A DNA stretch of 64,000 nucleotides, from the NCBI GenBank assembly GCA_964649715.1, contig CAZYTH010000006.1:6341-70340 (forward strand), given 5' to 3'. The position numbers and the translations under genes are program-made. The notes under the pieces are model-generated. The model had not been told where the DNA came from, made no database searches, and saw nothing but the letters and a program-made list of their open reading frames with translations. How positions within the stretch are numbered: position 1 is the first letter of the stretch; the number at the start of each line of letters is the position of its first letter. Source of the DNA: an uncultured Candidatus Saccharibacteria bacterium (lineage in GTDB: Bacteria > Patescibacteriota > Minisyncoccia > Phycocordibacterales > UBA12445). Below, piece after piece: positions 1 to 64,000 of the stretch.

Positions 1-384
1 TACCCAATAACTTCCGTTGAACCAAATTCAATTATATTTTTTAGCGATATTAATAGTGATAAGATTACGGAAAGGTTGCGATATTTTGTTGAAGGTGGTC
101 ACTTGAAAAGAGGGGTCGTTTTTTCGGAAGGAACCCCTCCATCATATGATATTTTTAAGGAAAGTGTTTCCATTATCGTTCGTGACATAGTTTCTGAGAA
201 TGTATTCTTTTATTTTGATACAAACTATGAGGGGACTGGAGAACAACTTACTCATCCTATAAATATTCCAATAATAAAATTAATCAAAATAAAGTTAATA
301 ATAGATCTTGATAAAGGGGAAAGAGAGGTTCCTTTTGAAATATCAAGTCAGGTTTCTATAAGAAATCTTAAAGACAACCTCTGA

Positions 385-1854
385 TTGCTTTTGAAAATGT
401 GTAAAAATAAAAATAATACAATAAATAATAAAAATAGGGGGGCTATTTTAATACAACTACTTGTGTTCAGCACCTTGTCTGCTGTTTTGATAACCGCCTT
501 GGCGAATTGGAGTGCTGTTAATTTGCGTGCGGGAAGGAAGGAATACGCTAGAGAGGTTGCCTTTCAGGTTGCGGAGGCGGGAATAGATTATTACAGATGG
601 CATTTAGCTCAAGCACCACTTGATTTTACGGATGGAACAGGGGAGTCCGGCCCCTATATTCATGACTACAAGGATAAGAACGGAAACATTATTGGAAGTT
701 TTTCTTTGGAGATATTTCCCCCTGAAATTGGAACAACAAAAGTTACCGTAACTTCGACTGGAAAGGTTTTGTCAGACCCAAACATTTTCAGAAAAATAGA
801 GGTACAGTTTGCAAAGCCGTCTCTCTCAAAATTTGCAGTTATTACCGAAAACACAATTAGGTTCGAAGAGGGGACAGAGGTTTTTGGACCAATACATTCA
901 AACGGTGGAATAAGATTTGACGGTTTCGCACACAACATAATCTCAAGTTCTCTAACTGACTATAACGATCCTGATCATTTTGGTAACAAAGAATTTGCCG
1001 TTCACACCCACGTTTCTCCTGTGGATCCTAATCCTCCGTCAAACGTACCGGTAAGAAATGATGTTTTTGGAGCAGGGAGACAATTTCCCGTTCCTGCTAT
1101 TGATTTTGGAAAATTTACAAATGATCTTTCAGAAATTAAAACGAAGGCACAAGAAGATGGTCTATATTTTTCTAGCTCTGGCAAAAGTGGTTATCATGTA
1201 ATTTTGAAAATAGACGATACTCTTGAAGTCTATAAGGTAACAGCTTTGATTTCTGTTCCTCAAAATTGTACACAACCATTGGGTCAATTTGGATGGGGAA
1301 CATGGAGTATTAAAAACGAGGAGTTTATTGGAAGTTACGATTTTCCACCAAACGGATTGTTGTTTTTGGAAGATCATGTTTGGGTTGAAGGTCAGATAGA
1401 TACTGCAAGATTAACCATAGCAGTTGGAAAATTTCCTGAAAATCAAGGGCAAGAAAGAAACATAACTGTTAATAATAATCTTCTTTACACAAATTACGAT
1501 GGAAGGGATGGTATCGGACTTATTGCTCAGGGAAATATAAACGCAGGAATGGTGAGTGCAGATGTGTTAAGAATAGACGCTGCTCTTATCGCTAAAAACG
1601 ATAGAGTCGGGAGATATTATTATTCTCCGCCTTCTGACAAAAAAGATAGATGTTCGCCTTATCACATACGAGATACTATAACTTTATATGGTTCATTGGC
1701 GACAAATAAAAATTACGGTTTTTCTTATGAAGATGGAACTGGTTATCAAAATATAAATATTATTTATGATGCTAATTTATTATGGTCTGCTCCACCAGAT
1801 TTTCCGCTAACCACAGATCAGTATCAGATAACTTCTTGGAAAGAAATAAAATAA
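385..1854 (+). CDS. Membrane-anchored hypothetical protein with an N-terminal hydrophobic helix; possibly a pilus-associated or PilX-like component
   Basis: 489-aa ORF. N-terminal 'RGAILIQLLVFSTLSAVLITALA' hydrophobic segment after a basic stretch, with no canonical G-F-T-L-I-E prepilin motif. No recognisable catalytic motifs. Confidence 0.3.
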   Translation: MLLKMCKNKNNTINNKNRGAILIQLLVFSTLSAVLITALANWSAVNLRAGRKEYAREVAFQVAEAGIDYYRWHLAQAPLDFTDGTGESGPYIHDYKDKNGNIIGSFSLEIFPPEIGTTKVTVTSTGKVLSDPNIFRKIEVQFAKPSLSKFAVITENTIRFEEGTEVFGPIHSNGGIRFDGFAHNIISSSLTDYNDPDHFGNKEFAVHTHVSPVDPNPPSNVPVRNDVFGAGRQFPVPAIDFGKFTNDLSEIKTKAQEDGLYFSSSGKSGYHVILKIDDTLEVYKVTALISVPQNCTQPLGQFGWGTWSIKNEEFIGSYDFPPNGLLFLEDHVWVEGQIDTARLTIAVGKFPENQGQERNITVNNNLLYTNYDGRDGIGLIAQGNINAGMVSADVLRIDAALIAKNDRVGRYYYSPPSDKKDRCSPYHIRDTITLYGSLATNKNYGFSYEDGTGYQNINIIYDANLLWSAPPDFPLTTDQYQITSWKEIK

Positions 1855-1945
1855 TATTTAGGTTTCACAGCGATTTTTCTGAATAGTTTTGGTGGATATT
1901 TTTTTTAGTTTAATATTTTAATTGCATTCGGTATATAATATCTTT

Positions 1946-2689
1946 ATGAAAAAAGGTAAGCTCGTTATCGTTAATTGGGGAATGTGGCCGGAAACTTTTC
2001 GCGAAGCATTTATGTTATCTAAAATTTTTTCTAAAAATGTTCTTGAATTTAAAAATATTTTTTTTGTTTTATGCCCACCCTCACCTTTCATTCATCATGT
2101 GCGTTTGAATGTTTCTCAAAATAAAAATATATCAATAGGGGCGCAGGATATTTTTTATGAAAACAAAGGAAGATACACAGGGCAAGTCTCATCCAAAATG
2201 CTTAGGTCTCTTGGCGCTAAATATGTGGTAATCGGTCATCCCGAGAAAAGAAAAACAGGAGAAACAGATGAGATTATAAATAAAAAAATAAAATTAGCGG
2301 TTAGGATGGGTCTCAAGGTTATATTATTCGTGGGAGAAAGAGAGCGAGATGTTTCAGGAAACTATTTCAAGCAGATTGGTTTTCAAATAAGAGAGGGTTT
2401 GAGAAACATTCAAAAAAAATATGTCAAAGAACTAATAATTGTTTATCGGCCACTTGTAATCGTAAAGGAAAATATTTTTTGTGAAACGGAAGAGATACCT
2501 CTTTTTATTAAAAAGGTGCTTGTTGAAATGTTTGGCAGAGATGCTGGTTTGTCCATAACAATCATATATGGAGGTTTTATTGATAAAAAAAATATAAGAA
2601 TTATTTTGGATAATGTTAATTTAGGAGGATTGTTTCTTGAAAGGGAAGATGCGGAAATTTTAAATTTTCTTAAAAACAAAAAAGAATGA
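1946..2689 (+). CDS. tpiA: Triosephosphate isomerase-like protein (TIM fold), apparently lacking catalytic Lys and Glu
   Basis: Alignable by eye to TpiA: 'IGAQDIF...YTGQVSSKML..GAKYVVIGHPEKR' against 'LGAQNV..FTGETSAAML..GAQYIIIGHSERR', and 'IIYGGFIDKKN' against 'IQYGGSVNASN'. 'NWGMW' replaces NWKMN (Lys13 to Gly) and 'VYRPLVIV' replaces AYEPVWAIGTG (Glu165 to Arg). Probable start ATG at 1946, after a TATAAT at 1933. Confidence 0.55.
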   Translation: MKKGKLVIVNWGMWPETFREAFMLSKIFSKNVLEFKNIFFVLCPPSPFIHHVRLNVSQNKNISIGAQDIFYENKGRYTGQVSSKMLRSLGAKYVVIGHPEKRKTGETDEIINKKIKLAVRMGLKVILFVGERERDVSGNYFKQIGFQIREGLRNIQKKYVKELIIVYRPLVIVKENIFCETEEIPLFIKKVLVEMFGRDAGLSITIIYGGFIDKKNIRIILDNVNLGGLFLEREDAEILNFLKNKKE

Positions 2690-2735
2690 TAACGTTTCAT
2701 TGTTTCGTGTTTAATATTTTTAATTTAGTAATTAA

Positions 2736-3848
2736 ATGAATATACCAACGGTAGCTGAGTTTGGCGATTTGAGAAAAAAGACGATTCTTTTGCGTCTTGA
2801 TTTGAATGTTCCTATAAGGGAGGGAGTCATTGAGAACAATTATAGGATAGACCGTTCTTTAAAAACAATCGATTTTTTGAAAAAATCAGGAGCCAGAACT
2901 GTGATCATTAGCCATATCGGTTCTGACAATTCTGAAAGTCTTTCTGTTGTGGCCAAGTATTTAAAAGTTCCTCTTTATCCTTTGGTAATTGATGATTATC
3001 TGAAGGGGGTGGTTAGGGGGATGGGTGATGGTGAGGTTATTATGTTAGAAAATTTAAGAAAAAATGACGGGGAAAAAAATAACGATGATGATTTTGCAAA
3101 AAAACTTTCTGGATTAGCTGACATTTATGTGAACGAGGCTTTTTCTGTTTCTCATAGAGAGCATGCATCAATTGTTGGCTTACCGAAATACCTTCCTTCT
3201 TTTTTTGGTTTTTTGTTTAAAGAAGAGATAGAAAATTTATCTCTGGCTCTTGAGCCAGAGCATCCTTTTGTTTTGGTTTTGGGTGGTGCGAAATTTAGTA
3301 CGAAATTACCACTTATTAAAAAATTTTTGAAAATTGCTGACAAGATATTTATAGGAGGTGCTCTTGCAAATAGTTTTTTAAAAGAGATGGGATATGAAAC
3401 AGGAAAATCTTCTGTTGACGAAAAGGAATTTGGGTTAAAGAATCTTATGGAACAAAAAAATATTTTTATACCGCAAGACGTTGTTGTAGACACTCTTGGT
3501 AGTGTTCGTGTAAAAGATATCGATTTGATAGATAAGGAAGATATCATAATGGATATCGGACCTGGATTCTCTAAAAAAATAGAGGATGCCGTCATTGGTT
3601 CTAGATTTATTTTATGGAATGGACCTCTCGGTTTTTTTGAAAAAGGTTTTTGCGAATCGACCAAGGGTCTTGCTATTGCAATTTCCAAAAATGAAATAAA
3701 GAGCATTATTGGAGGAGGAGACACAATATCGGCCGTGCAACAACTTAAGATATCTGATAGATTTACTTTTATATCTTCGGGTGGTGGGGCGATGATACAA
3801 TTTCTTGCAAACGGAAGTCTTCCTGGGATAGATGCTATCGTGGGATGA
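2736..3848 (+). CDS. pgk: Phosphoglycerate kinase
   Basis: 370 aa. N-terminal 'KKTILLRLDLNVP...NNYRIDRSLKTIDFL..GARTVIISHIG' matches the PGK substrate-binding signature. Overall two-domain length is typical. Confidence 0.85.
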   Translation: MNIPTVAEFGDLRKKTILLRLDLNVPIREGVIENNYRIDRSLKTIDFLKKSGARTVIISHIGSDNSESLSVVAKYLKVPLYPLVIDDYLKGVVRGMGDGEVIMLENLRKNDGEKNNDDDFAKKLSGLADIYVNEAFSVSHREHASIVGLPKYLPSFFGFLFKEEIENLSLALEPEHPFVLVLGGAKFSTKLPLIKKFLKIADKIFIGGALANSFLKEMGYETGKSSVDEKEFGLKNLMEQKNIFIPQDVVVDTLGSVRVKDIDLIDKEDIIMDIGPGFSKKIEDAVIGSRFILWNGPLGFFEKGFCESTKGLAIAISKNEIKSIIGGGDTISAVQQLKISDRFTFISSGGGAMIQFLANGSLPGIDAIVG

Positions 3849-4040
3849 TTATTGAGACATCGTGTCTGTTGTATAATTTTAAATTTACAATTTTGCAATT
3901 TTCAATCAATAGTTAATTTACAAGTAGCCAATTTTCAAACAATTTTTACGTAAGAAAATTAATTTTTTTGTAGATTATAAATTGAAACATTGAAAATTTA
4001 ATTAAAATTAGAAATTGATAATTTAAAATTTTTTATTGTA

Positions 4041-4817
4041 ATGTCCAAAATACAAAATACCCGCCCGCACCGAACAGAATATTCGGGCGAGGCAAAATAC
4101 AAAATAAGAGTTATATATGAAGACAAAGATATTTTGGTTATAGATAAGCCAAGCGGTTTGTCTGTTCACGGCGATGGCAAGAGCGATGTTTACACTCTCT
4201 CCGATTGGATATTGGAGAATTATCCAGGTATTAAAGATGTTGGAGAGCCGATGATATCATCAGAAGGAAAAAAGATTGTTCGACCAGGGATAGTTCATCG
4301 TTTAGATAAGGATACTAGTGGGGTTTTGATCGTGGCAAAAAAAGATGAATCTTTTAAGTTCCTGAAAAGGCAATTCAAAGAAAGAGAGATGGGAAAAATA
4401 TATTTAGCAATTGTTGAGGGTAGGTTCAAGGATGAGAGTGGCATTATTGATAAACCAATTGGTAGAAGTGAAAACGATTTTAGAGCAAAGACAACCGGGG
4501 CTTCGGCCAGAGGAGAAGTTAGAAGCGCTATTACTTATTATAAGGTTATTGAACAATGTAACGGTTATTCGTTTCTCGAAATAAGACCCAAGACAGGAAG
4601 GACACACCAGATAAGGGTTCACTTAAAATCTATAAGTAAGCCTATTGTTTGCGACCAAATATACGGTAAAAATAAAATTTGTCCTAAATGGTTGGGGCGC
4701 CTAGCTCTGCATGCGTTTTCTCTTGAAATAAGGGTGCCAGGAGGCGAGAGAAAGTTGTTTGTTTCGCCCCTGCCTGTGGATTTGAAAAGGGCTCTTGATA
4801 AAATAAGAAGTTTATGA
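4041..4817 (+). CDS. RluA-family 23S rRNA pseudouridine synthase (RluD-like)
   Basis: 'HRLDKDTSGVLIVAKK' catalytic-Asp motif, which is characteristic of the RluA family. 258 aa. Confidence 0.8.
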   Translation: MSKIQNTRPHRTEYSGEAKYKIRVIYEDKDILVIDKPSGLSVHGDGKSDVYTLSDWILENYPGIKDVGEPMISSEGKKIVRPGIVHRLDKDTSGVLIVAKKDESFKFLKRQFKEREMGKIYLAIVEGRFKDESGIIDKPIGRSENDFRAKTTGASARGEVRSAITYYKVIEQCNGYSFLEIRPKTGRTHQIRVHLKSISKPIVCDQIYGKNKICPKWLGRLALHAFSLEIRVPGGERKLFVSPLPVDLKRALDKIRSL

Positions 4818-4844
4818 TAGATTTCAACTACTTAAAATAGTCAA

Positions 4845-5258
4845 ATGAAAACATCAAATATAAAATTTTCGCCAATAGATGTTGAGGAGAGAAAACAATT
4901 CTCCGCTCGTTCGGGTGATACTGTTAGGGTTTCGGTAAAAATAAAAGAGGGAAACAAGACTCGTCTTCAGGATTTTGAAGGAATTATAATTGCCAGAAAA
5001 CATGGTACAGAGCCAGGTGCTACTTTTACAGTTAGAAAGATGGCTAGTGGTGTTGGTGTGGAAAGGATTTTTCCTTTATTCTCTCCAAGTATTGAAAAAA
5101 TAGTAATAAAGAAAAAGGGTACCAAGGCGAGGAAGTCTAAACTTTATTATATAAGAGAAAAGGCTCAGAGAGATGTAAGGAGGAAACTCAAGAGCGAAGT
5201 TGTGAACGAGCCAAGAGATAATAAAGAGGAACTAAAAGAAGAGTCAAAAACAGAATAA
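4845..5258 (+). CDS. rplS: 50S ribosomal protein L19
   Basis: '[30 protein letters not shown]...[21 protein letters not shown]' matches the L19 signature. Has a Lys-rich C-terminal tail. Confidence 0.85.
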
Positions 5259-5336
5259 AATTAAAAAGAGCGGTTAGACCGCTCTTTTAGTTGAAATTTT
5301 ATTTTTATTTTTGCATAATTATGAAAATTGGAATAT

Positions 5337-5420
5337 GCGCAGATGGCGAAATTGGTAGACGCACTACCTTGAGGTGGTAGCGCCCGCAAGGGCATGGAGG
5401 TTCAAATCCTCTTCTGCGCA
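5337..5420 (+). tRNA. tRNA-Leu (anticodon GAG), with a long variable arm
   Basis: Cloverleaf can be read: acceptor GCGCAGA/TCTGCGC, anticodon stem CTACC/GGTAG with loop TTGAGGT, long variable arm, T-arm GGAGGTTCAAATCCTC. No encoded CCA. Confidence 0.8.
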
Positions 5421-5421
5421 C

Positions 5422-5466
5422 AAAACAACCACCCAAAAGCGAAAGCTTTTGGGTGGTTTTGTTTTA
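5422..5466 (+). terminator. Rho-independent terminator hairpin after tRNA-Leu
   Basis: Perfect inverted repeat AAAACAACCACCCAAAAGC gaa GCTTTTGGGTGGTTTTGTTTT. Confidence 0.6.
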
Positions 5467-5468
5467 CA

Positions 5469-5486
5469 CGCAGAAGAGGATTTGAA
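5469..5486 (-). repeat. Inverted partial copy of the tRNA-Leu 3' end (T-arm/acceptor)
   Basis: CGCAGAAGAGGATTTGAA is the exact reverse complement of tRNA-Leu positions 5401-5418. A further 'CCAAATCCTCTTGAG'-like fragment at about 5562 and a repeated 'AAAGCGAAAGCTTTT' lie nearby. Confidence 0.6.
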
Positions 5487-5785
5487 GCCCGATTGAGTAT
5501 TTTTTGTAGCCTGGAAAAGGCGTACAAAAAATCCAATCGGGGTACTGGTCCCGTAAGGACCAAATCCTCTTGAGTCTATAAAAGCGAAAGCTTTTTGTTT
5601 TTTTGCTTGTAGAATAGAGACCCAAAAGACGTATCTTGTATAAAGAAAGATAGGCTGGTTGGAGTACTTAAAATTTTCAATGAAGATTAGTGCGTGATCA
5701 AAACCCCTATATTGATAGACAAAAAAGTATATTTGTTCTAGCATTTATTCAAAAGGTACATTGAACACATAAGGAGGCTTTTATT

Positions 5786-6085
5786 TTGGTTAAATTTAAA
5801 TCAGGACATTTTTCGGTTCAAGATTTTCCTAAAGATAAAATTGGTGACTATCCGATAGAGATACTATATAAGATATATCGGTACGCTTATAAATGGGCAA
5901 CGCTTATTGAGGAAAGGATGAGAATTGGTTTAAAATTAAGTTCAGTTGCGGAAGAAACTCATTATGAGTCAAACACAGAAGGTCTAACTTATATAATGAG
6001 AGAAAAGGCAATTCTTATTCTTGAAGAAGTTTGGTTTTACGGTCCTGAACTTCGTAGATGGTATGAGTTGCAAAAAGATAGGTGA
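5786..6085 (+). CDS. Hypothetical protein
   Basis: 99-aa ORF preceded by AAGGAGG (5770-5776). No recognisable motifs. Confidence 0.4.
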   Translation: MVKFKSGHFSVQDFPKDKIGDYPIEILYKIYRYAYKWATLIEERMRIGLKLSSVAEETHYESNTEGLTYIMREKAILILEEVWFYGPELRRWYELQKDR

Positions 6086-6167
6086 TTTTTATTCCAACCC
6101 TTAGTGGGTTGGTTTTTGTTGTAAAAAAATAAAATATTTGGTACTGTTTTTGATAGCTAGCAAATAT

Positions 6168-6241
6168 GGTGACTATGGTGTAGTGGTAACACAACGGTCT
6201 GTGGATCCGTTATCGCCGGTTCGAATCCGGCTAGTCACCCA
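6168..6241 (+). tRNA. tRNA-His (anticodon GTG) with an extra 5' G(-1)
   Basis: GGTGACTATGGTGTAGTGGTAACAC...CTGTGGA anticodon loop...GGTTCGAATCCGGCTAGTCACC. Closely resembles bacterial tRNA-His architecture, including G-1. Confidence 0.8.
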
Positions 6242-6244
6242 CGA

Positions 6245-6272
6245 AAAAACCGCTTAAAGCGGTTTTTTATTT
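6245..6272. terminator. Hairpin terminator after tRNA-His, converging with the end of the minus-strand gene
   Basis: AAAAAACCGCTTAAAGCGGTTTTTTATTTT. Confidence 0.6.
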
Positions 6273-6856
6273 TCCTCAGCTTTTTTTATAAGTTCTTCGT
6301 ATATACTACTGCCTTTTAACGCAATGTTAGAAGCCCGCTTTAAATCATGGCTAGAAACATCTTTTAGATTAATTATTCTTTTTAGCGCTAAGTCTCTAAT
6401 TTTTGCATTATCAAGTTGATCGTATTTATTTGCCAAAGAAAGAAGGGTTTCACAATCCCCAGTTAAATTTATCAGTTTTTTCAATGCTATCTCCCTTGCG
6501 TCACTTATTAATTTTAATCCTAAGAATTCATTTAATTCTTTTTCTGTATTTGTTATGTCTCTTGCGATCTTTAATTCGATCCTTGCTTGTATTCTGCCAT
6601 TTTCCCTACCGAAAGATAAATCATTTTTTTGTCCGTCTTCCGAGAGAGATATCAAGTATTTTCCTGTTTCAAAATCATTAATTGAATTAATTTGTTCGCT
6701 TAACCATGAACGTATTGCTGCTCTTATTTCGTCTTCATTTTCATCGTTTATTTTTCTTTTGAAACCGTTAAAAGTTTCTTTTAATTCATTAATACTTTGG
6801 GTAACGTTTTCTTGAACCATATTTGCTTCTTGTTTTTGAAGATTTTTCATTTCCAT
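6254..6856 (-). CDS. Hypothetical coiled-coil protein
   Basis: 200-aa charged, helical-looking ORF. No motifs. Confidence 0.45.
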   Translation of the reverse strand: MEMKNLQKQEANMVQENVTQSINELKETFNGFKRKINDENEDEIRAAIRSWLSEQINSINDFETGKYLISLSEDGQKNDLSFGRENGRIQARIELKIARDITNTEKELNEFLGLKLISDAREIALKKLINLTGDCETLLSLANKYDQLDNAKIRDLALKRIINLKDVSSHDLKRASNIALKGSSIYEELIKKAEENKKPL

Positions 6857-6929
6857 AAAAATAATTCTATATTTGTATTACAAAAAAAGCAATATTTTTT
6901 ATTTTTCTTACTATGTTATAATTTTTGGA

Positions 6930-7621
6930 TGGAAAATTTACCAAATAATAAAAATCCAAACACAACAGAATATCATACTTCTGTTATTAAAAAGATAGAA
7001 AAAGCTATGACTGATATGGTTCTTTCTCTAAGGGAGAGAATAGACAGCGGGGAATATTCGTTGATAATAAGCGATGAGACAAGCGCGAGAATACCGACCT
7101 TAATACTAAGAAAAATAATCAACGAAAGGAATAAAGAAAATAATAAAGACAAAACAGACAAAGAGAATGAAACAAAAACCTCTTTTTTGACTTTTCGTTC
7201 CAATCACTCTGAGGATTTGTTGACTGAAGAGCTTTTTAGGGATAATAAAAATGAAAAACCGAAACGCGTTTTGGTTGTTACTGAATTTGTTCAGTCTGGA
7301 AAGGGTCTTTCTACAATAGCCAAAAAGTTAAAAGAATATAATATAGATTTTGATTTTGCGATAATGAGAATTGCTCTTGGAGAGGATTACGTTAAGAAAA
7401 ATAACGAAGAAATTAAAGACGTTGATTTCTTCGTTGGTGAAGATTATCCGCTACCTCCAGCTGTTTGGCAGACAGAATACTTAACAGGAGTAACAAAAAA
7501 AAATAACGAAGTTCATTCGAAATTGCTTGAAAAAACACCTTATTCTCAAGAATATATTAATTTAGCAAGAAAAGATATTAATATTATGGCCGAAAAAATA
7601 TTAGAAAAAGTTTGGGGTTAA
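6930..7621 (+). CDS. Hypothetical protein with a phosphoribosyltransferase-like (type I PRTase) segment
   Basis: 'KPKRVLVVTEFVQSGKGLSTIAKKL' resembles the PRPP-binding motif (VLVVDDvxxTGgT). Start set at the ATG at 6930, after TATAAT at 6917. Confidence 0.4.
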
Positions 7622-7727
7622 TTCTCGTTGCTGGCTTATGTAACCTATTGAGTTTTTGGCTTGTTCCAGTAGTATGACAGAAGATATAGTTTCTTTGAAA
7701 ACAAAAAATAAGAAAAGGGAGGAAAAA

Positions 7728-8696
7728 ATGTCAAAAATAAGGGAATCGATTGTTCTTGTTGGTGGTGGAGGTGGTGTTTACCGTGTTGCTAAATTTTTAA
7801 AGTACATACGCCCCAACATCACTACAATTCAAACTACTTTTGATCATGGTGGTCATTCAGGATCTTTGAGGGACGAAAGAGGTATTTTGCCACCCGGAGA
7901 CATAAGACAAGCGATTCTTGCTCTTTCTGACGATCGTATTGCTCCAAGTTTACGTGCGCTTCTTTCTTATCGTTTCGTTCCCAAGAATGGCTCTAGTCTA
8001 GATTCTGCGACAGTCGGTAATATCTTGCTTACTGCTTTAGCTGAAATAAACGGCGGAAATATGGTTATTGCTATAAATACTCTTTGCGAGTGGTTTCGTG
8101 TGAAAGGCAAGGTTCTTCCTGTTAGTCTTAACAATGCAGAGCTTTGCGTTAAACTTTCAAATGGGTTAATCGTTAGAGGAGAGGGTTTGATAGACAAAAG
8201 AGAGGCTTCTGATGATAGTTTCATTGTTTCGGCTTTTTTGGAGCCAGAAGCACATCTTTACTCTGAAGCTTACTCTTCGATTGTCGATGCTGACAAAATA
8301 GTTTTTTGTCCAGGTGATCTTTTTACTTCAATTATCCCGAATACGCTTGTTTGTGGTTTCAAGGAAGCCATAAAAGAGAGCAAGGCAAAGATAATCTTTG
8401 TTACAAATATAATGACCAAAAGATCAGAAACTAATAATTTTACCGCTTCAAGGTTTTGCAAGACACTGCTTCAGCATATAGGACGAGATTTTTTTGATGT
8501 CGTTGTTTGTAATAATGGTAAGATAAGCGATTTTTTGAGAGATTCTTATAAAAAAGAATTTGCTCGAATGGTTAAGGTTGATCACGATTCTCTCCTTAAA
8601 TATACAAAGCAAATCATTGCAACTTCTTTGGTTGATGAAACTGGAGGAATTGTTCGGCACAGCGAGAGGATTGCCTCTGTTGTCGCAAGCCTATAA
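7728..8696 (+). CDS. YvcK/CofD family protein (UPF0052; gluconeogenesis factor or 2-phospho-L-lactate transferase-like)
   Basis: 'IVLVGGGGGVYRVAKFL...TTFDHGGHSGSLRDERGILPPGDIRQAILALSDD' matches the family signature. RBS GGGAGG before the ATG at 7728. Confidence 0.7.
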   Translation: MSKIRESIVLVGGGGGVYRVAKFLKYIRPNITTIQTTFDHGGHSGSLRDERGILPPGDIRQAILALSDDRIAPSLRALLSYRFVPKNGSSLDSATVGNILLTALAEINGGNMVIAINTLCEWFRVKGKVLPVSLNNAELCVKLSNGLIVRGEGLIDKREASDDSFIVSAFLEPEAHLYSEAYSSIVDADKIVFCPGDLFTSIIPNTLVCGFKEAIKESKAKIIFVTNIMTKRSETNNFTASRFCKTLLQHIGRDFFDVVVCNNGKISDFLRDSYKKEFARMVKVDHDSLLKYTKQIIATSLVDETGGIVRHSERIASVVASL

Positions 8697-8870
8697 GACG
8701 CTTATTTTGGGCGTCTTTTTTGTTTTTTGTAATTTATCAATGTTTTAGTTTTATATTTCGGGGTGTTTCCAAGCTATTGAACCATAACGGCTTTTTTGAC
8801 TTTAATTTTACTGTATGTTATAATTAAAAGAGATTCAGTACATTAAATTTTTAAAAATAGGGGGGGAAAC

Positions 8871-9296
8871 ATGTTTCTTTTTGTGTTGATGTTTGTTCTC
8901 AATATTTTATTTTTGGTCCTGTCGGTGGTTATTCACGAGGCATCGCATCTGATTGCGATGTACCTTTTGGGGATAAAACCTCAAAAACCAGACATTAAGT
9001 TATTTTGCATCCCAAAGGACTTTGATAGTCCAATGGGATATATCGACTCAATAAACCATGTTTGGACCGGTCCAGACGTTTCTGAATCAGAAATGAAAAA
9101 AAAGATTTTTATTTTTGGTTTTTCTGGAGGCTTTGGTCTATTTATCGTTTTTTTCCTTTTTTCTTTGTTTTTATTTTATTTTTCATCAATATTTTTTATT
9201 TTTCTTGGATTGCCTCTCTTAACAAACGCTATTGTTCAGCTTTGTTATGGTTTTTATGAGGGGTGGTATCTCCAAGATCAGTTGAATTTTAAATAG
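8871..9296 (+). CDS. Small polytopic membrane protein with an HExxH motif (possible membrane metalloprotease-like)
   Basis: 141 aa, very hydrophobic. 'VIHEASHLIAM' HExxH lies in the first TM segment. GGGGG RBS upstream. Confidence 0.35.
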   Translation: MFLFVLMFVLNILFLVLSVVIHEASHLIAMYLLGIKPQKPDIKLFCIPKDFDSPMGYIDSINHVWTGPDVSESEMKKKIFIFGFSGGFGLFIVFFLFSLFLFYFSSIFFIFLGLPLLTNAIVQLCYGFYEGWYLQDQLNFK

Positions 9297-9378
9297 ACCC
9301 TATTTTGGGGTCTATTTTTTTAATTACAAGGTGGCGATTGTAAAAAATAAATGTATAATTGTTGTAAAGATAATTAAT

Positions 9379-11427
9379 ATGGGAGAAAAATTCAAATCTG
9401 AAAACAATATCGTGACAAAAACCTCAATTGATCGAGGTGAATTTACCGCAGACAACAAAGAAACAAAATTAAACACACCAGAGGATGGTGGCAGTTTAGA
9501 TGAGATAACAAGAATAAACAATGAGGAAAATAGAACCGAGAGAATAAAACAATTAAAAAATGAATTGTTGGTAGACAGTTCGGACGTAGATGGTAACGAT
9601 AAAGTCAGAGAACATTTTAAGAAATTTGTAGGAGAGCTTTCAAAAAAAGAGGCAATTAAGACTGAAGAAGAAATAGGTGGGGTCGCTGAAAAATTTAGGA
9701 CAGAGCTTCTCTCGAAGGGTGCAGAATATGCTTTTGGAAACATACCCCAAAAATATAGGAATTTTCCCATTATAAAAGATGTCTTGAAAGAAGAAATAAA
9801 TAAACTAAAAGATCAAGGATATGATCGTTTCTGTTATTCTGTTTTAAAAATGACCGACTGCAAAGAAGCGTTGGAGATTGCTTTGAGCGAACCCAATTTT
9901 TTGTTTGCCGCGGAAGGCAATATAAAGGCTTCCTTTTCTTCTCGATATATGGAAACTATTGAAAGCGCCTTGGAATTGTCTGAAAGATTGAATTTTCCTC
10001 ATGAATTTTTTTCTGATCCTGAAATTCAAAAGTTGGCGAATGATATCCTTGAGATATCGATGAGGAGCGGGAAAGTGGAAAAGGGTATGTATATAATGAA
10101 ACTTTTTAACATTGAATCTGAAAAAATGTTAGAAATGGCTGAGGGTAATTTGGAGAAAATTTTTTCTTTGGGTGGTTTTGATAAACAACCCAGAGAAGTT
10201 TATGAAATAGCTGAGAAGTTGGGAATTTCTTCAAAATTTTTAAAATCTAATGATTTTATTGATGTTGTTGAAGAGAGATTTTTAGAAATGTTGCCCATTG
10301 AACCAGATTTGTCTTTTTTAATAATGGAAGCTTTTGATTTATCAAAAGAAAAAAAAGAAGAATTAGTTAGGCGGGGTTTTTTGAGAATGCTTAGTTTGGG
10401 AAGGATGGATACCCACTGGATGAGAAGAATTGGGATTGATCAGGAGACTCAAAATATAATACCAGAGAAGGTTACAGAGCAAATGCTTTCTGATGATTCT
10501 AATCAAGAATATTCTCTTAGAATGGCCGTTAAAATAAGTTCTGAATTCGATATCTCTGAAGATTTATTAAATAGAATAAAAAAACAGGTGGGTGTTTCTG
10601 AATCGGCTAAAGAGGAAGCTTCGTCCGCTATTTTTTTTGATGATGTAGACCGAGCAGGTGACATAATAAATAAATTTAATTTATCGCCAGAGCTTCTTGG
10701 CACAAGAAGATTTTTATCTGAAAAAGAAAGGGATTTAGCAGAAAGGGAAGTAGATAAAAACGAGGAACTTAACGGTGGCTGTAATAAGTCTTCCTTTGTT
10801 CATTTAAACGGAAATGGTTCCGGGTTGTACAAACCCGTAAAAGGAGAAGCGCCTCTTAGAGAAAAAATAGAAAAGGGAACTTATTACAGAAGAGAGAGGG
10901 CATCTTATGTTGTTGATAAATTTTTGGGATTTGACTTGGTCCCACCGACGATAATTAAGAAAATAAACGGAGAAATTGGTAGTGTGCAAGCTTTTATTCC
11001 AGATGCAGATGTTGGCTCTATGGTTTCAAAAGAAAAAAAAGAAGAAAATGTAATAAAGGAACAACTTAAGTCCTTGTGGGTTTTTGATCTTTTGGTTTAC
11101 AATTCCGATCGCCATAATAAAAACTGGATGATATCAGGGGAGAGAATAATCGCTATTGATAACGGTTTGTGTTTTGGTGAGTCAGAGTTGTCTTCTGAAA
11201 ATCAGTTTTTTGATGAAGAGGTACCTGCGGAAACGATAGAAAAATTAGAAAAATTATCAGTTGATACGGAAAGACAGGAAAATTTAAGGGAGATGCTTTT
11301 GGAATTGCTTCCAAAGAAAGAAGTCGATGCTTTCTTTAATAGATTTTTCCGACTAGTTAAAATAATTAGAGAATATAACGGTAAAATTCCTGATTCCGAC
11401 GACAATAAAGTAATTAAGTTTGTTTAA
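9379..11427 (+). CDS. Large protein with a C-terminal PI3K/PI4K-like (atypical, HipA/PI-kinase-type) kinase domain
   Basis: C-terminus carries a 'GSGLYKPVKGE' Gly-rich loop, 'VFDLLVYNSDRHNKNWM' (DRHxxN catalytic loop) and 'IAIDNGLCFG' (DFG-like). The N-terminal ~450 aa is helical and acidic with no motifs. Confidence 0.5.
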   Translation: MGEKFKSENNIVTKTSIDRGEFTADNKETKLNTPEDGGSLDEITRINNEENRTERIKQLKNELLVDSSDVDGNDKVREHFKKFVGELSKKEAIKTEEEIGGVAEKFRTELLSKGAEYAFGNIPQKYRNFPIIKDVLKEEINKLKDQGYDRFCYSVLKMTDCKEALEIALSEPNFLFAAEGNIKASFSSRYMETIESALELSERLNFPHEFFSDPEIQKLANDILEISMRSGKVEKGMYIMKLFNIESEKMLEMAEGNLEKIFSLGGFDKQPREVYEIAEKLGISSKFLKSNDFIDVVEERFLEMLPIEPDLSFLIMEAFDLSKEKKEELVRRGFLRMLSLGRMDTHWMRRIGIDQETQNIIPEKVTEQMLSDDSNQEYSLRMAVKISSEFDISEDLLNRIKKQVGVSESAKEEASSAIFFDDVDRAGDIINKFNLSPELLGTRRFLSEKERDLAEREVDKNEELNGGCNKSSFVHLNGNGSGLYKPVKGEAPLREKIEKGTYYRRERASYVVDKFLGFDLVPPTIIKKINGEIGSVQAFIPDADVGSMVSKEKKEENVIKEQLKSLWVFDLLVYNSDRHNKNWMISGERIIAIDNGLCFGESELSSENQFFDEEVPAETIEKLEKLSVDTERQENLREMLLELLPKKEVDAFFNRFFRLVKIIREYNGKIPDSDDNKVIKFV

Positions 11428-11430
11428 TTT

Positions 11431-11685
11431 ATGAAATTTGTAGAAATATATAAAATAGATAATGAAGGTGCTCAGTCTCTTGTAGCTGTTTGCACGTTGT
11501 CGTCTGACGGTGTCCAAATAAAGGGTGAACAAAAACTTATTGACAGTTTGAATGAAGGTATAAATAATTATTCTGAAACGGGCCACAAAAAAGTTTATCC
11601 GAGTGACGGGCTTTTGTTTCTGGAACAACTTAAATTTAATTTTCGTTCAGGATATTTGAATGCAACTGAAATAAAACAAGTATAA
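11431..11685 (+). CDS. Hypothetical small protein
   Basis: 84-aa ORF tightly packed between the flanking genes. Confidence 0.35.
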   Translation: MKFVEIYKIDNEGAQSLVAVCTLSSDGVQIKGEQKLIDSLNEGINNYSETGHKKVYPSDGLLFLEQLKFNFRSGYLNATEIKQV

Positions 11686-11689
11686 AAAA

Positions 11690-12436
11690 ATGAATAAACT
11701 TATATTATTGAGACACGGAGAAAGCGAATGGAATAGAGAAAATATATTTACAGGTTGGACAGACGTAGATCTTTCTCCAAGAGGGGAAGAAGAAGCCAAG
11801 GAGGCGGGTCGTTTGCTTCTTGATGCTGGTATTTTTCCAAATGTTGCTTTCACCTCAGTATTACAAAGAGCGAATAGAACATTGGATATTTTATTGGATG
11901 AAATGAAAATAAAAGATATTCCTATTCATTTTTCTTGGCGCCTTAATGAAAGGCATTACGGAGCTCTTCAAGGTTTAAATAAGACAGAAACTGTAAAAAA
12001 ATTTGGAGAAGAACAGGTTAAAATTTGGAGAAGAAGTTATGAAACAAGACCGCCATCTCTTACAGCTGGAGAAGAGAGAGATTCCGTGAATGATCCTAAG
12101 TATGCTGGATTGAAAAGGGAGGAAATACCACTTTCTGAGTCTTTGGAAGACACCACAAAAAGAGTTATGCCTTATTGGGAGGAGAAAATTTTACCGGAGA
12201 TTAAAAGCGGTAAGAACGTTTTGATAGCGGGGCACGGTTCCGGGGTTAGAAGTATCGTTAAATATCTTGATAATTTATCCTCGGAAGATGTCGTGGGTCT
12301 TGATATCCCGACAGGAGTTCCGCTTGTGTATGAATTTGATGAAAATGGTAAAAAAATCACTCATTATTATTTGGGTAGAGAGGAAGATATTAAGAAAAAA
12401 ATAGAAGAAGTTAAGAATCAGATAAAAAACAAATAA
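11690..12436 (+). CDS. gpmA: 2,3-bisphosphoglycerate-dependent phosphoglycerate mutase
   Basis: 'LILLRHGESEWNRENIFTGWTDVDLSPRGEEEA' RHG catalytic motif, plus 'GHGSGVRSIVKYL' and a C-terminal Lys-rich tail. 248 aa. Confidence 0.85.
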   Translation: MNKLILLRHGESEWNRENIFTGWTDVDLSPRGEEEAKEAGRLLLDAGIFPNVAFTSVLQRANRTLDILLDEMKIKDIPIHFSWRLNERHYGALQGLNKTETVKKFGEEQVKIWRRSYETRPPSLTAGEERDSVNDPKYAGLKREEIPLSESLEDTTKRVMPYWEEKILPEIKSGKNVLIAGHGSGVRSIVKYLDNLSSEDVVGLDIPTGVPLVYEFDENGKKITHYYLGREEDIKKKIEEVKNQIKNK

Positions 12437-12535
12437 ATTAAAAATTTTTGAAAAAGCAAATTATGTTGAAAATTTGCTTTTTTTTGTTTAGTATCTTCTT
12501 TAAATAATAGAACATTGAAAAAAGGAGTTTAAATC

Positions 12536-13240
12536 GTGGTCAAAACAAAACCCCTGAGAATTGTTTTTATTAGACATGGACAGTCTCTTAGAAATCAACT
12601 TTGTCATTTGCCATATCTTCCCGATGATGATGAGATATTTAAAGTTATTGGACATATTTCTGACAGGGATACACCGCTTTCAGAAGATGGTTACAGACAG
12701 GCAGAAACAACAGGTGTTTATTTGCGGGATATCTTCGGGATTCCTAATTATATTTTTCATTCTGGGTATTTGAGGACAATCCAAACGGTAGAAGGAATAT
12801 TGTATTCTTTTGAGGAAAGAGAAAAGAAAAAGATAATTATTTTGAAAGACGATCTCATAAGAGAGAGAGCTGTTGGTTATGTTTACAATATGAAGGAGAA
12901 AGATGCGAGAAGATCTTTCCCATGGGTAAAAAGATACGCAGAATTATTTTCTGATTTCGATTTTTGTCCACCCGGCGGAGAAAGTTTGGTTCAAGTTATA
13001 GATAGAACAAGGATTTTTGTTGATAGGGTTTTGTCTGTAATTGAACAAGGTAAAACTGTCTTCATCGTTAGTCATGGTCGTGCGATACAGTGTCTTATGT
13101 ATAATCTGCTTGGTAGGGATTTTAAATCCATATTTGAACACAAAGAGGGTTCTATAAAAAATTGTAGTATTACGTTATTCGAGTCACACAAAAAAGGTTT
13201 ATTTATATTAAAACAATATAATAAGATTTTTTGGAAATGA
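12536..13240 (+). CDS. Histidine phosphatase family protein (phosphoglycerate mutase-like paralog)
   Basis: 'IVFIRHGQS' RHG motif and 'SHGRAIQCL'. GTG start after AAGGAG. Confidence 0.65.
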   Translation: MVKTKPLRIVFIRHGQSLRNQLCHLPYLPDDDEIFKVIGHISDRDTPLSEDGYRQAETTGVYLRDIFGIPNYIFHSGYLRTIQTVEGILYSFEEREKKKIIILKDDLIRERAVGYVYNMKEKDARRSFPWVKRYAELFSDFDFCPPGGESLVQVIDRTRIFVDRVLSVIEQGKTVFIVSHGRAIQCLMYNLLGRDFKSIFEHKEGSIKNCSITLFESHKKGLFILKQYNKIFWK

Positions 13241-13370
13241 GTTAAATCCGCACAAAAAGTGCGGGTTTTTTATATTGTTTTTAATATGGTAGGATAAGAG
13301 CATAAAGAAAATGTTTAGTTTTCTAGTAGTGTTATTTTTGTCTTATAATTTTAAAAATTTTTTATAAAAA

Positions 13371-13772
13371 ATGAAAGGATACACAACAAACATAGAAAAA
13401 GATACTTTAGACAATGAGGATTTTAGAAGAGTTCTTTACACATCTTCTCATAGTCAGCTTGTTTTGATGGCCATAGAGCCTAAGGATGATATTGGTGAAG
13501 AGGCTCACGACAAAGTTGACCAATTTTTCAGAGTAGAAAAGGGGGAGGGGGTCGCTATTTTAGAAGGGGAAGAAACGAAGCTTTATGATGGTAGCGTAAT
13601 AATTGTTCCTGCGGGGACAAGACATAATATTATAAACACCTCAGAAACAGAAAAATTGAAGCTATATACAATCTATTCTCCAGCAAACCATATAGATGGA
13701 AGGGTCCATGAGACCAAAGCTGATGCCGTGGCGGATACAGAAGACGAAGATTTTGGTCATGGTGTAAAATAG
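13371..13772 (+). CDS. Cupin domain protein
   Basis: 'FRVEKGEGVAILEGEE..LYDGSVIIVPAGTRHNIINT' matches cupin motifs G(X)5HXH...PXGXXHXXXN. Confidence 0.6.
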   Translation: MKGYTTNIEKDTLDNEDFRRVLYTSSHSQLVLMAIEPKDDIGEEAHDKVDQFFRVEKGEGVAILEGEETKLYDGSVIIVPAGTRHNIINTSETEKLKLYTIYSPANHIDGRVHETKADAVADTEDEDFGHGVK

Positions 13773-13792
13773 AAATTTTTAAATAAGAGACA

Positions 13793-13824
13793 AAAATAAA
13801 CCATCGATAAGATGGTTTATTTTT
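13793..13824. terminator. Bidirectional hairpin terminator between the cupin gene and recG
   Basis: AAATAAACCATC gataa GATGGTTTATTTTTTT. Confidence 0.6.
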
Positions 13825-15999
13825 TTATTCAAAATGAGTTTCTGCGCTCCTTTCTTTTGTTATTTTTTTCAAAGTTGGATATTTCACCATCTCTGGGTCG
13901 AACTCCAGTATATTTTTTGCCTCATTTCTGGCTGCCTCAACCATTTTTATGTTTTTTATCGCTTCCATCCCAATATCTGAAATTCCCCATTGTTTTTTTC
14001 CGGAAAGTTCTCCAAAACCACGCAGTTGAAGGTCTAACTCAGCAAGTTCAAAGCCGTTTTTTGCAGTTTTTATCGCTTTTAGTCGATTGTGTGTTTTTTC
14101 GCTTTTTGATTCGCTAAAAATATAACAAAAAGCTTGATGGTTGCTCCTTATGACCCTTCCCCTTAACTGGTGAAGCTGAGAAAGACCAAACCTTTCTCCT
14201 CCTTCTATTATTATTACTGTGGCATTCGGAACATTTACGCCCACCTCTACGACAGAAGTCGCCGTAAGGATATTTATTTTTCCATCTGAAAATTTACCCA
14301 TTACATCATCCTTTTCTTTTGTGGTCATCTTGCTGTGAAGTATTCCAAATTCATATTCAGGAAATACATCTTTTTTTAATCTTTTGGCCTCTGCTTTAAC
14401 TGATTTTGCGTTAAGTGCGAGTTCTTTGTCGGGATCAGGCTCATCTATCCTTGGGCAGATTATATAGGCCTGCCTTCCGCTCCCCAATTCTTTTCTAATT
14501 TTTTCGTAAACTTCTTTTCTTCCGGCAGGGGCGACAATCTCTGTAATTATATTTTTTCTGCCGACGGGCATTTCGTCCAAAAGCGTTAGGTCTAAGTCTC
14601 CATAGATTGTGAGAGCCAGAGTTCTGGGAATCGGTGTCGCTGTCATTGAGAGAAGGTGTGGAACCTGTATTTTTTTTCCCTCTTCAAAATCGCTTGTCTT
14701 TCTAGCTATTTTAAGCCTCTGTGCCACTCCGAAGCGGTGCTGTTCATCTATTATGACGAGGCCCAAATGTCTAAAATTAACAGTTTTTTGTATTAGAGCG
14801 TGTGTTCCAATCAATATTGGTATTTCGCCATTCGCGACCCATTTTAAAAGCTGAGTTCTTGAAATAGTTGTCCACTTTTTAGGATCTGTCTTTGAGGGGA
14901 ATTTTTTACAACCGCTTCCTGTTATTAGCCCGACATTTATTCCTGTGTATTCAAAATATTTTATAAAAGATTCGAAGTGTTGTCCGGCAAGTATCTCAGT
15001 TGGCGCCATATAGGCAACTTGTAAATTGCCAAAATCTTTCCCATAAGGGCTTGTACTTATTACACTATAAGCTGCCGTTGCCGCGACAGCTGTCTTGCCT
15101 GAGCCGACATCACCTTCTAGGAGTCTCGTCATCGGTTTATCGGAGAGAAGATCTTTATTTATCTCATTCATCGATTTTTTTTGTGCGTTAGTCATCGGAA
15201 AACCAAACCTTTTCACAAAATCCGCGATGTCCTCTTTTTTCGTTGTTATCCTAAAAGAGGGGTTACTCTCATATTCCCTTTTTTCTTTTTGTCGAGAAAG
15301 TTGTATATAGAAGACTTCTTCAAAAGAAAATCTTTTTCTTGCAGATATGGCATCATTGTCTTTTTTTGGAGAGTGTATCCAGACAAGTGCAGTTGCAAGA
15401 GAAGGTAGGTGATATTTTTCGAGTATTTCTTTTGGTATCGGGTCCTCTAATCTTTCGTGAAGCTTATTTTTTAACAGTCGATCTATCGCGTGTCTTAGCC
15501 AAAGAGATGTTACGCCTCTGGTCTCGGGGTAAACGGGAGAAGATACCAGATTATCTTCGGAAAAAAGGCTTCCATGATGGGCCATTTCAAGAGTGTCGGT
15601 CTCTTCAAGCTCTGGGTTTACGATACTCCTTTGGCCCTTCTTTTCATTTATTTGTCCTTTTAGTTTAACAAAACCACCCTCAGGGACTTTTTTTGCCATA
15701 TATGGCTGATGAAACCATATTGCTTTTATTTTTCCTGTATCATCTTCAATTATCATTTCTCCCATAGGGACACCTGAGTGGAAGGATTTTAGGGTTTTTG
15801 AGGAGACAACCCTTCCGCACACTTCGGCAAATTCACCATTTTTTGTTTCTATAATATGTTTTAAGAGTGCCTTTTCTCCGTATCTTGAAGGCAAATAGAA
15901 CAAGAGGTCTTTTAGTGTTTTTATGCGAAGTTTTTTTAATCCTTCTTTTTGGTGAGGATTTAGGCGAAAGGTTGATTCTATATTATCGTTTGGATCCAT
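13825..15999 (-). CDS. recG: ATP-dependent DNA helicase RecG
   Basis: 724 aa. Walker A 'GDVGSGKT', 'IIDEQHRFGV' DEQH box and an N-terminal wedge/OB region. Length is typical. Confidence 0.9.
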   Translation of the reverse strand: MDPNDNIESTFRLNPHQKEGLKKLRIKTLKDLLFYLPSRYGEKALLKHIIETKNGEFAEVCGRVVSSKTLKSFHSGVPMGEMIIEDDTGKIKAIWFHQPYMAKKVPEGGFVKLKGQINEKKGQRSIVNPELEETDTLEMAHHGSLFSEDNLVSSPVYPETRGVTSLWLRHAIDRLLKNKLHERLEDPIPKEILEKYHLPSLATALVWIHSPKKDNDAISARKRFSFEEVFYIQLSRQKEKREYESNPSFRITTKKEDIADFVKRFGFPMTNAQKKSMNEINKDLLSDKPMTRLLEGDVGSGKTAVAATAAYSVISTSPYGKDFGNLQVAYMAPTEILAGQHFESFIKYFEYTGINVGLITGSGCKKFPSKTDPKKWTTISRTQLLKWVANGEIPILIGTHALIQKTVNFRHLGLVIIDEQHRFGVAQRLKIARKTSDFEEGKKIQVPHLLSMTATPIPRTLALTIYGDLDLTLLDEMPVGRKNIITEIVAPAGRKEVYEKIRKELGSGRQAYIICPRIDEPDPDKELALNAKSVKAEAKRLKKDVFPEYEFGILHSKMTTKEKDDVMGKFSDGKINILTATSVVEVGVNVPNATVIIIEGGERFGLSQLHQLRGRVIRSNHQAFCYIFSESKSEKTHNRLKAIKTAKNGFELAELDLQLRGFGELSGKKQWGISDIGMEAIKNIKMVEAARNEAKNILEFDPEMVKYPTLKKITKERSAETHFE

Positions 16000-16069
16000 A
16001 GGATATTCAGTATATTTTAAAGAAAGACTTAAATCAAAAGTTCGCCAATTGCTTTGGCGAACTTTTGAT

Positions 16070-17170
16070 TTATTTTTTTATCTTATCATATAGCTTTTTG
16101 ATTGTATTTATTTCGTTGCTATTTTTTATGTCCAGATAGGTCTGGAGATCGTTTTCTGAAAGTTGTTTTTTGAACTCTAAAAATTCTGGATCCGGTGGTG
16201 TTAATCTTGTATATAGTTTATACAAACTATTTTCTTCTGGAAGTTCGCTTTCCTTGAGTTTTCTTTTTGTTTCTTCTTTGTGTCGCATCGCCTTCCTGTC
16301 GGCTGTCCCGATCATATTGCCTCTTATTTTTCTTACTCTTGTGAAAAAGTCATCGTTTTCATTAAATTCAGCGTCTTGAAGGGCGTCCCATATTGTTGCC
16401 ATACCGACACTCGTGCCAAGCTTGAATTTGAAATCTTTTGGTATGTCGAGTTCTTTGTCTTTTAACCTTTCTTGGACGAGCCCGCTTTCAAAATCTATAA
16501 GCCCTGTTGCTTCTTTGTTGCTTTTAACTTCCTCAAAAAAACGTCTTTCTACCTCATTTCTAATCTCATTGAGATTTTTTTCATCTGAAGATAGAAGTGC
16601 TCCAAATTCATCTCCACCTTGGGTAAAGGGTATCGAATCAACCCCATTTTCTTTTAACCATTTTATTGTTTCACCATTCTGTAAAATTTCAGCAAGAATA
16701 CCAAGTCCTCTATCTCCGCTTGTATGACCGCCGAGATCGTTGAGAGCTTTTAGCCCGTTTAGGTCAAAGTTAATAATGGCAATTTTTTCCAGATCTGGTT
16801 TAGATAATTCTTTTTTTTCAAAAGCACTGCCCACTTTTTTTGCTAGTTCAAATTCTATATATTTTCGGTTGAAAAGGGGTTCTTTGAAGCATGGTCTTCT
16901 GTCTTGGTATGAGAGTTTTATAAGATTTACATCGTTTTTTACAAATTCAACAATTTCTTCTGGGGAGAATCCTTTTTCTTTCAAGAGAAGAACCCTGTTT
17001 TTCTCTTCAGTTCTAAGATTTATATCAGAACCTTCAGGCTCAGGAATAAGACTTAAAAGTTTTTCTATTTTGCTTTCGGCTTCTTCTTTTTTTCGTTTCT
17101 CTGTCTCTTCTCTTGAGGACGCCGTCTTTATTGCCTTATTTAAAATGTCGTTATCGTTATTATTTATCAT
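16070..17170 (-). CDS. GGDEF-domain diguanylate cyclase
   Basis: 'INFDLNGLKALNDLGGHTSGDRGLGILAEIL' and an exact 'FTQGGDEFGALL' GGDEF active-site motif. N-terminal charged, coiled region. Confidence 0.75.
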   Translation of the reverse strand: MINNNDNDILNKAIKTASSREETEKRKKEEAESKIEKLLSLIPEPEGSDINLRTEEKNRVLLLKEKGFSPEEIVEFVKNDVNLIKLSYQDRRPCFKEPLFNRKYIEFELAKKVGSAFEKKELSKPDLEKIAIINFDLNGLKALNDLGGHTSGDRGLGILAEILQNGETIKWLKENGVDSIPFTQGGDEFGALLSSDEKNLNEIRNEVERRFFEEVKSNKEATGLIDFESGLVQERLKDKELDIPKDFKFKLGTSVGMATIWDALQDAEFNENDDFFTRVRKIRGNMIGTADRKAMRHKEETKRKLKESELPEENSLYKLYTRLTPPDPEFLEFKKQLSENDLQTYLDIKNSNEINTIKKLYDKIKK

Positions 17171-17705
17171 GATTGTTATATTAATAAAAAAACAACTTAA
17201 TTGAAAGTTTTTTAAAATTATAGTGTTAGGGAATTTTTTAATTAAAAATCTCCTTATCTTCTTTTGTTTTTAAGAGAGACTGTGGCATTTGTTAAAAGCA
17301 ACTGTGCTATCTCCAAATATTGAACTGAAAAGACAACCCAAATCTAATTGTTCGATGAATTTGTGTCCTTGTCAGAAAACACTACCAATCGTTTAGAATA
17401 GCTTTTTTGGTCTTTGTTCCAAATACCTTCGCAAGTAATAAGATTTAGATGTGATTTGCCGCAAATACAAAAGTGTTTCCACCTCCAAAAATTACAGAAA
17501 AAAAGATTGATAAAATTACTAAAAATTTATTAACTGTTTTCATCTATTTTTTTATATTAACTATTGAAAAAACTCCTTACAGTTTACTCTTCTATTGTTG
17601 GAATGCATAATTGTCGTTTATTTTAGAGGATAAATATAAAATATGGGAAAAAATCGTGGAGAGTATAAATTTTTTATTTTCTTACTATCGTGCTAAAATA
17701 CAATA

Positions 17706-18065
17706 ATGAAAAAGAAAATAAATAAAAAAATAAAGCCAGTCGCCAATAGCGCGAATAAAAAAGCAATCAAAAAAATAAAATCGGTTGCCAAACTAACGGT
17801 AGAAAAAACAAAAGTATTCATGGAAAATACTGGTAAAAAGGTTGGCAAAGAAGCGGGAAAAATGGCAAAGGCACTTCAAAAAAGATGGGATAAAGCTGAA
17901 CCAGGAAGAGAGAAATATAAAAAAGAGGTAAAGATCGCAGCCAAAAAAGCTGGTGCAAGAGGCATGGAGTTACTAAAAAGTGGACTTAAAAATAGCATGA
18001 AAATAGGTGGCGATATCGTTGACGTTATCAAAAAAGATGTCAAAGAAATGAGTAACGAAAAATAG
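17706..18065 (+). CDS. Lysine-rich small hypothetical protein
   Basis: 119 aa, about 30% Lys. Followed by a terminator hairpin. Confidence 0.4.
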   Translation: MKKKINKKIKPVANSANKKAIKKIKSVAKLTVEKTKVFMENTGKKVGKEAGKMAKALQKRWDKAEPGREKYKKEVKIAAKKAGARGMELLKSGLKNSMKIGGDIVDVIKKDVKEMSNEK

Positions 18066-18107
18066 AGGAAATTAAATACCATTCATAATCTGATATAATA
18101 TAAGATT

Positions 18108-18136
18108 AAATCCGCTCTATAATGAGCGGATTTTTT
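18108..18136 (+). terminator. Rho-independent terminator
   Basis: AAATCCGCTCTATAATGAGCGGATTTTTTG. Confidence 0.6.
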
Positions 18137-18313
18137 GTTGTAAATAAGGCTGTAATGGTTTAATACTCATTGTTTTCTTATGAAAGAATTTCTATTTTTA
18201 GGTCATTTTTTAAGATAATAATAAAGTCCTCAGATTGTGGATAACTTAGCTTTGTTTTTCGGCTTCCTTTCGGTTATAATCAAATTGTAGCGTAAATAGA
18301 CTTTAATATATAG

Positions 18314-19891
18314 ATGTCAAATCTCACAAAAAAACAAAAACAAGTCTTTGACTTTGTAAATAATTATATTTCCGAAAACGGCATATCTCCGACCATTGAG
18401 GAGATACGAAAAAAACTAAAACTCAAAGCCGTTTCCACAATTCATGAACATATCAATTCCCTCAAAGCAAAGGGGTATCTTTCAAAGTCTGAAAATTCGG
18501 CTAGAAGTCTATTACTGAGAAAAGAAATCAAATCTATCATAGAAATTCCGATTTTAGGTAGAATCGCTGCGGGATATCCCATAGAAGCAATAGAAAATAT
18601 AGAGGATACTATCTCCATAGTTAATCCGAGCATTAAAACATCAGAAGGATATTATGCCTTGCGTGTAGTAGGAGAAAGTATGATTGATGAAGGAATTTTT
18701 GACGGAGATATTGTTGTAATAAAAAAGCAGTCTGTTGCAGAGAATGGGCAGACGGTTGTTGCTATTATTGATGACAACGAAGCAACACTCAAAAAATTAT
18801 ACCGAGAGAAAACACGGTACCGACTTGAACCAAGAAATCAAAATCTACTTCCTCTTTATCGCAAAGAGGTTGAGGTAAGAGGTGTTGTTGTTCAAATTAT
18901 AAGCAATATAGCAGACAGGCCAGAAAAAATATTCTCAAAAAAGACAAAACACGGATTTAAGACAATTGATCTTTTTGCTGGGGTTGGTGGAATACGATTA
19001 GGTTTTGAAAATGCCGGATTTAAAACAGTTTTCGCAAATGATTTTGAGCCTCAATGTAAAGATACCTATGATCTAAACTTTAGAGATTCGAAATTGGTTG
19101 TTGAGGATATTAGAAAGATTGGGATTGATGATTTACCTAAATTTGATTTTCTTCTGGGCGGTTTCCCTTGCCAGGCTTTTTCTATCGCAGGATATAGACA
19201 AGGATTTGATGACGAGAAAGGTAGAGGAAATTTATTTTTTGATATTGCAAGGATTCTTGACGCACGAAAGCCCGAAGGCTTTCTGCTTGAGAATGTAAAA
19301 AACTTAAAAAGTCACGATGGGGGTAAGACTTTCAGAATTATTCAAGAGACACTAGAAAATCTTGGCTATTATTTGAAAACAAAAGTTTTAAACAGTATGG
19401 AATACGGTAATATTCCACAAAACAGAGAACGAGTTTATGTGGTTGGTTTTAGAAATAAAGACTACTCCGATAAGTTTGAGTTTCCTAACCCAGTAAAATT
19501 AACTGTGAAAATTACTGACTTACTAGAGAAAAATGTACCCGATAAATACTACTACAACGGCAAGCCGTTGTTTGAAAAACTGAAAGATTTTATAAAAGAA
19601 GAAGGAAAAGTTTATCAATGGCGTAGGCAATATGTCCGAGAAAATAAGAGTGGTGTTTGTCCAACATTAACGGCAAATATGGGGACAGGTGGACACAATG
19701 TGCCAATTATTAAAGACAAGAAAGGTATCAGGAAATTAACTCCGCTAGAATGTGCTCGTATTCAAGGTTTTCCTACTGATTACAAAATACCAAAACTAGC
19801 CGATTCTGCTTTATATAAACAATTTGGAAATTCTGTCAGTGTTCCAGTTATTGAGGCTGTGGGAAGACAAATGATGAAAGCGATGGAATAA
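18314..19891 (+). CDS. Fusion protein: full-length LexA repressor (wHTH plus S24 peptidase) fused to a DNA (cytosine-5)-methyltransferase
   Basis: The N-terminal ~195 aa align throughout to E. coli LexA: 'KKQKQVFDFV..ISENGISPTIEEI' HTH, 'IPILGRIAAGYPIEA' Ala-Gly cleavage site, 'LRVVGESMIDEGIFDGD' Ser nucleophile, 'ATLKKL' Lys. The C-terminal ~320 aa carry C5-MTase motifs: I 'DLFAGVGGIRLGF', IV 'GGFPCQAFSIAGYRQG', VI 'ENVKNL', X 'QFGNSVSVPVIEAV'. Confidence 0.85.
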   Translation: MSNLTKKQKQVFDFVNNYISENGISPTIEEIRKKLKLKAVSTIHEHINSLKAKGYLSKSENSARSLLLRKEIKSIIEIPILGRIAAGYPIEAIENIEDTISIVNPSIKTSEGYYALRVVGESMIDEGIFDGDIVVIKKQSVAENGQTVVAIIDDNEATLKKLYREKTRYRLEPRNQNLLPLYRKEVEVRGVVVQIISNIADRPEKIFSKKTKHGFKTIDLFAGVGGIRLGFENAGFKTVFANDFEPQCKDTYDLNFRDSKLVVEDIRKIGIDDLPKFDFLLGGFPCQAFSIAGYRQGFDDEKGRGNLFFDIARILDARKPEGFLLENVKNLKSHDGGKTFRIIQETLENLGYYLKTKVLNSMEYGNIPQNRERVYVVGFRNKDYSDKFEFPNPVKLTVKITDLLEKNVPDKYYYNGKPLFEKLKDFIKEEGKVYQWRRQYVRENKSGVCPTLTANMGTGGHNVPIIKDKKGIRKLTPLECARIQGFPTDYKIPKLADSALYKQFGNSVSVPVIEAVGRQMMKAME

Positions 19892-19895
19892 ATAA

Positions 19896-20759
19896 TTATT
19901 CCATAAATTCAACAGCAATATTTTTGAGATCTTCAATGCGTGTCTTGAGATATTCTACACCAACATTTTCTTCTCTTAAATTAACATGTTTTGCAATAAA
20001 TGAAGTTGTTATCTTAAGCGCCGAGTTATTATCAATCCATTTTTTAGGGTGTAGTCGTAATTCAAGTCTTTTCTTGGCTTTATAGATTTTTGTATTTCCA
20101 TATTCATTATCAATAAAATCATCTAGAAAAACAGATTTATTAGTAGTTCTTTTTTTGTTAACCCTAACATTATTTAAGTTTTTTAAATTAAGCACTGCAC
20201 CTGTGAAATAGAAATCGGCACCCTCTATTTGAGTACCGGGTCTCAGTATAAAAAAGTAATATATCTTTTTTATCTTATAGGTCTTGTTTAATGATTCATA
20301 TTTTTCACTATAAAGTTTTATCCAACTATTCTTTATCTCTACATATTTTCCGTTTGCAAACATTGCATCCAAATGAATGCCTGGTCCTTCAAATTTTTGA
20401 CCCAGAGAAGCCTCTCCACTATCACTATTTGATACCTGTCCAGAGTTATTTAATTTAATATTGAGCATTTTGATATCAGCTCCCCATTTATCACGTTCAT
20501 TATATATATCAATTGGATAAGAACCAGCACCAACAGGCTTAACATCAAGTGATTGAGTAAACCACTGCTCTATATGCTCTTTTGGAATTTGAATAGGCAA
20601 TTGTCTTTGTCCAATTTTAGGCTCAGGTTGAGCAAATAATGACTTAATAATAAAATACTTAATTATATTTTTTGATTTATCATCTAGAAAATCCAATAAC
20701 TCCTTGCTGGACAAAGGATTAATTACATATTTATTATATTTTGGAGATACTTTTTTCAT
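19896..20759 (-). CDS. Putative restriction endonuclease (PD-(D/E)xK candidate) converging on the methyltransferase
   Basis: 287 aa, tail-to-tail with a 4-bp gap to the MTase. 'GIHLDAMFANGKYVEIKNSW' fits D-x10-E-x-K. No other recognisable family. Confidence 0.4.
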   Translation of the reverse strand: MKKVSPKYNKYVINPLSSKELLDFLDDKSKNIIKYFIIKSLFAQPEPKIGQRQLPIQIPKEHIEQWFTQSLDVKPVGAGSYPIDIYNERDKWGADIKMLNIKLNNSGQVSNSDSGEASLGQKFEGPGIHLDAMFANGKYVEIKNSWIKLYSEKYESLNKTYKIKKIYYFFILRPGTQIEGADFYFTGAVLNLKNLNNVRVNKKRTTNKSVFLDDFIDNEYGNTKIYKAKKRLELRLHPKKWIDNNSALKITTSFIAKHVNLREENVGVEYLKTRIEDLKNIAVEFME

Positions 20760-20784
20760 AAAGTATGTCTAATTATGACACAAT

Positions 20785-21085
20785 TCTCAATTTTGGCGGT
20801 GTTTTTTGGACGAAGTTCGAACGTTACACGTTCGGTAGAGGTTTCCCATCCGCCTCGGGCGGACAAGGGAGAACCTTTTCTCATCCCTCACAGAAGCCAC
20901 GCAGTTGGCTTCTGATTCCGATTTCCAATTTTGGCGGAGAGGGAGGGATTCGAACATTACATGTTCAGTACACCTTTTGGATCTTTTGTTTCGCTTCGCT
21001 CACAAAATATGCTCAAAAGGTTTTCGAACCCTCCCCGCAATGCATTTGGTATGCATTGCTTCTCCTATGCTCAAAAACTTCGTTT
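20785..21085 (+). repeat. Cluster of degenerate tRNA-Ser 3'-end fragments (att-site-like scars)
   Basis: 'CAATTTTGGCGG' occurs at 20785 and 20928. 20931-20954 'TGGCGGAGAGGGAGGGATTCGAAC' is identical to the 3' end of tRNA-Ser at 21927. After a ~68-bp interruption, 'TTCGAACCCTCCCCGCAATGCATTTGGTATGCATTGC' gives a T-arm plus variable-arm-like hairpin. 'ATGCTCAAAA' is repeated twice. Confidence 0.5.
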
Positions 21086-21328
21086 TTATCGCTACAGTGG
21101 TGATTGGCGGAACTTTGAACCAGTCGGTAGGGTGAGTTTCGCCAAACTTGATAAAAGTATACAGAAATTGAGGATAATTTACAGAGAAAAGCCCGAATGG
21201 TTTGAAATTCCTGATTTTACTCAAAAAACCTACTAAACATCAAAATGTTTGATGGAACTACTAATTTTTCGAACTTCCATCGCACAAAGTGATTTACGAC
21301 TATAATCCGCTACAATCGGCCACATGCA

Positions 21329-21829
21329 TTATAGCTGTATTTTTCTAAGTCCCTCAGCTAGCTTTTGAAGTTTTTCGGGATCAGCCTTTGGGCCACTCCC
21401 AGAAGAAATCCATCCTTCATATTTTTCAAACCAAAATTGTTTTCCAGATAGAAATTGTTGCCACTCCCCACGTTTTAAATTCTCAGTACCATGCAGTGGC
21501 ACAAGTTTTATGTGGGCGTGATCAATACCGGTTCCCTCCATCATTAAACCCACCCGACCAGCATCATCAAAATACTTCTCAAGAATCTGAGCCACTGTTT
21601 TTGAAGCAAGAATAAATTGCTGTAAAATATCATCTGGCATTTTTAGTACATCGCTTCCAAAATGTTTCTTTGGAATTACGCATGAGAAACCTTCGGAGTT
21701 TGGATCAATCGCCAGAAACGCCATAAACTTATCATTCTCCCAAAATATTCCCGGCGTCTTTAATCTACCTTCTGCAATTTCACAGAATGGACATTTGTTG
21801 TCTTTAGTTTTTGCTTCGTATGTTGCCAT
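21329..21829 (-). CDS. HIT (histidine triad) family hydrolase
   Basis: N-terminal 'CPFCEI', and a histidine triad 'GIDHAHIKLVPLHG'. Confidence 0.8.
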   Translation of the reverse strand: MATYEAKTKDNKCPFCEIAEGRLKTPGIFWENDKFMAFLAIDPNSEGFSCVIPKKHFGSDVLKMPDDILQQFILASKTVAQILEKYFDDAGRVGLMMEGTGIDHAHIKLVPLHGTENLKRGEWQQFLSGKQFWFEKYEGWISSGSGPKADPEKLQKLAEGLRKIQL

Positions 21830-21926
21830 AAGTTCGAATCCCTTTAGGGTTCACTCATTTTATCATTTTCTAGTCTTGAAATGTAGCGCAAAATAAGGAT
21901 ATTTCATCGCTATTTTTAAAAACCAC

Positions 21927-22016
21927 TGGCGGAGAGGGAGGGATTCGAACCCTCGGACCCCGTTAAGGGTCAGCACATTAGCAGTGTGCTGCTTTCGACC
22001 GCTCAGCCACCTCTCC
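21927..22016 (-). tRNA. tRNA-Ser (anticodon GCT), long variable arm, CCA encoded
   Basis: Reverse complement reads GGAGAGGTGGCTGAGCGG...anticodon loop CTGCTAA...long variable arm...GGTTCGAATCCCTCCCTCTCCGCCA. Confidence 0.85.
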
Positions 22017-22168
22017 ATATTATTTTATTTTAATCCCTCTAAAATTGTGGGATTCAGTTACAAACTTTTTAAGAGTATAGACTAAACTGATAACAATAAC
22101 AAGATATTTGATTTATTCTATATATATGTTATAATTAAAAAAGATTTAAAATTTAATTAACGGAGGTT

Positions 22169-22468
22169 GTGTCAATGGTTGTGCCAATCAAAAACGTTTC
22201 TGAGAAATTGCCTCGCGTTAGATTGGAAGCTTACTTTATCGTTGGTGGAACGTTTCTGAAAAAGGAGATAATGATAAATCGCCCAAATATATCAAGGCAA
22301 AATATCCTGGCGTGCCTAGAAGAAGAAAGTCAGAATATTCAACTTGACATGGAGATTGAAACTGATCAGGTGGTTCCTGTCTCCTACACAAAGGCCGTTA
22401 TTATGGAGGCCTTTCTAAGTCCGGACCTTCGGGCGGGTGATGAGGTTTTTAATCAAATCGTTAATTGA
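22169..22468 (+). CDS. Hypothetical protein
   Basis: 99-aa ORF with a GGAGG RBS. Followed by hairpin GGGGCAGGtgaaaaaCCTGTCCC (22484-22508). Confidence 0.35.
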   Translation: MSMVVPIKNVSEKLPRVRLEAYFIVGGTFLKKEIMINRPNISRQNILACLEEESQNIQLDMEIETDQVVPVSYTKAVIMEAFLSPDLRAGDEVFNQIVN

Positions 22469-22546
22469 ACAGAAGGGGTGTCGGGGCAGGTGAAAAACCT
22501 GTCCCTTTTGTGTTATAATTTTCCAATTATTAGTTTATTTTAGAAA

Positions 22547-23530
22547 ATGCTTTTATATATATATTTGATAGTTGGTTTCTTTCTTTTAATAAAAGGTGCA
22601 GATCTTCTTGTGGACGGAGCTTCTTCCCTTGCTAGAAGATTTGGTATTTCTCCACTTGTGGTTGGTTTAACTATTGTGTCTTTTGGAACATCTGCTCCAG
22701 AGCTTATTGTAAATCTCGTTGCTAGCGTTAATGGCAATGGAGACATTGCGATTGGAAACGTTATTGGAAGTAATACGGCTAACATACTTCTTATCCTTGG
22801 TTGCTCTTCCGTTGTTTATCCTTTAGCCGTTAAGTTTAGTACTGTATGGAAAGAAATACCGTTGGCGCTTCTGGCTTCTCTTCTTGTTGGTGTTATGGCA
22901 AGCGATGCACTTCTAAATTCCCCAGTTGTCTCTTCTTTGAATGGCGATATTTTTTCGGGTCTCTCTAGGATAGATGGGGTTGTTTTTCTCTCTTTCTTTA
23001 TCATCTTTATGTATTACACATTTGGTATCAGTAAAACAGAGGCGTCAGACGACGAGGAGACTACACAGGAAATATATCCCACTAAAACTAGCTTGTTTAT
23101 GATAGTGGCTGGTCTCTTTGCTCTTGTTTTGGGTGGAGATTGGGTAGTGGGCGGTGCCACAGATATTGCTAGAGATTTTGGAATAAGTGAGGCTCTTATT
23201 GGTTTGACGATGGTTGCGCTTGGTACATCTCTACCCGAGCTCGCGACTTCGGTTGTCGCTGCTTACAAAAAAGATGTTGATATTGCGGTAGGAAATGTTG
23301 TCGGATCAAATATATTCAACGTCTTTCTTGTCTTGGGAACAAGCTCTCTGGTGTCTCCTCTTAGATTTTCAGATGCGCTTCTTTGGGATACCGTCTTTTC
23401 TATGTTTGCGACACTCCTCTTGTTTTCTTTTATTTTTATAGGGAAGAAAGGGGTTATTGAGAGGAGGCAGGGCGTATTTTTTGTTTTAATATACTTTTTA
23501 TATATTGCAATCCTGTTTGTTCGAGGTTAG
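22547..23530 (+). CDS. Ca2+/Na+ antiporter (CaCA family, YrbG-like)
   Basis: Two alpha-repeat signatures, 'GTSAPEL' and 'GTSLPEL'. About 10 TM segments. 327 aa. Confidence 0.8.
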   Translation: MLLYIYLIVGFFLLIKGADLLVDGASSLARRFGISPLVVGLTIVSFGTSAPELIVNLVASVNGNGDIAIGNVIGSNTANILLILGCSSVVYPLAVKFSTVWKEIPLALLASLLVGVMASDALLNSPVVSSLNGDIFSGLSRIDGVVFLSFFIIFMYYTFGISKTEASDDEETTQEIYPTKTSLFMIVAGLFALVLGGDWVVGGATDIARDFGISEALIGLTMVALGTSLPELATSVVAAYKKDVDIAVGNVVGSNIFNVFLVLGTSSLVSPLRFSDALLWDTVFSMFATLLLFSFIFIGKKGVIERRQGVFFVLIYFLYIAILFVRG

Positions 23531-23536
23531 ACAAAT

Positions 23537-24223
23537 TTAGTGTGCCAAAGATAAAGCAAGAACCCTTTTTGCCCCTTCTTTTTTGAGAGTTTTTCTGCAT
23601 TCTTCAATTGTGGCACCTGTTGTAATGACATCGTCTATAAGAATAATAGTTTTTCCAAAAATATTTTGCGGTTCGTTCACACAAAAGGCATCATTTAGGT
23701 TTTTCAATCTTTTTTCTCTATTCATCACACTTACCTGACTATCAGTTTCTTTTATTCTTTTTAAAGCATTGCTTTTAAGGCAAAAATTATCTTCTCCACA
23801 AAGACTAAAGAAGGAAACAGCAATCTCCTCTGACTGATTGAACCCTCTTTTTGCTAGTTTCTTGTCGTGTATCGGTACTGGAATTATTATTATTTTTTGG
23901 TTTTCAATATCATTTTCCATTAGTTCCTCTATGGAAATTTCTTCTAAGACTGTGTCATAGAGGTATCTTCCGAGCATTTCCGCCAGATTTTTCCTTCCCT
24001 TGTATTTTAAAGAATGAATTATATCTTTTGTGAGTTTGTTTTTGTAAGAAAAAACAGCAAAATTATCATTTCCTACATATTCTGTGCATCTCGGTAAAGA
24101 TGTTATGCAATTTTCGCACAAAATTTCACCTTCTTTCTTGCACCCGATACATTTTTGGGGAAGAAGTATATCAAGTACCGCATTTATAAATTTTTTGAAC
24201 ATTATTTTTGTAAACAACCACAA
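23537..24223 (-). CDS. comFC: ComF family (ComFC) phosphoribosyltransferase-like competence protein
   Basis: N-terminal 4-Cys zinc-finger 'CIGCKKEGEILCENC' and a C-terminal PRTase motif 'ILIDDVITTGATIEE'. Confidence 0.75.
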   Translation of the reverse strand: MWLFTKIMFKKFINAVLDILLPQKCIGCKKEGEILCENCITSLPRCTEYVGNDNFAVFSYKNKLTKDIIHSLKYKGRKNLAEMLGRYLYDTVLEEISIEELMENDIENQKIIIIPVPIHDKKLAKRGFNQSEEIAVSFFSLCGEDNFCLKSNALKRIKETDSQVSVMNREKRLKNLNDAFCVNEPQNIFGKTIILIDDVITTGATIEECRKTLKKEGAKRVLALSLAH

Positions 24224-24380
24224 ATATAGAGATTAAAAGAATCATTCATCTCAGTAAAATAGCAAAAGGAGGGGCAAAGAAGGTTCATATTTTTTGGGTG
24301 TGGATAAGTTCCCAACATTTTATTTTATTTTTATTATCAAGATATGCTATAATAACTAATGAAGACTGTCTATTAAGAAA

Positions 24381-25499
24381 ATGAATATAAACAATTTTTT
24401 AAAAAATATCGGAATTGGAAAACAAAACAGTGTCGTTGGAGTGGACATCGGTTCTTCGTCTATTAAAGTCGTTCAATTAAAAAAAGAAAAGGGCATTGCC
24501 AAGCTAGAGACTTATGGAGAGATTGCGTTGGGTCCTTTTGGCGGAATGGCAGTCGGACAAGCGGTCTCCCTCCCTCCTGAAAAGTTGACCGAAGCGATAA
24601 AACAAGTTTTTAAAGAAGTGAATATCACTGCAACAGACGCTGTTTTTTCAGTACCCCTGCGTTCAAGTTTATTGAAATTGGTTGGGATACCCAAAGTAGA
24701 TAATGCCAGTATGGAACAAGTTATTCAGCTTGAGGCCAGAAAATACATTCCTGTTCCGATAAACGAAGTTATGCTTGATTGGATGATCATTCCGCCTCGA
24801 GAGTTTGAAACTCCTGGCGTGGCAACAGAAAAGATAGATGACGGTGACTTAAAAAAGGTTGAGAAAACTGAAGTCATTATCGTTGCGATACACAAGGCAA
24901 TAATTTCCGCTTACGATGAAATAATAAAAAAGGTTGGACTGTCAGCACAGCCTCTTGAGATTGAAACTTTCAGTGCTTCAAGGGCAGTTGTTGGAAATGA
25001 GATAAGTGCTTTGGCCATATTGGATATTGGTGCATCAACAACGAGGCTTTTGGTTTTGGATTATGGCATTGCTCGTTTATCAAGCGTTATAAATAAGGGT
25101 TCCCAAGACATTACTATTGCTCTTGAGAAATCTCTCGGACTTACTTTCGCAGAAGCAGAAGATGCAAAGAGGCGACTTGGTGCTATTGGGGCTACCGAGG
25201 GAGGCGACTTGCATACAGTTGTAAACCCTACACTTGAATACATCTTTTACGAAACGCAAAAGATGTTATTAAACTATCAGAAAAAATATTCTAGACCGAT
25301 ATCAAAAGTGATTTTAACAGGAGGTGGTTCTCTGCTTAAGGGTATTGTCGGGATAGCTAAAGAAAATCTAGAGATTGAAGTTGAATTGGGAAATGCTTTC
25401 AAAAAGATACAAGTTCCTGCGATTATGGAAAAAATACTTGCCGACAATGGTTCAGGTTTTGCGATTGCCACAGGTCTAGCCCTAAGAGGTCTTCAATAA
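24381..25499 (+). CDS. pilM: Type IV pilus assembly protein PilM (actin-like ATPase)
   Basis: 'VVGVDIGSSSIKVVQLKKEKG' phosphate-1 motif. 372 aa. First gene of the pilMNO...BTC cluster. Confidence 0.8.
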   Translation: MNINNFLKNIGIGKQNSVVGVDIGSSSIKVVQLKKEKGIAKLETYGEIALGPFGGMAVGQAVSLPPEKLTEAIKQVFKEVNITATDAVFSVPLRSSLLKLVGIPKVDNASMEQVIQLEARKYIPVPINEVMLDWMIIPPREFETPGVATEKIDDGDLKKVEKTEVIIVAIHKAIISAYDEIIKKVGLSAQPLEIETFSASRAVVGNEISALAILDIGASTTRLLVLDYGIARLSSVINKGSQDITIALEKSLGLTFAEAEDAKRRLGAIGATEGGDLHTVVNPTLEYIFYETQKMLLNYQKKYSRPISKVILTGGGSLLKGIVGIAKENLEIEVELGNAFKKIQVPAIMEKILADNGSGFAIATGLALRGLQ

Positions 25500-25544
25500 A
25501 ATTTAAAATAGTTATTAAAAATTTAGGAATATTAATATTAAATT

Positions 25545-26180
25545 ATGATAGGAGATATACAAAGAGGAGGTATTCAGACTTCTTTCATTCCAAAGAAGCC
25601 ACTCACTTCATATGGGGGTGGGGAGAAAACTGGAATAATGGGTATTATAAATTTCATAGCGATTATCATTTTTGTTATCGCCTTGTCTGTATATGGCGGT
25701 GGTTATGCTTATAAGACGTTTTTGAAAGGTCAGATAGCAAGCGTTAGTGAACAGATAGAAAAAGTCAAAAAAGATTTGGAAAATAAAGATACTTTAATGA
25801 AAGAGATGATTCGATTTGATACAAAACTCATTACCGCTAGAGAACTTTTAGACAAACATATTTCGCTAAGAAGAGTTTTTGAGGTTTTGGAGCAAGATAC
25901 GATGCAAAATCTTCGCTATAATGATTTTAATTACACAAACAAGAACAACGAAAAGATTGAACTCAAAATGAGCGGAGAAGCTTCTGGATATTCCACAATA
26001 GCATGGCAGGCCCAAAAGTTTTATGAATCAAAGAAGACGGGAGATAGGGATTTTACAGATGTTGTGTTTTCTGGTTTGAATCCTGGAGTAACAGGCAGTG
26101 TCGTGTTTCAAATGGTCGCCACAGTAAGACCCGATCTTATTCTTTATTCAAATTTAGATAATATTTTAGGAGGTTACTAA
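25545..26180 (+). CDS. PilN-like pilus assembly protein (single N-terminal TM)
   Basis: 211 aa. A single TM helix after a short cytoplasmic N-terminus that could bind PilM. Placed immediately after pilM. No diagnostic motif. Confidence 0.45.
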   Translation: MIGDIQRGGIQTSFIPKKPLTSYGGGEKTGIMGIINFIAIIIFVIALSVYGGGYAYKTFLKGQIASVSEQIEKVKKDLENKDTLMKEMIRFDTKLITARELLDKHISLRRVFEVLEQDTMQNLRYNDFNYTNKNNEKIELKMSGEASGYSTIAWQAQKFYESKKTGDRDFTDVVFSGLNPGVTGSVVFQMVATVRPDLILYSNLDNILGGY

Positions 26181-26204
26181 TTTTAATAAATTTGTTGGAA
26201 TAAA

Positions 26205-26747
26205 ATGAAAAATCTAATATCAATTATTTTCTTTTCTATCGCACTCTTTCTTTCGGTGGTATATACGCGACCTCTTTTCGCTGAAATAGATATCCTCAGC
26301 GAAGAAAAAGCATCACTAAATAAATCTCTTGAGGAGAGTAAAGGCTTGCGAACAGTAATGGCAGAAAAGGAAAGTTTTTACAACAGCCTTGATACAGAAA
26401 TGAGGGATAAACTAAACAAACTTCTCCCTGATAGCAATGATAACGTAAAACTTATCATCGATATGGACAACATTGCATCAACACACGGTCTTAAAATAAG
26501 AAACATAGATATAAAAGTAAGCAGACAAGGAGACACGAGCATTGAAGATGCTGGTAAAGCTTATGGTACTGCAACCTTTCGATTTTCTGTTTCCGCGACT
26601 TACGACAGCTTTAAATTTTTCATGAAAGATCTTGAAGATAGCTTAAGGATAGTTGATATTACTTCACTTTCATTCAGCTCGGGTGATAAAGATATAAACG
26701 AATACAATGTAGAACTAAAGACTTATTGGCTAAAAGATACGATATAG
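26205..26747 (+). CDS. PilO-like pilus assembly protein
   Basis: 180 aa. N-terminal TM, then a coiled coil followed by an alpha/beta region. Synteny after the pilN-like gene. Confidence 0.4.
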   Translation: MKNLISIIFFSIALFLSVVYTRPLFAEIDILSEEKASLNKSLEESKGLRTVMAEKESFYNSLDTEMRDKLNKLLPDSNDNVKLIIDMDNIASTHGLKIRNIDIKVSRQGDTSIEDAGKAYGTATFRFSVSATYDSFKFFMKDLEDSLRIVDITSLSFSSGDKDINEYNVELKTYWLKDTI

Positions 26748-26799
26748 ATATTTTGTTAGTTAATTTTTTATTTAAAAATTAAGGAAAGTAAACATATAT

Positions 26800-27228
26800 A
26801 TGGAATCATCAAAAAACACTAATATTTTTATCGGAATATTTGTAGTTGTTGTTATTGTGGTTGTGTTCATCGCTGTCTCGGGGGGTAGCAGTGGAACAGT
26901 TTCCAGTGGTCTTGTCGTTGGTTCGTCTGGGAGTTCTTCTGCAACTGTTTCCGCATTCTTAAGAAAAGTTTCCGCGATTCGTTCTGTCAAATTTGATACT
27001 GCTGTTTTTGAACATCCTGTTTTAAAACTTGGATTAAAAGATCAAAGCAAGCCATTGTTTGAAGAGGGTAGCGGAAGAACAAATCCTTTTTCTCCGTTTA
27101 GCGGACAACGAGTCGTTGTTAGAACATCTTCAAGCTCAGTTGGAGACAGTCAGTCATCACAATCATCGCAGGACATCATTGAGGCCTTGGTAGAAACCCC
27201 AAAGCCAACAAAAATTTTGTCGGATTAA
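26800..27228 (+). CDS. Membrane-anchored Ser/Gly-rich protein (possible PilP-like)
   Basis: 142 aa. TM helix, then a GGSSGTVSSG low-complexity linker. Sits within the pilus operon. Confidence 0.3.
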   Translation: MESSKNTNIFIGIFVVVVIVVVFIAVSGGSSGTVSSGLVVGSSGSSSATVSAFLRKVSAIRSVKFDTAVFEHPVLKLGLKDQSKPLFEEGSGRTNPFSPFSGQRVVVRTSSSSVGDSQSSQSSQDIIEALVETPKPTKILSD

Positions 27229-27263
27229 TAAAATTTTTCAAAATAATTTTAAAAAGATAAAAA

Positions 27264-28847
27264 ATGTCGCCGTACAAAGAAACTCAGATACCGAGAAGAG
27301 AGCTGGAGGGAAAATTAGAGAATCCCGATATTTTGAAGTATGTTCCTGAAGAATCGGCGACCTTTTATAAGTTTGTTCCCATCTCTTTTAAGGATGGTGT
27401 TTTAGAGTTTGGCATAACAGATCCTGACGACACAGATGCAAGAGATGCGATAAGCTTCACAGCGAATAAATACAACTTACCTTTTAAGATATTTATAATT
27501 TCTGAGGAGGATTTTAGATCTGTTTTAAAGATATACAAGGAGATGTCGGGGGAAGTTCACGAAGCTCTACAGGAGTTTGCGACAACTCAGGGCAGGCCCG
27601 AGGCCGCTGACTCTGTTACGACAGAGTTAATGAAGGATATTACTGCAAAAAAGACTGAAATATCCACAGAAGACGCCCCAATGGCAAAGATTGTTTCAGT
27701 TATTATTCAAAATGCGGTTGAAGGAAATGCTTCAGATATCCATATCGAGCCGACTTTGGATAAGGTTATGGTTAGGTTTCGAATGGATGGTGTACTTCAC
27801 CCAAGTTTGACTCTTCCGATAAACATAAGCGATGCTATTGTTGCAAGAATAAAAATACTCACGAATATGAAGTTGGACGAAAAGAGGGTTCCTCAGGATG
27901 GAAGATTTTCTGCAAGAATAGGCGGAAGACAAATAGATTTTCGTGTTTCCACTTTCCCGACATATTTTGGAGAAAAGGTGGTTATGCGTATTCTTGATTT
28001 TGAAAAAGGAGTCAAAAAAATAGATCAGCTTGGATTTACCGATTCCCACATGGGTGCAATAAGGGAAGCGCTAGATAAGCCATATGGACTTGTACTCATA
28101 ACAGGCCCTACAGGTTCAGGTAAGACGACAACCCTCTATTCTATGCTTGGCGAAGTAGACAAAGAAGAAAATAACGTTGTTAGTTTGGAAGACCCGATAG
28201 AATACAACATCAAGGGAGTTGCGCAGTCGCAGGTTCGTCCCGAAATAAAATACACCTTTGCCTCAGGTCTTCGTTCTATATTGAGACAAGACCCAGACAT
28301 CATAATGGTGGGAGAAATAAGAGATGCAATCACCGCAAGACTTGCCATTCAGGCCGCGCTTACAGGGCATCTTGTTTTTTCTACTCTTCATACAAACAAT
28401 TCCATCGCCGCTATTCCTAGGCTCATAGATATGGGTATTGAGCCATATCTTATCGCTCCTACTCTTGTGTTGGTCATCGCCCAAAGGCTTGTGGGGACTC
28501 TTTGTCCAGAATCAAGAGAGTCAATACCAATCACTCCCGATATGAGGAAGATGTTTGAAAATCAATTTGCCGATCTTCCTGAAGAATATAAAAAAGACAT
28601 TAAAATTCCCGATTCAGTATATTCTGCTAAACCTTCATCTTCATGCACTACGGGGACGAGGGGCAGAACCCCAGTTCTTGAAGTTATGACTGTTGATAGA
28701 GAAATGCAGGCGCTCATTTTCAAGAATCCATCAGAGGGAGATGTAAGGAAGTTGGCACGAAGCAAGGGTATGATGACAATGAAAGAAGATGCCTTATTGA
28801 AGGCTTTTAATGGAATTGTCGGTATAGAAGAAATAAGCAAGTTATAG
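27264..28847 (+). CDS. pilB: Type IV pilus assembly ATPase PilB (GspE family)
   Basis: Walker A 'LITGPTGSGKTTTLYS', 'GEIRDAITARLA', and a tetracysteine-like 'CPESRE..CTTGTRG' region. 527 aa with an N-terminal GSPII_E_N-like domain. Confidence 0.9.
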   Translation: MSPYKETQIPRRELEGKLENPDILKYVPEESATFYKFVPISFKDGVLEFGITDPDDTDARDAISFTANKYNLPFKIFIISEEDFRSVLKIYKEMSGEVHEALQEFATTQGRPEAADSVTTELMKDITAKKTEISTEDAPMAKIVSVIIQNAVEGNASDIHIEPTLDKVMVRFRMDGVLHPSLTLPINISDAIVARIKILTNMKLDEKRVPQDGRFSARIGGRQIDFRVSTFPTYFGEKVVMRILDFEKGVKKIDQLGFTDSHMGAIREALDKPYGLVLITGPTGSGKTTTLYSMLGEVDKEENNVVSLEDPIEYNIKGVAQSQVRPEIKYTFASGLRSILRQDPDIIMVGEIRDAITARLAIQAALTGHLVFSTLHTNNSIAAIPRLIDMGIEPYLIAPTLVLVIAQRLVGTLCPESRESIPITPDMRKMFENQFADLPEEYKKDIKIPDSVYSAKPSSSCTTGTRGRTPVLEVMTVDREMQALIFKNPSEGDVRKLARSKGMMTMKEDALLKAFNGIVGIEEISKL

Positions 28848-28902
28848 TTTTTGTTTTGAATATTTTTGTATCTTTTATAATTTTAAAAATTAAGCGAATA
28901 TT

Positions 28903-29964
28903 ATGGATTTCAAAAAAGAAATAGAAGAATTGGTCGGTATCGCTCTCAAAGAGGGAGCTTCTGACCTTCATATTACAGCGGGTAGAAAGCCAACCATTAG
29001 AGTTTCTGGAGAATTGATACCCCTTATATCGAAATCCGTGCTTACTCCTGATGAGACGTTAAATTTATCTTTAGAGCTTCTTTCTGAGGCGAATAAAAAG
29101 ATTTTTCTTGAAACAAAAGACGTTGATTTCGCATACGATTCTCCTTTCGGAGTTAGATTTAGAGGAAACGCATTTTTCCAAAAAGGTACTGTTGGTTGCG
29201 CTCTCCGTGTTATTCCAAAAAAGATCAAGACTGTAGAGGAGCTAAACTTACCAAGTGTTCTCTCGGAGTTTGCCTTCAAAGAGCAGGGATTTTTCCTCGT
29301 TGTTGGTCCTGTTGGTCAGGGTAAATCGACGACACTCGCCGCTATGATAGATTTGATAAACAGAGAAAGGGCTGAACATATTTTGACGATAGAGGATCCA
29401 GTAGAATATATTTTTGAAAGTAATAAATCCATTATAGACCAAAGAGAGGTAAAATTTGACACAGAGAGCTTTCAGACCGCGCTTAAATCAATGTTTCGTC
29501 AAGATATAAATGTTGCGATGGTGGGAGAAATGAGGACAGCTGAAACCATAGGCATCGCGGTTACCGCCGCAGAAACAGGACACCTTATTTTATCTACACT
29601 TCACACAAATAATGCTTCTCAGACAATAGATCGTATTATTGATTCTTTCCCTGGTGATCAACAAAATCAAATAAGGATACAACTTTCATCATCTCTTCTT
29701 GGTGTTTTCTCACAGAGACTTATCCCGAGAATTTCAGGCGGTCTTATTCCTGCTTACGAACTTCTTATAAACAATAGCGCAGTTTCAAATTTGATAAGAG
29801 AAGGGAGGACTGCTGAGATAAACGTTGTTATCGAAACAGGCACAGAAAGTGGTATGATAGATTTGAACCATTCACTTGCGGAACTGGTCAGGAGGGGAGA
29901 GATAACAGTTGATAATGCGGTAAGATATTCCCTTAATCCGCACAGCTTAGAAAGACTACTTTAG
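28903..29964 (+). CDS. pilT: Twitching motility / pilus retraction ATPase PilT
   Basis: 353 aa. Walker A 'VGPVGQGKSTTLAAM', 'VGEMRTAETI'. Typical PilT length. Confidence 0.9.
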   Translation: MDFKKEIEELVGIALKEGASDLHITAGRKPTIRVSGELIPLISKSVLTPDETLNLSLELLSEANKKIFLETKDVDFAYDSPFGVRFRGNAFFQKGTVGCALRVIPKKIKTVEELNLPSVLSEFAFKEQGFFLVVGPVGQGKSTTLAAMIDLINRERAEHILTIEDPVEYIFESNKSIIDQREVKFDTESFQTALKSMFRQDINVAMVGEMRTAETIGIAVTAAETGHLILSTLHTNNASQTIDRIIDSFPGDQQNQIRIQLSSSLLGVFSQRLIPRISGGLIPAYELLINNSAVSNLIREGRTAEINVVIETGTESGMIDLNHSLAELVRRGEITVDNAVRYSLNPHSLERLL

Positions 29965-30038
29965 AATAATTATAAAATTACGAATTACGAATTAAAAAAA
30001 TTCATAATTCATAAATCGTAAATCATAACTAATCAAAC

Positions 30039-31244
30039 ATGTTATTCAATTATAGAGCCGTAAATGAGAACAATGAACCCAAAGAAGGGGTTTTTGATGC
30101 CGTTACGATGGATGTCGCAATTTCCTCTCTCCAAAAGAAAGGTCTTGTTATTGTTTCCATAAACCCAGTTGGAGAAAAGATTGGTTTTGCAAAATTCTTT
30201 GAACAATTTGAGGGAGTGAAGATGAAGGATATCGTTATAATGTCTAGGCAAATAGCGACTCTTTTTGAAGCAAAGGTCTCGGCTCTTGAAGCATTCAAAC
30301 TTCTCGCAGGAGAATCCGATAGTGCAATGCTGAGAAAGGTTATGACGGGTATCGTCGATGACCTCCAGAGCGGTCTTCCTATATCTTCCGCAATGGCAAA
30401 ATACCCCGAAGTTTTTACACCATTCTTCGTTTCAATGATACGTTCAGGAGAAGAGTCCGGAAAATTAACCGAATCTTTCAACTTCCTCGCCGACTATATG
30501 GAAAGATCTTACGAGCTCACCTCAAAAGCGAAAAACGCTCTTATTTACCCTGCTTTCGTTATCGCTTCCTTTGTTATTGTTCTTATACTGATGCTTATTT
30601 TCGTCATTCCAAAACTTTCCGAAATTCTTCTTGATATTGGTGGCGAGATTCCTCTTTCCACTAAGATTGTTCTCGGGGCGAGTCAGTTTCTTTTAGATTA
30701 TGGCATTTTCTTGCTTGCCTTGATTGCCGTTGGTTCTGTTTTTCTATACAGATATTTCAAAACAGAAGAGGGTTCTTCAGTTCTTGCTGATATAAAGATG
30801 AAGACTCCATACATCGGTCATCTTTATAAAATGTTTTATCTTTCAAGGATTTCAGACAATATGCAGACCCTGATTTCTTCAGGAGTCGCTATGGTTCGTT
30901 CCGTCGAAATAACCGCCGATGTTGTTGGTTCTGAACAATATAAAAAAATGCTCACAGACGCTTCTACCCAAGTAAAGGCGGGTATTGCACTCTCAAAGGC
31001 ACTCGGCCGTTATGAAGAAATGCCAAGAATATTCATTCAAATGCTGAAGATCGGGGAAGAAACAGGAAATATCGGTTTCGTTTTGAAGACAATGTCCCGA
31101 TTCTACAAGAGGGAAGTGGACACCGCCGTTGATACCCTTGTGGGACTCATCGAGCCGTTCATGATACTTGTCCTTGGCCTCGCAGTTGGTATTCTATTAG
31201 TCTCGGTTCTCGGCCCTATCTACAACATCACCACGGGAATCTAG
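30039..31244 (+). CDS. pilC: Type IV pilus inner-membrane platform protein PilC (GspF family)
   Basis: 401 aa with two GspF-type repeats and 3 TM regions. Synteny after pilB and pilT. Confidence 0.85.
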   Translation: MLFNYRAVNENNEPKEGVFDAVTMDVAISSLQKKGLVIVSINPVGEKIGFAKFFEQFEGVKMKDIVIMSRQIATLFEAKVSALEAFKLLAGESDSAMLRKVMTGIVDDLQSGLPISSAMAKYPEVFTPFFVSMIRSGEESGKLTESFNFLADYMERSYELTSKAKNALIYPAFVIASFVIVLILMLIFVIPKLSEILLDIGGEIPLSTKIVLGASQFLLDYGIFLLALIAVGSVFLYRYFKTEEGSSVLADIKMKTPYIGHLYKMFYLSRISDNMQTLISSGVAMVRSVEITADVVGSEQYKKMLTDASTQVKAGIALSKALGRYEEMPRIFIQMLKIGEETGNIGFVLKTMSRFYKREVDTAVDTLVGLIEPFMILVLGLAVGILLVSVLGPIYNITTGI

Positions 31245-31273
31245 CTTGCGCTGTCGGGTATTTGGAACATGAA

Positions 31274-31358
31274 CGAAACCGGGTTTATGGTTGTGAAATA
31301 AGGATAATCAAAGCCGATAGCTTGTTATCCCTCACTCCTCTAAACCCGGTTTCTTGGT
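31274..31358 (+). repeat. Structured ~85-nt repeat element, copy 1 (terminal inverted repeat GAAACCGGGTTT...AAACCCGGTTTC)
   Basis: About 80% identical to copy 2 at 33048-33133. The ends are reverse complements and could form a 12-bp closing stem. Confidence 0.55.
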
Positions 31359-31364
31359 GTAATT

Positions 31365-31600
31365 GTAATTTCTCTTCGTCATTGCGATCCGCCTCTGGCG
31401 GAGAAGCCCGCCCGAACGACCTCTGTTCTGGTCGGGCGAGGCAATCCAGATTTAGTTTTATATTTCTGTCTGGATCGCCACGGTCGCTCTGCTCCCTCGC
31501 GATGACGATTACCATTAAAGTCTTTACATTTCCCCATCTTTTTTTGTTTTTGTCATTCCCGCGAAGGCGGGAATCCATGTAGTGGAATCTATGTATCTTG
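31365..31600. other. GC-rich, hairpin-dense non-coding island (candidate structured RNA or foreign DNA remnant)
   Basis: Local GC is far above the genome background. Hairpins include TTCCCGC-GAAG-GCGGGAA, ATCCAGA...TCTGGAT, and long-range pairing of TCGTCATTGCGA with TCGCGATGACGA. Both ORFs predicted here are low-complexity Arg-rich artefacts. Confidence 0.35.
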
Positions 31601-31748
31601 CCACCATTCATTTCGGACTGGTTGGAAATTTGGATTTGGAAATTACTTTCTCCTTTATCCACAGCCTCTGTTTTGCTTTTAATGTCCTCCGAGAGTATAA
31701 TTTATTATGCAAGGGAATGTTTCCTCGCTTTTGATTTATTTCGGTCGA

Positions 31749-31763
31749 TGGCGACAACATTGC
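31749..31763 (+). promoter_or_regulatory. Candidate sigma-54-type promoter upstream of pilA1
   Basis: TGGCGACAACATTGC against the consensus TGGCAC-N5-TTGC, with the GG and GC dinucleotides correctly spaced. About 100 bp upstream of the pilA1 ATG. A 7-bp-stem hairpin ATCCGCAaacTGCGGAT (31838-31854) sits just before the start. Confidence 0.25.
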
Positions 31764-31863
31764 CTGCGAGAAGTTTGTATAAAAACAGAACTTCCTTTTA
31801 CCACTTAATTTTTTAAAAGAGTATTAAAAATTAATTTATCCGCAAACTGCGGATTCACAATAA

Positions 31864-32409
31864 ATGAACAAAAAAATTGACACGATAGTGTCATCCCCGT
31901 GCAGACGGGGATCCATGGGTTTTACGTTAATCGAACTCCTCGTCGTCATCGCCATCATCGGTATGCTCGCCTCCACCGTCCTCGTATCTTTGGGTGGTGC
32001 CAGACAAAAGGGAAGAGATGCAAAAAGAATTTCCGACCTCGCAAACATAAGAACAGCTCTTGAGCTTTATTATGATTCCACAGGAACGATGCCAGATGAC
32101 ATATATACTGGATTGCCTTCTGAATTTATCAGCAAGGTGCCAAAGGATTCTGATGATTCACCTTATAAGTATTATGCTTACAAAAGAGCAGGTGCCACAA
32201 ATTGCACCTACTACCACCTCGGTGCCATTCTGGAGGCTGATTCCAATGTCTTAAGAGAGGATTCAAATATAAATTCCGGAGCAGACCCTATTTCAGACAC
32301 CACTAAATATACAAGTTGTGGGGGGACGGCTTTTAACGGAAAAGGCACAAATTGTGCGGGTGATGATGTCTCGCCTAATTCCAATTGTTATGATATTGGA
32401 AACAATTAA
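31864..32409 (+). CDS. pilA: Type IV pilin (major pilin candidate) with a long leader peptide
   Basis: '...RGSMG|FTLIELLVVIAIIGMLASTVLVSL' prepilin peptidase site (G|F, Glu+5). 181 aa. C-terminal Cys pair. Confidence 0.85.
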   Translation: MNKKIDTIVSSPCRRGSMGFTLIELLVVIAIIGMLASTVLVSLGGARQKGRDAKRISDLANIRTALELYYDSTGTMPDDIYTGLPSEFISKVPKDSDDSPYKYYAYKRAGATNCTYYHLGAILEADSNVLREDSNINSGADPISDTTKYTSCGGTAFNGKGTNCAGDDVSPNSNCYDIGNN

Positions 32410-32414
32410 ACAAA

Positions 32415-32999
32415 ATGACTATGAACAACAAAATTAACACAACAGTGTCATCCCCGTGCAAACGGGGATCCAGAGGATTCACCCTCATCGAACTCCTCGT
32501 CGTCATCGCCATCATCGGTATGCTCGCCTCCACCGTCCTCGTATCTTTGGGTGGTGCCAGACAAAAGGGTAGGGACGCAAAGAGAATTTCCGACCTTGCA
32601 AATATAAGGACAGCTCTTGAGCTTTATTATGATTCTAAGGGTGAGATGCCCAAAAGTCTTTATGGCAGTGCTGCGGGTTTGGCTCCTGATTTCATTTCAA
32701 AAGTTCCCACAGACCCAGATGGAAGAAATTATTTTTATTGGCCAATGAAAAGAAGTTCAAGCACGGGAACTAAATGTACTTATTACCATCTTGGTGCTAT
32801 TCTAGAGGCTGATTCAAACGTTTTGGCGGAAGATATGGATAGAAATACCCTTACCTTACCGACAGGAATGGCTGCTTGTGACGGAGACTCTTCTGTGTTG
32901 AACACCGCAGGCTTCCCAGGCAGAAGTGTTGCTTGTGCAACGACTCAGTTGGGTGATGATGATAACAAAAAAGACAGATGTTACGACATAGGAAACTAG
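32415..32999 (+). CDS. pilA: Type IV pilin paralog (tandem duplicate with divergent C-terminal half)
   Basis: N-terminal ~70 aa nearly identical to pilA1, and the DNA includes an ~83-bp 100% identical stretch. 'CTYYHLGAILEADSNVL' is shared. The C-terminus diverges. Confidence 0.85.
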   Translation: MTMNNKINTTVSSPCKRGSRGFTLIELLVVIAIIGMLASTVLVSLGGARQKGRDAKRISDLANIRTALELYYDSKGEMPKSLYGSAAGLAPDFISKVPTDPDGRNYFYWPMKRSSSTGTKCTYYHLGAILEADSNVLAEDMDRNTLTLPTGMAACDGDSSVLNTAGFPGRSVACATTQLGDDDNKKDRCYDIGN

Positions 33000-33047
33000 T
33001 TTCCTCAAACCACCAAACCAGAATCCGAGTCAATGATTTACCACAGC

Positions 33048-33133
33048 CGAAACCGGGTTTATGAGCGTGAAATAAAGACAACCGAAGCCGATAATTTACC
33101 TTCCTTTTACCTCTCTAAACTCGGTTTCTTGGT
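33048..33133 (+). repeat. Structured ~85-nt repeat element, copy 2
   Basis: CGAAACCGGGTTTATGAGCGTGAAATAAAGACAACCGAAGCCGATAAT...CTCTAAACTCGGTTTCTTGG, homologous to copy 1. Confidence 0.55.
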
Positions 33134-33244
33134 TCGTCTTTGATCAAAAGTTCCCCCTATTTGTAATTTGTATACGAATCGTGGTATAATTAGAAGATAA
33201 GTTATTAATTAGTAGTTTAATAGAAGTTATAAGTCGAAAAAAAT

Positions 33245-33703
33245 ATGAAAAAGAAAGGTTTTACGTTGATAGAACTTCTCGTGGTCATTGCGATCATCGG
33301 TATCCTATCATCAGTTGTAGTTGTGTCGTTGAATAGCGCAAGAGCAAAAGCTCGTGATGCAAAGAGAGTTGCAGATTTAGGAGAAGTAAAAAAGGCTTTA
33401 ACATTGTATTTCGATACAAATCAAAATTATCCCGACACTCTATCTGGTCTTATTCCTGTTTATTTACAAACATTGCCAGTTCCGCCAACTGGGACAGAAG
33501 TTTATAATTACACCCCATCAGCAGACAGTCTTAGTTATCACTTAGGAGCTACTTTGGAACAAGTCCTCCCGAATTCAGGAGTTCTCGCTTCAGACAGAGA
33601 TTGTACTTCTGTAGAAGGTGCGACCGCAAATCTTTGCTTTGATGCTGGAGTTGCTGGAGGATTCGATGGAACTCTCGACCTCGTATATGATGTCACTCCG
33701 TAG
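33245..33703 (+). CDS. Type IV pilin (third pilin, short leader)
   Basis: 'MKKKG|FTLIELLVVIAIIGILSSVVVVSL'. An extended -10 TGGTATAAT at about 33182. Terminator hairpin at 33737-33772. Confidence 0.8.
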   Translation: MKKKGFTLIELLVVIAIIGILSSVVVVSLNSARAKARDAKRVADLGEVKKALTLYFDTNQNYPDTLSGLIPVYLQTLPVPPTGTEVYNYTPSADSLSYHLGATLEQVLPNSGVLASDRDCTSVEGATANLCFDAGVAGGFDGTLDLVYDVTP

Positions 33704-33820
33704 TTAAGAGTGTGGCGTTGATTGAATTTAAGAAAAAAACCCCGCAGGGCATCTCGTCCCGCGGGTTTTTCCTTTGTCCTCTCCTCTTAAAACACTTGGA
33801 CTCCCGGAGTCCAAGTGGCC

Positions 33821-34540
33821 TTATATCTCCTCGTTTATTTCTTCCTTTCTGGCAATCATATCCGGCAAATTCCCTTCTGCAAAGTCTTTGTATGCTTTCT
33901 TGTCCTTAAATTGTCCCAAAATAATATCTTTTTCACACTGAATAAGCGGTTCACCGTTTAACTCTTCGGAATACTGTTTCCAGCTAGACCTCACAAACTT
34001 GGACTCCGGGAGTCCAAGTGTTATCTTGTGTACAAGAAAATTTAGATTTATGTAAGAGCTTAAATGAAGCAGATAGGCATCATTTTTTATGTGTTTTGCC
34101 TTGAATCTACCGCCAAATAAGGCACCTTTTCTTCCATATTTTTCGTTAAAATATTTTGAATAGCCCAAAGACATTCTGTGCATAAATTTTTGCACTCCTG
34201 TCTCTTCTTTTTGCACAAGCAGAAAATGAAAATGATTTGGGTTTATGCAGTAGGCGACAATGCCGACCAGTGGTTTTTCCTCATTTTCTTTTTTATTTTT
34301 GTTAAAACTTTTTTGAAGTATACTTCCGATTAAATTAACATTATTAAATTCAAGTATTCCTTGCATGAATCTTCCAAGGTCTTTTTCGTCTTCGAATATT
34401 CGTCTTTTATCAACACCACGATTAAAAACGTGATAATATTCTCCATTTGCGAATTCTGTATTTCTTATTGGCATGTTTGGGATACTACCACTTGGACTCC
34501 GGGTTTCCAAGTACAAAAAACTTGGAAACCCGGAGTCCAA
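33821..34540 (-). CDS. IS200/IS605 family Y1 (HUH) transposase, possibly a REP-associated tyrosine transposase
   Basis: 'YHVFNRGVDKRRIF', 'VAYCINPNHFHFLLV' (HUH = HFH) and 'NEKYGRKGALFGGRFKAKHI' match the TnpA_IS200 fold order. 239 aa, with a C-terminal extension relative to canonical ~140-aa TnpA. Confidence 0.7.
   Translation of the reverse strand: MDSGFPSFLYLETRSPSGSIPNMPIRNTEFANGEYYHVFNRGVDKRRIFEDEKDLGRFMQGILEFNNVNLIGSILQKSFNKNKKENEEKPLVGIVAYCINPNHFHFLLVQKEETGVQKFMHRMSLGYSKYFNEKYGRKGALFGGRFKAKHIKNDAYLLHLSSYINLNFLVHKITLGLPESKFVRSSWKQYSEELNGEPLIQCEKDIILGQFKDKKAYKDFAEGNLPDMIARKEEINEEI
33997..34019. repeat. Palindromic element copy (ACTTGGACTCC-G-GGAGTCCAAGT) inside the transposase gene
   Basis: Perfect 11+1+11 palindrome, translated as '...LGLPESKFV...' within the TnpA reading frame. 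Confidence 0.7.
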
Positions 34541-34628
34541 GTGAAGTCAATTTTTATACAGTAGAGGGGGTGTAGGGGGTGGTGAATGTCCACAGTTTTA
34601 TTTTTATTTTTTGTGCTATAATAATCCT

Positions 34629-35435
34629 ATGGAGACAATTATTTATCTTGCAATTTTTATTCTTGGAACTATTGTCGGAAGTTTTTTGAATGTTGTTATT
34701 CTCCGATACAATACAGGCAAGAGTGTTGGCGGTAGATCTATGTGCTTCACTTGTGGAAAGACATTAAAGCCAAGCCATCTTGTTCCCTTATTTAGTTATA
34801 TTTTACTTCGCGGAAAGTGCGCATTTTGTAAAACGAGAATATCTTCACAATATCCTATAATTGAAGCACTCACGGGGCTTGCCTTCGTGCTTCTCGCATA
34901 CAGAGTCGCATTTGAGCCGATACTTTTCTTTTATCTCACCGTCTTTTCAATATTGCTTATTATCGGAGCTTATGATTATCGCCACAAGATAATTCCCGAC
35001 GGGCTCGTGTTTCTCTTCATCGGACTCTCCCTCCTTCGCGTTGTCGCCGAATATTATGAATTTGGCGGAGATATTGTAAGTGAACTTATGTCGGGTATCT
35101 TCATTTCAGGATTTTTCGCTTTTTTGTGGCTTGTGTCGGGTGGTAGGTGGATGGGTTTTGGCGACGCCAAGCTCGCCCTCGGTATCGGGTGGTTGCTCCC
35201 TTATTGTATGAACGTTAGCGCAATTGTCCTCTCTTTCTTTTTGGGCTCAATCATCGGCCTCTCGGTAATGTTTTTCCAGAAGGTCACCGCAAAGGCATTA
35301 GGCAGGCCATATCATTTTGAAAGTGAGATACCGTTTGCTCCATTTCTTATCCTTGCGACATTCATTACATTTGCCTTCAATTTTGACCTTCTAGGATTTG
35401 CTATGGGCGGTGTTTTTAGCTGTCTTCCTTTTTAG
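34629..35435 (+). CDS. pilD: Prepilin peptidase PilD (A24 family)
   Basis: N-terminal 'GSFLNVVILR', tetra-Cys 'CFTCG...CAFCK' zinc motif, and about 7 TM helices. Start taken at METIIYL. Confidence 0.85.
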   Translation: METIIYLAIFILGTIVGSFLNVVILRYNTGKSVGGRSMCFTCGKTLKPSHLVPLFSYILLRGKCAFCKTRISSQYPIIEALTGLAFVLLAYRVAFEPILFFYLTVFSILLIIGAYDYRHKIIPDGLVFLFIGLSLLRVVAEYYEFGGDIVSELMSGIFISGFFAFLWLVSGGRWMGFGDAKLALGIGWLLPYCMNVSAIVLSFFLGSIIGLSVMFFQKVTAKALGRPYHFESEIPFAPFLILATFITFAFNFDLLGFAMGGVFSCLPF

Positions 35436-35454
35436 TTTGAACAAAAAAGACGAA

Positions 35455-36306
35455 ATGCATAGAGAAAAAAAATTAAAAAACCATTACGGAAAAATTTTTG
35501 CCAAAAACAGGCCCAAATCTTATCTGGCTAGGGGATTTACTATTTTTGAATTGCTTATCGTTATGTCTATCGCGGCGGTGGTCACGGTCATAACTTTCTC
35601 CAGCTTTCCCAAGATGAACAGCACTCTTTCTCTTGACCTTCTTACTCAAGATATCGCCCTTACAATAAGACAGGCACAAGTCTATGGAACAACTGTTTTT
35701 GGTTCTGGGATGTACGACGACCAGTTTAATTCTTATGGGATAGACCTTCCTGACCCTAATCACCCAGATGTAACATCCGGTCAAGAACCATATACGATAA
35801 CCCTGTTTGCTGATATTGGTGTTGAGACAATAGACATTAACGGCAATATCTCCCTAGAACAAAATTATAAATTTGACGGTAAAGTTTCCTCGTCAAATCC
35901 TTGCGGAAATCCTCAAAAAACAATAGATACAACTTATGAAACATCTAACGAATGCGTTGAGCAGTTTAGGATCACAGGGAAGAATTTTATTAAAGCAATT
36001 TGCCCAAAATATAGTGATGGAGATTTAACAAAAGATGGTAGGATAAAAAGGTGTCTAACCGGTAGTGATGATAACTATAAAGTCGCCACTTTTAGTAGGT
36101 CAGATTATATTAAAAATACACAAGACAGACACGTAACCATCGTTTACAACAGGCCAAATCTAAATCCAGAGCTAACTATCTGGAAGAAAGACGATAATTA
36201 TGTTTGTCAGGATTGTAACAATATCGGGATAGTTATTGAATCAGAGGCGGGGCTCAGGAGGGTGGTCGTCGTGTGGTCAAACGGCCAAATAGCAGTGGAC
36301 AGATAA
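35455..36306 (+). CDS. Prepilin-type minor pilin / pseudopilin
   Basis: 'LARG|FTIFELLIVMSIAAVVTVITFSS' class III signal. Large C-terminal globular domain with 4 Cys. Confidence 0.6.
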   Translation: MHREKKLKNHYGKIFAKNRPKSYLARGFTIFELLIVMSIAAVVTVITFSSFPKMNSTLSLDLLTQDIALTIRQAQVYGTTVFGSGMYDDQFNSYGIDLPDPNHPDVTSGQEPYTITLFADIGVETIDINGNISLEQNYKFDGKVSSSNPCGNPQKTIDTTYETSNECVEQFRITGKNFIKAICPKYSDGDLTKDGRIKRCLTGSDDNYKVATFSRSDYIKNTQDRHVTIVYNRPNLNPELTIWKKDDNYVCQDCNNIGIVIESEAGLRRVVVVWSNGQIAVDR

Positions 36307-36332
36307 CATTAGTTATAAAGTTTAGAAAGTAA

Positions 36333-36992
36333 ATGTATAAAGAAAAATATAAAAAAATAAACAAGAAAGCTTTCGACTTTACAGACTTTAGACTTTACAG
36401 ACTTAGTAAAGGGTTTACTTTGATTGAAATAATGGTTGCGGTATCAATATTCGTGACCGTTATGATGATTGTTATCGGTGCGCTTCTTGCCTTAAATGAT
36501 GCAAACAAAAAAGCGCAGGCACTTCGTTCTGTTGTAGAGAATCTCAACTTTGCGATAGAGGATATCTCAAGAAAATTCAAGACGGGGAAAAATTTTAGAT
36601 GTGATGCCGAGAGTTCGATTGTTGGAACTCCATCTTGCAATAATGGAACAAATAAAGTTTATGTTGAGTTCAAGCCATCCGCAAACAGTCAATATGAACC
36701 CCACGTTTATGAGTTTGCGAATGGAAAATTAACACATAAGTATAAAAAGGTCCAAGGAGGAACAACCACTGCTGGATCTTGGATCAACGAAGGTGTAAGC
36801 ATGGTTTCCCCCGAAGTCATATTAAAAGACGTTAAGTTTTATATTTACAGCGATAGCACTACCGGCCAACAGCCGATAATTATTATGAACCTAAGCGGAG
36901 AATTTAACTTGGCTCAATTTGGAGATAATCCCAAGTTTAGAACGCCGTTTAGTATTCAAACGACGGTAAGCCAGAGAATCGGTTCATTCTAA
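36333..36992 (+). CDS. Prepilin-type minor pilin
   Basis: 'SKG|FTLIEIMVAVSIFVTVMMIVIGALLAL' N-terminal motif. Confidence 0.6.
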   Translation: MYKEKYKKINKKAFDFTDFRLYRLSKGFTLIEIMVAVSIFVTVMMIVIGALLALNDANKKAQALRSVVENLNFAIEDISRKFKTGKNFRCDAESSIVGTPSCNNGTNKVYVEFKPSANSQYEPHVYEFANGKLTHKYKKVQGGTTTAGSWINEGVSMVSPEVILKDVKFYIYSDSTTGQQPIIIMNLSGEFNLAQFGDNPKFRTPFSIQTTVSQRIGSF

Positions 36993-37040
36993 AAGCAAAG
37001 ACAATGTTTTTATTAAAGAATATTTAGAGAAAAAGACGTA

Positions 37041-37715
37041 ATGCACGTAATCACATATTTAAAAAATAATTTCAGGAAAATGCTTGCCAAGAGAGGTTAT
37101 AAATCTTGCCCAGCGAGTGGTTTTACGATCATTGAGTCTTTGGTGGCTGTTATGATACTTGTGATGTCGGTTACGGGGCCTCTGGCTCTCGCTGCGAGGG
37201 GGCTTTCATTCTCTACCTATGCGAGAGAAGAGATAACCGCTTTCTATCTTGCGAGTGAGGGGATGGAGACGATAAGAAATATAAGAGATTCAAATTTATT
37301 GAGTCCCGAAAGTGGCAAAGATTGGCTGGGGAGAGACATGGGTGGTAACGGCGGTCTTGGAAGGTGCAAAAATAACCCCTGCTATCTTGATGTTTGGAAA
37401 AGCCCGCCTGAATTAAGAAAGTCTTTTGACGATGTTAATAATGAGACAATTTCTTTGTATCCCACCGATTATTCTCTTTGGGAGTATAAGCTTGGAGATG
37501 ATGAAAATAGCGTAACTAGGTATGGTTATAATTTTGACACATCGGGTAGGACAGAAACTCCAGACCAAACCATTTATTCTCGAAAGTTAATAGTAGAGCC
37601 TATTGGAATACTTGGATCAGAGAATGAGGCGAGGGTTACTGTTATCGTCTCTTGGTATGCAAAGAACAATATCTATCGGGAGGTTATACTAAGTAACAAT
37701 ATTTTTAAACTATAG
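37041..37715 (+). CDS. Prepilin-type minor pilin
   Basis: 'PASG|FTIIESLVAVMILVMSVTGPLALAA' N-terminal motif. Confidence 0.6.
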   Translation: MHVITYLKNNFRKMLAKRGYKSCPASGFTIIESLVAVMILVMSVTGPLALAARGLSFSTYAREEITAFYLASEGMETIRNIRDSNLLSPESGKDWLGRDMGGNGGLGRCKNNPCYLDVWKSPPELRKSFDDVNNETISLYPTDYSLWEYKLGDDENSVTRYGYNFDTSGRTETPDQTIYSRKLIVEPIGILGSENEARVTVIVSWYAKNNIYREVILSNNIFKL

Positions 37716-37729
37716 TTTTAAAAAACCGA

Positions 37730-38275
37730 ATGAATTTTATGAAAAACAAACATCCATATCCCAAAAAGAATAAAGCGTTCGTCCTCCTTATATCTCTGCT
37801 CGTTTCTAGCGTTATTTTGGCCTCGGGACTAGCCGTCACAAGGATAATCGTCCGCCAGATATATCTTGCCTCTGTACAGAGAGATTCTCAACTCGCATTT
37901 TTTGCTGCCGATGCTGGCCTTGAGTGCGCAAGATTTTGGAAAGACAGCGGTGAGACGATTCCATCCCCCCCATCAAACCCCCAGTGTAACGGAGTAGATT
38001 TAAAAAATACCTCAGGTGGTGCCGTCCGTGATTTTGATAATGATTTTGAATTTTATTTTAATATCGGCGGGCAAATTTATGAAAAGCCTGGTGATTTAAA
38101 TGCGGTAGCTCCAAAACTTTGCGTAAAAGTTAAATATACTCCTGCGGGTGTGAGTGGCTCACCCAAGGCCAGAATAGAATCAAGAGGATATAATACCGAG
38201 TGTCTTTCAAATGGACAGCTTTCGGGCGGAAGGGTGGTAGAGAGGAAACTTGTCTATCAATATACAACCAATTAA
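37730..38275 (+). CDS. PilX-like minor pilin (non-canonical N-terminus)
   Basis: 'KNKAFVLLISLLVSSVILASGLAVTRIIV' hydrophobic N-terminus. Last gene of the minor pilin set. Confidence 0.4.
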   Translation: MNFMKNKHPYPKKNKAFVLLISLLVSSVILASGLAVTRIIVRQIYLASVQRDSQLAFFAADAGLECARFWKDSGETIPSPPSNPQCNGVDLKNTSGGAVRDFDNDFEFYFNIGGQIYEKPGDLNAVAPKLCVKVKYTPAGVSGSPKARIESRGYNTECLSNGQLSGGRVVERKLVYQYTTN

Positions 38276-38387
38276 TTGCGACTTAAAATCTAAGTAAAAT
38301 TTTCAAAACGGCTTTGCTTAAATTTGTTTGAGTAAAGCCGTTTTTGTATATATAATGGGGAAACTCAAGGACTTTCTTGTGGCATAA

Positions 38388-40433
<2,046 letters not shown>

Positions 40434-40472
40434 TGGTAGTATCAAGAAATAATTTTCAATATTTGAAACACA

Positions 40473-40763
40473 ATGATTAATAGAGATACAATAATCAAAT
40501 TAGCCAACCTTAGTAGGATTGAAATATCCGAAGATGAAATGGTTAAGATAGAAAAAGATCTTGGTGCTATATTGGAATATGTTTCAGAGCTCAAGAGTGC
40601 ACCTGAAAGAGAGAACGTTGTAGAAGGAACACATATAAATATTTTAAGAGAAGATGCCGAACCACATATTGCCGGCTTGTATACTGATGATATTTTGAAT
40701 TTGGCACCAAAGACAAAAGATGGATATGTGGTGGTTAAGCAGGTGATGGGAGGGAAGAAATAG
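40473..40763 (+). CDS. gatC: Glutamyl-tRNA(Gln)/aspartyl-tRNA(Asn) amidotransferase subunit C
   Basis: 96 aa. 'IIKLANLSRIEISEDEMVKIEKDLGAILEYV' is a typical GatC N-terminus. Immediately upstream of gatA. Confidence 0.8.
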   Translation: MINRDTIIKLANLSRIEISEDEMVKIEKDLGAILEYVSELKSAPERENVVEGTHINILREDAEPHIAGLYTDDILNLAPKTKDGYVVVKQVMGGKK

Positions 40764-40847
40764 GAATTAAGTACGAAGCATCAAGAATAAAAATTTTTAA
40801 TTTTTCAATAATCCAAACAAAAATCAATATTTGAAAATTATACTTTT

Positions 40848-42305
40848 GTGGATATCTCAAAACTTACAATCAAACAGGCAGTGAATGGTATTAAATCCCG
40901 GGAATTTTCTGCTACGGAAGTCACCGAATCATATTTGAAAAACATAGAAGAAAAAGACAGGGAGATTGGAGCGTATTTGGAAGTTTTTGAAGATGCAATA
41001 AGTGAGGCAAAAAAAATAGACGATAAGGTCAAAAAAGGTGAAGAATCAGGTATTTTGGCTGGTGTTCCTGTTTGTATAAAAGACAACATAATGATAAAAG
41101 GGAAACACGCATCTTCTGGATCTAAAATACTCGAAGGATATATTTCTCCTTTTGATTCAACTGTTGCCTCAAGGTTAAAAAATGAGGGTGCCGTTTTTTT
41201 GGGTCGGGCAAATATGGATGAATTTGCGATGGGTAGTTCTACTGAAAATTCCGCCTTCAAAATAACAAAAAATCCCCACGATACATCCCGTGTGCCTGGT
41301 GGTTCTTCTGGTGGTTCAGCCTCATCTGTGGCAGGGGATATGTCCCTTGTTTCTTTTGGTTCTGATACTGGTGGTTCGGTTAGACAGCCGGCATCTTTTT
41401 GCGGAATCGTGGGTCTTAAGCCTACTTATGGCGCAGTATCTAGACACGGACTTATGGCGATGGGTAGCTCTCTTGATCAAATCGGACCACTTGCGAAAAC
41501 TGTTGAAGATATTGAGATACTTTTTAATGTTATAAAAGGTGTAGATCCTCTAGATTCTACAAGTCGAGACTTGGACTCCCGGAGTCCAAGTACAAATTCA
41601 ATTGGACTCCGGGAGTCCAAGTCGGCTAATAAGCGAATTGGAGTACCGAGAAATTATATTGGAGAGGGTCTTACTGCTGAAGTGTTGAAGAATTTTGAGG
41701 ACACTTTGTCTTATCTAAGGGAAAATGGATATGAAATCGTAGATGTAGAACTTCCTAATCTCAAATATTCTCTTCCTGTTTATTACGTGGTTATGCCCGC
41801 AGAAGTATCTGCAAATCTTGCTCGCTTTGACGGAGTCAGATATGGCCTCCACAAAGACGGAGAAAATTTGCTTTCTGATTATTACAATACAAGGGGGTCT
41901 GGATTTGGTCCCGAACCAAGAAGAAGAATAATTTTGGGGACATATGTCCTTTCATCTGGTTATTATGATGCTTATTATAAAAAGGCCGAGGATGTAAGGT
42001 CTCTTATTCGCGATGATTTTAATTTTGTTTTTGAAAAAGAGGGATTTTCTGCAATCATAACACCCACTACGCCATCTCCAGCATTCAAGATAGGGGAGAA
42101 ATCAAAAGATCCTCTAACGATGTATTTGGAAGACATTTTTACTGTGCCTGCAAGTATTGTAGGGGCCCCCGCTATATCTGTTCCATCTGGGTATGCGGAA
42201 ATAGAAGGTAAAAAACTCCCACTAGGGGTTCAAATTACAGCCCCACACTTTGGCGAGGATATTTTGTTTTCTATAGGAAAAGATATAGAAAAAATGCTAA
42301 AATAA
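40848..42305 (+). CDS. gatA: Glutamyl-tRNA(Gln)/aspartyl-tRNA(Asn) amidotransferase subunit A, with an in-frame tandem palindromic-element insertion
   Basis: Amidase signature 'GGSSGGSASSVAGD', Ser-cisSer-Lys triad context. The 57-nt insertion encodes 'DLDSRSPSTNSIGLRESKS' between 'DPLDSTS' and 'NKRIGVP'. Confidence 0.9.
   Translation: MDISKLTIKQAVNGIKSREFSATEVTESYLKNIEEKDREIGAYLEVFEDAISEAKKIDDKVKKGEESGILAGVPVCIKDNIMIKGKHASSGSKILEGYISPFDSTVASRLKNEGAVFLGRANMDEFAMGSSTENSAFKITKNPHDTSRVPGGSSGGSASSVAGDMSLVSFGSDTGGSVRQPASFCGIVGLKPTYGAVSRHGLMAMGSSLDQIGPLAKTVEDIEILFNVIKGVDPLDSTSRDLDSRSPSTNSIGLRESKSANKRIGVPRNYIGEGLTAEVLKNFEDTLSYLRENGYEIVDVELPNLKYSLPVYYVVMPAEVSANLARFDGVRYGLHKDGENLLSDYYNTRGSGFGPEPRRRIILGTYVLSSGYYDAYYKKAEDVRSLIRDDFNFVFEKEGFSAIITPTTPSPAFKIGEKSKDPLTMYLEDIFTVPASIVGAPAISVPSGYAEIEGKKLPLGVQITAPHFGEDILFSIGKDIEKMLK
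41569..41622. repeat. Two tandem palindromic element copies (dimer with ACAAATTCA spacer) inserted in-frame in gatA
   Basis: ACTTGGACTCCCGGAGTCCAAGT acaaattca ATTGGACTCCGGGAGTCCAAGT. Same dimer architecture as the hairpin at 34489-34543, whose spacer is ACAAAAAA. Confidence 0.75.
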
Positions 42306-42308
42306 GTT

Positions 42309-42911
42309 ATGGTCTTTTTTGATAATATTCCATGGAATAATCTTGAGTACTGGTTCGCTCTTATTTATAAAATATTTGTAGATTTACCCAGTTATTTAAT
42401 CTACGCTTTTTATTTTTGGGTAAGTGCATTTGAAAGCTTTTGGTTGCAGGTTTTTTTGTGGGTTACCACCACGATTTTTAGTGGAATAACTTTTTATTCT
42501 TTGTATAAAATATGGGAGATAAATAATTTTGATTGGGAAAAATACAAAGCAATTTTTTTTATTGAAAACAAGGATGAAGCCGAAAAGATAATGGTCGATA
42601 AAAAATGGGTAGATATTTTAGGTCATCTAGAAAGTGACCGTCCTGCAAGTTGGACATTGGCTATAATCGAGAGCGACAAGATATTGGACGAGCTTCTTAA
42701 GGAAAAAGGTTTTGATGGTGCAAACGTGGGAGAGAGACTAAAGAGCGAAAAGGCTGGGAAGCTAAAAAATCTTCAAGATGCATGGGAGGCTCACAAAATA
42801 AGGAATAAGATTGCTCACGAGAGCGGATATATTCTAGAGAAGAGGGACGCCAGAAAGGCAATAGCACATTATGAGTCTGTGTTTCGCGAATTAGGTTTTT
42901 TAAATTCCTAG
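42309..42911 (+). CDS. Hypothetical membrane protein
   Basis: 200 aa. Two N-terminal TM helices, then a soluble domain. Followed by a 14-bp-stem hairpin. Confidence 0.4.
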   Translation: MVFFDNIPWNNLEYWFALIYKIFVDLPSYLIYAFYFWVSAFESFWLQVFLWVTTTIFSGITFYSLYKIWEINNFDWEKYKAIFFIENKDEAEKIMVDKKWVDILGHLESDRPASWTLAIIESDKILDELLKEKGFDGANVGERLKSEKAGKLKNLQDAWEAHKIRNKIAHESGYILEKRDARKAIAHYESVFRELGFLNS

Positions 42912-42917
42912 AAGCAG

Positions 42918-42962
42918 AACTTCTACGATTTTTTCAAACGCAGAAGTTCTGCTTCTAGGAAA
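42918..42962 (+). terminator. Large hairpin terminator
   Basis: GAAGCAGAACTTCT acgattttttcaaacgc AGAAGTTCTGCTTC, a perfect 14-bp stem. Confidence 0.55.
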
Positions 42963-42989
42963 TATAAATATTAATTAAAAAATAAATTT

Positions 42990-43826
42990 ATGAATAAAGA
43001 AAATTGTTGTGAGGATGGTTTGTTTAGTCCAAAAATAAAGAAATATTTGGGTTATGCGATTTTGTTTTCAATATTGATCTTGTCTTATAGTGTTTTTGTT
43101 TCTGCTGTTTCTTATTCAAATTCGGTGGAGCCAACCTCCTTTAGGAGTTTTAATGTTGCTGGTGAGGGAAAGATAACAGCTATTCCCGATGTTGCTAGAT
43201 TCTCGTTTGGACTTGTAACGGATGGTGGTAAAGATATCGCTAAGCTTCAGAAAGAGAATACAGAGAAGATGAACAAAGCGATAAGCTATATAAAAGGGGA
43301 AGGAGTTCTGGATAAAGATATAAAGACAGAGAATTATAGTTTGACACCAAAGTATCAGTATTTTGATTGCAGTCGTTCTGTGGTCTATGGAAATGAAGAC
43401 CCAAAGCCTTGTCCTCCTCCTGAGATAGTTGGATACAGTATAAATCAGAGAGTATCGGTAAAGGTTAGAGATTTTTCCAAGGTTGGCGATATTCTTTCGG
43501 GCGTTGTAAATAATGGCGCCAATAATGTTTCAGAGCTTTCGTTTGAGATAGATGACCCCTCAAGCATTATTGAGGACGCAAGAGAACTCGCGATCAAAAA
43601 GGCGATAGATAAGGCAAAAAAGGTAGCAAGGGCCGGCGGTTTCCGTGTGGGCAGACTTATCTCTATTGAGGAGGGTTACCAACCTTATCCTGTGTATAGA
43701 AATTACGCAAAAGCTGAAATGCTTTCAATGGATTCTTCTGGGGCGGGATCTCTCCCAGCACCACAGCTTGAGGCAGGTTCTCAAGAGGTTATTGTTAATA
43801 TAACCCTCAGATACGAGATAAAGTAA
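42990..43826 (+). CDS. SIMPL / DUF541 domain protein (YggE-like periplasmic protein)
   Basis: N-terminal TM or signal sequence. 'ITAIPDVARFSFGLVTDG...AKLQKENTEKMNKAISYIK' and a C-terminal 'LEAGSQEVIVNITLRYEI' pattern are typical of DUF541. Followed by the hairpin AAAAACCATATTGTCttttgACAATATGGTTTTT at 43864-43897. Confidence 0.55.
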   Translation: MNKENCCEDGLFSPKIKKYLGYAILFSILILSYSVFVSAVSYSNSVEPTSFRSFNVAGEGKITAIPDVARFSFGLVTDGGKDIAKLQKENTEKMNKAISYIKGEGVLDKDIKTENYSLTPKYQYFDCSRSVVYGNEDPKPCPPPEIVGYSINQRVSVKVRDFSKVGDILSGVVNNGANNVSELSFEIDDPSSIIEDARELAIKKAIDKAKKVARAGGFRVGRLISIEEGYQPYPVYRNYAKAEMLSMDSSGAGSLPAPQLEAGSQEVIVNITLRYEIK

Positions 43827-44052
43827 AATTTTAAGTTCCGAATAGAATACGTAAAAAATTTTAAAAACCATATTGTCTTTTGACAATATGGTTTTTAAAT
43901 TGATATCAAAATTATTTTTAGAATAACCAACTACTATTTACTAATAACTAAAAACTAATCACTGTTGTCTAAATATTGCATTTTGCGCTTGAAAATATAA
44001 TATAGAAATTGTATTGAATGGTACTTTGAAAATTGAGAAAAAGGAGTATTTT

Positions 44053-46248
44053 ATGTCCAGAGTCAATTCGACAGCAAAGATGCAAAAAGAGAAAAATACG
44101 GAGACGAAAAAAATGAAAGAAAAGAAAAAAACAGCTAAACAACTCACCAATGGAGAAAGGCTTCAAGAGATGCTTCGTCTTATCAAGAAGAAGAAGCGTG
44201 TTTCTGTGGCTTGGCTCTCCGAACATTTCGGCATTTCAAAAAGTCTCACAGTCAGTTTGGTAAAAAAACTCAGCAAAAAAGGGCACAACATCACTCTCTC
44301 TGAGGGAGAAGGCAGAAGTAAGTTTGTTCAGCTAAATCTTTCCGAAGATGGTGAATTCAGAAACGACACCATCAACATCAAGGATGCTGGTGAACATATC
44401 CGCATCGGTTTCATTGCCGAACCCCGCTTTGGTTCACTTCAGTGTCAAAACTCCCTTCTTCACTGGATTTACAAGGAAATCTTCGAACGCCACGACGTCA
44501 ATTTTGTCGTTGTTGCAGGTGGTCTCATTGCTGGTAAGCCGACACCAACCATTGCGCCCGATGTTTTTCTTAAAGAACCAGAAGAAGTCGCAGAGTACGT
44601 TTTCAAGCATTTCCCCAAGACAAGAAAATTCAAGACTTATATCGTTGCCGGCAAAAGAGATCTTTCTTTCCAGGCAAAAGACGGTTTCAATATCATGAAT
44701 GCTATTTGTGAAAGGGACGACCTAGCTCATGCTGGAGCCCTTGAAGCTATCTTTAATGTTCGTGGGGTCAAGATTAAGGTTATGTCCCCATACGACGACA
44801 ACAGCCCACAGGGGATAAGTTACGGACCCCAAAAGAATGCTGAAAAAACTAGCGATAATTTTAACATCATGGTTTTTGGTGGAACTCACGAAAGGTCTGA
44901 GATTCCTGGTTACGGTCAGGAGAACAGTCTTCTCGTTACTGTTCCTTCTCTCCACACTCAGATGAGACGTCAAGCAAGGAAAGGCCTTCGTCCCAAACTT
45001 GGTTGCACGATTATTGATTTGCACTTCAAAGAAAAGGGTGAAGGCTGGTCCATTGACCTTGATAAAGATGTCGAGGTCAGGCACTTCAATTTGGACAACT
45101 ACGCTGTTTCTAACGACTGGTCTGTGACGTCTAAAGATTTCGAATCTTGCGGTCTTTCTGAGCTTGAGTTTAAGGTTGTTAATTGGCTTATTGACGAAAG
45201 AGGGCTTTCTGGAGGCGAGATTTCGCGTCGTTTGGATATGTCCAAAAACGATGTGAAGAAGCTTATCTCTGGAATCCGCGAGAAGAATCCTGTTCTAAAT
45301 ATCACAATAAATCAAGCTTCTAAACGTTATGTTTTTCCTCCCATATTGAAGAATAAGTTTTCTCCAATTCCCATAAAATACGATGACGTTTTCATCAGCA
45401 AAACCAAAGAAGTTTCAATGGCTTGTACCCACTTCGGTTCCAAAGAAGATATGCCCGATGTTGTGGCAAAGGCCTTTGAAGATGCTGTGATAGATGGAGT
45501 TCGGGCGATTTATATCGCTGGTGATATCACCGAAGGTCCAGGCGCTTCTGGATATCGAGGACACCAATTTGATGTGAGATGTCCGACTCTTGATGAACTT
45601 GAAGACTATACGATTGCCAAATTTCCAAAAGTTAAGCTAAAGGTTGATCCTGCTCGTCCCATTGTTAAACCAGAGCTTCGCTATGATGACGAAGGCAAAC
45701 CTTATTACGAGGAAGTCATCGTAAAAGATGGCGATATGTATATCCCTGTTTATATTATTAATGGCAATCACGATGCCTGGGCAAACAATTCTGTTGGTCA
45801 CTCAATAGCAAGAACTCTTGCGATGCGTATGCCTGAGCGGGTTTGCTTCATCGGAAGCCGTGACGGATCAATTACACAGCAAGGTTCTCGGGTTGTTGAC
45901 GGAGTTTACCATAGTTTGATACACGGATCTGGTGGTATTGGCTATGCGATGTCCCAAAAGCTTCAGAAATTCGTTTCTGCTATGAGAAGGAAGAAAGAGG
46001 GTATCGGTTTCCCAAGGGTTCTTCACGCGGGCAACTGGCATCTTGCTTATCTTCTTTTCCAAGAAGAGCTTGGTTTGCTCTGTGCAAGCTTCAAGTATGG
46101 TGATGAGTTTCACGAGACGCACGGTCTTGTCTCTTGGATCGGTATGTATGTTGTTGAGATCTTTGCCGATAAGCAGGGTAATCTCACTCAAGTAGTTGCC
46201 AGCTATAAGAATTATCGGCAGTACGCCCTTTCTCTCAAGAAAAAGTAA
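44053..46248 (+). CDS. Large hypothetical protein: N-terminal winged-helix/HTH, tandem calcineurin-like metallophosphoesterase-like domains (first degenerate), and an internal second HTH
   Basis: HTH 'KKKRVSVAWLSEHFGISKSLTVSLVKKLSKKG'. First domain 'IRIGFIAEPRFG', 'VVVAGGLIAG', 'IVAGKRDL' has degenerate metal ligands. Second domain 'MACTHFGS', 'IYIAGDITEGPG', 'YIINGNHDAW', 'HSLIHGSGG' has the canonical MPE motifs. RBS AAGGAG before the ATG at 44053. Terminator at 46262-46293. Confidence 0.45.
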   Translation: MSRVNSTAKMQKEKNTETKKMKEKKKTAKQLTNGERLQEMLRLIKKKKRVSVAWLSEHFGISKSLTVSLVKKLSKKGHNITLSEGEGRSKFVQLNLSEDGEFRNDTINIKDAGEHIRIGFIAEPRFGSLQCQNSLLHWIYKEIFERHDVNFVVVAGGLIAGKPTPTIAPDVFLKEPEEVAEYVFKHFPKTRKFKTYIVAGKRDLSFQAKDGFNIMNAICERDDLAHAGALEAIFNVRGVKIKVMSPYDDNSPQGISYGPQKNAEKTSDNFNIMVFGGTHERSEIPGYGQENSLLVTVPSLHTQMRRQARKGLRPKLGCTIIDLHFKEKGEGWSIDLDKDVEVRHFNLDNYAVSNDWSVTSKDFESCGLSELEFKVVNWLIDERGLSGGEISRRLDMSKNDVKKLISGIREKNPVLNITINQASKRYVFPPILKNKFSPIPIKYDDVFISKTKEVSMACTHFGSKEDMPDVVAKAFEDAVIDGVRAIYIAGDITEGPGASGYRGHQFDVRCPTLDELEDYTIAKFPKVKLKVDPARPIVKPELRYDDEGKPYYEEVIVKDGDMYIPVYIINGNHDAWANNSVGHSIARTLAMRMPERVCFIGSRDGSITQQGSRVVDGVYHSLIHGSGGIGYAMSQKLQKFVSAMRRKKEGIGFPRVLHAGNWHLAYLLFQEELGLLCASFKYGDEFHETHGLVSWIGMYVVEIFADKQGNLTQVVASYKNYRQYALSLKKK

Positions 46249-46466
46249 AATTGTTCTTTGTGTCGCCCGCACAGCTAGTCTGTGCGGGCTTTTTTATGCA
46301 AAAAAGAAAATTATTTTTTGAGTCAAATATTAGTTATGTTGTTCATTAAATTATTGCTATTTTTGACTTTTTGAGATAGTCTTCATTCGGGTAATTTTGT
46401 TCCTTTAAATTTATTTTGTATATTTGGATGTAAAATTTTCTGAAAACGAAAAAGGGAGGGAAAAGG

Positions 46467-47537
46467 ATGTCAAAAAGAACTGTTAGTGTGATATTTATTT
46501 TTTTGTTCGTTGGTGTAAATGCAATTTGTGGTTCTGAGGCCGTTTTTTCTCGAGAAGAAAAAGAAAAGATTGCGCTTATCGCTAAGGTAAAAAAATTTGC
46601 AACGAGTATTGGTCTGAAACCAACTAATAATTTCAAGGAATATCAAGACGAACCTGGAAAATACAATCTTTTGTTTTTTAGTAAAAAAACAGACGTTCCT
46701 TATTCTTATATAGACCCTCTTTTGAACTATAAACAAAGTGATTACAACAATCTGGCATCAAGTGTTTTGGCTTACGATATTGATCTAAACACTTATGATG
46801 TTTATTTCTATACGACACTTGGTATCGCTAGCGGTTCTTATATCACGAAAAATCTTCTAAAGTGCGAAGATGCGTTAATTGCCGATGTAGTTTTGCATGA
46901 AGATATGCACGATAATACCAACTTGCCTCGTCAGATTGACGAGGGGACTGCGTTTATTGTGGGTATCGCCGGTTCGGCCATGTTTATGAAATCAGATGAA
47001 ATGGATTTCATTTGTCTGATGGAATATCTGATCGCCGAAGCGGAAAAGATAAAAAGTTTACATTTCAATATCACAGAGATGAACAAAACATACAAGAGTG
47101 GGAAGATGTCTTTTGCAACTTATCTAACGATTCGAGATTACAAAATGAGGGTTACAGGACAGGATTCAATGGCGAGTGTAGCTCAGAATCATACCTATAT
47201 GTGCTATGTTCCTTTGTTGTTGCGTTTGTTTCGTTCTATGGACTATGATATCAAAAGGTTTATTTCTTTTATGAAAGACTTTCCCTACAAAGAACCTTCA
47301 TGGGAACAGGAACATCTTTCTTATTTTAAAGAGACCCTCGCGATTGAGGTTGAAGCAAAAAAATATTTGGAAGACAAGATTTTAGAGTTTGAAGGCACTG
47401 GTATCAAGGAAAATTTTTCCTTTTTAGGATACAGAGAACATTTTTTCTCAAGTATTGATATGATATATCTTCTCAATAGTTTTGAAAGAATAAAGAATTT
47501 AACATATTTACGTCGCATGAAGTTTTTAAGGAAATAA
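46467..47537 (+). CDS. Secreted hypothetical protein with an HExxH motif (possible zinc metallopeptidase)
   Basis: Signal peptide 'MSKRTVSVIFIFLFVGVNAICGSEA'. 'VVLHEDMHDNTNLP' HExxH. RBS GGGAGGG. Terminator hairpin at 47545-47577. Confidence 0.4.
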   Translation: MSKRTVSVIFIFLFVGVNAICGSEAVFSREEKEKIALIAKVKKFATSIGLKPTNNFKEYQDEPGKYNLLFFSKKTDVPYSYIDPLLNYKQSDYNNLASSVLAYDIDLNTYDVYFYTTLGIASGSYITKNLLKCEDALIADVVLHEDMHDNTNLPRQIDEGTAFIVGIAGSAMFMKSDEMDFICLMEYLIAEAEKIKSLHFNITEMNKTYKSGKMSFATYLTIRDYKMRVTGQDSMASVAQNHTYMCYVPLLLRLFRSMDYDIKRFISFMKDFPYKEPSWEQEHLSYFKETLAIEVEAKKYLEDKILEFEGTGIKENFSFLGYREHFFSSIDMIYLLNSFERIKNLTYLRRMKFLRK

Positions 47538-47773
47538 TACCTTAATCCACCCGTCTGATTGACAGGGTGGTTTTTTTATTTATACTGTATTTGCTAACCG
47601 CAGAAAGTGGGTTTACCAAATAAGGTAATAAAAATTTTCCCATTGAGGTCGAGAAGACGGTTTTAGCCGTTCTTTTTTATTAAAGAGAACATAAAATCAG
47701 TTAAATTTAGTAAAGCGAATAAGGTTAAAATTAATTATTTTTAATTTTTTGCTTTACGTTTTACATTTTTTAG

Positions 47774-48298
47774 ATGGCAATAACAATAGAGAAGAAGAAA
47801 GAATTAGTAAAAGAGATAACGGATGGTGTAAAAAGTTCCGCATCTACTGTCATTGTTGGTTTTGATAAGCTAAGAATAGAGGACATAACTCCGCTTAGGA
47901 AAAATCTTAGGACACAGGGGATAAAGATGACCGTTGCCAAAAAAACCCTTATGAAAAGGGCCTTTGAAGAGGCTGGGGTTTCGGGTGAAGTCCCTTCTAT
48001 GGAAGGTCAGATAGCACTTGCTTTTGGTGGAGATCCTGTAATACCAGCAAAGACTGTTGCTGAGGCTTCTGGAAAATACAAAGATAAGGTCTATATTCTT
48101 GGAGGAATTTTGGACGGGAGGTTCTTAAACAAAGAAGAGATGGTCTCCCTCTCAAAGATACCAGGGAGAGAAGTTCTTCTTTCACAGCTTTTGAATGTTA
48201 TGAATGCACCTGTTCAGGGCTTTGTTGGTACATTGAATGCTGTTGTTAGAGATTTTGTTTGTACTTTGGACCAAATATCCAAAGCTGAGGCAAAGTAA
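47774..48298 (+). CDS. rplJ: 50S ribosomal protein L10
   Basis: '[37 protein letters not shown]' and typical L10 length. Followed by rplL. Confidence 0.85.
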
Positions 48299-48324
48299 AA
48301 TTAATAATATTTAAGATAATTAAA

Positions 48325-48711
48325 ATGGAAATACCGGAAAAATTTAAAGATATTGTAGAAAAAATAGAGAAAATGAGCGTTTTGGACCTTTCCGAACTCG
48401 TTCATATATTGGAGGAGAAGTTTGGAGTTAAAGCTCAGGCTGCAGGAATGATGATGGCCGCCGCCCCTGTCGCTGGAGCAGGTGAAGCAGCCGCCGAGAA
48501 AACATCTTTTGATGTAGAGCTCGCTTCTGCTGGAGACAACAAGATTGCTGTTATAAAAGTTGTTAAAGAAGCAGTTGGTTTGGGTCTTAAAGAAGCAAAA
48601 GACCTTGTAGACAAAGCTCCTGCTATGATAAAAGAGGGAATGGACAAAGCTGCCGCTGAAGCTCTCAAGAAACAAGTAGAAGATGCTGGAGGAAAAGTTA
48701 CACTCAAATAA
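48325..48711 (+). CDS. rplL: 50S ribosomal protein L7/L12
   Basis: N-terminal dimerisation helix, Ala-rich hinge, and a C-terminal '[31 protein letters not shown]...KVTLK' domain. Followed by hairpin terminator ACACAAAACACACCAAtaatTTGGTGTGTTTTGTGT at 48727-48771. Confidence 0.9.
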
Positions 48712-48815
48712 TTTTATAATTTGAGTCGCAGTACACAAAACACACCAATAATTTGGTGTGTTTTGTGTACAAGGTAACTTCCCATAAACATTTTTAAAAA
48801 CTTATCAGTTTTTTG

Positions 48816-48845
48816 TTTACATGATTTAACATAAAATGATATAAT
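48816..48845 (+). promoter_or_regulatory. Strong sigma-70-like promoter (TTTACA-N18-TATAAT), copy A of a duplicated promoter module
   Basis: Nearly identical to 51303-51331. Followed by a 16-codon truncated copy (MSKFLKIFLLLMLLN*) of the 5' end of the gene that the second promoter copy drives. Confidence 0.55.
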
Positions 48846-48908
48846 GTAAGAATGAGTAAATTTTTAAAAATATTTTTATTATTAATGTTGTTAAATTAGT
48901 TAATCAAA

Positions 48909-51182
48909 ATGAATAAAATAAAAACTCTAATCATTTTAGCCCTGATGTTCTTCTCAGGGACATCCTTTGCTGCATGGTCTCAACCGACAGCTGTTCCTCC
49001 TGGAGGCAACACAGAGGCCCCAATAAATGTGGGGACACTAAAACAAGTAAAGGGTGCTGAAATAGGTGCCACTAAGTTTTGTCTTTACCAATCCGACAGA
49101 ACAACTGTCATCGGGTGTTTGGGGGGGGCTAATACGACTAATTTTCCTTTCATCTATGATGGAACGACAAATAATATAAAAAATACGAACGAGGCAAATA
49201 GTGTTTTGATAAACAAACCGAGGATAACTGATCTATGGGGAAGTGCTTACGAAAAACTTACAGTCGGTGGCAAGGTTAAAGCAGAAGGTTTTTGTTTAGG
49301 TCAAAGTTGTATAGACATAAACACAGGTGGAGCAGGTGACACTACAAACAATTGGTCTGAGGTGATAAAAAGTTTTGTTTCAACTGTCGAAGGACCCATG
49401 GGTCCAGTCGGCCCTGCTGAAACAGATGGTGTCTCTCCAACTAATCCTGTAGGTTGTGCAGAAGGAGAAGTTCTGACATGGTTAAAAGTAGACGGCACTT
49501 ACAAATGGACATGCGGACAGGGAGGCCTTACAGGCCCCACAGGAGCCACTGGAGCGACAGGAACTGACGGTCAGAGGGGAGTACCAGGTTATGGTGTTCC
49601 CACAAATTGTGACGACGGAGAGATAGCTGTTTGGAACGATACCGCAGAAGTTTGGGAGTGTGGTACTGGCGGTGGTGTGACAATAAACAATACCACAAAT
49701 GTTTCAAATGTTGGTGAGGGAACACCGGGTAGAATAATAAAATTCATCGACAAAACATCTATTGGTGATTCTGTGATATCTGAAGTCGGAGGGAATATTG
49801 GAGTGGGGTCTGGTTCTTACTTTTACGCTAGATCATCTTCGAACGTCTATGTTCCTAAAATACCAAACCCAAACAGATGTCCTTGTGACACTACTAGCAG
49901 TGGCGATAATTCTTGTTTTTCTTCAAATCTCAATTCTCAAACAGGTTTTTATTCCGAAAGAGATTTGGGGGAATTTTGTATTGACGTGAATGGTTCCTCT
50001 GGCACATACTATCTTGCCAAAAAACACACAAGAACCAGTGCCCCACTCCCAGCAAAATTAACAGTTGGCGGAAAGATTGCCATAAAAGACGGAACACAAG
50101 GTGATAAAAAAGTATTATCATCAGATGTAAATGGGCTCGCGACATGGAAAAAAATTTCAGATTTGGTTGACTTTAATTTAACAGGCACAGCAAATGCCAT
50201 AGCTAAATATGACAGTACGGGAAAACTTTCAAGTTCTAGTATTGTTTCTGAAACAAAAGGGTTCGTGTATGAACGCATTACTAATCCCTCTGATTTTCCC
50301 CGAACAGCTAGAATTAATTGTGAATGTGACAGAGATATCAACAAAATAGAATGTCCTGATGTTTTTGCAACTTCTCTTGAAAACCAACCAACTTTTTGTG
50401 TTGATAAATATGATGATACTTATGTGCGGTTTTTTGAAAGGAAACCTTCAAACCACCTAGTAATCAAAGACGGAACGCAAGATGATAAAAAGATATTATC
50501 ATCAGATAAAGACGGTAAAGCAAGTTGGAGGTCTTTTTCAGAATTGGGAGTCAGTCTTGAAGAGAAAGATACCTTAGATTCTGTGTTGGGGAGGAAGAAC
50601 GATACTTCTAAAACAGCCAAATTTACAGGAATTTTAAGTGCAAGCAATCTTATCGTTGGTAAATTTCAATTTCCTTTTGGTGCAGGTGCGGGCAAAGTCC
50701 TCACATCTGATAAAGATGGTAACGCAAGCTGGGTGGAACTAGGATCTGGAGAGCTGGGCACTCCAGGACCAAGGGGGTGTACTGGTCCAAAAGGAGACAA
50801 GGGGGATACAGGATTGCCTGGTCCAGTCGGACCCAAAGGGGACACTGGATTAACGGGTCCTCAGGGATTACAGGGTCCAACAGGTCCTCAGGGGCCAGCA
50901 GGCCCCGCTGGGACAGCTAGTGCCATAACAAGCTACAATCAATTACCGAGCGGTTCGTTGGCTGGTTATTGTACTTTTGGAATTACTGATCCAGGGGCAA
51001 CGGGTAAGAGTAATGTTATGGCATACGAAGGTTCATTTACCGGGGATTATGCAATTCCACCAGCGACATGGAGGAACACTGGAGTAGATAATAGAAGTTG
51101 TAGTTGTGAAGCAGGGTGGTTCCCAATGATTATGGGAGCCGACATAGCCGGGTCAAAAACTTATACTTGTATGAAAAAATAA
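48909..51182 (+). CDS. Secreted surface protein with collagen-like G-X-Y triple-helix repeats
   Basis: Signal peptide '[21 protein letters not shown]'. G-X-Y tracts '[22 protein letters not shown]' and '[53 protein letters not shown]'. Cys-rich interspersed modules. 757 aa. Confidence 0.6.
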
Positions 51183-51302
51183 AATAAAATAAACCACAGA
51201 CTCAAAAACGTGCTTATTTAGGCACGTTTTTGATTTTTAATATAAAGTTTTCTGTTTTAAAATAATTTTCTAGAAACATTTATAAAAATTTAGAGCTTTT
51301 TG

Positions 51303-51331
51303 TTTACATGATTTAACATAAAAGATATAAT
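51303..51331 (+). promoter_or_regulatory. Sigma-70-like promoter (TTTACA-N17-TATAAT), copy B, ending 7 nt before the ATG (near-leaderless)
   Basis: TTGTTTACATGATTTAACATAAAAGATATAAT is shared with copy A. The ATG at 51338 follows. Confidence 0.55.
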
Positions 51332-51337
51332 ATAGAA

Positions 51338-52393
51338 ATGAGTAAATTTTTAAAAATATTTTTATTGTTTTTTGTTTGGAGTTTGTCTGCAGGAAACGCT
51401 CATGCTGTTATCGAATTTAATGATTGGAGTTTCAGGTCTTGGGATCAGAGTAATTATTCCCTTAATAAAATTAACCCTCATCCCGATGTTAGGGCATCTT
51501 TACAATTAAATAAGTACATTTATCGCCCTGGAGAGAAAATATATGTAGGGTTTGATTCTAGCCCTTGGGCGAGGATACCGGCATCTCGTTTTGGAGAAAA
51601 TACTTTTTCTGTTAAAACATATTTAGATGGTAATCCGCTCTCTGATCAAACAAGTTTTCATACCCTTCATCCGACCAATAACTTTAGTTCTTTTTGGGCT
51701 TATGGTAGAGGTCGTGTTTCCGAAGACTCTTTGCCACCATTTTTAAATGAACATGGCCTAGAATTTTCTCAAAGTGAAGTAGATTTTTTGGAAGAGAAAG
51801 GCAGTTTTATAAACACAACAGATGTTTTTTCTTTGATAGATGCCCCAAGTAGAGAAGGGGCGCACAATTTAACATTTTATGTATATTCGGCAACAGATAC
51901 TAGTAGGCTTGTAGGTTATTATCAGAAAGATGAACTATTTAAAACAATAACAATACCATTTGAAGTTGTTGTCCCAGAACAGGCTCCAAGTTCTCCCACT
52001 ATTACTTCCAACATCCCTATTGTTTCCGGTAAACCGCTTGGTGTAACAAATAAAATATATACTTTCAACATCACATCAACCGATGTTAACGTCGGTGATA
52101 CGATCATTTATTCGGCTGATTTTAATGCCTACAATACAGATGATTGGAAAAACATATCAGTAAACAGACTTCTTTCCGGGCAGACACAAGAGTTTAAGTT
52201 TTATTGGTCCACTCCTGGAGATAAGGCAATAAAATTCAAGGCAATCGACAATAAGGGGATGGAATCAACTTCCTCAACTTACTATTTTAGAATAAATGAC
52301 GACAACAATATGGAATGTAATTCTTGTATAGGAAATCCTCCTACTGAAATTGAAAATTCCTGTCCTTTGTATTTACAACCAAAAGTTTATTAA
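51338..52393 (+). CDS. Secreted hypothetical protein (Ig-like / beta-rich)
   Basis: Signal peptide 'MSKFLKIFLLFFVWSLSAGNAHA'. 351 aa, no catalytic motifs. C-terminal Cys cluster 'MECNSCIGNPPTEIENSCP'. Confidence 0.5.
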   Translation: MSKFLKIFLLFFVWSLSAGNAHAVIEFNDWSFRSWDQSNYSLNKINPHPDVRASLQLNKYIYRPGEKIYVGFDSSPWARIPASRFGENTFSVKTYLDGNPLSDQTSFHTLHPTNNFSSFWAYGRGRVSEDSLPPFLNEHGLEFSQSEVDFLEEKGSFINTTDVFSLIDAPSREGAHNLTFYVYSATDTSRLVGYYQKDELFKTITIPFEVVVPEQAPSSPTITSNIPIVSGKPLGVTNKIYTFNITSTDVNVGDTIIYSADFNAYNTDDWKNISVNRLLSGQTQEFKFYWSTPGDKAIKFKAIDNKGMESTSSTYYFRINDDNNMECNSCIGNPPTEIENSCPLYLQPKVY

Positions 52394-52423
52394 AATATTT
52401 AGTAAATTAGTATAATATTCAAA

Positions 52424-54919
52424 ATGAATAAAATAAAAACTCTAATCATCTTGGCTCTAATGTTCTTCTCGGGAGTATCCTTCGCCGCATGGACACAGCC
52501 TACAGCCAATCCACCCGCAGGGAACACACAACCGCCGATAAATGTGGGGACAAGCGACCAAATCAAGAAAGCCATGATAGGTGCGACTGAGTTTTGTATA
52601 TACAATAGCGCTGGAGCTGAAGTAAGTTGTTTGGGCGGTAGTAACCCGGACAACCCAACACCTTTTCCTTGGATATTTGAAGGCGATAACATCTATAACA
52701 CAAATACTACCAATAAAGTTTTCGTGGGTGGAAAAAACGCGGATTTTTTAGGCATATGGAAAAATCTCACAGAGTGGACAAATAATCAGATAAAACTAGC
52801 AGTCAACGGAACAATTATTGCCAAAGGCTTCTGTCTTGGGCAAAGTTGTATAGACATAAACACAGGTGGAGTAGGTGATACTATAAACAATTGGTCTGAG
52901 GTGATAAAAAGTTTTGTTTCAACTGTCGAAGGCCCCTTGGGGCCTGTCGGCCCCGCTGGAGCTACAGGTTCTTCCGCAAGCAACCCTATGAATTGCAAAC
53001 CAGGAGAAGTTCTTACTTGGACACAGTATGGTATATCTCCAACTTTACATACGAGTGGACATGTGGACAGGGTGGTCTCACGGGTCCGACAGGCCTGACC
53101 GGTCCTACTGGCACCAACGGACAAATGGGTGCACCTGGTTATGGAGTTCCCACAAATTGTACTGACAAACAAATTGCCGTCTGGAATAGTACCAAAAAAG
53201 TCTGGGAATGCGGTACCTCTGGTGGTAGTACCACAGGCACAGCAAATGCCATAGCTAAATATGACAGTACGGGAAAACTTTCAAGTTCTAGTATTGTTTC
53301 TGAAACAAAAGGGTTCGTGTATGAACGCATTACTAATCCCTCTGATTTTCCCCGAACAGCTAGAATTAATTGTGAATGTGACAGAGATATCAACAAAATA
53401 GAATGTCCTGATGTTTTTGCAACTTCTCTTGAAAACCAACCAACTTTTTGTGTTGATAAATATGATGATACTTATGTGCGGTTTTTTGAAAGGAAACCTT
53501 CAAACCACCTAGTAATCAAAGACAGAACACAAGGAGACAAAAAGATATTGTCATCAGATGCTGGAGGTAAGGCGACGTGGAAGACCTTTTCGGAATTGGG
53601 AGTCAGTCTTGAAGAGAAAGATAACTTAGATTCTGTGGTGGGGAGGGGGAATTCAACCGAACGGCTAGTTTTCTTTAAGGGGCTTGTTGGAATAAAGAAT
53701 TTAATTAGTAATAGTTTTCAATTTGTTGACGGAAAACAAGCTACCGGCAAAGTTCTCACATCTGATGCAGGCGGTAATGCAACATGGGAGAATATTTCTA
53801 GGATTCCTTCTTGTCTTCCAAATCAGTATCTACTTAATGATGGTAGGAGTTGGATTTGTAAGGAAAAAACTTTTCCAAATGTATCTGAAAATGCGCAATC
53901 TTTTAAAATTGCAGCATTTGGTTTACCTTCTATTTCTTATTATTCATACCAAGTTGAGGATCAGGTCTTTGAAAAAAGAGCTACTGATTGGACTTTAATC
54001 AATTCTCCGCTTTCTATCTCAGACGACGGAACAAAAATATGTCTAAATGGGTCCTGTATTTCTAACTGGACAGATATAAGTGGGGGGTAACATTGAAGAC
54101 TTCATGTGTCCATCTGGACAATATTTAAGGGGTTATAGTAACGGGGAGCCTGTGTGTGAAAGTATGACTTCAACAAATAGTCTTTCTTATGGTTCTCAGG
54201 AGTGGTCTGTTCCGGGAACTTATTCTTGGAGTATCCCTAGTGGTGTAACAAAAATAAAGGTAACAGCTTGTGGAGGAGGGGGTGGTGGAGGACGTTCTGT
54301 TTTTATCGTAGCCAGACAGGATTTACACACTGGAGCGGGGGGTGGGGGTGGTAGTTTGGTAAGTGGTTCCGTTTATAATGTATCTCCAGGAACAAGTTTG
54401 CCTATTGTTGTTGGTAGTGGTGGCACTTCAGGAGGTGATGGTGGTATAACCAGCATAGGTTCCCTGGTTTCTTTGGCTGGAGGCAAGAGCTCCTCTCTTC
54501 CATCAGGCGGAACTTGGCAGAATTTTCCAGGACAAGGGGAGATTATGATTGGTGGAAAAGGAGGCGTGAGCGCAGGTAATGGAGGAAATGGAGGTTTTGT
54601 TGGTAACGGATTATCGCCTATTACGACTCCTCAAAATGGATTGTCTTCTTCTTTTGCTGTTGGTGGTTCATTTGGCACAGGCCCCCTTGCTCCAGGTGGT
54701 GGAGGTGGTGGCGCTAGTTTGGGACAAGGAGGAAAAGGTGCGTCAGGCGTATCTTTTAATTATCCGCAGACAAATGATGCCGGGGCTGGTTTTAGAGGTG
54801 GTGGCGGGGGTGGTGGTGGTGTTGGGGGTGCTGATAAGACTGGTGGCTATACATCTACTGGCGGAGGTTATGGAGGAAAAGGTGGAGATGGCTATGTTAA
54901 AATAGAGTGGGGGTTTTAG
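52424..54919 (+). pseudogene. Collagen-like surface protein paralog interrupted by frameshifts, with a Gly-rich C-terminal extension
   Basis: ORF 52424-53098 has the same signal peptide and N-terminal module as 48909. The reading frame shifts at about 53030-53060, where the sequence changes from the 24 nt seen in paralog 1 to 35 nt (11 extra nt) between conserved Trp codons. It continues in ORF 52993-54090, with ~290 bp nearly identical to 50178-50470. A third frame at 54080-54919 encodes a poly-Gly 'GGGGGGGRS...GAGGGGGS' domain. Confidence 0.5.
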
Positions 54920-55069
54920 TTTATTGAAAGATTTTTTAGAATAAAAATAAAATAAACCATAGACTCAAAAACGTGCTTATTTAGGCACGTTTTTGACTTT
55001 TATTACAAATCTTTGTGTTTTAAAATATATTATTTTGAGTTAATCATTTGTTCTAGTAGAATAGACGGT

Positions 55070-55687
55070 ATGATAGATATTTTAGGTAAAATTTTTGGAA
55101 GCCCAAATAGAGTTAAAATAATGAGGTTTTTCTTATCTAACCCTGACTCTTTTTTCTCCGCAGAAGAGCTATCTTCTAAATTAAAGATGAAAAATGATGT
55201 TTTGTTGGTGGAGATAAAAATTTTGGAAAAAATAGAATTTTTAAAGAAGGAGAAGGCGACCAGAATGATAGAAGGTTCGTTAAACAAAGGAGTTCTAAAA
55301 AAGAGAACGGATACGGTTTTTCGTTTGAATAAATTATTCCCCTATGTTGTTGAGATGAACGACCTTCTCATAAAAAAGAGCTCATTTGACAAAGAAGACC
55401 TCCTAAAAAGACTTCGAGTTTCAGGAAAAATGGAAATGGTCATTATTTCAGGATTTTTTACAGACAATCTTAAGAGTCCGGCAGACATACTTATTGTCGG
55501 TGACAGGCTAGATAAGGTGGTTTTAGGAACGATAATTAAAGCGATGGAGAGAGATATGGGGAGGGATATAAAATATGCAGTTTTGGGCGTAGAAGATTTC
55601 AGATATAGATTTACTGTATATGATAAGTTTGTAAGAGATATTTTAGATTTTCCTCACGAGAAAATATTAAATAAATTGGGATTTTAA
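55070..55687 (+). CDS. Hypothetical protein with a possible N-terminal winged-helix domain
   Basis: 'NRVKIMRFFLSNPDSFFSAEELSSKLKMKNDVLLVEIKILEKIEFL' resembles a wHTH. Followed by the bidirectional terminator AAAACCGCCATTTATGGGCGGTTTT at 55690-55712. Confidence 0.4.
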   Translation: MIDILGKIFGSPNRVKIMRFFLSNPDSFFSAEELSSKLKMKNDVLLVEIKILEKIEFLKKEKATRMIEGSLNKGVLKKRTDTVFRLNKLFPYVVEMNDLLIKKSSFDKEDLLKRLRVSGKMEMVIISGFFTDNLKSPADILIVGDRLDKVVLGTIIKAMERDMGRDIKYAVLGVEDFRYRFTVYDKFVRDILDFPHEKILNKLGF

Positions 55688-55714
55688 AAACCGCCATTTA
55701 TGGGCGGTTTTGTC

Positions 55715-56125
55715 TTACCAACAAAGCCATCTTTGAGAAAGTATGGCGACTGGTTTATTGTGCCAACCCATTTCTTTTTCCATGTATTTGTTAAGCTGAG
55801 AAAGAGTTTTAAAGCATATAAGAACTTCGTTGCTCTGATACCAGACCCTCTTGGTTCCTTCATAAACAAGAGTTATCTGGTGCCTGTCATCTTTTGGGTC
55901 CAAAATTCCAATTACCATTTGTTGAGCACCATCAACATCGTGTTTTTGGAGTATTTCGACAAAAAGCTTGCTCATTGCCACACAATTACCTCTTCCTGTT
56001 TGTTTGAGCACTTCTAGTTTTGGTTGATTGCCGGAATATATCTGTCTATCCTTGTTCTTTCTCTTAAGTTTTTCTATTTCAGTAAGAAATTCTTTGGCCC
56101 ACAAAGGGAACTTTAATCTTGCCAA
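55715..56125 (-). CDS. Putative transglutaminase-like / papain-fold cysteine peptidase domain protein
   Basis: Spaced Cys-His-Asp candidates: 'GRGNCVAMSKLFVEIL...DDRHQITLVYEG'. 136 aa. Confidence 0.35.
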   Translation of the reverse strand: MARLKFPLWAKEFLTEIEKLKRKNKDRQIYSGNQPKLEVLKQTGRGNCVAMSKLFVEILQKHDVDGAQQMVIGILDPKDDRHQITLVYEGTKRVWYQSNEVLICFKTLSQLNKYMEKEMGWHNKPVAILSQRWLCW

Positions 56126-56528
56126 AGTACAATACCTCCTTTTTTATCATCTAATTACAATCGTAACTTATTTTTCCTAGAAGCTCAACGCCTACGAAAT
56201 GCGGAGTTATACTTCTAGGAAAATTAAAAATATGAGATAATAATCTTATATGAAATATTTTAATAAAGATTTTTGGAAATTTTCCGCGCAATTTGTGATA
56301 ATAATTGCGATATCTTTATTTCTTATGTCTATGATAAGTGGGTATATTGGGAGCGGAGGAGGGGAGGCAAGTTTGACCAGATAATTTTTTCTCAGTATCT
56401 CATCGCAAGGAAAAAGCTCCTTTTGGAGTACTCTTTTTATTCGCAGGGAGAAATTATTTTCCCCAACTCCCTTCTGTGTGAATCCTCTTCGCAAAAGAAA
56501 AACACCCGAAGGTGCTTTTCTTAATTGT

Positions 56529-56597
56529 TGCGGAGGCCGGATTCGCACCGGCGTCCCGAGGTTATGAGCCTCGTGAGGTACTGCTCCTCCACTCCGC
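56529..56597 (-). tRNA. tRNA-like gene with a CAT anticodon (Met/Ile2), non-canonical with a short acceptor/D region; possibly degenerate
   Basis: Reverse complement GCGGAGTGGAGGAGCAGTACCTCACGAGGCTCATAACCTCGGGACGCCGGTGCGAATCCGGCCTCCGC. The anticodon stem-loop CGAGG-CTCATAA-CCTCG and T-stem GCCGG/CCGGC are good. The T-loop TGCGAAT, the 6-bp acceptor and the total length of 69 nt are atypical. Confidence 0.4.
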
Positions 56598-56656
56598 TAT
56601 CTATATCTTAACAGTGAACCTTTTTAATGATGTTGTCAAATCATTACCGCTTTATA

Positions 56657-56790
56657 CGCGGTCGACCGGGATCGAACCGGCAACCTCTCGCGTGACAGGC
56701 GAGTGCTCCCCGCCCGAACGTACCGACGTTCGGTACGGGCGGGTAACCAGTTGAGCTCTCTCTTTTGAAGCTACAACCATGACCGCATTT
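56657..56790 (-). pseudogene. Disrupted tRNA-Asp copy carrying a 36-nt GC-rich hairpin insertion in the D-loop and a rearranged 5' end
   Basis: The 3' two-thirds are identical to tRNA-Asp 56849-56922, up to '...GAGTGCTC'. Then comes the inserted CCCGCCCGAACGTACCGACGTTCGGTACGGGCGGG (56708-56743), then 'TAACCAGTTGAGCTCTCTC...GAAGCTACAACCATGACCGC', which does not restore the acceptor stem. Confidence 0.45.
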
Positions 56791-56848
56791 TCAACTTTTC
56801 AAATACTCTTTAAGCGTGAACAACTTATTTTTTCAATGTATTTTCCTA

Positions 56849-56922
56849 CGCGGTCGACCGGGATCGAACCGGCAACCTCTCGCGTGACAGGCGAGTGCTC
56901 TAACCAGTTGAGCTACGACCGC
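56849..56922 (-). tRNA. tRNA-Asp (anticodon GTC)
   Basis: Reverse complement GCGGTCGTAGCTCAACTGGTTAGAGCACTCGCCTGTCACGCGAGAGGTTGCCGGTTCGATCCCGGTCGACCGCG. Canonical cloverleaf. Confidence 0.8.
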
Positions 56923-57148
56923 ATGCTTTTTTTATAAACCTCCCATCGGCACTCTTGAGATATATTTTTCTCTCACGAGCCTCCTTTCGGGTTTGGTATA
57001 TTTCTTTATATATAATTTTCAATTCATTCATTCGCGAAGTTGTTTTCGTCTTTCCGCGAACATGCTCACTGAAACGTCTCGCTAAATCATTGGTCTGGCC
57101 TTTATAAATTTTACCATTTTGATCTTGTAAGACGTATACAGCGTACAT
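56900..57148 (-). CDS. GIY-YIG domain endonuclease (small, homing-endonuclease-like) embedded in the tRNA-Asp locus
   Basis: 82 aa. 'MYAVYVLQDQNGKIYKGQTNDLARRFSEHVRG' contains the GIY...YIG...R...E catalytic motifs. The C-terminal 7 codons are read from tRNA-Asp 5' sequence. A duplicated tRNA 5' fragment 'AGCTACGACCGCA' plus upstream 'TTTTCAACTTTTCAAATA' recurs at 57153-57181. Confidence 0.6.
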   Translation of the reverse strand: MYAVYVLQDQNGKIYKGQTNDLARRFSEHVRGKTKTTSRMNELKIIYKEIYQTRKEARERKIYLKSADGRFIKKACGRSSTG

Positions 57149-57215
57149 ACTTTAGAGCTACGACCGCATTTTCAACTTTTCAAATATATCATATATATCT
57201 TTTTAGACAACTTTG

Positions 57216-57288
57216 TGTCGGGGGCGAGAATCGAACTCGCGACCGCAGCTTTATGAGTGCTGTGCTCTACCGACTGAGCTACCCCGAC
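57216..57288 (-). tRNA. tRNA with CAT anticodon (elongator Met or Ile-lysidine)
   Basis: Reverse complement GTCGGGGTAGCTCAGTCGGTAGAGCACAGCACTCATAAAGCTGCGGTCGCGAGTTCGATTCTCGCCCCCGACA. The paired G1-C72 argues against an initiator. Confidence 0.7.
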
Positions 57289-57432
57289 GTTTGTCAAATA
57301 AAAACATCCACGCTCGTCAGTATTTTGTACCATATGTTGTTATTTTTTTCAACACCAAGCAATCATCCTGTAAATTGGTTTGAAAAAAAAAGCTTAATAT
57401 ATTAGTATTTGGAAGTTGTTAAAAAAGTGAAA

Positions 57433-57505
57433 GCCGTTGTAGCTCAGTTGGTAGAGCACGTCATTGGTAATGACGAGGTCATCGGTTCAATCCCGATCAA
57501 CGGCT
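57433..57505 (+). tRNA. tRNA-Thr (anticodon GGT)
   Basis: GCCGTTGTAGCTCAGTTGGTAGAGCACGTCATTGGTAATGACGAGGTCATCGGTTCAATCCCGATCAACGGCT. Confidence 0.8.
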
Positions 57506-57516
57506 CATTGAATTTT

Positions 57517-57593
57517 GCCAGTGTAGCTCAGTTGGTAGAGCAATCGCATCGTAAGCGATGGGTCATCGGTTCAAGTCCGATCACTGGCTCCAT
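57517..57593 (+). tRNA. tRNA-Thr (anticodon CGT), CCA encoded
   Basis: GCCAGTGTAGCTCAGTTGGTAGAGCAATCGCATCGTAAGCGATGGGTCATCGGTTCAAGTCCGATCACTGGCTCCA. Confidence 0.8.
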
Positions 57594-57621
57594 TTATAAA
57601 GCTTTCTTGTGAAAGTTTTTT

Positions 57622-58536
57622 GTGTATAATTATAGAAATATGACTGAACAAGAAAATGCCGAAAAAATAAAGGCACTTGAAGAAGAGATGCAGAAATATG
57701 ATTTCTGGGAGAATAAAATGCGTGCCCAGGAGGTTTTGAAAGAGCTGTCTCGGCTCAAAGAAGAAGCTTTGGGTGCAAGAAAATATGATAAAGGGGATGC
57801 TATAATAACTATTTTTTCAGGTGCGGGTGGAGATGATGCCGAAGATTTTTCGTACATCCTCTATGAGATGTATTCAAAATATATATCAAAGAAGGGTTGG
57901 GGTATATATATATTGCACAAAAACGAGAATGACCATGGCGGTTATCGAAACATAACTTTCGAAATTACTGGTAGTGGATCCTATGGCACTCTCAAGAACG
58001 AGTCTGGGGTACATCGCCTTGTAAGAGTTTCTCCTTTTAATGCAAAAAAATTAAGGCACACTTCTTTTTCTATGGTTGAAGTTATCCCGAAATTTAAAAA
58101 AGGAGAGTCATTTGAGATACCTGAATCTGAGCTTCAGATTGAATTTTCGCGAGCTGGAGGTCCTGGTGGTCAAAATGTGAACAAGAGAGAGACGGCTGTA
58201 CGTGTTGTTCATATTCCTACAAATATTTCTGCCCATTCAGAAGCAGAACGATCTCAGGCGGATAATAGGGCGAAAGCCATAGATATTCTTCGCGGAAAGT
58301 TGTTTAAATATTTGGAAGAGGAGCGTATCAAAAAAGAGGAGGGTATGTATATAAGCAAGATAACATCAGCTGAGTGGGGGAGTCAAATAAGATCGTATGT
58401 ATTACATCCTTACAAAATGGTAAAAGACCACAGGACGGATGTTGAAACTAGCGATATTGAGGGTGTTTTGGATGGAGAATTAGATGAATTTATAGAAGCA
58501 GAAAGAAATCTTGAACCAAAAGGTAAGTTGGTTTAG
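57622..58536 (+). CDS. prfB: Peptide chain release factor 2 (short N-terminal domain, no programmed frameshift evident)
   Basis: 'HRLVRVSPFNA' SPF motif (RF2-specific) and 'GGPGGQNVNKRETAVRVVHIPT' GGQ motif. 304 aa. Begins immediately after tRNA-Thr. Confidence 0.85.
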   Translation: MYNYRNMTEQENAEKIKALEEEMQKYDFWENKMRAQEVLKELSRLKEEALGARKYDKGDAIITIFSGAGGDDAEDFSYILYEMYSKYISKKGWGIYILHKNENDHGGYRNITFEITGSGSYGTLKNESGVHRLVRVSPFNAKKLRHTSFSMVEVIPKFKKGESFEIPESELQIEFSRAGGPGGQNVNKRETAVRVVHIPTNISAHSEAERSQADNRAKAIDILRGKLFKYLEEERIKKEEGMYISKITSAEWGSQIRSYVLHPYKMVKDHRTDVETSDIEGVLDGELDEFIEAERNLEPKGKLV

Positions 58537-58661
58537 GTGAAGGTTTAATGTAATCTTTCTATCGTTTTGTTTTTTTAGTTTTTTTAGTATACTAACATAG
58601 TGAGTTTTTGTCTGTATTGGATTTAAATTTTTAATATTTTCTAATTATCATCCGTTAAAAA

Positions 58662-59342
58662 ATGCTTTATCTCGAAAACGTTTCAAAAAGATATTCGGAC
58701 ACGACCTTGGCCTTAGATGAGATTAATTTTGATATAGGAAGGGGTGAGTTTGTGACGGTTGTTGGTCATTCTGGTGCCGGCAAGACAACTATTTTAAAGA
58801 TGATAACAGCAGAGGAATCACCTACATATGGCAAAGTTTATTTTGAGTCTTTAGACGTTCACGGTTTAAGAAGCAGAGAGGTTCCAAAATACAGGAGGAA
58901 GATTGGCGTTGTCTTTCAGGACAATCGCTTGATACACAACAAGACAGCTTATGAAAATATTGCCTTTGCGATGGAGGCTGCCGGAAGGACTGATCATGAA
59001 ATAATAGGAGATGTTCCTGAAATACTTCGTCTTGTCGGACTTGAGGATAAAATATGGAATTTTCCACACGAGCTTTCTGGCGGAGAGAGACAAAGGGTTT
59101 CCATTGCTCGGGCAATTATAAATCAGCCTGAATTAATTATTGCAGATGAGCCAACCGGAAATTTAGATCCAGTAAACACTTTAGACATTGTTAGTCTTTT
59201 TAAAAAAATAAACGAAATGGGAACGACCGTAATCCTGACAACCCACAATAAAAATGTTGTTGATATGGTGGGGGGGAGGGTTATTACTGTAGAAAGAGGT
59301 AGGATAATTAGGGACGACAAGGAAGGGAAATATGCTATTTAG
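58662..59342 (+). CDS. ftsE: Cell division ATP-binding protein FtsE
   Basis: Walker A 'GHSGAGKTT', ABC signature 'LSGGERQRVSIARAI', Walker B 'IIADEPTGNLD'. 226 aa, followed by ftsX. Confidence 0.85.
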   Translation: MLYLENVSKRYSDTTLALDEINFDIGRGEFVTVVGHSGAGKTTILKMITAEESPTYGKVYFESLDVHGLRSREVPKYRRKIGVVFQDNRLIHNKTAYENIAFAMEAAGRTDHEIIGDVPEILRLVGLEDKIWNFPHELSGGERQRVSIARAIINQPELIIADEPTGNLDPVNTLDIVSLFKKINEMGTTVILTTHNKNVVDMVGGRVITVERGRIIRDDKEGKYAI

Positions 59343-59440
59343 TTAGAGTTTTTTATGGTTGGTTGCGTTTATAAATTATTTTTATCGCTCACCAACAATC
59401 ATAAACTAAAAGCTAATAACCAATAATTAAAAAATAGAAA

Positions 59441-60370
59441 ATGTCATCGGTTAATATAAAAAGAGTCATAAAAACAGGGTTTATAAATTTTTGGAGAAAC
59501 GCAACCGTTTCGATTGCTTCTGTTCTTGTTATGTTTGTTTCTCTTTTTGTTATAACGGCCCTTATTCTTGCAAGCGCACTCAGTACTTCAATGATTTCTA
59601 TTCTTAAGGATAAGGTAGATATAAATATATATTTCAAAACAAGCGCAATAGAAGATGACATTTTTGAATTAAAAGGAAAATTAGAGGTTTTGCCTGAAGT
59701 AAAAAGTGTTCAATATGTTAGCAAAGAGGAAGCCCTTGCTAATTTTAAAGAGAGACACAAGGATAATTCTCTGATATTGAGCTCTTTAGATGAGCTTAGC
59801 GATAATCCTCTCGGCGCGATGGTGAGCGTAAAGGCCAAAGAGCCTTCTCAGTACGAGGGAATAGCTAATTTTCTGGAGGGGGGTGATATTGGAGTAACTA
59901 CCGACGGTGCTAGTATTATAGATAAGGTTAATTTTTATCAAAACAAGTTGATAATAGATAGACTAACAAAGATAATAGAATCAACAGAAAAAATAGGTTT
60001 TTCTTTGTTTGCCATATTCGCTATCCTTGCTATATTTGTGTCACTTAATACGATAAGACTCGCGATATACACCTCAAGAGAAGAGATATCTGTGATGAGG
60101 CTTGTGGGGGCAGGAAATTGGTACATAAGAGGGCCGTTTATTGTTTCTGGTGTCATGTCCGGGATATTTGCATCCATATTAACTGTTGCCATTTTCTACC
60201 CGATAACCATTTGGATAGGGGACAGAACAGAGAGCTTCCTTTCTGGAATAAATCTTTTTACTTATTACAAACAAAATATTGTTCAAATATCCTTAATAGT
60301 GCTTGTGGCAGGAATCTCAATAGGTTTTGTTTCTAGCTATATTTCCGTTAGGAAATATTTACATATTTAA
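59441..60370 (+). CDS. ftsX: Cell division permease FtsX
   Basis: 309 aa. N-terminal TM, large periplasmic loop, and 3 C-terminal TM helices. Synteny with ftsE. Confidence 0.8.
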   Translation: MSSVNIKRVIKTGFINFWRNATVSIASVLVMFVSLFVITALILASALSTSMISILKDKVDINIYFKTSAIEDDIFELKGKLEVLPEVKSVQYVSKEEALANFKERHKDNSLILSSLDELSDNPLGAMVSVKAKEPSQYEGIANFLEGGDIGVTTDGASIIDKVNFYQNKLIIDRLTKIIESTEKIGFSLFAIFAILAIFVSLNTIRLAIYTSREEISVMRLVGAGNWYIRGPFIVSGVMSGIFASILTVAIFYPITIWIGDRTESFLSGINLFTYYKQNIVQISLIVLVAGISIGFVSSYISVRKYLHI

Positions 60371-60433
60371 ATATTTTTTCTTTACTTTTTTTTGGATTTT
60401 ATCTATTGTATTCATAAATTGTATTTTTGTATT

Positions 60434-60502
60434 GCGGGATCGTCTAATGGTAGGACACATGCCTCTGGAGCATGTTATCTTGGTTCGAATCCAGGTCCCG
60501 CA
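60434..60502 (+). tRNA. tRNA-Gln (anticodon CTG)
   Basis: GCGGGATCGTCTAATGGTAGGACACATGCCTCTGGAGCATGTTATCTTGGTTCGAATCCAGGTCCCGCA. Architecture and T-arm match bacterial tRNA-Gln. Confidence 0.7.
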
Positions 60503-60540
60503 GTTAATAGCTTGATGTAAGCAAATGAACTGCTTCATTT

Positions 60541-60557
60541 GCGCCCTGGATTCGAAC
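60541..60557 (-). repeat. Inverted partial copy of the tRNA-Gln T-arm/3' end
   Basis: GCGCCCTGGATTCGAAC is the reverse complement of GTTCGAATCCAGGGCGC, against the tRNA's GTTCGAATCCAGGTCCCGC. Same arrangement as downstream of tRNA-Leu. Confidence 0.5.
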
Positions 60558-60742
60558 GCCGGAGCTATAATTTTATGAGCTTGCCTACCGGCAGGCAGGC
60601 ATTTGGCGAGCAAAATAGCGAGGCGGTGACCAGGCAAATTTTTTGGAAGAAAAATTTAGCCGAGGGAGAAATTCCAGGCCCCGCATTTTAAATGCAGTGA
60701 AAAACTACGGGAATAAAACAAACTTCTTTAATAAAGTATTTT

Positions 60743-61414
60743 TTAATTAGTTTCTATGTTGATTTCCTCTTTGAGTCTAGTTATCTTATCTAGTCTTTCT
60801 TTTTCTTCTTGTTCTTTTTGAATAACTCTTGAAAGTCTCTCTTTTTGTTTTTTTATATCTTCTATATCGCCTTCTGAAAGAGCGTTTCCATATTTCAAAG
60901 GAGCCTCTGTGCTTTCTATTGAATTATTCAAGGTTTCTTTTGGGCCCCATTCTGGATTTGATCTTATAAAATTAAGTGGTTGTAAATTTACCAATTGTCC
61001 AGAATCGTCTTTCATAAAAATAACACCATAACCTTTCCAAATAGCGCCTTGCCTAATTGCCACGTTGGCATGAGCATTTTCGTGTGCCAGTAAATCCTCA
61101 GCCCATTCTTTCGGTAGATTAAATTTTGTGCTCAGTTGATTTAGTAGTTCTTTAAATTCGACAATATTATAAGACATTGCGCTTGATTTTATTGTCTCTG
61201 CTAATAAAGTATCTTCTTCTAGCATTTCTTCCGCCAAAGGACACCCCCTCTCTATTGCCTTTTCGGACAAAATATTTAATTGCTTTTCTATTTCAATCAT
61301 CCTATCTATAAGAATGGGATTCTTTTCGGCATTTTCAATACTCTCTAATATTCTTTTTTTAAGCTGTTCTGTCTCAGGCGTTTCCGCTTTATTTTCTTTT
61401 ATTATGTTTTCCAT
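60743..61414 (-). CDS. Hypothetical protein with an HExxH motif
   Basis: 223 aa. 'LLAHENAHANVAI'. Glu/Lys-rich termini. Confidence 0.4.
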   Translation of the reverse strand: MENIIKENKAETPETEQLKKRILESIENAEKNPILIDRMIEIEKQLNILSEKAIERGCPLAEEMLEEDTLLAETIKSSAMSYNIVEFKELLNQLSTKFNLPKEWAEDLLAHENAHANVAIRQGAIWKGYGVIFMKDDSGQLVNLQPLNFIRSNPEWGPKETLNNSIESTEAPLKYGNALSEGDIEDIKKQKERLSRVIQKEQEEKERLDKITRLKEEINIETN

Positions 61415-61472
61415 TTCGATATTATATCAGATATGTTTTCAAACTAAATAGTCATAAAATAATTCATATTGT

Positions 61473-62414
61473 TTGAATGAAGTTAGAAAATTGCTAGAAT
61501 GTAAAGATACCAAGTTAATTTTATTTTTTATGATTAAAAGATTTTTTCTTGTTTTGTTATTTTTTATGTCGTTATCTGGAATAGCTTTTTCGGCCCAACT
61601 TTTGAATCCGGAAAAGATTAATTCTGAGGTTATTATAAAGCCTGACGGTAAAGTTTCTATTCAGAATGCAAAAATAATGCAGTTTGCTGGTTCAACTATA
61701 TATGTGAGACTACACTGGGAGGAGTCTTTCATAAGGATGACGGTAAAGACGAATACTAAAACTTCTTTGACTAGAAAATTTGGAGAAAATATCAGCGTTT
61801 CAGACATAAAGATTGGAGATCGAATAAACGTAGAAGGAAACCTTGAGCCTGGGCCAGATTCACTCACGGTTAATGCGTCCTCTGTGGTTAACTTATCCGA
61901 CGAAAGAGAGCAAAATAAATTTTCTGGAAAAATATATGAAAGGATTGGAACCCCTGGTGGGTTTTTGATGATGACGAACGATGGACAAATTATTACAATT
62001 ATTTTTGACGAAAAAATAGAAATATTAAAAGGAACAGGGGTTGTGGGTTATAGAGATGTTTCTGTGGGGGATATTGTTCAATATTCGTCCGGTGTTTTTG
62101 ACCATTCAAAAAAGACTCTATATGCTAAAATGGCTAGGATTTTCTTGGATATGAACCAATTTAAATCAAGAAATTTCCAAGGGACATTGAGGAGTATTTC
62201 GGGGACAACATTGCCAACGATCATTACCGTAAATGTTGATTCAAAAGATTATACTATAAAGTTAGGAGCTGAATGTTCTGTTATGAACACAATGAGGAAA
62301 CCCCTATCTTTGTCTAGGTTTGTGATTGGCGATACTGTGAGGTTTTATGGGGCGATAAGGGAAAGGGAGCCTGAGATAATTGATGCTATTGTTGTTAGAA
62401 ATATAAGCCTGTAG
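61473..62414 (+). CDS. Secreted hypothetical protein with internal repeated beta-rich modules
   Basis: N-terminal TM or signal 'LILFFMIKRFFLVLLFFMSLSGIAFSA'. 313 aa. No motifs. Confidence 0.4.
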   Translation: MNEVRKLLECKDTKLILFFMIKRFFLVLLFFMSLSGIAFSAQLLNPEKINSEVIIKPDGKVSIQNAKIMQFAGSTIYVRLHWEESFIRMTVKTNTKTSLTRKFGENISVSDIKIGDRINVEGNLEPGPDSLTVNASSVVNLSDEREQNKFSGKIYERIGTPGGFLMMTNDGQIITIIFDEKIEILKGTGVVGYRDVSVGDIVQYSSGVFDHSKKTLYAKMARIFLDMNQFKSRNFQGTLRSISGTTLPTIITVNVDSKDYTIKLGAECSVMNTMRKPLSLSRFVIGDTVRFYGAIREREPEIIDAIVVRNISL

Positions 62415-62546
62415 TTTTTTTATTTAAGACTTTCGTTTGGAAACTTCGCTCTCGGATGGAAAAATGAGAATAAGTCTGTGAGAAAATATCTTAATAACTG
62501 ACCCGGGAGTGAAGGGAAGGTTTCATTTATAATATCCGCACTTTCT

Positions 62547-63902
62547 TTATTTAGAAGGAATATAGGGTGTCCATCCTCTTTGAACGGGTCCCCAATATCT
62601 ACCAGCCCCATTTTTGATGGAATTATTTTTTATAACTAACGATTCATGAATGCTAATTGCCGCATCCATATTCGTGTCTGGATCTCTAAGTTGTTCCATT
62701 GTAAATGGTTTACCCCCGTTTAATTTGTAATTAACCGCATCGTTTTGAGAAAGCTGAAATAGGCCGTTTGATCCGGTTCCAAATCTTCCAATGTCCCCCG
62801 CGGCGTTGTTGTTGTAGCTTGATTCTTTCCCTGCCAATTCGGTAAAATAATTGGCCCACTCTTCTGGTGATCCGGTTGTGATTCCGTATTTAGCCCCATC
62901 TGACGGCACATATCCATTGAGTTTAGATTTCTCAAGTTTTTTTGTAATTTGTGTGCGAAGATCTTCTTTTTTAATGTAACTTGGACCACTTCCGCCTTTT
63001 TGTGGAACACCACTTTCTTTTGGAGGCGTTACGGTTCCAGTCTTCGGTGGTGTTTGGGTTGGCTGTTTTGGCGTCGTCGGCTGAGTTGGTTTTGTTGTGC
63101 CAGGTCCAGAAGGTGTGGCACCAGAAACGCTACTCATACTTCCATCATCACATCCACATTTTTTGGAATCCATATCCCAAATAGCATTTTTCGTTTTGCA
63201 TTTATAGTTTAGACAACCAGCTAGGGGGCCATCTTGAGGATTGCTTTCTTTTGGTGGGCAATATCCTCCTCCTGCTATGTGCGCAGCTGAGTCACAAAAA
63301 ATATTATTTGGTCCGCAGTCTACTACGAAATAAGAAGAATAACATATTTCATCGTCACCACATCCATAAATATAACACTTAAACCCCCCGTTACATGTTT
63401 CCGCTAATTTTAGTCCTTTTCTACCAGGAGGGCCTGAGTATTTATAACAAAGTCTATTGTTTGTGCTATAAGCGCTCCCTCCTCCACTAAAAGGTGTAGA
63501 ATATGTTGTTGGGGTTTTTGTTGTTTGTTGTGGGGGTTTTTCTGTTTTTTGGGTTTGTTGCGGTTTTTCTTGGGTTGGTTTTTGTGTTTCTTGTTTTTGT
63601 TCACATTCCTGCCTTTCCGCTTCTGTTGGTTTTAGCGCGCACAGTTCTTTTGTTTCAATGGGTTTTGTTCCTTTGCCTGAAACTTTTCCTGATTCCCAAG
63701 TAGTTTTTGTCTCTCCTTTTCCGTCGTTTCTTTCAAAAACAATCCCTTGTTTTTCTAAACTTCCAGCATTCTGTATTAATTGTTTGTCCAAGCCACTGCC
63801 ACTTGAAAATCCGGTACCTCTATCTATGGCAATATCAAATTTATCTTGTCTGCCCTGGAAGGCTTCTCCAGTGTCGTGTACATAAGCTTTAACATTGTAC
63901 AT
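62547..63902 (-). CDS. Secreted Cys-rich protein with a Pro/Thr/Gln-rich linker and a C-terminal lytic transglycosylase (SLT/lysozyme-like) domain
   Basis: C-terminal 'FTELAGKESSYNNNAAGDIGRFGTGSNGLFQLSQ' (catalytic E-S...GLFQ). Linker 'PQQTQKTEKPPQQTTKTPTT...TKPTQPTTPKQPTQTPPKTGTVTPP'. N-terminal Cys-rich region. Confidence 0.5.
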   Translation of the reverse strand: MYNVKAYVHDTGEAFQGRQDKFDIAIDRGTGFSSGSGLDKQLIQNAGSLEKQGIVFERNDGKGETKTTWESGKVSGKGTKPIETKELCALKPTEAERQECEQKQETQKPTQEKPQQTQKTEKPPQQTTKTPTTYSTPFSGGGSAYSTNNRLCYKYSGPPGRKGLKLAETCNGGFKCYIYGCGDDEICYSSYFVVDCGPNNIFCDSAAHIAGGGYCPPKESNPQDGPLAGCLNYKCKTKNAIWDMDSKKCGCDDGSMSSVSGATPSGPGTTKPTQPTTPKQPTQTPPKTGTVTPPKESGVPQKGGSGPSYIKKEDLRTQITKKLEKSKLNGYVPSDGAKYGITTGSPEEWANYFTELAGKESSYNNNAAGDIGRFGTGSNGLFQLSQNDAVNYKLNGGKPFTMEQLRDPDTNMDAAISIHESLVIKNNSIKNGAGRYWGPVQRGWTPYIPSK

Positions 63903-64000
63903 TGTATAAGTCTCACCCTTAGTGTTTGTGTAAGTGATTTTGGGGATTGTATACCACTCTTTGTAGTGTGACGGATCGGCTGCTATTGTAACATAATTAG

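Follow-up and report, generated by a model that had tools for sequence, protein, structure and literature searches.

Our analysis of a 64-kb stretch of DNA (the window, meaning the whole stretch that was analysed) indicates that its gatA gene contains, in frame and translated, a copy of a repeated palindrome that also flanks a nearby transposase gene. Judged by its sequence, the element in gatA is a doublet of REP units (a REPIN) and belongs to a REP/RAYT system, because the same palindrome is found at four other loci, the flanks of the transposase gene among them. We put at roughly 0.8 the probability that a REPIN of this transposase family was placed in a permissive loop of GatA, that native codons were lost, and that the element is now a passenger there.

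The doublet (41568..41623, plus strand) is 56 nt long, is made of two 19-nt copies of the palindrome TTGGACTCCSGGAGTCCAA, and has 0 mismatches to the consensus REP core. The first-pass annotation, which had rightly seen two palindrome copies in frame in gatA, described them as tandem; the copies are instead inverted, REP unit 1 (TTGGACTCCCGGAGTCCAA, 41571..41589, translated LDSRSPS) having C at its centre and REP unit 2 (TTGGACTCCGGGAGTCCAA, 41602..41620, translated (I)GLRESK) having G. Together they make one long hairpin, with arms of 22 nt each (41568-41589 and 41602-41623) that are 100% complementary, giving a 22-bp perfect stem and a 12-nt loop. DNA folding of the doublet yields -27.8 kcal/mol (z = -10.4), and RNA folding of a 111-nt stretch containing it yields -55.3 kcal/mol. 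A hairpin of 22 bp within a presumed essential mRNA could have functional consequences. An Rfam scan returned tRNAs only, with no RNA family at the hairpins.

In the protein the doublet is read as D241-S259 of GatA, DLDSRSPSTNSIGLRESKS, sitting between DSTS and KRIGVP. The REP has 0 stop codons in a six-frame reading and is therefore read through. The 19-codon segment that the doublet occupies is 57 nt long, in frame and stop-free, and runs from 41568 to 41624, so that the coordinates 41566-41622 given earlier were shifted by 2 nt. These same properties (57 nt, in frame, stop-free) led us to reject an intein, an intron or a programmed frameshift in gatA. The earlier emphasis on a length of 57 nt as a multiple of three holds for the occupied segment, but the hairpins themselves, here and at the transposase gene, measure 56 and 55 nt, neither of which is a multiple of three. 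Divisibility by three belongs to the net change of +30 nt, and it shows no property of the element, since only net changes of that kind could survive in a gene presumed to be essential.

Within the 64 kb, the core palindrome occurs as 7 units at 5 loci, where shuffled sequences give an expectation of 0.00, and its G+C content is 57-62% against 37% for the window. Besides the gatA locus there is one in ligA, and the other three are at the transposase gene, two flanking it and one within it. About 88% of the window is coding, and all copies except the two transposase-flanking loci are located within ORFs (those of gatA, ligA and the transposase), so that in this small sample the copies are not predominantly extragenic, as REPs are expected to be; extra copies in related genomes are mostly intergenic. 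Other hallmarks of REPs and REPINs are present, namely repetition beyond chance, inverted doublets with a long hairpin, and a palindrome that flanks a RAYT gene. The units in the window end in GTGG, GTGT, GTGA, GTAC, GTCG or GAGG and GTAG is absent, while CTAC...GTAG is present in the REP units of L014/L016 (one genome sampled twice) and in some of those of L013. A scan for the palindrome gave 2 matches in genome contigs, both unrelated and high-GC, and 8 stretches in metagenome contigs, of which L006 alone is related. L006 is a groundwater metagenome assembly contig, labelled cov-2, with the same repeat in frame in a murD-like ORF of 343 aa, whose alignment to MurD (3lk7) ends before the REP. 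MurD is typically about 440-450 aa long, and this ORF looks short for it. A query of concatenated REP peptides returned 8 candidates with 0 scoring, and it also missed its positive control, the window's own GatA.

The candidate partner of these repeats is a RAYT-like Y1 (HUH) tyrosine transposase of 217 aa (33821..34474, minus strand), with the HUH motif HFH and a conserved Tyr141, encoded about 7 kb upstream of the gatA doublet by a gene present in one copy in the window. It scores 37 bits against Pfam Y1_Tnp PF01797 (cut-off 23), and H81/H83 and Y141 are invariant across 120 homologues. JGI gives several homologues the name 'REP element-mobilizing transposase RayT'. The best PDB match of the structural model is 4er8_A, the E. 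coli REP-associated transposase with a REP hairpin (E = 8.6e-5, TM 0.56 on target), which outranks the IS608 transposase; 2a6m, 2xm3 and 2vjv are also among the best fold matches. The score against the NCBIfam RAYT equivalog NF047646 is 27.7 bits, below the cut-off of 80, and the profile of the transposase family finds no match at E <= 1 among PDB sequences. Going by such profile scores, the enzyme represents a distant subfamily.

The palindromes surround this gene closely. A REPIN-type hairpin of 55 nt (34489..34543) lies 15 nt upstream of the start codon, with 24-nt perfect arms, a 7-nt spacer ACAAAAA and a fold z of -12.9; its arms are hybrids (ACTCC/GGTTT and AAACC/GGAGT) with compensating changes on both. 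It shares the spacer start GTACAAA with the gatA doublet, in line with the common architecture that had been proposed for the two. A single REP unit, CACTTGGACTCCCGGAGTCCAAGTG, with 12-nt arms (33793..33817) lies directly 3' of the gene and stops 4 nt short of the low-coordinate edge of the stop codon (33821), and another (33997..34019) lies in frame inside the transposase ORF, where it encodes LGLPESK, residues 153-159.

This arrangement recurs in six other genomes: in all seven genomes with homologous transposases there is a REP 5' of the gene, at least one inside it and one 3' of it. The outer stem CTTGG...CCAAG is common to all seven while the inner stem is genome-specific, which is the pattern expected if the palindrome co-evolves with its enzyme. 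In the window, in L011/L012 and in L014/L016 the transposase gene lies between pilin genes and a prepilin peptidase gene, upstream of ligA-gatC-gatA; it is missing from that pilin-gene site in L015 and L017. Such a conserved location in the chromosomes of relatives suggests vertical inheritance of the gene. Every transposase gene of the family has an in-frame internal REP at 'LGxxxSK', whose flanking codons co-vary as reverse complements and keep the hairpin in 84 of 94 cases, against 51.6 +/- 3.9 in shuffles, and about 40% of the genes have a second in-frame REP. Selection at the nucleic-acid level can therefore act on the family's hairpins within ORFs.

What kind of protein received the doublet? 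The gatA gene (40848..42305, plus strand) is an intact ORF of 485 aa that matches TIGR00132 with 561.5 bits (cut-off 481) over profile positions 5-464 of 466, carries all invariant residues of the family alignment, and is inferred to be essential. In an alignment of 120 GatA homologues K78 and S177 show no variation and S153 hardly any, and we take these to be the catalytic Lys-cisSer-Ser positions of the amidase signature. The nearest GatA relative is only about 70-72% identical. The linker from DSTS to IGVP is 24 aa long in the window and 13-15 aa in the nearest relatives, and among the 120 best-scoring homologues listed its length has a mode of 14 aa and ranges over the GatA homologues listed from 12 to 43 aa. 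The earlier statement that about 19 residues were added must be corrected, since some 9 native loop codons (about 27 nt), the conserved xYP motif included, are missing from the window's gatA, so that, set against the nearest orthologues, the loop has gained only about 10 residues net. The event in gatA was thus a replacement-type indel with a net change of +30 nt. The loss of native codons speaks against a clean insertion, and peel-and-paste of the IS200/IS605 type, the mechanism known for relatives of that group, does not predict such a loss.

The length polymorphism between species that had been anticipated is indeed seen. At the DNA level, the gatA stretch contains no palindrome with arms of at least 8 nt in L011, L015, L016 and L017, all of which have a 14-aa linker and the xYP motif (4/4) that the window lacks, and at the protein level REP-encoded peptides occur in 0 of the 119 other GatA homologues listed. 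The loop changes length elsewhere too: L018 has an unrelated palindromic insert with 20-nt perfect arms in the same loop, P0057 and P0046 have loops of 32-43 aa, and in the long loop of L019 (P0102) there are only small GC palindromes of 6-7 nt. The GatA model matches the GatA of GatCAB (2df4_A) with TM 0.93 and has a mean pLDDT of 90.7, with residues 246-259, within the insert, as the sole segment below 50. On this model the insert is a polar stretch of 19 residues, probably disordered, in a variable and solvent-exposed loop.

How could the doublet have come to lie there? Like its solved relatives, the transposase would act on single-stranded DNA, where it would recognise the REP hairpin and carry out cleavage and rejoining, so that REP units would be copied in trans to new sites. 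One such event would have put the doublet into the DNA for the variable, solvent-exposed loop of GatA, and about 27 nt of native loop sequence would have been lost, either then or afterwards. The net change of +30 nt would have preserved the frame, the stop-free palindrome would have been translated through, and the enzyme would tolerate the resulting 19-residue stretch. On this account the doublet survived because its net length change is a multiple of three, because it has no stop codon and because the loop is permissive, and it would be a neutral or slightly deleterious passenger with no adaptation involved. The first-pass annotation had proposed a mobile unit that is tolerated, or selected, if its own length keeps the frame; the mobile part agrees with the element being a copy of a transposase-associated palindrome of the REP/REPIN kind, which such enzymes are held to mobilise, and the appeal to the length of the unit falls away.

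The missing codons also invite a different account, in which REPs overwrite loop-coding DNA or older, decayed REPs by template-directed replacement with length roughly constant, through gene conversion or transposase-catalysed strand exchange between REP copies, so that each copy stays identical to the current consensus. Besides the loss of about 9 native codons in gatA while 19 were gained, the copy in ligA is of interest here. This gene (38400..40433, plus strand) encodes an NAD-dependent DNA ligase of 677 aa, full length and with the family's invariant residues kept, and a single REP unit (40183..40203, translated TWTPGVQ) lies in frame in its linker, with HhH and BRCT domains on either side. 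That a second gene had received an in-frame copy was correctly noted before, but the copy adds no length (21 aa in this linker, 20-23 aa in the orthologous ones), and repeated recent insertion is not the sole reading, because at exactly the same site the ligA of L014/L016 has a decayed REP-like sequence (ACTTGGGCTTCGGGCCATCAAGT, translated STWASGHQV), whereas the window's copy is a perfect match to the window's own current REP. However, this likeness comes from one other genome and amounts to 17/26 identical bases counted by eye, the orthologous gatA loops have the common xYP motif in four genomes and no REP remnant, and linkers vary in length anyway, so that later deletions could account for the numbers. 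We consider replacement of this kind unlikely, if still the foremost of the alternatives to a passenger REPIN. Less probable again is a cis-acting hairpin in the gatA mRNA or DNA that is kept by selection, as a translational pause, as a determinant for RNase III or stability, or as a site bound by a domesticated transposase. The perfectly paired stem, the compensating changes on both arms of the transposase-side doublet and the co-variation of the internal transposase REP across the family would all fit such an element, but a recent copy would equally have a perfect stem, no known RNA family matches the region, and a function of the gatA hairpin lacks support from conservation because orthologous gatA has no hairpin at this place.

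Selection might instead have acted on the protein, favouring a new surface loop of GatA for contact with GatB, GatC, tRNA or a host factor. Large inserts do recur in this loop in other lineages (32-43 aa in the two long-loop homologues), and the insert is polar, but its peptide is merely the palindrome translated in two of its frames, other frames of the same DNA give unrelated peptides in ligA and in the transposase, and the segment is predicted to be disordered; adaptation at this level is very improbable. The least credible reading is an assembly artefact or a pseudogene, in which a metagenome contig was misassembled or gatA is non-functional. The sequence does come from a metagenome contig, and the record for P0001 is one NCBI contig of 74 kb. 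Yet the full-length ORF keeps every invariant family residue and is contiguous in one frame on both sides of the insert, without the nearby frameshift that would have pointed to such an artefact, a sequencing read is longer than the element, the repeat is in frame in two further genes of the window, and the separate groundwater contig L006 has it in frame in the murD-like ORF.

The passenger REPIN that we favour belongs to a well-described class. REPIN-RAYT systems, known from Pseudomonas and E. coli, combine REP doublets that form hairpins with a single-copy REP-associated tyrosine transposase (PMC3116915, PMC5581495, PMC3479197). As in those systems, short GC-rich palindromes occur here both singly and as inverted doublets that pair into a long hairpin, the same palindromes flank a Y1/HUH transposase gene, and that gene is found once in the window and at a conserved site in relatives, with a palindrome specific to genome and enzyme. 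The differences are an ultra-small Parcubacteria/CPR host, an enzyme of a distant subfamily (it falls short of the NCBIfam RAYT cut-off and matches no PDB entry at the sequence level), the absence from the window of the GTAG tag typical of RAYT-associated REPs, an in-frame REP inside the transposase ORF, and the intragenic position of both window copies away from the transposase, whereas REPs are typically extragenic. Parcubacteria/CPR are not mentioned in the RAYT literature that we searched, and we found there no paper linking REP/RAYT and CPR. With the IS200/IS605 group (TnpA Y1; IS608, ISDra2) the system shares the catalytic fold (2a6m, 2xm3, 2vjv) and a hairpin DNA substrate; in IS200, expression is lowered by a hairpin near the 5' end of the transposase mRNA, according to the passages of PMC3733652 cited here. 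Unlike that group, the transposase gene here is unrepeated in the window, stands at a conserved syntenic site and has no tnpB. We rejected an autonomous IS200-type element, since the hairpins alone are dispersed while the gene occurs once and is syntenic across genomes.

In-frame REPs, dimers included, are already documented in genes for replication, repair and translation, and what is new here is the phylum. In the sections drawn on here, Di Nocera, De Gregorio and Rocco (2013, BMC Genomics 14:522, PMC3733652) describe intragenic GTAG/CGTC REPs wholly within ORFs of known proteins, more than half of the inserts being dimers or groups that encode 20-30 aa; many of the host genes serve DNA synthesis and repair (uvrA, recB, and the DNA ligase of Opitutus terrae) or encode proteins that bind RNA (tRNA synthetases, pseudouridine synthase), flexible linkers or loops are the proposed location of the translated REPs, and O. 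terrae has GTGG variants of the GTAG tag. Our dimer resembles these in lying in frame within a functional-looking gene. It differs in that other phyla and unrelated palindromes are involved, that gatA is not among the examples in those sections, and that net length is measured here against orthologues, showing native codons to be replaced. The same sections (with refs 13 and 14 therein) treat the Rickettsia palindromic elements (RPEs) as palindromic selfish DNA in frame in likely functional genes, with no dedicated transposase known for the short CGTC-type RPEs (RPE-4, RPE-6) and with RPE-1 inserts described only as 'longer'. RPEs, so described, and the present elements have in common in-frame palindromes in functional-looking genes (gatA and ligA, both full length) and a reduced-genome host, and differ in the candidate cognate transposase 7 kb away here, the host phylum and the palindrome. 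The likeness is one of shared behaviour only, and we do not claim RPE membership.

A further idea, which we offer tentatively and as more doubtful than not, is that the REP hairpin of this family is natively coding and colonises or overwrites the DNA of host loops (gatA, ligA, murD), making this a distinct REPtron variant. A palindrome already stop-free and translatable could colonise or overwrite loop-coding DNA. If this were true, a transposase-linked hairpin would drive the turnover of protein loops in essential genes of a gene-dense, reduced genome, and the copy inside the transposase gene might be a master copy or an autoregulatory site. In any case, the co-varying hairpin within that gene is a lead on how the REP family arose and how it is matched to its enzyme.

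More generally, our analysis adds the Candidate Phyla Radiation, with genomes of about 1 Mb that are usually described as repeat-poor, to the groups in which REP/RAYT systems occur. It provides a second reduced-genome case, after Rickettsia, in which hairpin repeats translated in essential genes are tolerated. For annotation it carries a warning: where a conserved CPR protein has an odd polar insert, this can be a translated repeat. The gatA insert offers a concrete test case for the effects of such inserts on GatCAB. Weak selection, or the scarcity of intergenic space in DNA that is about 88% coding, may drive elements of this kind into permissive loops of proteins.

Our analysis indicates that the palindromic element in gatA (41568-41623), which reads GAC TTGGACTCCCGGAGTCCAA GTACAAATTCAA TTGGACTCCGGGAGTCCAA GTC, is an inverted doublet making one hairpin, because its two units, of which one has C and the other G as its central base and which are therefore mutually inverted, make a perfect inverted repeat with 22-nt arms set 12 nt apart; it is not the tandem repeat that the first-pass annotation had described. 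Folded as single-stranded DNA the hairpin reaches -27.8 kcal/mol (z = -10.4), and the RNA fold of the 111-nt stretch that holds it reaches -55.3 kcal/mol (z = -7.8). The 19-nt core TTGGACTCCSGGAGTCCAA has seven matches, five exact and two with 2 mismatches, over the 64 kb of the window, as against 0.00 matches in dinucleotide-preserving shuffles, and the palindrome has a G+C content of 57-62%, compared with about 37% for the window.

The gatA gene that carries the doublet is intact. The ORF (40848-42305, 485 aa), which lies just downstream of gatC with ligA upstream of both, reaches 561.5 bits with TIGR00132, whose cut-off is 481, in an alignment that spans profile positions 5-464 of 466, and matches Pfam Amidase at 2.4e-142. 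The hairpin makes up codons D241-S259, translated as DLDSRSPSTNSIGLRESKS, with neither a frameshift nor a stop codon, so that the claim of an in-frame insert holds. An AlphaFold model built on 120 homologues (mean pLDDT 90.7, pTM 0.92) matches GatA of S. aureus GatCAB (2df4_A) with a TM of 0.93; its sole segment with pLDDT < 50 is residues 246-259, within the insert.

The effect on length is less simple than the gain of about 19 residues originally proposed. Alignments show a variable linker between DSTS and (K/R)IG(V/L)P already in solved GatA sequences; its length is 12-43 residues (mode 14) among the 120 best-scoring homologues listed, 13-15 in the closest relatives (Parcubacteria/Nomurabacteria with about 70-72% identity) and 24 in the window. 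When we compared the loop codon by codon with the DNA of four related genomes (L011, L015, L016 and L017), we found that these have in common a native loop R-x-Y-P-x-x..., for example REYPNNSDRSFSKK, which the window lacks, having R-[19 REP-encoded residues]-AN-KR in its place; thus about 9 native codons are missing and 19 are gained, a net change of +30 nt. The alignment of orthologues therefore bears out a loop of varying length, but one in which native codons were replaced and not simply added to. Nor is the element itself a multiple of three long, as had been supposed: the hairpin measures 56 nt in gatA and 55 nt in the copy beside the transposase, and only the net change is 3n. Other genomes also carry unrelated or long inserts in this loop, which supports the view that it is permissive. 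One GatA homologue (P0057, GCA_964373585.1; DNA stretch L018, 935-1015) has an unrelated in-frame palindromic insert there, with 20-nt arms (936-955 and 996-1015) that are 100% complementary, a nested 14-nt hairpin and a linker of 32 aa; another (P0046, 502 aa) has a 43-residue insert with the Cys-rich motif CGHCGRFAHLDKSQC, and long inserts occur at the same place in further homologues.

The window also encodes a Y1 transposase lying between its own palindromes, and there are inverted doublets elsewhere, which is how REP/REPIN-RAYT systems are arranged. The transposase ORF (33821-34474, minus strand, 217 aa) scores 37 bits against Pfam Y1_Tnp/IS200-like (cut-off 23) and matches NCBIfam REP_Tyr_transpos weakly (27.7 bits, cut-off 80). 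Its homologues at E <= 1e-5 number 1864; those with a named source belong to Parcubacteria-type CPR lineages, and several are named 'REP element-mobilizing transposase RayT' by JGI. Across 120 homologues neither the HUH histidines nor Tyr141 vary. The family profile found no match among PDB sequences, and the predicted structure (pLDDT 88) has as its top PDB match the E. coli REP-associated transposase with a REP hairpin bound (4er8_A, E = 8.6e-5), followed by the IS608 and ISDra2 transposases. One REP (33793-33817) ends 4 nt before the stop codon (33821) of this minus-strand ORF, and another (33997-34019) lies in frame within it. A second doublet (34489-34543), with 24-nt perfect arms and the spacer ACAAAAA, stands 15 nt upstream of the start codon; the first-pass annotation had noted a hairpin of the same architecture at the transposase start. 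Its units are hybrid (TTGGACTCC-G-GGTTTCCAA and TTGGAAACC-C-GGAGTCCAA), each by itself a poor palindrome while both arms pair perfectly over 24 nt, and in its AAACC/GGTTT halves it agrees with the REP of L014/L016, the nearest transposase relative.

The window, L011/L012 (which represent a Nomurabacteria genome) and L014/L016 all have the transposase gene at the same site. This site (within 31864-38275) is part of a type IV pilus cluster, with the pilin genes on one side and the prepilin peptidase on the other, and lies upstream of ligA-gatC-gatA by a few kb. It is empty in L015 and L017, the transposase being missing from exactly there. The palindrome differs by genome, from ACTTGGACTCC-S-GGAGTCCAAGT in the window to ACTTGGAGGTT-S-AACCTCCAAGT in L011, ACTTGGAAGC-YSR-GCTTCCAAGT in L013 and TTTGGAAACC-S-GGTTTCCAAA in L014/L016. 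The same holds for homologues that are more distant and lie in other genomic surroundings (L020, L021, L022). In 7/7 genomes a REP stands 5' of the transposase gene and another 3' of it, and the gene itself contains one or two. All seven share the outer stem CTTGG/CCAAG, and the inner stem is genome-specific. As side observations, the L013 contig (3047-6006) holds a second Y1 transposase gene (4639-5292) with its own distinct palindrome family (AGAGGAGAACSGTTCTCCTCT), which includes two doublets, one of them within a 246-aa ORF without a Pfam match. At L022 10001-12652 the homologous transposase has a reverse transcriptase gene next to it, together with a bAvd-like gene, a neighbourhood resembling a diversity-generating retroelement in which REP copies flank the reverse transcriptase gene.

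How can such palindromes sit inside genes? None of the six frames of the 25-nt REP contains a stop codon (the translations include HLDS(R/G)... and LGL(P/R)ESK), and it can therefore be read through. All three frames are in use: ligA reads the REP as TWTPGVQ, the transposase and a murD-like ORF of contig L006 read it as LGLPESK, and gatA has LDSRSPS plus GLRESK. L006, a 1.2-kb groundwater metagenome contig of low coverage (labelled cov-2) and the one related contig found, carries the identical REP with the same flanks in frame (146-164), in an ORF apparently truncated at its C-terminus. In ligA a single REP (40183-40203) occupies the linker between the HhH and BRCT domains with no net change in length, the linker having 21 residues against 20-23 in five orthologues. 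At exactly this site the ligA genes of L014 (805-2829) and L016 (7562-9589), which are identical here and probably come from one genome sampled twice, have ACTTGGGCTTCGGGCCATCAAGT, read as STWASGHQV, which keeps the family's outer stem and has lost the palindrome: a decayed REP-like sequence, as against the window's perfect REP. Because of this counterpart the ligA copy may be old and refreshed, or its site a hot spot, and a recent simple insertion is not the sole reading. A second in-frame REP in ligA is thus borne out, with no gain in length. The L015 ligA may hold a trace decayed further (15/23 bases, counted by eye).

The fold and context of this transposase, and the analogy of RAYT and IS200/IS605 enzymes with solved structures, lead us to infer that it mobilises the doublet. 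The enzyme would bind the REP hairpin on single-stranded DNA, cleave and rejoin it, and the doublet would be copied into, or exchanged with, the DNA of the gatA loop. Intergenic landing sites are scarce, since about 88% of the window is coding; a net change other than 3n, a stop codon or a hit in a structured part of an essential gene would presumably be lethal and lost, and the survivor would be a stop-free net change of +30 nt in a permissive loop. The earlier mobile-element reading is thus largely right, except in its claims on added length and 3n length.

Other palindromes occur in the window. At 5337-5493 a tRNA gene (5337-5420) is followed about 40 nt downstream by an inverted repeat of its 3' part (arms 5394-5428 and 5459-5493, 83% complementary), and the arms enclose a terminator-like hairpin (5427-5458); this may be what is left of an old integration site. 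Intergenic hairpins at 42898-42968 and 56168-56227 have the common arm TTCCTAGAAG/CTTCTAGGAA and may belong to a second, small family of palindromes or be related terminators; the arm has two exact loci only, and at 1 mismatch its 11 matches in the window are no excess over the 6.3 expected by chance.

The REP inside the transposase gene, LGLPESK, sits on a family-wide motif, [LFI]-G-x1-x2-x3-[SPA]-K, in a protein alignment of 120 homologues. A palindrome centred on the x2 codon demands that the x1 and x3 codons be mutual reverse complements, and they are compatible in 84/94 sequences, compared with 51.6 +/- 3.9 (maximum 65) when x3 is shuffled among sequences 2000 times. The frequent x1-x3 pairs are S-A, S-T, G-T, N-V, G-A, D-V, H-V, C-A, R-T and L-E. 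Among six control windows displaced from the motif in multiples of 7 residues, five have 0-22 compatible pairs of 92 and the sixth, at shift -7, has 52, against 83/92 at the motif. The internal hairpin is thus kept at the nucleic-acid level, by compensatory change inside the ORF. A second in-frame REP-like motif of this kind, located in a variable loop, is present in 49/120 homologues, and the lowest-confidence part of the transposase model is the 10-residue block 151-160, which holds the motif.

There are good descriptions of REPIN-RAYT systems from Proteobacteria (PMC3116915, PMC5581495), and in-frame translation of REPs inside genes is already known, since Di Nocera et al. 2013 (PMC3733652) report several species with REPs entirely within ORFs. 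According to these authors, more than half of intragenic REPs are dimers or groups encoding 20-30 aa, many lie in DNA synthesis and repair genes, including DNA ligase, others in tRNA synthetase and pseudouridine synthase genes, flexible linkers are their proposed seat, and some Rickettsia RPEs are equivalent to them. Our literature search found no paper joining REP or RAYT with CPR. With the corrections made here, the gatA doublet is real; what is new is the host phylum, gatA as a target, the replacement of native codons, which was measured here, and the co-varying in-frame REP in the transposase gene. Going beyond the original finding, the internal REPs show that palindromes of this transposase family are routinely translated; the transposase gene's own hairpin is a more interesting lead than the gatA doublet.

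Follow-up and report, generated by a model that had tools for sequence, protein, structure and literature searches.

Two neighbouring blocks of the 64-kb window (the whole stretch of DNA analysed, in whose coordinates all positions are given), from a bacterium of the small-genome, Patescibacteria type, carry similar promoters, gene starts and 3′ ends, with an intact fibre gene in one block and a related gene spread over three frames in the other. The locus thereby raises the question of how the two blocks arose, what kind of proteins they encode, and whether the split gene is a pseudogene, a switch, or an artefact. All parts of the two units lie on the forward strand.

Architecture of the locus

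The region 48785–55040 is one transcription unit duplicated head to tail in tandem. The unit runs from a promoter through geneA, which encodes a secreted protein of 351 aa, and a fibre gene to a terminator. In unit 1, ~1.03 kb of geneA has been lost, a 15-codon relic remains, and the fibre gene, par1, is intact (757 aa). Unit 2 has kept geneA, and its fibre gene, par2, is spread over three frames. The repeats of both units greatly exceed chance expectation, with blastn E-values from 1e-28 to 0, and no further copies were found in the rest of the 64-kb window. The duplicated blocks bear out the local duplication of the whole module (promoter, gene start, fibre gene, and terminator) described in the initial annotation, which did not mention that the two units abut at about 51264–51272. 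An independent Logan contig (run SRR11845625) is 100% identical to 47538–48789 and stops 3 nt short of the start of the repeated promoter block, as expected where a repeat is real. The locus is flanked by rplJ–rplL, an HTH-like gene, and tRNAs, and no capsid, tail, or integrase genes were found in these flanks.

The promoter block is duplicated at 48775–48883 and 51263–51369 (87% identity, E 2e-30). Both previously noted TTTACA-N17/18-TATAAT promoters are present within it and are the two best-scoring promoter-like sites in the region, each with 11 of 12 consensus positions: TTTACA-N18-TATAAT with a TG before the −10 box in unit 1 (48816–48845) and TTTACA-N17-TATAAT in unit 2 (51303–51331). 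The end of the −10 box lies 6 nt from the ATG of the geneA relic (48852) in unit 1 and 6 nt from the ATG of geneA in unit 2. The near-identity reported for the 3′ ends also holds (51181–51264 versus 54944–55027, 92% identity). Each contains an intrinsic-terminator hairpin (51202–51233 and 54965–54996) in which an identical 14-bp stem precedes a run of Ts (−18 kcal/mol, z = −7).

geneA (51338–52393) is a complete open reading frame of 351 aa that opens with ATGAGTAAATTTTTAAAAATATTTTTAT, and the N-terminus of its product looks like a signal peptide. Pfam, NCBIfam, and PHROG contain no match to the protein, and its residues 224–314 weakly resemble a PKD-like domain (4xed_A, E 0.017). The relic (48852–48899) has the same opening and reads MSKFLKIFLLLMLLN before a stop codon; the complete and truncated starts were thus correctly placed at first, and the “16 codons” of the latter are 15 sense codons and the stop. 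Homology of the relic to unit 2 runs on the left side up to 48883 and resumes on the right side from 48892, and 9 nt separate the relic from the ATG of par1. This arrangement marks the relic as the remnant of a ~1.03-kb deletion of geneA in unit 1. The deletion was absent from the initial annotation.

Modules of the fibre proteins

Both fibre genes start, as noted before, with a shared stretch that runs into (T/V)SFAAW(S/T)QPTA (starts at 48909 and 52424). Their products share a Sec signal peptide and a conserved ~160-aa N-terminal module, which supports the earlier view of a surface-protein family. The module matches nothing in Pfam, NCBIfam, or PDB sequences; its structure model is poor (pLDDT 54) and matches no solved structure. 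Its leader, the first ~55 residues, is found in at least 1,408 protein-cluster representatives at E ≤ 1e-3, whose hallmark is a signal peptide plus an AW[ST]xPTxxPPxGN..P[IL]N motif, and the whole module is found in 11 proteins at E < 1e-30. This large set of leader-bearing proteins, overlooked initially, has no coverage in any curated library and constitutes a previously undescribed protein family. All members traced to a genome belong to Patescibacteria (CPR), with genomic relatives in Candidatus Saccharibacteria, Candidatus Liptonbacteria, and Patescibacteria MAGs. The relatives' loci frequently hold two or three paralogues close together, whose 5′ ends are alike at the DNA level too in L004 and L008, and in five other Patescibacteria loci the family clusters adjoin nusA, a conserved chromosomal position. 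Many members carry fused domains of the tail-fibre type; in a domain scan of 149 proteins (the best matches of the leader search plus par1), the fusions include Peptidase_S74 (12, at the C-terminus), Collagen (5), Gly_rich_2 (4), and Gp34_trimer (1).

par1 (48909–51182) encodes an intact secreted fibre protein of 757 aa. The conserved N-terminal module (aa 1–165), including a signal peptide (aa 1–21, judged by eye), is followed by short Gly-X-Y tracts, Cys-clasped hairpins, and two IxKF...KVLxSDxxGxxxW modules. The C-terminal part comprises a collagen-like tract of 19 Gly-X-Y triplets (50748–50918; 38 bits against Pfam Collagen, cut-off 27.2) and a 4-Cys head of ~89 aa (50913–51179; LPSGSxAGxC ... 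CxCExGW ... C-x-K-K), which in Patescibacteria relatives likewise lies downstream of collagen-like or Gly-rich segments. The protein is intact and collagen-like as first described, but the Gly-X-Y tracts, then called long, are modest (19 and 9 triplets).

par2 occupies the three reading frames initially listed and is 11 nt longer than par1 where the first break lies. Piece 1 (52424–53098) carries the signal peptide and N-terminal module and is out of frame after about 53045. Piece 2 (52993–54090) is shifted by −1 from the frame of the other two pieces; it contains one IxKF...KVLTSD module and 9 Gly-X-Y triplets, alongside Cys hairpins and a converted tract (53233–53523). Piece 3 (54080–54919) opens with the family-type Cys hairpin CPSGQYLRGYSNGEPVC and ends in a tip domain that scores 40.2 bits against Pfam Gly_rich_2 (PF21722, cut-off 24.3) and matches PHROG tail-fibre families. 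The AlphaFold2 model of the tip (pLDDT 86) retrieves with Foldseek the cyanophage Pam3 fibre (E 4.5e-7) and the Bxb1 tail tip (7.5e-6), and the ALK glycine-rich domain is also matched. The closest homologue of the tip, P0273, lies downstream of Baseplate_J and Mu Gp48 in a phage tail module. The tail is thus of the phage tail-fibre type, one of two likenesses first suggested for it; for the other, PGRS-like regions, no match appeared.

On the basis of domain content, the two proteins are predicted to reside on the surface, to form fibres, and to function in adhesion. They may assemble into trimeric surface fibres for attachment to a host cell or surface, and the differences between their tips would then alter binding specificity.

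Conversion tracts and the frame breaks of par2

par1 and par2 share a tract of 291 nt with no differences (50181–50471 and 53233–53523), flanked by sequence of 71–78% identity; at ~75% background identity, 291 consecutive matches have a probability of about 0.75^291. Such identity shows recent gene conversion, as was initially proposed. The ~290 bp then called near-identical are in fact identical, and the second range given for them (53238–53530) was a few bases off. A ~500-nt module of par1 is missing from par2, and its boundary coincides with the left edge of the tract. A second, older tract of ~100 nt covers aa 124–163 of par1, where both genes have the same codon for 28 of the 35 identical degenerate residues, compared with about 45% elsewhere. 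P0125, a third paralogue presumed to belong to the same genome, is a mosaic that is par1-like at residues 1–35 and 113–128 and par2-like at residues 37–68. Outside the converted tracts, pS between par1 and par2 is 0.47–0.74, with synonymous sites near saturation, and dN/dS is 0.31, 0.05, and 0.46 in three segments. The paralogues are therefore old and have both been under purifying selection, and the duplication is not the recent event first suggested.

par2 was formerly one gene, since two 1-nt edits yield an 831-aa protein, piece 3 opens with the family Cys-hairpin motif, and four further leader-bearing proteins also contain Gly_rich_2. At break 1 (53039–53055; CCAACTTTACATACGAG), one added nucleotide restores the frame (...YGISPTFTYEWTCGQGG...), and the surrounding 52960–53098 overlap contains no homopolymer of ≥4 and no slippery heptamer, the longest run being T3. 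Break 2 (54082–54087) is a G6 run directly before the TAA of piece 2, and removal of one G fuses pieces 2 and 3. All three frames are still open (224–365 codons), as would be expected if par2 was inactivated very recently or is not inactivated. No strain-level relatives of the locus were found by exact look-ups and two metagenome scans.

par2 is most likely a recent pseudogene, or possibly an assembly error. The frameshifts are probably genuine because none of the ~35 other Pfam-matched ORFs in the window, most of full domain length, is apparently split and because break 1 lacks a homopolymer of ≥4. Sequencing, consensus, or assembly errors are a less likely explanation, under which both paralogues would be intact, at 757 and ~831 aa, and neither a pseudogene. 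A single base repairs each break, the second within a G run, and the open frames fit equally well; the locus is also repetitive, the independent Logan assembly breaks at its edge, and such gene families often vary within a population, so a MAG consensus can be corrupted. Two indel errors spread uniformly over ~50 kb of coding sequence would, however, both fall within 2.5 kb with a probability of ~0.0025 by our estimate, and break 1 has no run above T3.

Phase variation by frameshifting, first raised as a possibility, is not upheld as the explanation for par2: although break 2 is a G6 run, the sequence at break 1 is not prone to slippage, and a single slippage event could therefore not switch par2 on. 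It is improbable that slipped-strand mispairing of poly-G runs toggles the fibre genes more generally, through the G6 of par2 and a G8 in par1. This G8 (49121–49128, codons 71–73), overlooked before, lies in a conserved CLGG motif, is in frame as assembled, and is the longest G/C homopolymer in the window; its par2 counterpart is GGGCGG. G7/G8 runs also occur in family or neighbouring Gly-rich surface genes of L005, L006, and L008, where they make up 7 of the 12 runs of ≥7 across about 189 kb. Gly-rich coding sequence is, however, enriched in G runs anyway, a run of six Gs is rather short for slippage to be efficient, and no variation in run length has been seen.

A prophage or tailocin remnant, in which these would be tail-fibre genes rather than cellular surface proteins, is highly improbable. 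The PHROG matches, the phage-like Gly_rich_2 fold, the setting of P0273, and the Peptidase_S74 and Gp34_trimer domains of relatives would suit it, but Sec-type signal peptides, ribosomal-protein and tRNA flanks without capsid, tail, or integrase genes, and the clusters beside nusA argue otherwise, and piece 3 has no tblastn match among 50,697 phage records. At some +1 frameshift sites, prfB being the classic example, a shift-prone P-site codon precedes a stop, and the stop directly behind the G run of break 2 resembles this. Programmed recoding of par2 (−1 at break 1, +1 at GGG-GGG-TAA) is scarcely credible even with this resemblance and the common frame of pieces 1 and 3, because the overlap at break 1 offers no X XXY YYZ heptamer or homopolymer, par1 and relatives such as P0123, P0129, P0132, and P0140 are uninterrupted, and two different events within one gene would be unprecedented.

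Proposed history and comparison with known systems

Given the observed anatomy, duplication age, conversion tracts, domain assignments, and family distribution, it is reasonably probable that the two tandem units encode modular surface proteins that are Sec-secreted and form fibres, and that they have the following history. An ancestral promoter–geneA–fibre gene–terminator unit would have doubled head to tail long ago, with the junction at about 51264–51272. The ~1.03-kb deletion in unit 1 would then have taken out geneA and placed par1 directly behind the promoter. Both fibre genes would have retained the common N-terminal “base” module as their C-terminal “tips” diverged, to a collagen stalk with a small 4-Cys head in par1 and a phage-fibre-type glycine-rich domain in par2. 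Segmental conversion between the paralogues would still be going on, as evidenced by the 291-nt tract, the older ~100-nt tract, and the mosaic third paralogue. Finally, two independent 1-nt indels would have inactivated par2 lately, making it a young pseudogene that could still donate sequence to par1.

The proteins resemble Scl1/Scl2 (Streptococcus pyogenes), Lcl (Legionella), and BclA (Bacillus anthracis), surface fibres or adhesins that are likewise secreted and place a Gly-X-Y tract beside a globular domain. Residues 613–670 of par1 match the collagen part of NCBIfam collagen-like models (E 5e-11 to 3e-8) but score far under the family cut-offs (42 versus 500 bits, others similar), and the collagen tract alone aligns. 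The sequence here shows no LPXTG anchor, and its N-terminal module, its Cys hairpins, and its IxKF/KVLTSD modules have no relation to those proteins.

The tip of par2 is like Gly_rich_2 phage fibres and tail tips (Pam3, 7ypx and 7yfw; Bxb1, 9d93): piece 3 exceeds the Pfam cut-off, is 45–49% identical over about 100 aa to phage Gly_rich_2 proteins, and has a model that matches their structures. Unlike these, it ends a signal-peptide-bearing cellular protein in a ribosomal-protein/tRNA neighbourhood and does not belong to a virion gene. Collagen-like proteins of Moumouvirus and Megavirus (BFVD) also combine Gly-X-Y tracts with a glycine-rich domain at the C-terminus (Foldseek E 4e-12 to 1e-10, compared via predicted structures only), although they are viral and have other N-termini. 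Cellular tail-fibre-like proteins ending in Peptidase_S74, an intramolecular chaperone, share the IxKF...S.I.E and G.KVLTSDxxGxxxW motifs and collagen-like tracts, but par1 and par2 lack the Peptidase_S74 domain.

Neisseria pilE/pilS, Borrelia vlsE, and the Mycoplasma genitalium MgPa repeats are surface-antigen families with segmental conversion from non-expressed copies. The present locus differs in that only two or three copies are known and that par2 still has a promoter, an upstream gene, a start codon, and a terminator of its own; a dedicated recombination signal was not found. It resembles them in that its paralogues lie in a cluster and are conserved at the 5′ end but variable towards the 3′ end, and in its mosaicism, its perfectly identical converted tract, and the presence of one copy that is not fully translatable. 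The exchange of segments between long-diverged neighbours, one of them broken, is an ordinary mode of surface-gene evolution.

Organization of the tandem fibre-gene array

The fibre locus occupies window positions ~48785 to ~55040, its outer edges, and comprises two units, each with a promoter, geneA or its remnant, a fibre gene, and a terminator. Between the units, the terminator homology ends (right edge ~51264-51270) where the promoter homology begins (left edge ~51263-51273), which, together with the outer edges, points to a head-to-tail tandem duplication of the entire promoter-geneA-fibre-terminator unit. The blocks that contain the promoters (48775-48883 and 51263-51369) share 87% identity, and both carry a TTTACA-N17/18-TATAAT element that matches 11/12 consensus positions; these are the two top-scoring sites of the region. 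Identity between the 3′ blocks (51181-51264 and 54944-55027) is 92%, and both contain the same 14-bp hairpin followed by a T-run (about −18 kcal/mol, z near −7). All repeats listed in the initial annotation, including the promoter blocks, gene starts, and 3′ ends, are present at the locus as described, and none occurs elsewhere within the 64-kb window. An independent Logan contig (run SRR11845625) is identical to window positions 47538-48789 and ends 3 nt before the repeated block, the expected behaviour of an assembly graph at a real repeat. Directly 3′ of rplL lies an 18-bp perfect hairpin (48731-48770; −31 kcal/mol, z = −7.3), apparently the terminator of the ribosomal-protein genes, which it separates from the fibre module.

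In both promoter blocks, 6 nt separate the end of the −10 box from ATGAGTAAATTTTTAAAAATATTTTTAT, and with so short a distance to the ATG the mRNAs of geneA and its relic may be leaderless. At 51338, ATGAGTAAATTTTTAAAAATATTTTTAT begins the 351-aa ORF geneA of unit 2, which is predicted to encode a secreted protein, while at 48852 it is followed through merely 15 codons to a stop. Homology to geneA in unit 1 ends at 48883 and homology to the region upstream of the unit 2 fibre gene resumes at 48892; thus, ~1.03 kb of geneA was deleted from unit 1, and only the 15-codon relic remains, 9 nt before the fibre gene ATG. The geneA product has no family match in Pfam, NCBIfam, or PHROGs and contains a weak PKD-like region; it also has a marginal, PKD-like similarity to a large protein of L004 (L and P numbers denote genomic loci and proteins of relatives, respectively). 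In other loci, fibre genes have no conserved geneA partner: a single weak match was obtained (L006).

The fibre gene of unit 1, par1, is an intact 757-aa ORF (48909-51182), while that of unit 2, par2, is spread over three frames: piece 1 (52424-53098), piece 2 (52993-54090), and piece 3 (54080-54919). Both products start with what is, as judged by eye, a Sec-type signal peptide (...[TV]SFA|AW). Behind the leader, par1 has short Gly-X-Y tracts and a pair of Cys-clasped hairpins, as well as two IxKF...KVLxSDxxGxxxW modules that carry Cys-rich inserts and are homologous to P0132 and P0248; a 19-triplet collagen tract and a head complete the protein. The 19 triplets (aa 614-670) pass the Pfam Collagen model (PF01391) with 38 bits vs a threshold of 27.2, which par2 does not reach (13 bits). 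In par2, the leader is followed by one IxKF...KVLxSDxxGxxxW module and a Gly_rich_2 tip. The longest G/C homopolymer of the 64-kb window is a G8 run (49121-49128) in par1 codons 71-73, within a conserved CLGG motif; par2 reads GGGCGG at this position.

Elsewhere in the window, a complete type IV pilus cluster (24381-38275) encodes pilM, pilO, pilB, pilT, pilC, several N_methyl pilins, a prepilin peptidase, and a PilX-like gene, with an IS200-like Y1 transposase gene (33821-34540, reverse strand) among the pilin genes. A domain scan of the 525-aa ORF at 18314-19891 (forward strand) identifies LexA DNA-binding, Peptidase_S24 autocleavage, and full C-5 cytosine DNA methylase domains, making it a predicted and unusual SOS-type repressor/methyltransferase fusion. 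A PI3_PI4_kinase domain, a rarity in bacteria, is present in the 698-aa protein encoded at 9331-11427 (forward strand; E 1.7e-8). Two tRNA-Asp(GTC) genes (56658-56732 and 56848-56923, reverse strand) share an identical 54-nt 3′ part, and an 82-aa GIY-YIG nuclease ORF on the same strand (56900-57148; Pfam E 1e-12) overlaps the end of the second; the three may represent a homing-endonuclease-associated tRNA duplication. At 57622, a suspected programmed frameshift in the release-factor gene is dismissed, as the gene simply starts at ATG 57640.

Divergence, gene conversion, and the state of par2

The duplication that produced par1 and par2 is not recent. Outside a tract of complete identity, the three alignable segments have pS values of 0.53, 0.74, and 0.47 and dN/dS values of 0.31, 0.05, and 0.46, computed in the piece-1 frame before break 1 (the first par2 frameshift site) and in the piece-2 frame after it. 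These values indicate that both genes were long kept by selection in those frames. The tract itself (50181-50471 vs 53233-53523) shows 0 differences over 291 nt within genes that are otherwise 71-78% identical, and its left edge falls at the border of a ~500-nt module found in par1 and absent from par2. In a second tract (par1 aa 124-163), 28/35 identical degenerate residues use the same codon vs ~45% elsewhere. The family has a third member, P0125, which comes as a singleton from an NCBI contig of 84 kb, presumably of the same assembly as the window. It is a mosaic, like par1 over residues 1-35 and 113-128 but like par2 over residues 37-68. Together, the two tracts and the mosaic show that segmental gene conversion has recurred among old paralogues. 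The observations of the initial annotation are confirmed, and its interpretation is supported in part: gene conversion is borne out and a recent duplication is not.

Other routes to sequence exchange are rejected. A diversity-generating retroelement is at odds with the scanned window ORFs, which contain no reverse-transcriptase domain, and with the 24 mismatches beside the identical tract, of which 11 have A in par1 and which run both ways and are mostly A/G transitions. Shufflon-like or invertible tip switching is rejected because no inverted repeats were found beyond the terminator hairpins and AT-rich pairs expected by chance, and no recombinase lies nearby.

As assembled, par2 is interrupted by two frameshifts. 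At break 1, par2 has 11 extra nt in a Cys-hairpin loop, and adding one base in CCAACTTTACATACGAG (53039-53055) yields ...CKPGEVLTWTQYGISPTFTYEWTCGQGG..., i.e., the site amounts to a 12-nt longer loop minus one base. Break 2 falls within AGT GGG GGG TAA, where removal of one G from the G6 run (54082-54087) yields ...WTDISGGNIEDFMCPSGQYL.... Pieces 1 and 3 lie in a common frame and piece 2 in the −1 frame; with both edits, par2 encodes 831 aa. Piece 3 belongs to par2 rather than being a gene of its own, because it begins with the C-x2-G-Q-x-L...C hairpin of the family, and Gly_rich_2 is likewise the end of four other proteins that have this leader. This hairpin also occurs in P0140 and elsewhere in par2.

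Judging from the assembled sequence, par2 is most likely a real and recent pseudogene. The main rival explanation is that the frameshifts are consensus errors and that the locus holds two intact genes. Against it stand ~35 other window ORFs (including pgk, tpiA, recG, ligA, gatA, pilB, pilT, pilC, and pilD) that match Pfam families, most across the full domain, none of which appears split, so a generalised indel error is unlikely. Exact-sequence look-ups in assemblies with par1, geneA, par2 piece 1, and P0125 returned none on record, and rplJ alone gave a Logan contig. Two metagenome scans for strain variants, one with the break 2 pattern allowing G5-G8 and one with the shared 5′ 26-mer, found none, and the collections searched contain no close strain.

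Phase variation of the fibre genes through poly-G tracts, which the initial annotation had raised as a possibility, is suggested by a G6 run (break 2), a G8 run (par1), and runs of G7/G8 that fall in family genes of L005, L006, and L008. However, Gly-rich coding sequence inflates the number of such runs, and break 1, which has no simple-sequence tract, does not fit. The overlap at break 1 (52960-53098) contains neither a homopolymer of at least 4 nt nor an X XXY YYZ heptamer, so slippage during replication, transcription, or translation does not explain that site. Programmed ribosomal frameshifting of par2 is rejected for want of a slippery heptamer in the same interval.

The leader family and its phage-type domains

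The ~160-aa N-terminal module that follows the signal peptide has no match in Pfam, NCBIfam, PHROGs, or PDB sequences. An exhaustive profile search with this module retrieves at least 1,408 cluster representatives at E ≤ 1e-3, and in most of these the shared part is only the signal peptide and an AW[ST]xPTxxPPxGN..P[IL]NxG...Q.K motif; the whole module is found in 11 representatives at E < 1e-30, par1 and par2 piece 1 included. Domains were scanned in 149 proteins, namely the best matches of the leader profile search and par1. Peptidase_S74 lies at the end of 12 of these, and the set further includes Collagen (5), Gly_rich_2 (4), Shufflon_N (2), and Gp34_trimer (1). A conserved G-[LF]-I-I-E...G-x-[MI]-W-[LF] motif ends 30 of the scanned family proteins (P0123, P0127, P0128, P0131-P0134, and ~23 others) and is internal in par1 and par2, where it sits inside the 291-nt converted tract.

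Word-indexed searches with full par1 return collagen matches alone, covering 6-13% of the query (20% in one case), and with the Gly-X-Y tracts masked, the sole matches are par1 itself and P0123. Against PDB sequences, no significant match emerged for par1, par2 piece 3, or the N-terminal profile, and the AlphaFold2 model of the N-terminal module (pLDDT 54) was not used. In the library searched, no paper was found that describes a protein family with this leader, collagen-like proteins in Patescibacteria, or tail-fibre proteins in Saccharibacteria.

The genomic relatives come from Candidatus Saccharibacteria, Candidatus Liptonbacteria, and other Patescibacteria MAGs. Family genes are often multiple, with three in L004 and two each in L005, L007, and L008, and the 5′ ends of the L004 and L008 paralogues are alike at the DNA level too. 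In five other Patescibacteria loci (L002, L004, L005, L007, and L009), family clusters lie within a few kb of nusA, in what looks like a conserved surface-protein island; the copy in the window is instead located after rplJ-rplL. A 303-aa relative in L004, encoded right after nusG-rplK, combines the leader, collagen, and the same 4-Cys head and thus corresponds to the ends of par1 without the middle. Some clusters adjoin a gene for a large, ~1000-aa membrane protein (L004 520-3654; homologues in L002 and L008).

The distal part of par2 is of a type known from phage. Piece 3 passes the Pfam Gly_rich_2 model (PF21722) with 40.2 bits vs 24.3 over profile positions 3-225/226, and a structural model of the tip (pLDDT 86.4, pTM 0.80) matches the cyanophage Pam3 fibre 7ypx_A (E 4.5e-7) and the Bxb1 tail tip 9d93_Qa (E 7.5e-6), each with probability 1.0. 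The model also matches many phage baseplate and fibre proteins as well as giant-virus collagen-like proteins; its match to the glycine-rich domain of ALK/LTK is weaker. In sequence, the tip is closest to P0273, which belongs to a phage tail module and is encoded immediately behind Baseplate_J and Mu Gp48. A tblastn search of a phage collection with piece 3 gave no match. A prophage remnant, the origin that such similarities might bring to mind, is rejected on account of the signal peptides and the chromosomal context. Nor is the locus a phage structural module, its neighbours being rplJ, rplL, an HTH-like gene, tRNAs, and the GIY-YIG gene, with no phage genes found.

Proposed function and relation to known systems

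Patescibacteria (CPR) live attached to other cells, and to our knowledge little has been established about their means of attachment beyond type IV pili. The fibre proteins are predicted to be exported and probably stand on the cell surface, with the collagen-like segments probably driving trimerisation. As in phage fibres, the variable C-terminal domain would serve as the distal binding tip and the conserved N-terminal module would form the cell-proximal part. The expressed fibre would be par1, which now lies directly behind a strong promoter. As assembled, par2 cannot yield a full-length product, yet it continues to exchange sequence with par1. Extending this scheme to a Patescibacteria-wide system of secreted attachment fibres, in which clustered paralogues trade receptor-binding tips and internal modules by segmental gene conversion, frameshifted copies such as par2 act as silent donors, and poly-G tracts are on/off switches, with antigenic or host-range variation in episymbionts as the outcome, is a long shot.

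The local events, i.e., duplication, deletion, gene conversion, and frameshift decay, are textbook gene-family evolution and unsurprising. The Collagen and Gly_rich_2 families are already known, and so is the duplication, segment exchange, and decay of surface-protein paralogues. The novelty is of a descriptive kind: an uncurated leader, with many members fused to phage-fibre-type domains, in recombining clusters. The leader defines a large set of secreted proteins outside any curated library, whose traced members are from Patescibacteria and join it to domains otherwise known from phage tail fibres, namely collagen stalks, Gly_rich_2 tips, and Peptidase_S74 chaperones. If these proteins are attachment fibres, the recombining clusters are candidate host-range determinants and candidate sites of domain exchange between CPR bacteria and phages.

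Among known systems, the Scl1, Scl2, and Lcl adhesins differ from par1 in that the collagen tract alone aligns, with scores of 41.8 vs 500, 34.2 vs 400, and 33 vs 325 bits against the NCBIfam equivalogs. Unlike Scl1 and Scl2, the fibre proteins have no LPXTG motif or hydrophobic tail (par2 ends in ...DGYVKIEWGF, and the par1 end likewise lacks both). With scores far under the cut-offs and no LPXTG anchor, assignment of the locus to the Scl, Lcl, or BclA adhesins is rejected. Silent-cassette variation at pilE/pilS resembles the locus in the segmental transfer between paralogues, as seen in the 291-nt tract and P0125. In that system, however, the donors are without promoter and start codon and transfer is one-way, whereas par2 has its own ATG and terminator and sits behind geneA and the geneA promoter.

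Follow-up and report, generated by a model that had tools for sequence, protein, structure and literature searches.

A palindrome-broken tRNA-Asp copy beside a tRNA-joined GIY-YIG gene: a decayed member of an apparently undescribed, putatively selfish module family on Patescibacteria tRNA genes

Stand-alone UPF0213/Slx1-like GIY-YIG proteins abound in bacteria but are not known to have a role, and no function or genomic rule of UPF0213 was described in the literature that we searched. REP/RAYT, the Rickettsia RPEs, the Correia elements and the GC clusters of yeast mitochondria are short palindromic mobile repeats. Integrative elements that enter tRNA genes restore the tRNA with a segment that they carry, and a direct repeat flanks the insert. 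In phage T4, a free-standing GIY-YIG homing endonuclease gene, segB, is situated in a tRNA cluster (PMC2330249). The rRNA genes of CPR bacteria contain insertions coding for homing endonucleases, of which the GIY-YIG-coding ones are not intron-like (PMC11270868). Eukaryotic Slx1 requires Slx4 and a RING domain (PMC1564403). Our literature searches found no account of a module composed of a GIY-YIG gene, a tRNA and a palindrome in CPR bacteria. The locus presented here was found in a 64,000-nt stretch of DNA (henceforth the window) and is a decayed member of a widespread and apparently undescribed family of modules, putatively selfish, that occupy tRNA genes in the ultra-small CPR/Patescibacteria.

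On the minus strand, the locus reads tRNA-Met, leader plus tRNA-Asp 5' fragment, GIY-YIG ORF, intact tRNA-Asp, leader, broken tRNA-Asp and tRNA-Met (Table 1). Every element named in the sequence-only reading was recovered at its given position or close to it. A sequence-only reading had proposed an 82-aa GIY-YIG ORF running into an intact tRNA-Asp, and this proposal was confirmed by a match to Pfam GIY-YIG (PF01541; residues 1-64, E=1.1e-12, 48.6 bits where the cut-off is 22.6). The ORF and the tRNA overlap by 23 nt, such that the final seven codons (the GRSSTG region) and the TAG coincide with tRNA nt 1-23, the stop codon itself being nt 21-23. The intact tRNA-Asp is presumably a functional gene. 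The duplication of the leader and the tRNA 5' end, also noted in that reading, was recovered as an exact 25-mer, TATTTGAAAAGTTGAAAATGCGGTC, at both 57162-57186 and 56781-56805 (0 such matches in 100 shuffles) and as a 34-nt repeat (57153-57186 versus 56772-56805) with 88% identity. A 7-nt linker, CTAAAGT, lies between the orphan duplicate and the ATG of the ORF. The site upstream of the leader is a weak promoter candidate that matches the consensus at 9 of 12 positions; chance alone would give 1.6 sites of this quality over the region.

Table 1. Features of the tRNA-Asp locus, with positions in the window.
Feature	Position	Strand	Basis
tRNA-Met(CAT), upstream neighbour of the module	57216..57288	-	Rfam tRNA 69.0 bits; ARAGORN
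Promoter-like site, TTGTCT-16-TATATT with TG, directly upstream of the tRNA-Asp leader	57183..57210	-	consensus scan
Orphan duplicate: 18-nt leader (57169-57186), one T, tRNA-Asp nt 1-12 (57156-57167)	57156..57186	-	
GIY-YIG ORF, 82 aa, stand-alone, UPF0213/Slx1-like	56900..57148	-	Pfam; alignments; PDB matches; AF2 model
Intact tRNA-Asp(GTC)	56849..56922	-	Rfam 69.8 bits; clean ARAGORN cloverleaf
AT-rich spacer, 43 nt, from intact tRNA-Asp to second leader copy	56806..56848	-	
Second copy of the 18-nt leader, TATTTGAAAAGTTGAAAA	56788..56805	-	repeat comparison
Disrupted tRNA-Asp copy	56657..56786	-	comparison with intact gene; Rfam; ARAGORN
GC-rich palindrome, 35 bp, CCCGCCCG...CGGGCGGG family	56709..56743	.	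fold and family comparison
tRNA-Met(CAT), 1:72 mismatch (initiator-like), downstream boundary of the locus	56528..56598	-	Rfam 53 bits; ARAGORN

The disrupted copy is identical to the intact tRNA-Asp over its 3' 54 nt. From the 5' end it is composed of nt 1-6, ATGGTT (56775-56780), nt 7-12, TCAAAAGAGAG (56758-56768), AGCT with nt 13-22, the palindrome and nt 23-74. Besides the palindrome, it thus carries two small inserts, ATGGTT behind nt 6 and TCAAAAGAGAG behind nt 12. The hairpin had been described as 36 nt long and inserted in the D-loop; the GC palindrome is indeed present, but it is 35 nt long and lies at the D-loop/D-stem junction, at TA^GAGC (the caret marks the insertion point), between linear nt 22 and 23 (canonical A21^G22). 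As RNA it folds with a dG of -23.3 kcal/mol (z -3.7). The Rfam score of the copy, 26.8 bits, is below the tRNA threshold of 29. A 75-nt tRNA called by ARAGORN at 56658-56732 was regarded as spurious, as it begins within the palindrome and leaves three of the seven acceptor pairs unpaired. The same layout, with ORF, intact tRNA and palindrome-broken tRNA, was found in five other loci (L004, L032, L042, L051 and L053).

The sequence-only reading had offered an intron-containing tRNA of a non-canonical type as an alternative; a functional tRNA-Asp whose D-loop contains such an intron would suit the intact 3' 54 nt of this copy and the compact, stable stem of the hairpin. This idea is barely credible, however: the two further inserts wreck the 5' strands of the acceptor and D-stems, the Rfam score is below the threshold, ARAGORN in intron mode found no intron in the copy, and a permissive Rfam search (E<=1) of 56000-58000 returned tRNAs only, with neither an intron family nor a palindrome family. 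Furthermore, the hairpin-bearing copy is cut off by the ORF in most relatives, and an intact copy lies alongside in every locus whose flanks allow checking. Judged from its sequence, the palindrome-bearing tRNA-Asp copy is redundant and non-functional.

The protein encoded by the window ORF retains the GIY and YIG tyrosines (Y5 in VYV; Y15-K16-G17) and the arginine (R25), which are invariant in 83-84 of 85 relatives in the family alignment. Of the conserved Arg and Glu that the earlier reading expected of a GIY-YIG core, the former is thus in place but the latter is not: the catalytic, metal-binding Glu of the second helix, E in 83 of 85 relatives, is K61 in the window protein, the only one of the 85 copies with Lys in this column, in which the UPF0213 protein 1YWL has its conserved Glu. 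By the criterion set in that reading, the endonuclease call partly fails for this copy. The protein additionally bears a change of A68 to D and a 1-aa deletion, and the upstream tRNA-Asp fragment in the window has no palindrome. Lys in place of the catalytic Glu, the deletion and the missing upstream palindrome together suggest that the window module is dead, and its GIY-YIG protein is probably inactive. The dN/dS between the window and L001 ORFs is 0.24.

The closest PDB sequence matches of the window protein were 1YWL and 1ZG2. Its AF2 model (pLDDT 82.8) has the element order E-E-H-E-H, namely a three-stranded sheet with helices, and was matched by Foldseek to 1ZG2, 1YWL, Slx1 6SEH (TM 0.67, rmsd 2.4) and UvrC 1YD5. 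The tail of the protein is tRNA-encoded and not conserved across relatives. The protein is a bare Slx1/UPF0213-like GIY-YIG domain of approximately 75 aa without a DNA-binding domain; no long-site DNA-binding module of the I-TevI/Seg type was found in it. NCBIfam gave nothing but a sub-threshold match to TIGR01453 (group I intron endonuclease), which scored 22.6 bits where 56 are required, PHROGs gave no match, and no record of the exact protein was found in the contig index.

A word-indexed protein search yielded two hits only, and the family became visible by an exhaustive search of representatives. The resulting census comprises 85 related copies of the ORF, the majority of them from some 80 genomes of Patescibacteria; the loci were chosen by similarity to the window ORF, so that the census statistics describe only this clade. 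A same-strand tRNA starts 1-33 nt past the match in 72 of the 85 copies (approximately one is expected from tRNA density), and five further copies run into a palindrome-broken tRNA. The adjoining intact tRNAs represent about ten amino-acid types. Most of the family ORFs lack their own stop codon and terminate at the TAG of the tRNA instead, the stop being located at tRNA nt 8-10 in 43/72. These counts indicate that the ORF-tRNA overlap is a rule of the family, not an accident of the window locus. An exact duplicate (>=9 nt) of the tRNA 5' end was found upstream of the ORF in 47/73. Within the duplicated 5' fragment, often after just 9-22 nt of tRNA, a palindrome is present <=130 nt upstream of the ORF in 65/85; palindromes downstream of the ORF were found in 12/85, and 73/85 have one nearby altogether. 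The pseudo-fragment is always of the local tRNA type, and its end varies from nt 10 to nt 47. Three loci possess tandem arrays of fragment, palindrome and ORF (L019, L060 and L076). The distribution of the modules is patchy, with several copies per genome, and family ORF pairs are under purifying selection (dN/dS 0.05-0.15).

We examined two possible regularities, and neither held in full. The position of the palindrome predicts that of the ORF stop only in part, since nt 9 pairs with a stop at nt 8 while nt 22 pairs with stops at 8, 13 or 21. The ORF tree tracks the tRNA type or palindrome subtype only through local clustering, for instance, in an Asp clade around the window ORF and an Ala-CGC clade.

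The three-part architecture is repeated in about 70 independent assemblies, including the closed chromosome CP181398.1. This recurrence, over about ten tRNA types, makes it very improbable that the window locus arose by a local tandem duplication of tRNA-Asp and random decay, with the ORF and hairpin as unrelated passengers, even if the doubled leader and 5' end and the identity of the 3' 54 nt between the two copies in the window would agree with such an origin.

The syntenic relatives of the window, L001 and L002 (78% identity in RF2 and 70-72% in the GIY-YIG protein), contain tRNA-Met, the leader, tRNA-Asp nt 1-22, a 35-nt palindrome identical to that of the window, the ORF and an intact tRNA-Asp, and their ORFs end in CGRSSTG* as in the window. 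L001 shares the Met-then-Asp order with numerous further loci, occupied and empty alike. An empty, plain Met-Asp array was found in L093, L119 and L127, and the module lies between Met and Asp in the window, L001/L002, L003, L005, L007, L009, L010, L035, L037, L046 and L049. Presence/absence polymorphism at a conserved site among relatives, as expected of a homing endonuclease gene, is therefore seen at the Met-Asp site. The homing-endonuclease-mediated insertion first suggested for the locus accordingly survives in outline, with an invaded site and empty relatives, but not as the work of an I-TevI/Seg-type protein. In L099, the same Met-Asp slot houses a LAGLIDADG ORF that also reads into the tRNA. 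In L032, the acceptor of the upstream fragment, GGGTCCA, is complementary to the 3' acceptor strand of the broken copy downstream, and the intact tRNA-Val in between has a different acceptor stem. This implies that a resident tRNA surrounds the ORF and the intact tRNA, and that the D-arm and palindrome are present on either side of them.

The strict family palindromes (n=70) occur in differing tRNA types and positions in 80 loci. Their outer arms, CCCGCCCG...CGGGCGGG, are invariant across the family, and the inner stem shows compensatory variants (ACTGA/TCAGT in 17, TACCG/CGGTA in 16 and ACCGA/TCGGT in 8). They are inserted at NTA^GAGC (about 60%), NTA^GCTC (about 19%) and GCTC^AG (about 7%), and no target-site duplication was seen at the tRNA sites. 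Both orientations are found (42:27), the palindrome is flipped in situ between the sister loci L064 and L071, and the exact 35-mer of the window recurs in the opposite orientation within a tRNA-Lys fragment of L080. Some palindromes are nested (L021 and L048), and six loci have two per tRNA fragment (L012, L013, L020, L039, L047 and L061). Conserved inverted terminal arms and many dispersed copies at unrelated sites, the hallmarks of REP/MITE-like elements, are thus both observed. The comparison indicates that the palindrome family is a sequence-conserved, mobile and separate partner element of the GIY-YIG module, not decay debris. The supposed decay of a redundant copy consequently stands for the tRNA, which is non-functional, but not for its hairpin, which belongs to a conserved family.

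It is possible, albeit somewhat unlikely, that the palindrome is an independent REP/MITE-like element that prefers TA^G(A/C)(G/T)C and hairpin loops; it would survive only where its insertion does no harm, in redundant tRNA copies, and as GIY-YIG modules would merely create these copies, the association would be indirect. The two orientations, the in-situ flip and the nested and double palindromes are in keeping with this possibility, as are copies away from any module. Family palindromes were found in the viral contigs L164, L170 and L176 with neither a GIY-YIG gene nor a tRNA in up to about 14 kb around them, and that of L176, in frame within a transposase-like ORF, is identical to the palindrome of L041 (36/36). 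These contigs were HP-selected; most matches to the palindrome pattern in viral contigs lie in DNA of 54-73% GC and look like chance, and only about five are credible (L164, L165/L170/L177 and L176). The window itself contains degenerate family palindromes at two non-tRNA sites, 4060 and 31407, the former flanked by a 14-nt direct repeat but inside a CAAAATA tandem repeat. L029 and L035 carry a palindrome-broken tRNA-Met without an adjoining ORF of its own, along with small palindromes of other kinds. On the other hand, the upstream palindromes of the 65 ORFs speak against independence, as does their rarity elsewhere: no true family palindrome was detected in about 410 kb of unselected RF2-anchored Patescibacteria loci, where the sole regex match (L136) falls outside the family, and 386 kb of flanks contained essentially none away from tRNAs. 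The palindromes of the window and L001/L002 are identical (35/35) while the dS of the adjacent ORFs is about 1.0, which argues for active maintenance at these loci, and an enzyme that mobilises the palindrome would otherwise have to be postulated. On balance, we lean slightly towards a palindrome that depends on the nuclease.

We propose, with a probability of roughly 0.6, that the tRNA-Asp locus was colonised by a tRNA-linked GIY-YIG module common in Patescibacteria, that the copy in the window is degenerate, and that the module spreads in a homing-like manner. The architecture, the occurrence on about ten tRNA types, the purifying selection, the empty sites, and the mobility and conservation of the palindrome are the observed part of this model. 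The module consists of (i) a nuclease gene of about 75 aa joined to tRNA nt +1 and usually ending at a TAG of the tRNA (nt 8-10 or that in the D-loop), (ii) the intact tRNA adjoining the ORF, presumably still the working gene, and (iii) redundant copies or fragments of that tRNA, one or two in number and situated upstream, downstream or both, each with the D-arm broken by a conserved 32-40-bp palindrome. Such a module may be selfish, spreading and persisting through nuclease breaks in tRNA-gene DNA and copy-repair from the occupied allele, and this homing-like gene conversion would duplicate tRNA segments. The palindrome may be its cis partner, either the cognate DNA site of the nuclease or an insertion protecting the redundant copy against cleavage and against recombination that would remove the ORF. 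Transcription of the ORF probably starts at the tRNA promoter; if so, RNase P processing would remove its stop codon. The window module would then be a fossil beside a still-functional tRNA-Asp, having lost the nuclease Glu and the upstream palindrome and gained the two inserts.

Several points weigh against the homing model. It is hard to see how a single domain of 75 aa could recognise a long homing site. Were the D-arm, with its TA^G site, the target, the intact tRNA should be cut too, and were the palindrome the target, the module's own palindrome should be cut, and self-immunity is left unexplained in either case. Simple homing does not account for the exact joining at nt +1 to many tRNA species with an upstream fragment of the same type. 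The GIY-YIG-free palindromes in viral contigs and at 4060 and 31407, as well as the tRNA-Met of L029/L035 without an ORF of their own, also speak against the model. Simple Campbell-type and simple homing schemes each fit part of the architecture, and neither accounts for self-immunity or tRNA-type switching.

It seems unlikely that the nuclease and palindrome constitute a new mobile system, in which an Slx1-like, structure-specific nuclease would act on folded DNA (an extruded palindrome or a tRNA-gene cloverleaf), cut at stem-loop junctions and copy itself together with a replacement tRNA. In a less likely variant, the nuclease would be directed by a co-transcribed pseudo-tRNA or hairpin RNA. 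If true, such a system would generate long tRNA duplications and drive the turnover of tRNA genes across Patescibacteria, and would provide the first function for the 20-year-old UPF0213 family.

A module acting at the level of RNA is quite improbable. In this scenario, the GIY-YIG protein would act on tRNA as an enzyme or toxin, with the co-transcribed pseudo-tRNA and hairpin as its regulator, decoy or guide and the adjacent intact tRNA as its substrate or antidote. The arrangement of ORF, fragment and tRNA on one strand behind a tRNA-type promoter-like site, and the constant match of the pseudo-fragment to the local tRNA type, would agree with it, as would prokaryotic Slx1-like domains that are fused to TrmH, the tRNA Gm18 methyltransferase, or encoded beside COG4123 methyltransferases (PMC1564403). 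Nevertheless, the palindrome can point either way with respect to the ORF and is inverted between sister loci; as a flip changes the bulge and loop of the RNA, this argues against a strand-specific RNA scaffold. The variable ends of the pseudo-fragments, the patchy distribution, the empty sites in relatives and the several copies per genome are likewise unfavourable, and PADLOC gave a single marginal match (PDC-S14, E=0.0034) with no stretch passing alone.

The clade studied here gives UPF0213/Slx1-like proteins a concrete context, namely a fixed tRNA junction and a conserved candidate DNA site. The putatively selfish gene is tied to an essential one, sharing the first nucleotides, the TAG and probably the promoter of the tRNA, while the module duplicates and disables tRNA copies. 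These modules bear on the evolution of tRNA gene sets in streamlined genomes, efforts to find compact nucleases with defined DNA sites, and the annotation of tRNAs and pseudogenes in MAGs. Gene callers stretch these ORFs across tRNA fragments and palindromes (P0002, for example, was given 114 aa in place of about 83), and ARAGORN predicts false tRNAs.

Finally, we compare the module with the known systems. Like the module, T4 segB is a GIY-YIG gene among tRNA genes that varies in presence between related genomes, and a spread via double-strand-break repair with co-conversion of tRNA flanks is assumed for segB as for the module. However, segB shows no ORF-tRNA overlap, duplicated tRNA fragment or partner palindrome. 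SegB is a much larger protein with a DNA-binding part. Its cleavage has been demonstrated, whereas the module protein is a predicted nuclease comprising a bare 75-aa catalytic domain. REP-type repeats share with the module a short GC-rich palindrome with invariant arms, a compensating inner stem and dispersed copies, some of them in frame within genes (here in L176), and a small nuclease gene characteristically flanked by palindrome copies. The RAYT enzyme is an HUH/Y1 transposase, in contrast to the GIY-YIG domain here, of which the link to the palindrome is putative, and the Patescibacteria palindromes differ in being concentrated in tRNA D-arms. In both tRNA-gene integrative elements and the module, a direct repeat of part of the tRNA flanks the insert, and an intact tRNA is restored at one junction while a fragment stays at the other, but the former duplicate the 3' part of the tRNA and the latter duplicates the 5' part, has no integrase and inserts just about 250 bp. 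The CPR rRNA insertions represent the same radiation and, likewise, stable-RNA genes invaded by endonuclease ORFs; they lie inside rRNA genes and are mainly LAGLIDADG in group I introns, with no tRNA-linked GIY-YIG gene or palindrome described (PMC11270868). The stand-alone UPF0213/Slx1-like proteins (EF2693 1YWL and BH0048 1ZG2; Slx1 6SEH) are the best matches in both sequence and fold. UPF0213 proteins and the module ORF family have the same size and the same pattern of conserved Tyr, Tyr, Arg, His and Glu, and the tRNA fusion and the palindrome are what is specific to the clade studied here.

The layout of the locus was taken from the minus-strand sequence of 56500-57320 (table below). The sequence-only reading had described a GIY-YIG endonuclease gene in a tRNA-Asp locus with duplicated tRNA ends and a second tRNA-Asp copy disrupted by a hairpin. 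The repeats of the leader and the tRNA-Asp 5' end were well in excess of chance, the palindrome had a folding energy of -23.3 kcal/mol, and the Rfam score of the broken copy fell below the threshold. The second tRNA-Asp called by ARAGORN began within the palindrome, leaving three acceptor positions unpaired. Thus, the earlier description holds with small corrections. The broken copy bears two further inserts, ATGGTT after nt 6 and TCAAAAGAGAG after nt 12 (linear tRNA positions), while its 3' 54 nt are identical to those of the intact tRNA-Asp. ARAGORN in intron mode found no intron in the broken copy. The idea that this copy is a tRNA with a D-loop intron is contradicted by the tRNA tests, the intron tests and the comparative data described below, and we give it next to no credence.

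Elements of the tRNA-Asp locus in minus-strand order
Feature	Position	Strand	Remark
tRNA-Met	57288-57216	-	first element
spacer, 29 nt		-	between tRNA-Met and first leader
leader TATTTGAAAAGTTGAAAA, 18 nt, first copy	57186-57169	-	followed by T, then tRNA-Asp fragment
tRNA-Asp nt 1-12 fragment	57167-57156	-	separated from leader by a single T
linker CTAAAGT		-	between tRNA-Asp fragment and ORF
82-codon GIY-YIG ORF	57148-56900	-	
intact tRNA-Asp	56922-56849	-	overlaps ORF end; Rfam 69.8 bits
spacer, 43 nt		-	between intact tRNA-Asp and second leader
leader TATTTGAAAAGTTGAAAA, second copy	56805-56788	-	
broken tRNA-Asp copy	56786-56657	-	downstream of second leader; Rfam 26.8 bits (threshold 29)
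palindrome, 35 nt	56743-56709		between linear nt 22 and 23 of broken tRNA-Asp
tRNA-Met	56598-56528	-	last element

The ORF product matched Pfam GIY-YIG; among proteins of solved structure, the stand-alone UPF0213 members EF2693 and BH0048 are closest to it in sequence. UPF0213, Slx1 and the N-terminal domain of UvrC could each be superposed on its AlphaFold model (pLDDT 82.8). The protein is a bare catalytic domain. Its final residues (CGRSSTG) and TAG stop are encoded by nt 1-23 of the tRNA-Asp. The sole close database homologue (72% identical) was found in a MAG contig sharing the neighbourhood of the window, namely tRNA-Thr, tRNA-Thr, prfB and ftsEX. In this syntenic relative (L001), tRNA-Met is followed by the leader, tRNA-Asp nt 1-22, the identical palindrome (35/35), GAGC with a degenerate stretch, ATG, the ORF and an intact tRNA-Asp, within which the ORF likewise terminates as CGRSSTG*. 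This full identity of the palindrome contrasts with a synonymous divergence of ~1.0 between the adjacent ORFs and with 78% identity between the RF2 sequences. The syntenic relative shows hairpin and ORF to go together. Separately, a conserved non-coding block (window 56420-56525; L001 6490-6640) ends with a terminator-like hairpin, CACCCGAAGGTG, and a T-run. In L001, this block and a tRNA-Met truncated at the anticodon are inverted relative to the Asp module, which points to a rearrangement whose breakpoint lay within tRNA-Met.

An exhaustive protein search yielded thousands of small GIY-YIG relatives; in many annotated versions, translated tRNA fragments and palindromes extend the N- or C-terminus. 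When genomes were scanned with an alignment built from the closest relatives, 80 loci were recovered, nearly all in Patescibacteria MAGs; as these were picked by ORF similarity, the following statistics describe this clade only. An intact same-strand tRNA starts within 1-33 nt after the ORF in 72 of the 85 ORF copies (~1 expected by chance), five further copies run into a palindrome-broken tRNA, and two lie at contig ends. The adjoining tRNAs are of the Asp, Ala, Val, Thr, Phe, Ile, Arg, His and Lys types, with a Met copy nearby. The stop codon is the universal U8-A9-G10 TAG in 43 of the 72 and a D-loop TAG in others. The upstream pseudo-tRNA begins at nt 1, is of the local tRNA type and ends variably between nt 10 and nt 47; at least 9 nt of the tRNA 5' end were exactly copied upstream in 47 of 73. 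A family palindrome occurs within 130 nt upstream of 65 ORF copies and downstream of 12 (at least one in 73/85). The architecture of ORF, tRNA and palindrome is a family rule, and the nuclease is under purifying selection (pairwise dN/dS 0.05-0.15). The layout seen in the window, with a near-complete palindrome-broken tRNA downstream of the intact one, was found in a minority (L004, L032, L042, L051 and L053). In L032, the fragment upstream and the broken copy downstream add up to a single resident tRNA-Val whose acceptor strands are complementary. The intact tRNA-Val in between has another acceptor stem, and each side carries a repeat of the D-arm and palindrome. Tandem arrays of the module occur in L019, L060 and L076. 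Most of the sequences are from MAGs, but the recurrence spans many studies and one closed chromosome, which argues against an assembly artefact. Gene callers extend the ORF upstream through the tRNA fragment and palindrome (P0002, L001 6001-6345; 114 aa annotated, ~83 real), and false ARAGORN tRNAs start within palindromes (window 56658-56732, L032, L042 and L053). Such over-extensions and false calls are artefacts that recur systematically in the annotation of CPR MAGs.

Empty sites were looked for by comparing loci anchored on prfB, which neighbours the array. Three relatives (L093, L119 and L127) have plain Met-Asp arrays with 45-55-nt spacers, bearing out the earlier guess of an insertion at a tRNA locus. 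In L099 (~620-1331), the slot that separates tRNA-Met from tRNA-Asp is taken by a LAGLIDADG-type ORF, which likewise reads into tRNA-Asp (…KKCGRSSTG*); therefore, the 5' edge of tRNA-Asp hosts unrelated endonuclease families. L094 (751-1731) has members of another GIY-YIG clade (34-35% identical) directly 3' of tRNA-Met and of tRNA-Asp. These empty and alternatively occupied sites show that the ORF and palindrome were inserted into a conserved tRNA array. Plain duplication followed by decay, contradicted by the comparative data, is very improbable. As side observations, an anticodon-arm-like remnant lies upstream of the LAGLIDADG-type ORF, each GIY-YIG copy of L094 is preceded by a pair of other hairpins, the same pair each time, and the N-terminal extensions of four distant representatives (P0020, P0058, P0066 and P0074) resemble translated tRNA 3' halves.

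Palindromes were detected by a regular expression, and their features were derived from 70 strict copies. The outer arms (CCCGCCCG/CGGGCGGG) do not vary and a 4-nt element, AACG (or CGTT), is conserved, while the inner stem varies in a compensating manner (ACTGA/TCAGT in 17, TACCG/CGGTA in 16 and ACCGA/TCGGT in 8). The palindrome also contains inner repeats that are interleaved. The sites are NTA|GAGC (~60%), NTA|GCTC (~19%), GCTC|AG (~7%) or anticodon loops. Palindromes can be nested (L021 and L048), and one fragment may hold two. Both orientations are present (42:27), and at one and the same site the palindrome of L064 is the exact reverse complement of that in its sister locus L071; the palindrome therefore flips in place. 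Such flips argue against a strand-specific RNA role of the palindrome and weaken the reading that the module acts at the RNA level, to which we give a slim chance. The palindrome is strongly conserved and independently mobile. A pattern scan of viral contigs gave ~5 credible family members, with surroundings of up to ~14 kb containing neither GIY-YIG nor tRNA. One of these (L176 12244-12279, on the 56% GC contig IMGVR_UViG_3300035688_000448) matches the palindrome of L041, a Saccharibacteria locus, at 36/36 positions. It is embedded in frame in a 531-aa transposase-like ORF, with another palindrome beside it, and the locus is free of GIY-YIG genes and tRNAs. The viral copies weaken the exclusivity of the association between palindrome and GIY-YIG. 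The strongest rival explanation regards the palindrome as an unrelated REP/MITE-like hitchhiker surviving only in redundant tRNA copies, which we consider unlikely but deserving of weight. The RF2-anchored Patescibacteria loci, 410 kb in total, contained no true family palindrome.

Two degenerate family palindromes occupy non-tRNA sites in the window. The one at 4060-4091, CCCGCCCGCACCGAACAGAATATTCGGGCGAG, falls within the opening codons of an ORF for an RluD-like pseudouridine synthase (4041-4817), with CAAAATACAAAATA on both flanks. The other, CCCGCCCGAACGACCTCTGTTCTGGTCGGGCGAG at 31407-31440, lies in a hairpin-rich region between a PilC/GspF-like and a pilin-like gene, near a further GC hairpin, tcattcccgcgaaggcgggaatc (~31553-31580); its ACC...GGT subtype is also found in viral contigs L165, L170 and L177. 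Broken tRNA-Met copies beside an intact tRNA-Met, without an adjoining GIY-YIG ORF of their own, were seen in L029 (2180-2340) and L035 (2180-2296). Besides a family palindrome, they contain further small palindromic inserts directly following GTAGC(T), where TCAAAAGAGAG stands in the window copy.

We infer that the module is selfish. It would spread through nuclease-induced breaks at tRNA-gene DNA repaired from the occupied allele, which the L032 structure and the tandem arrays fit. Shared tRNA nucleotides and a likely shared promoter (a weak promoter-like site lies at 57210-57183) would couple the ORF to an essential gene. For the palindrome, two roles are candidates: the cognate site of the nuclease, or an insertion that shields the redundant copy from being cut and keeps recombination from removing the ORF. 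The module in the window itself is probably a fossil flanking a presumably working tRNA-Asp. The catalytic Glu, kept in 83 of 85 copies, is replaced by Lys in the window copy only, and A68D and a one-residue deletion are likewise unique to it. The dN/dS against L001 is 0.24, the upstream tRNA fragment ends at nt 12 with its palindrome lost, and the two extra inserts of the broken copy resemble same-position inserts in the broken tRNA-Met of L029 and L035.

Among the closest known systems are REP/RAYT-type pairs of palindrome and nuclease, and integrative elements targeting tRNA genes. The others are T4 segB, a free-standing GIY-YIG homing endonuclease gene in a tRNA cluster (PMC2330249), the endonuclease-bearing insertions in CPR rRNA genes (PMC11270868), and UPF0213/Slx1-like proteins of no assigned function, domains of which were found fused to tRNA methyltransferases in a 2006 survey (PMC1564403). 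Full-text literature searches found no description of the ORF-tRNA-fragment-palindrome combination. None of these systems brings together the three features of the module, in which an ORF is fused to the 5' end of a tRNA, a fragment of the tRNA is duplicated and a palindrome in the D-arm is conserved.
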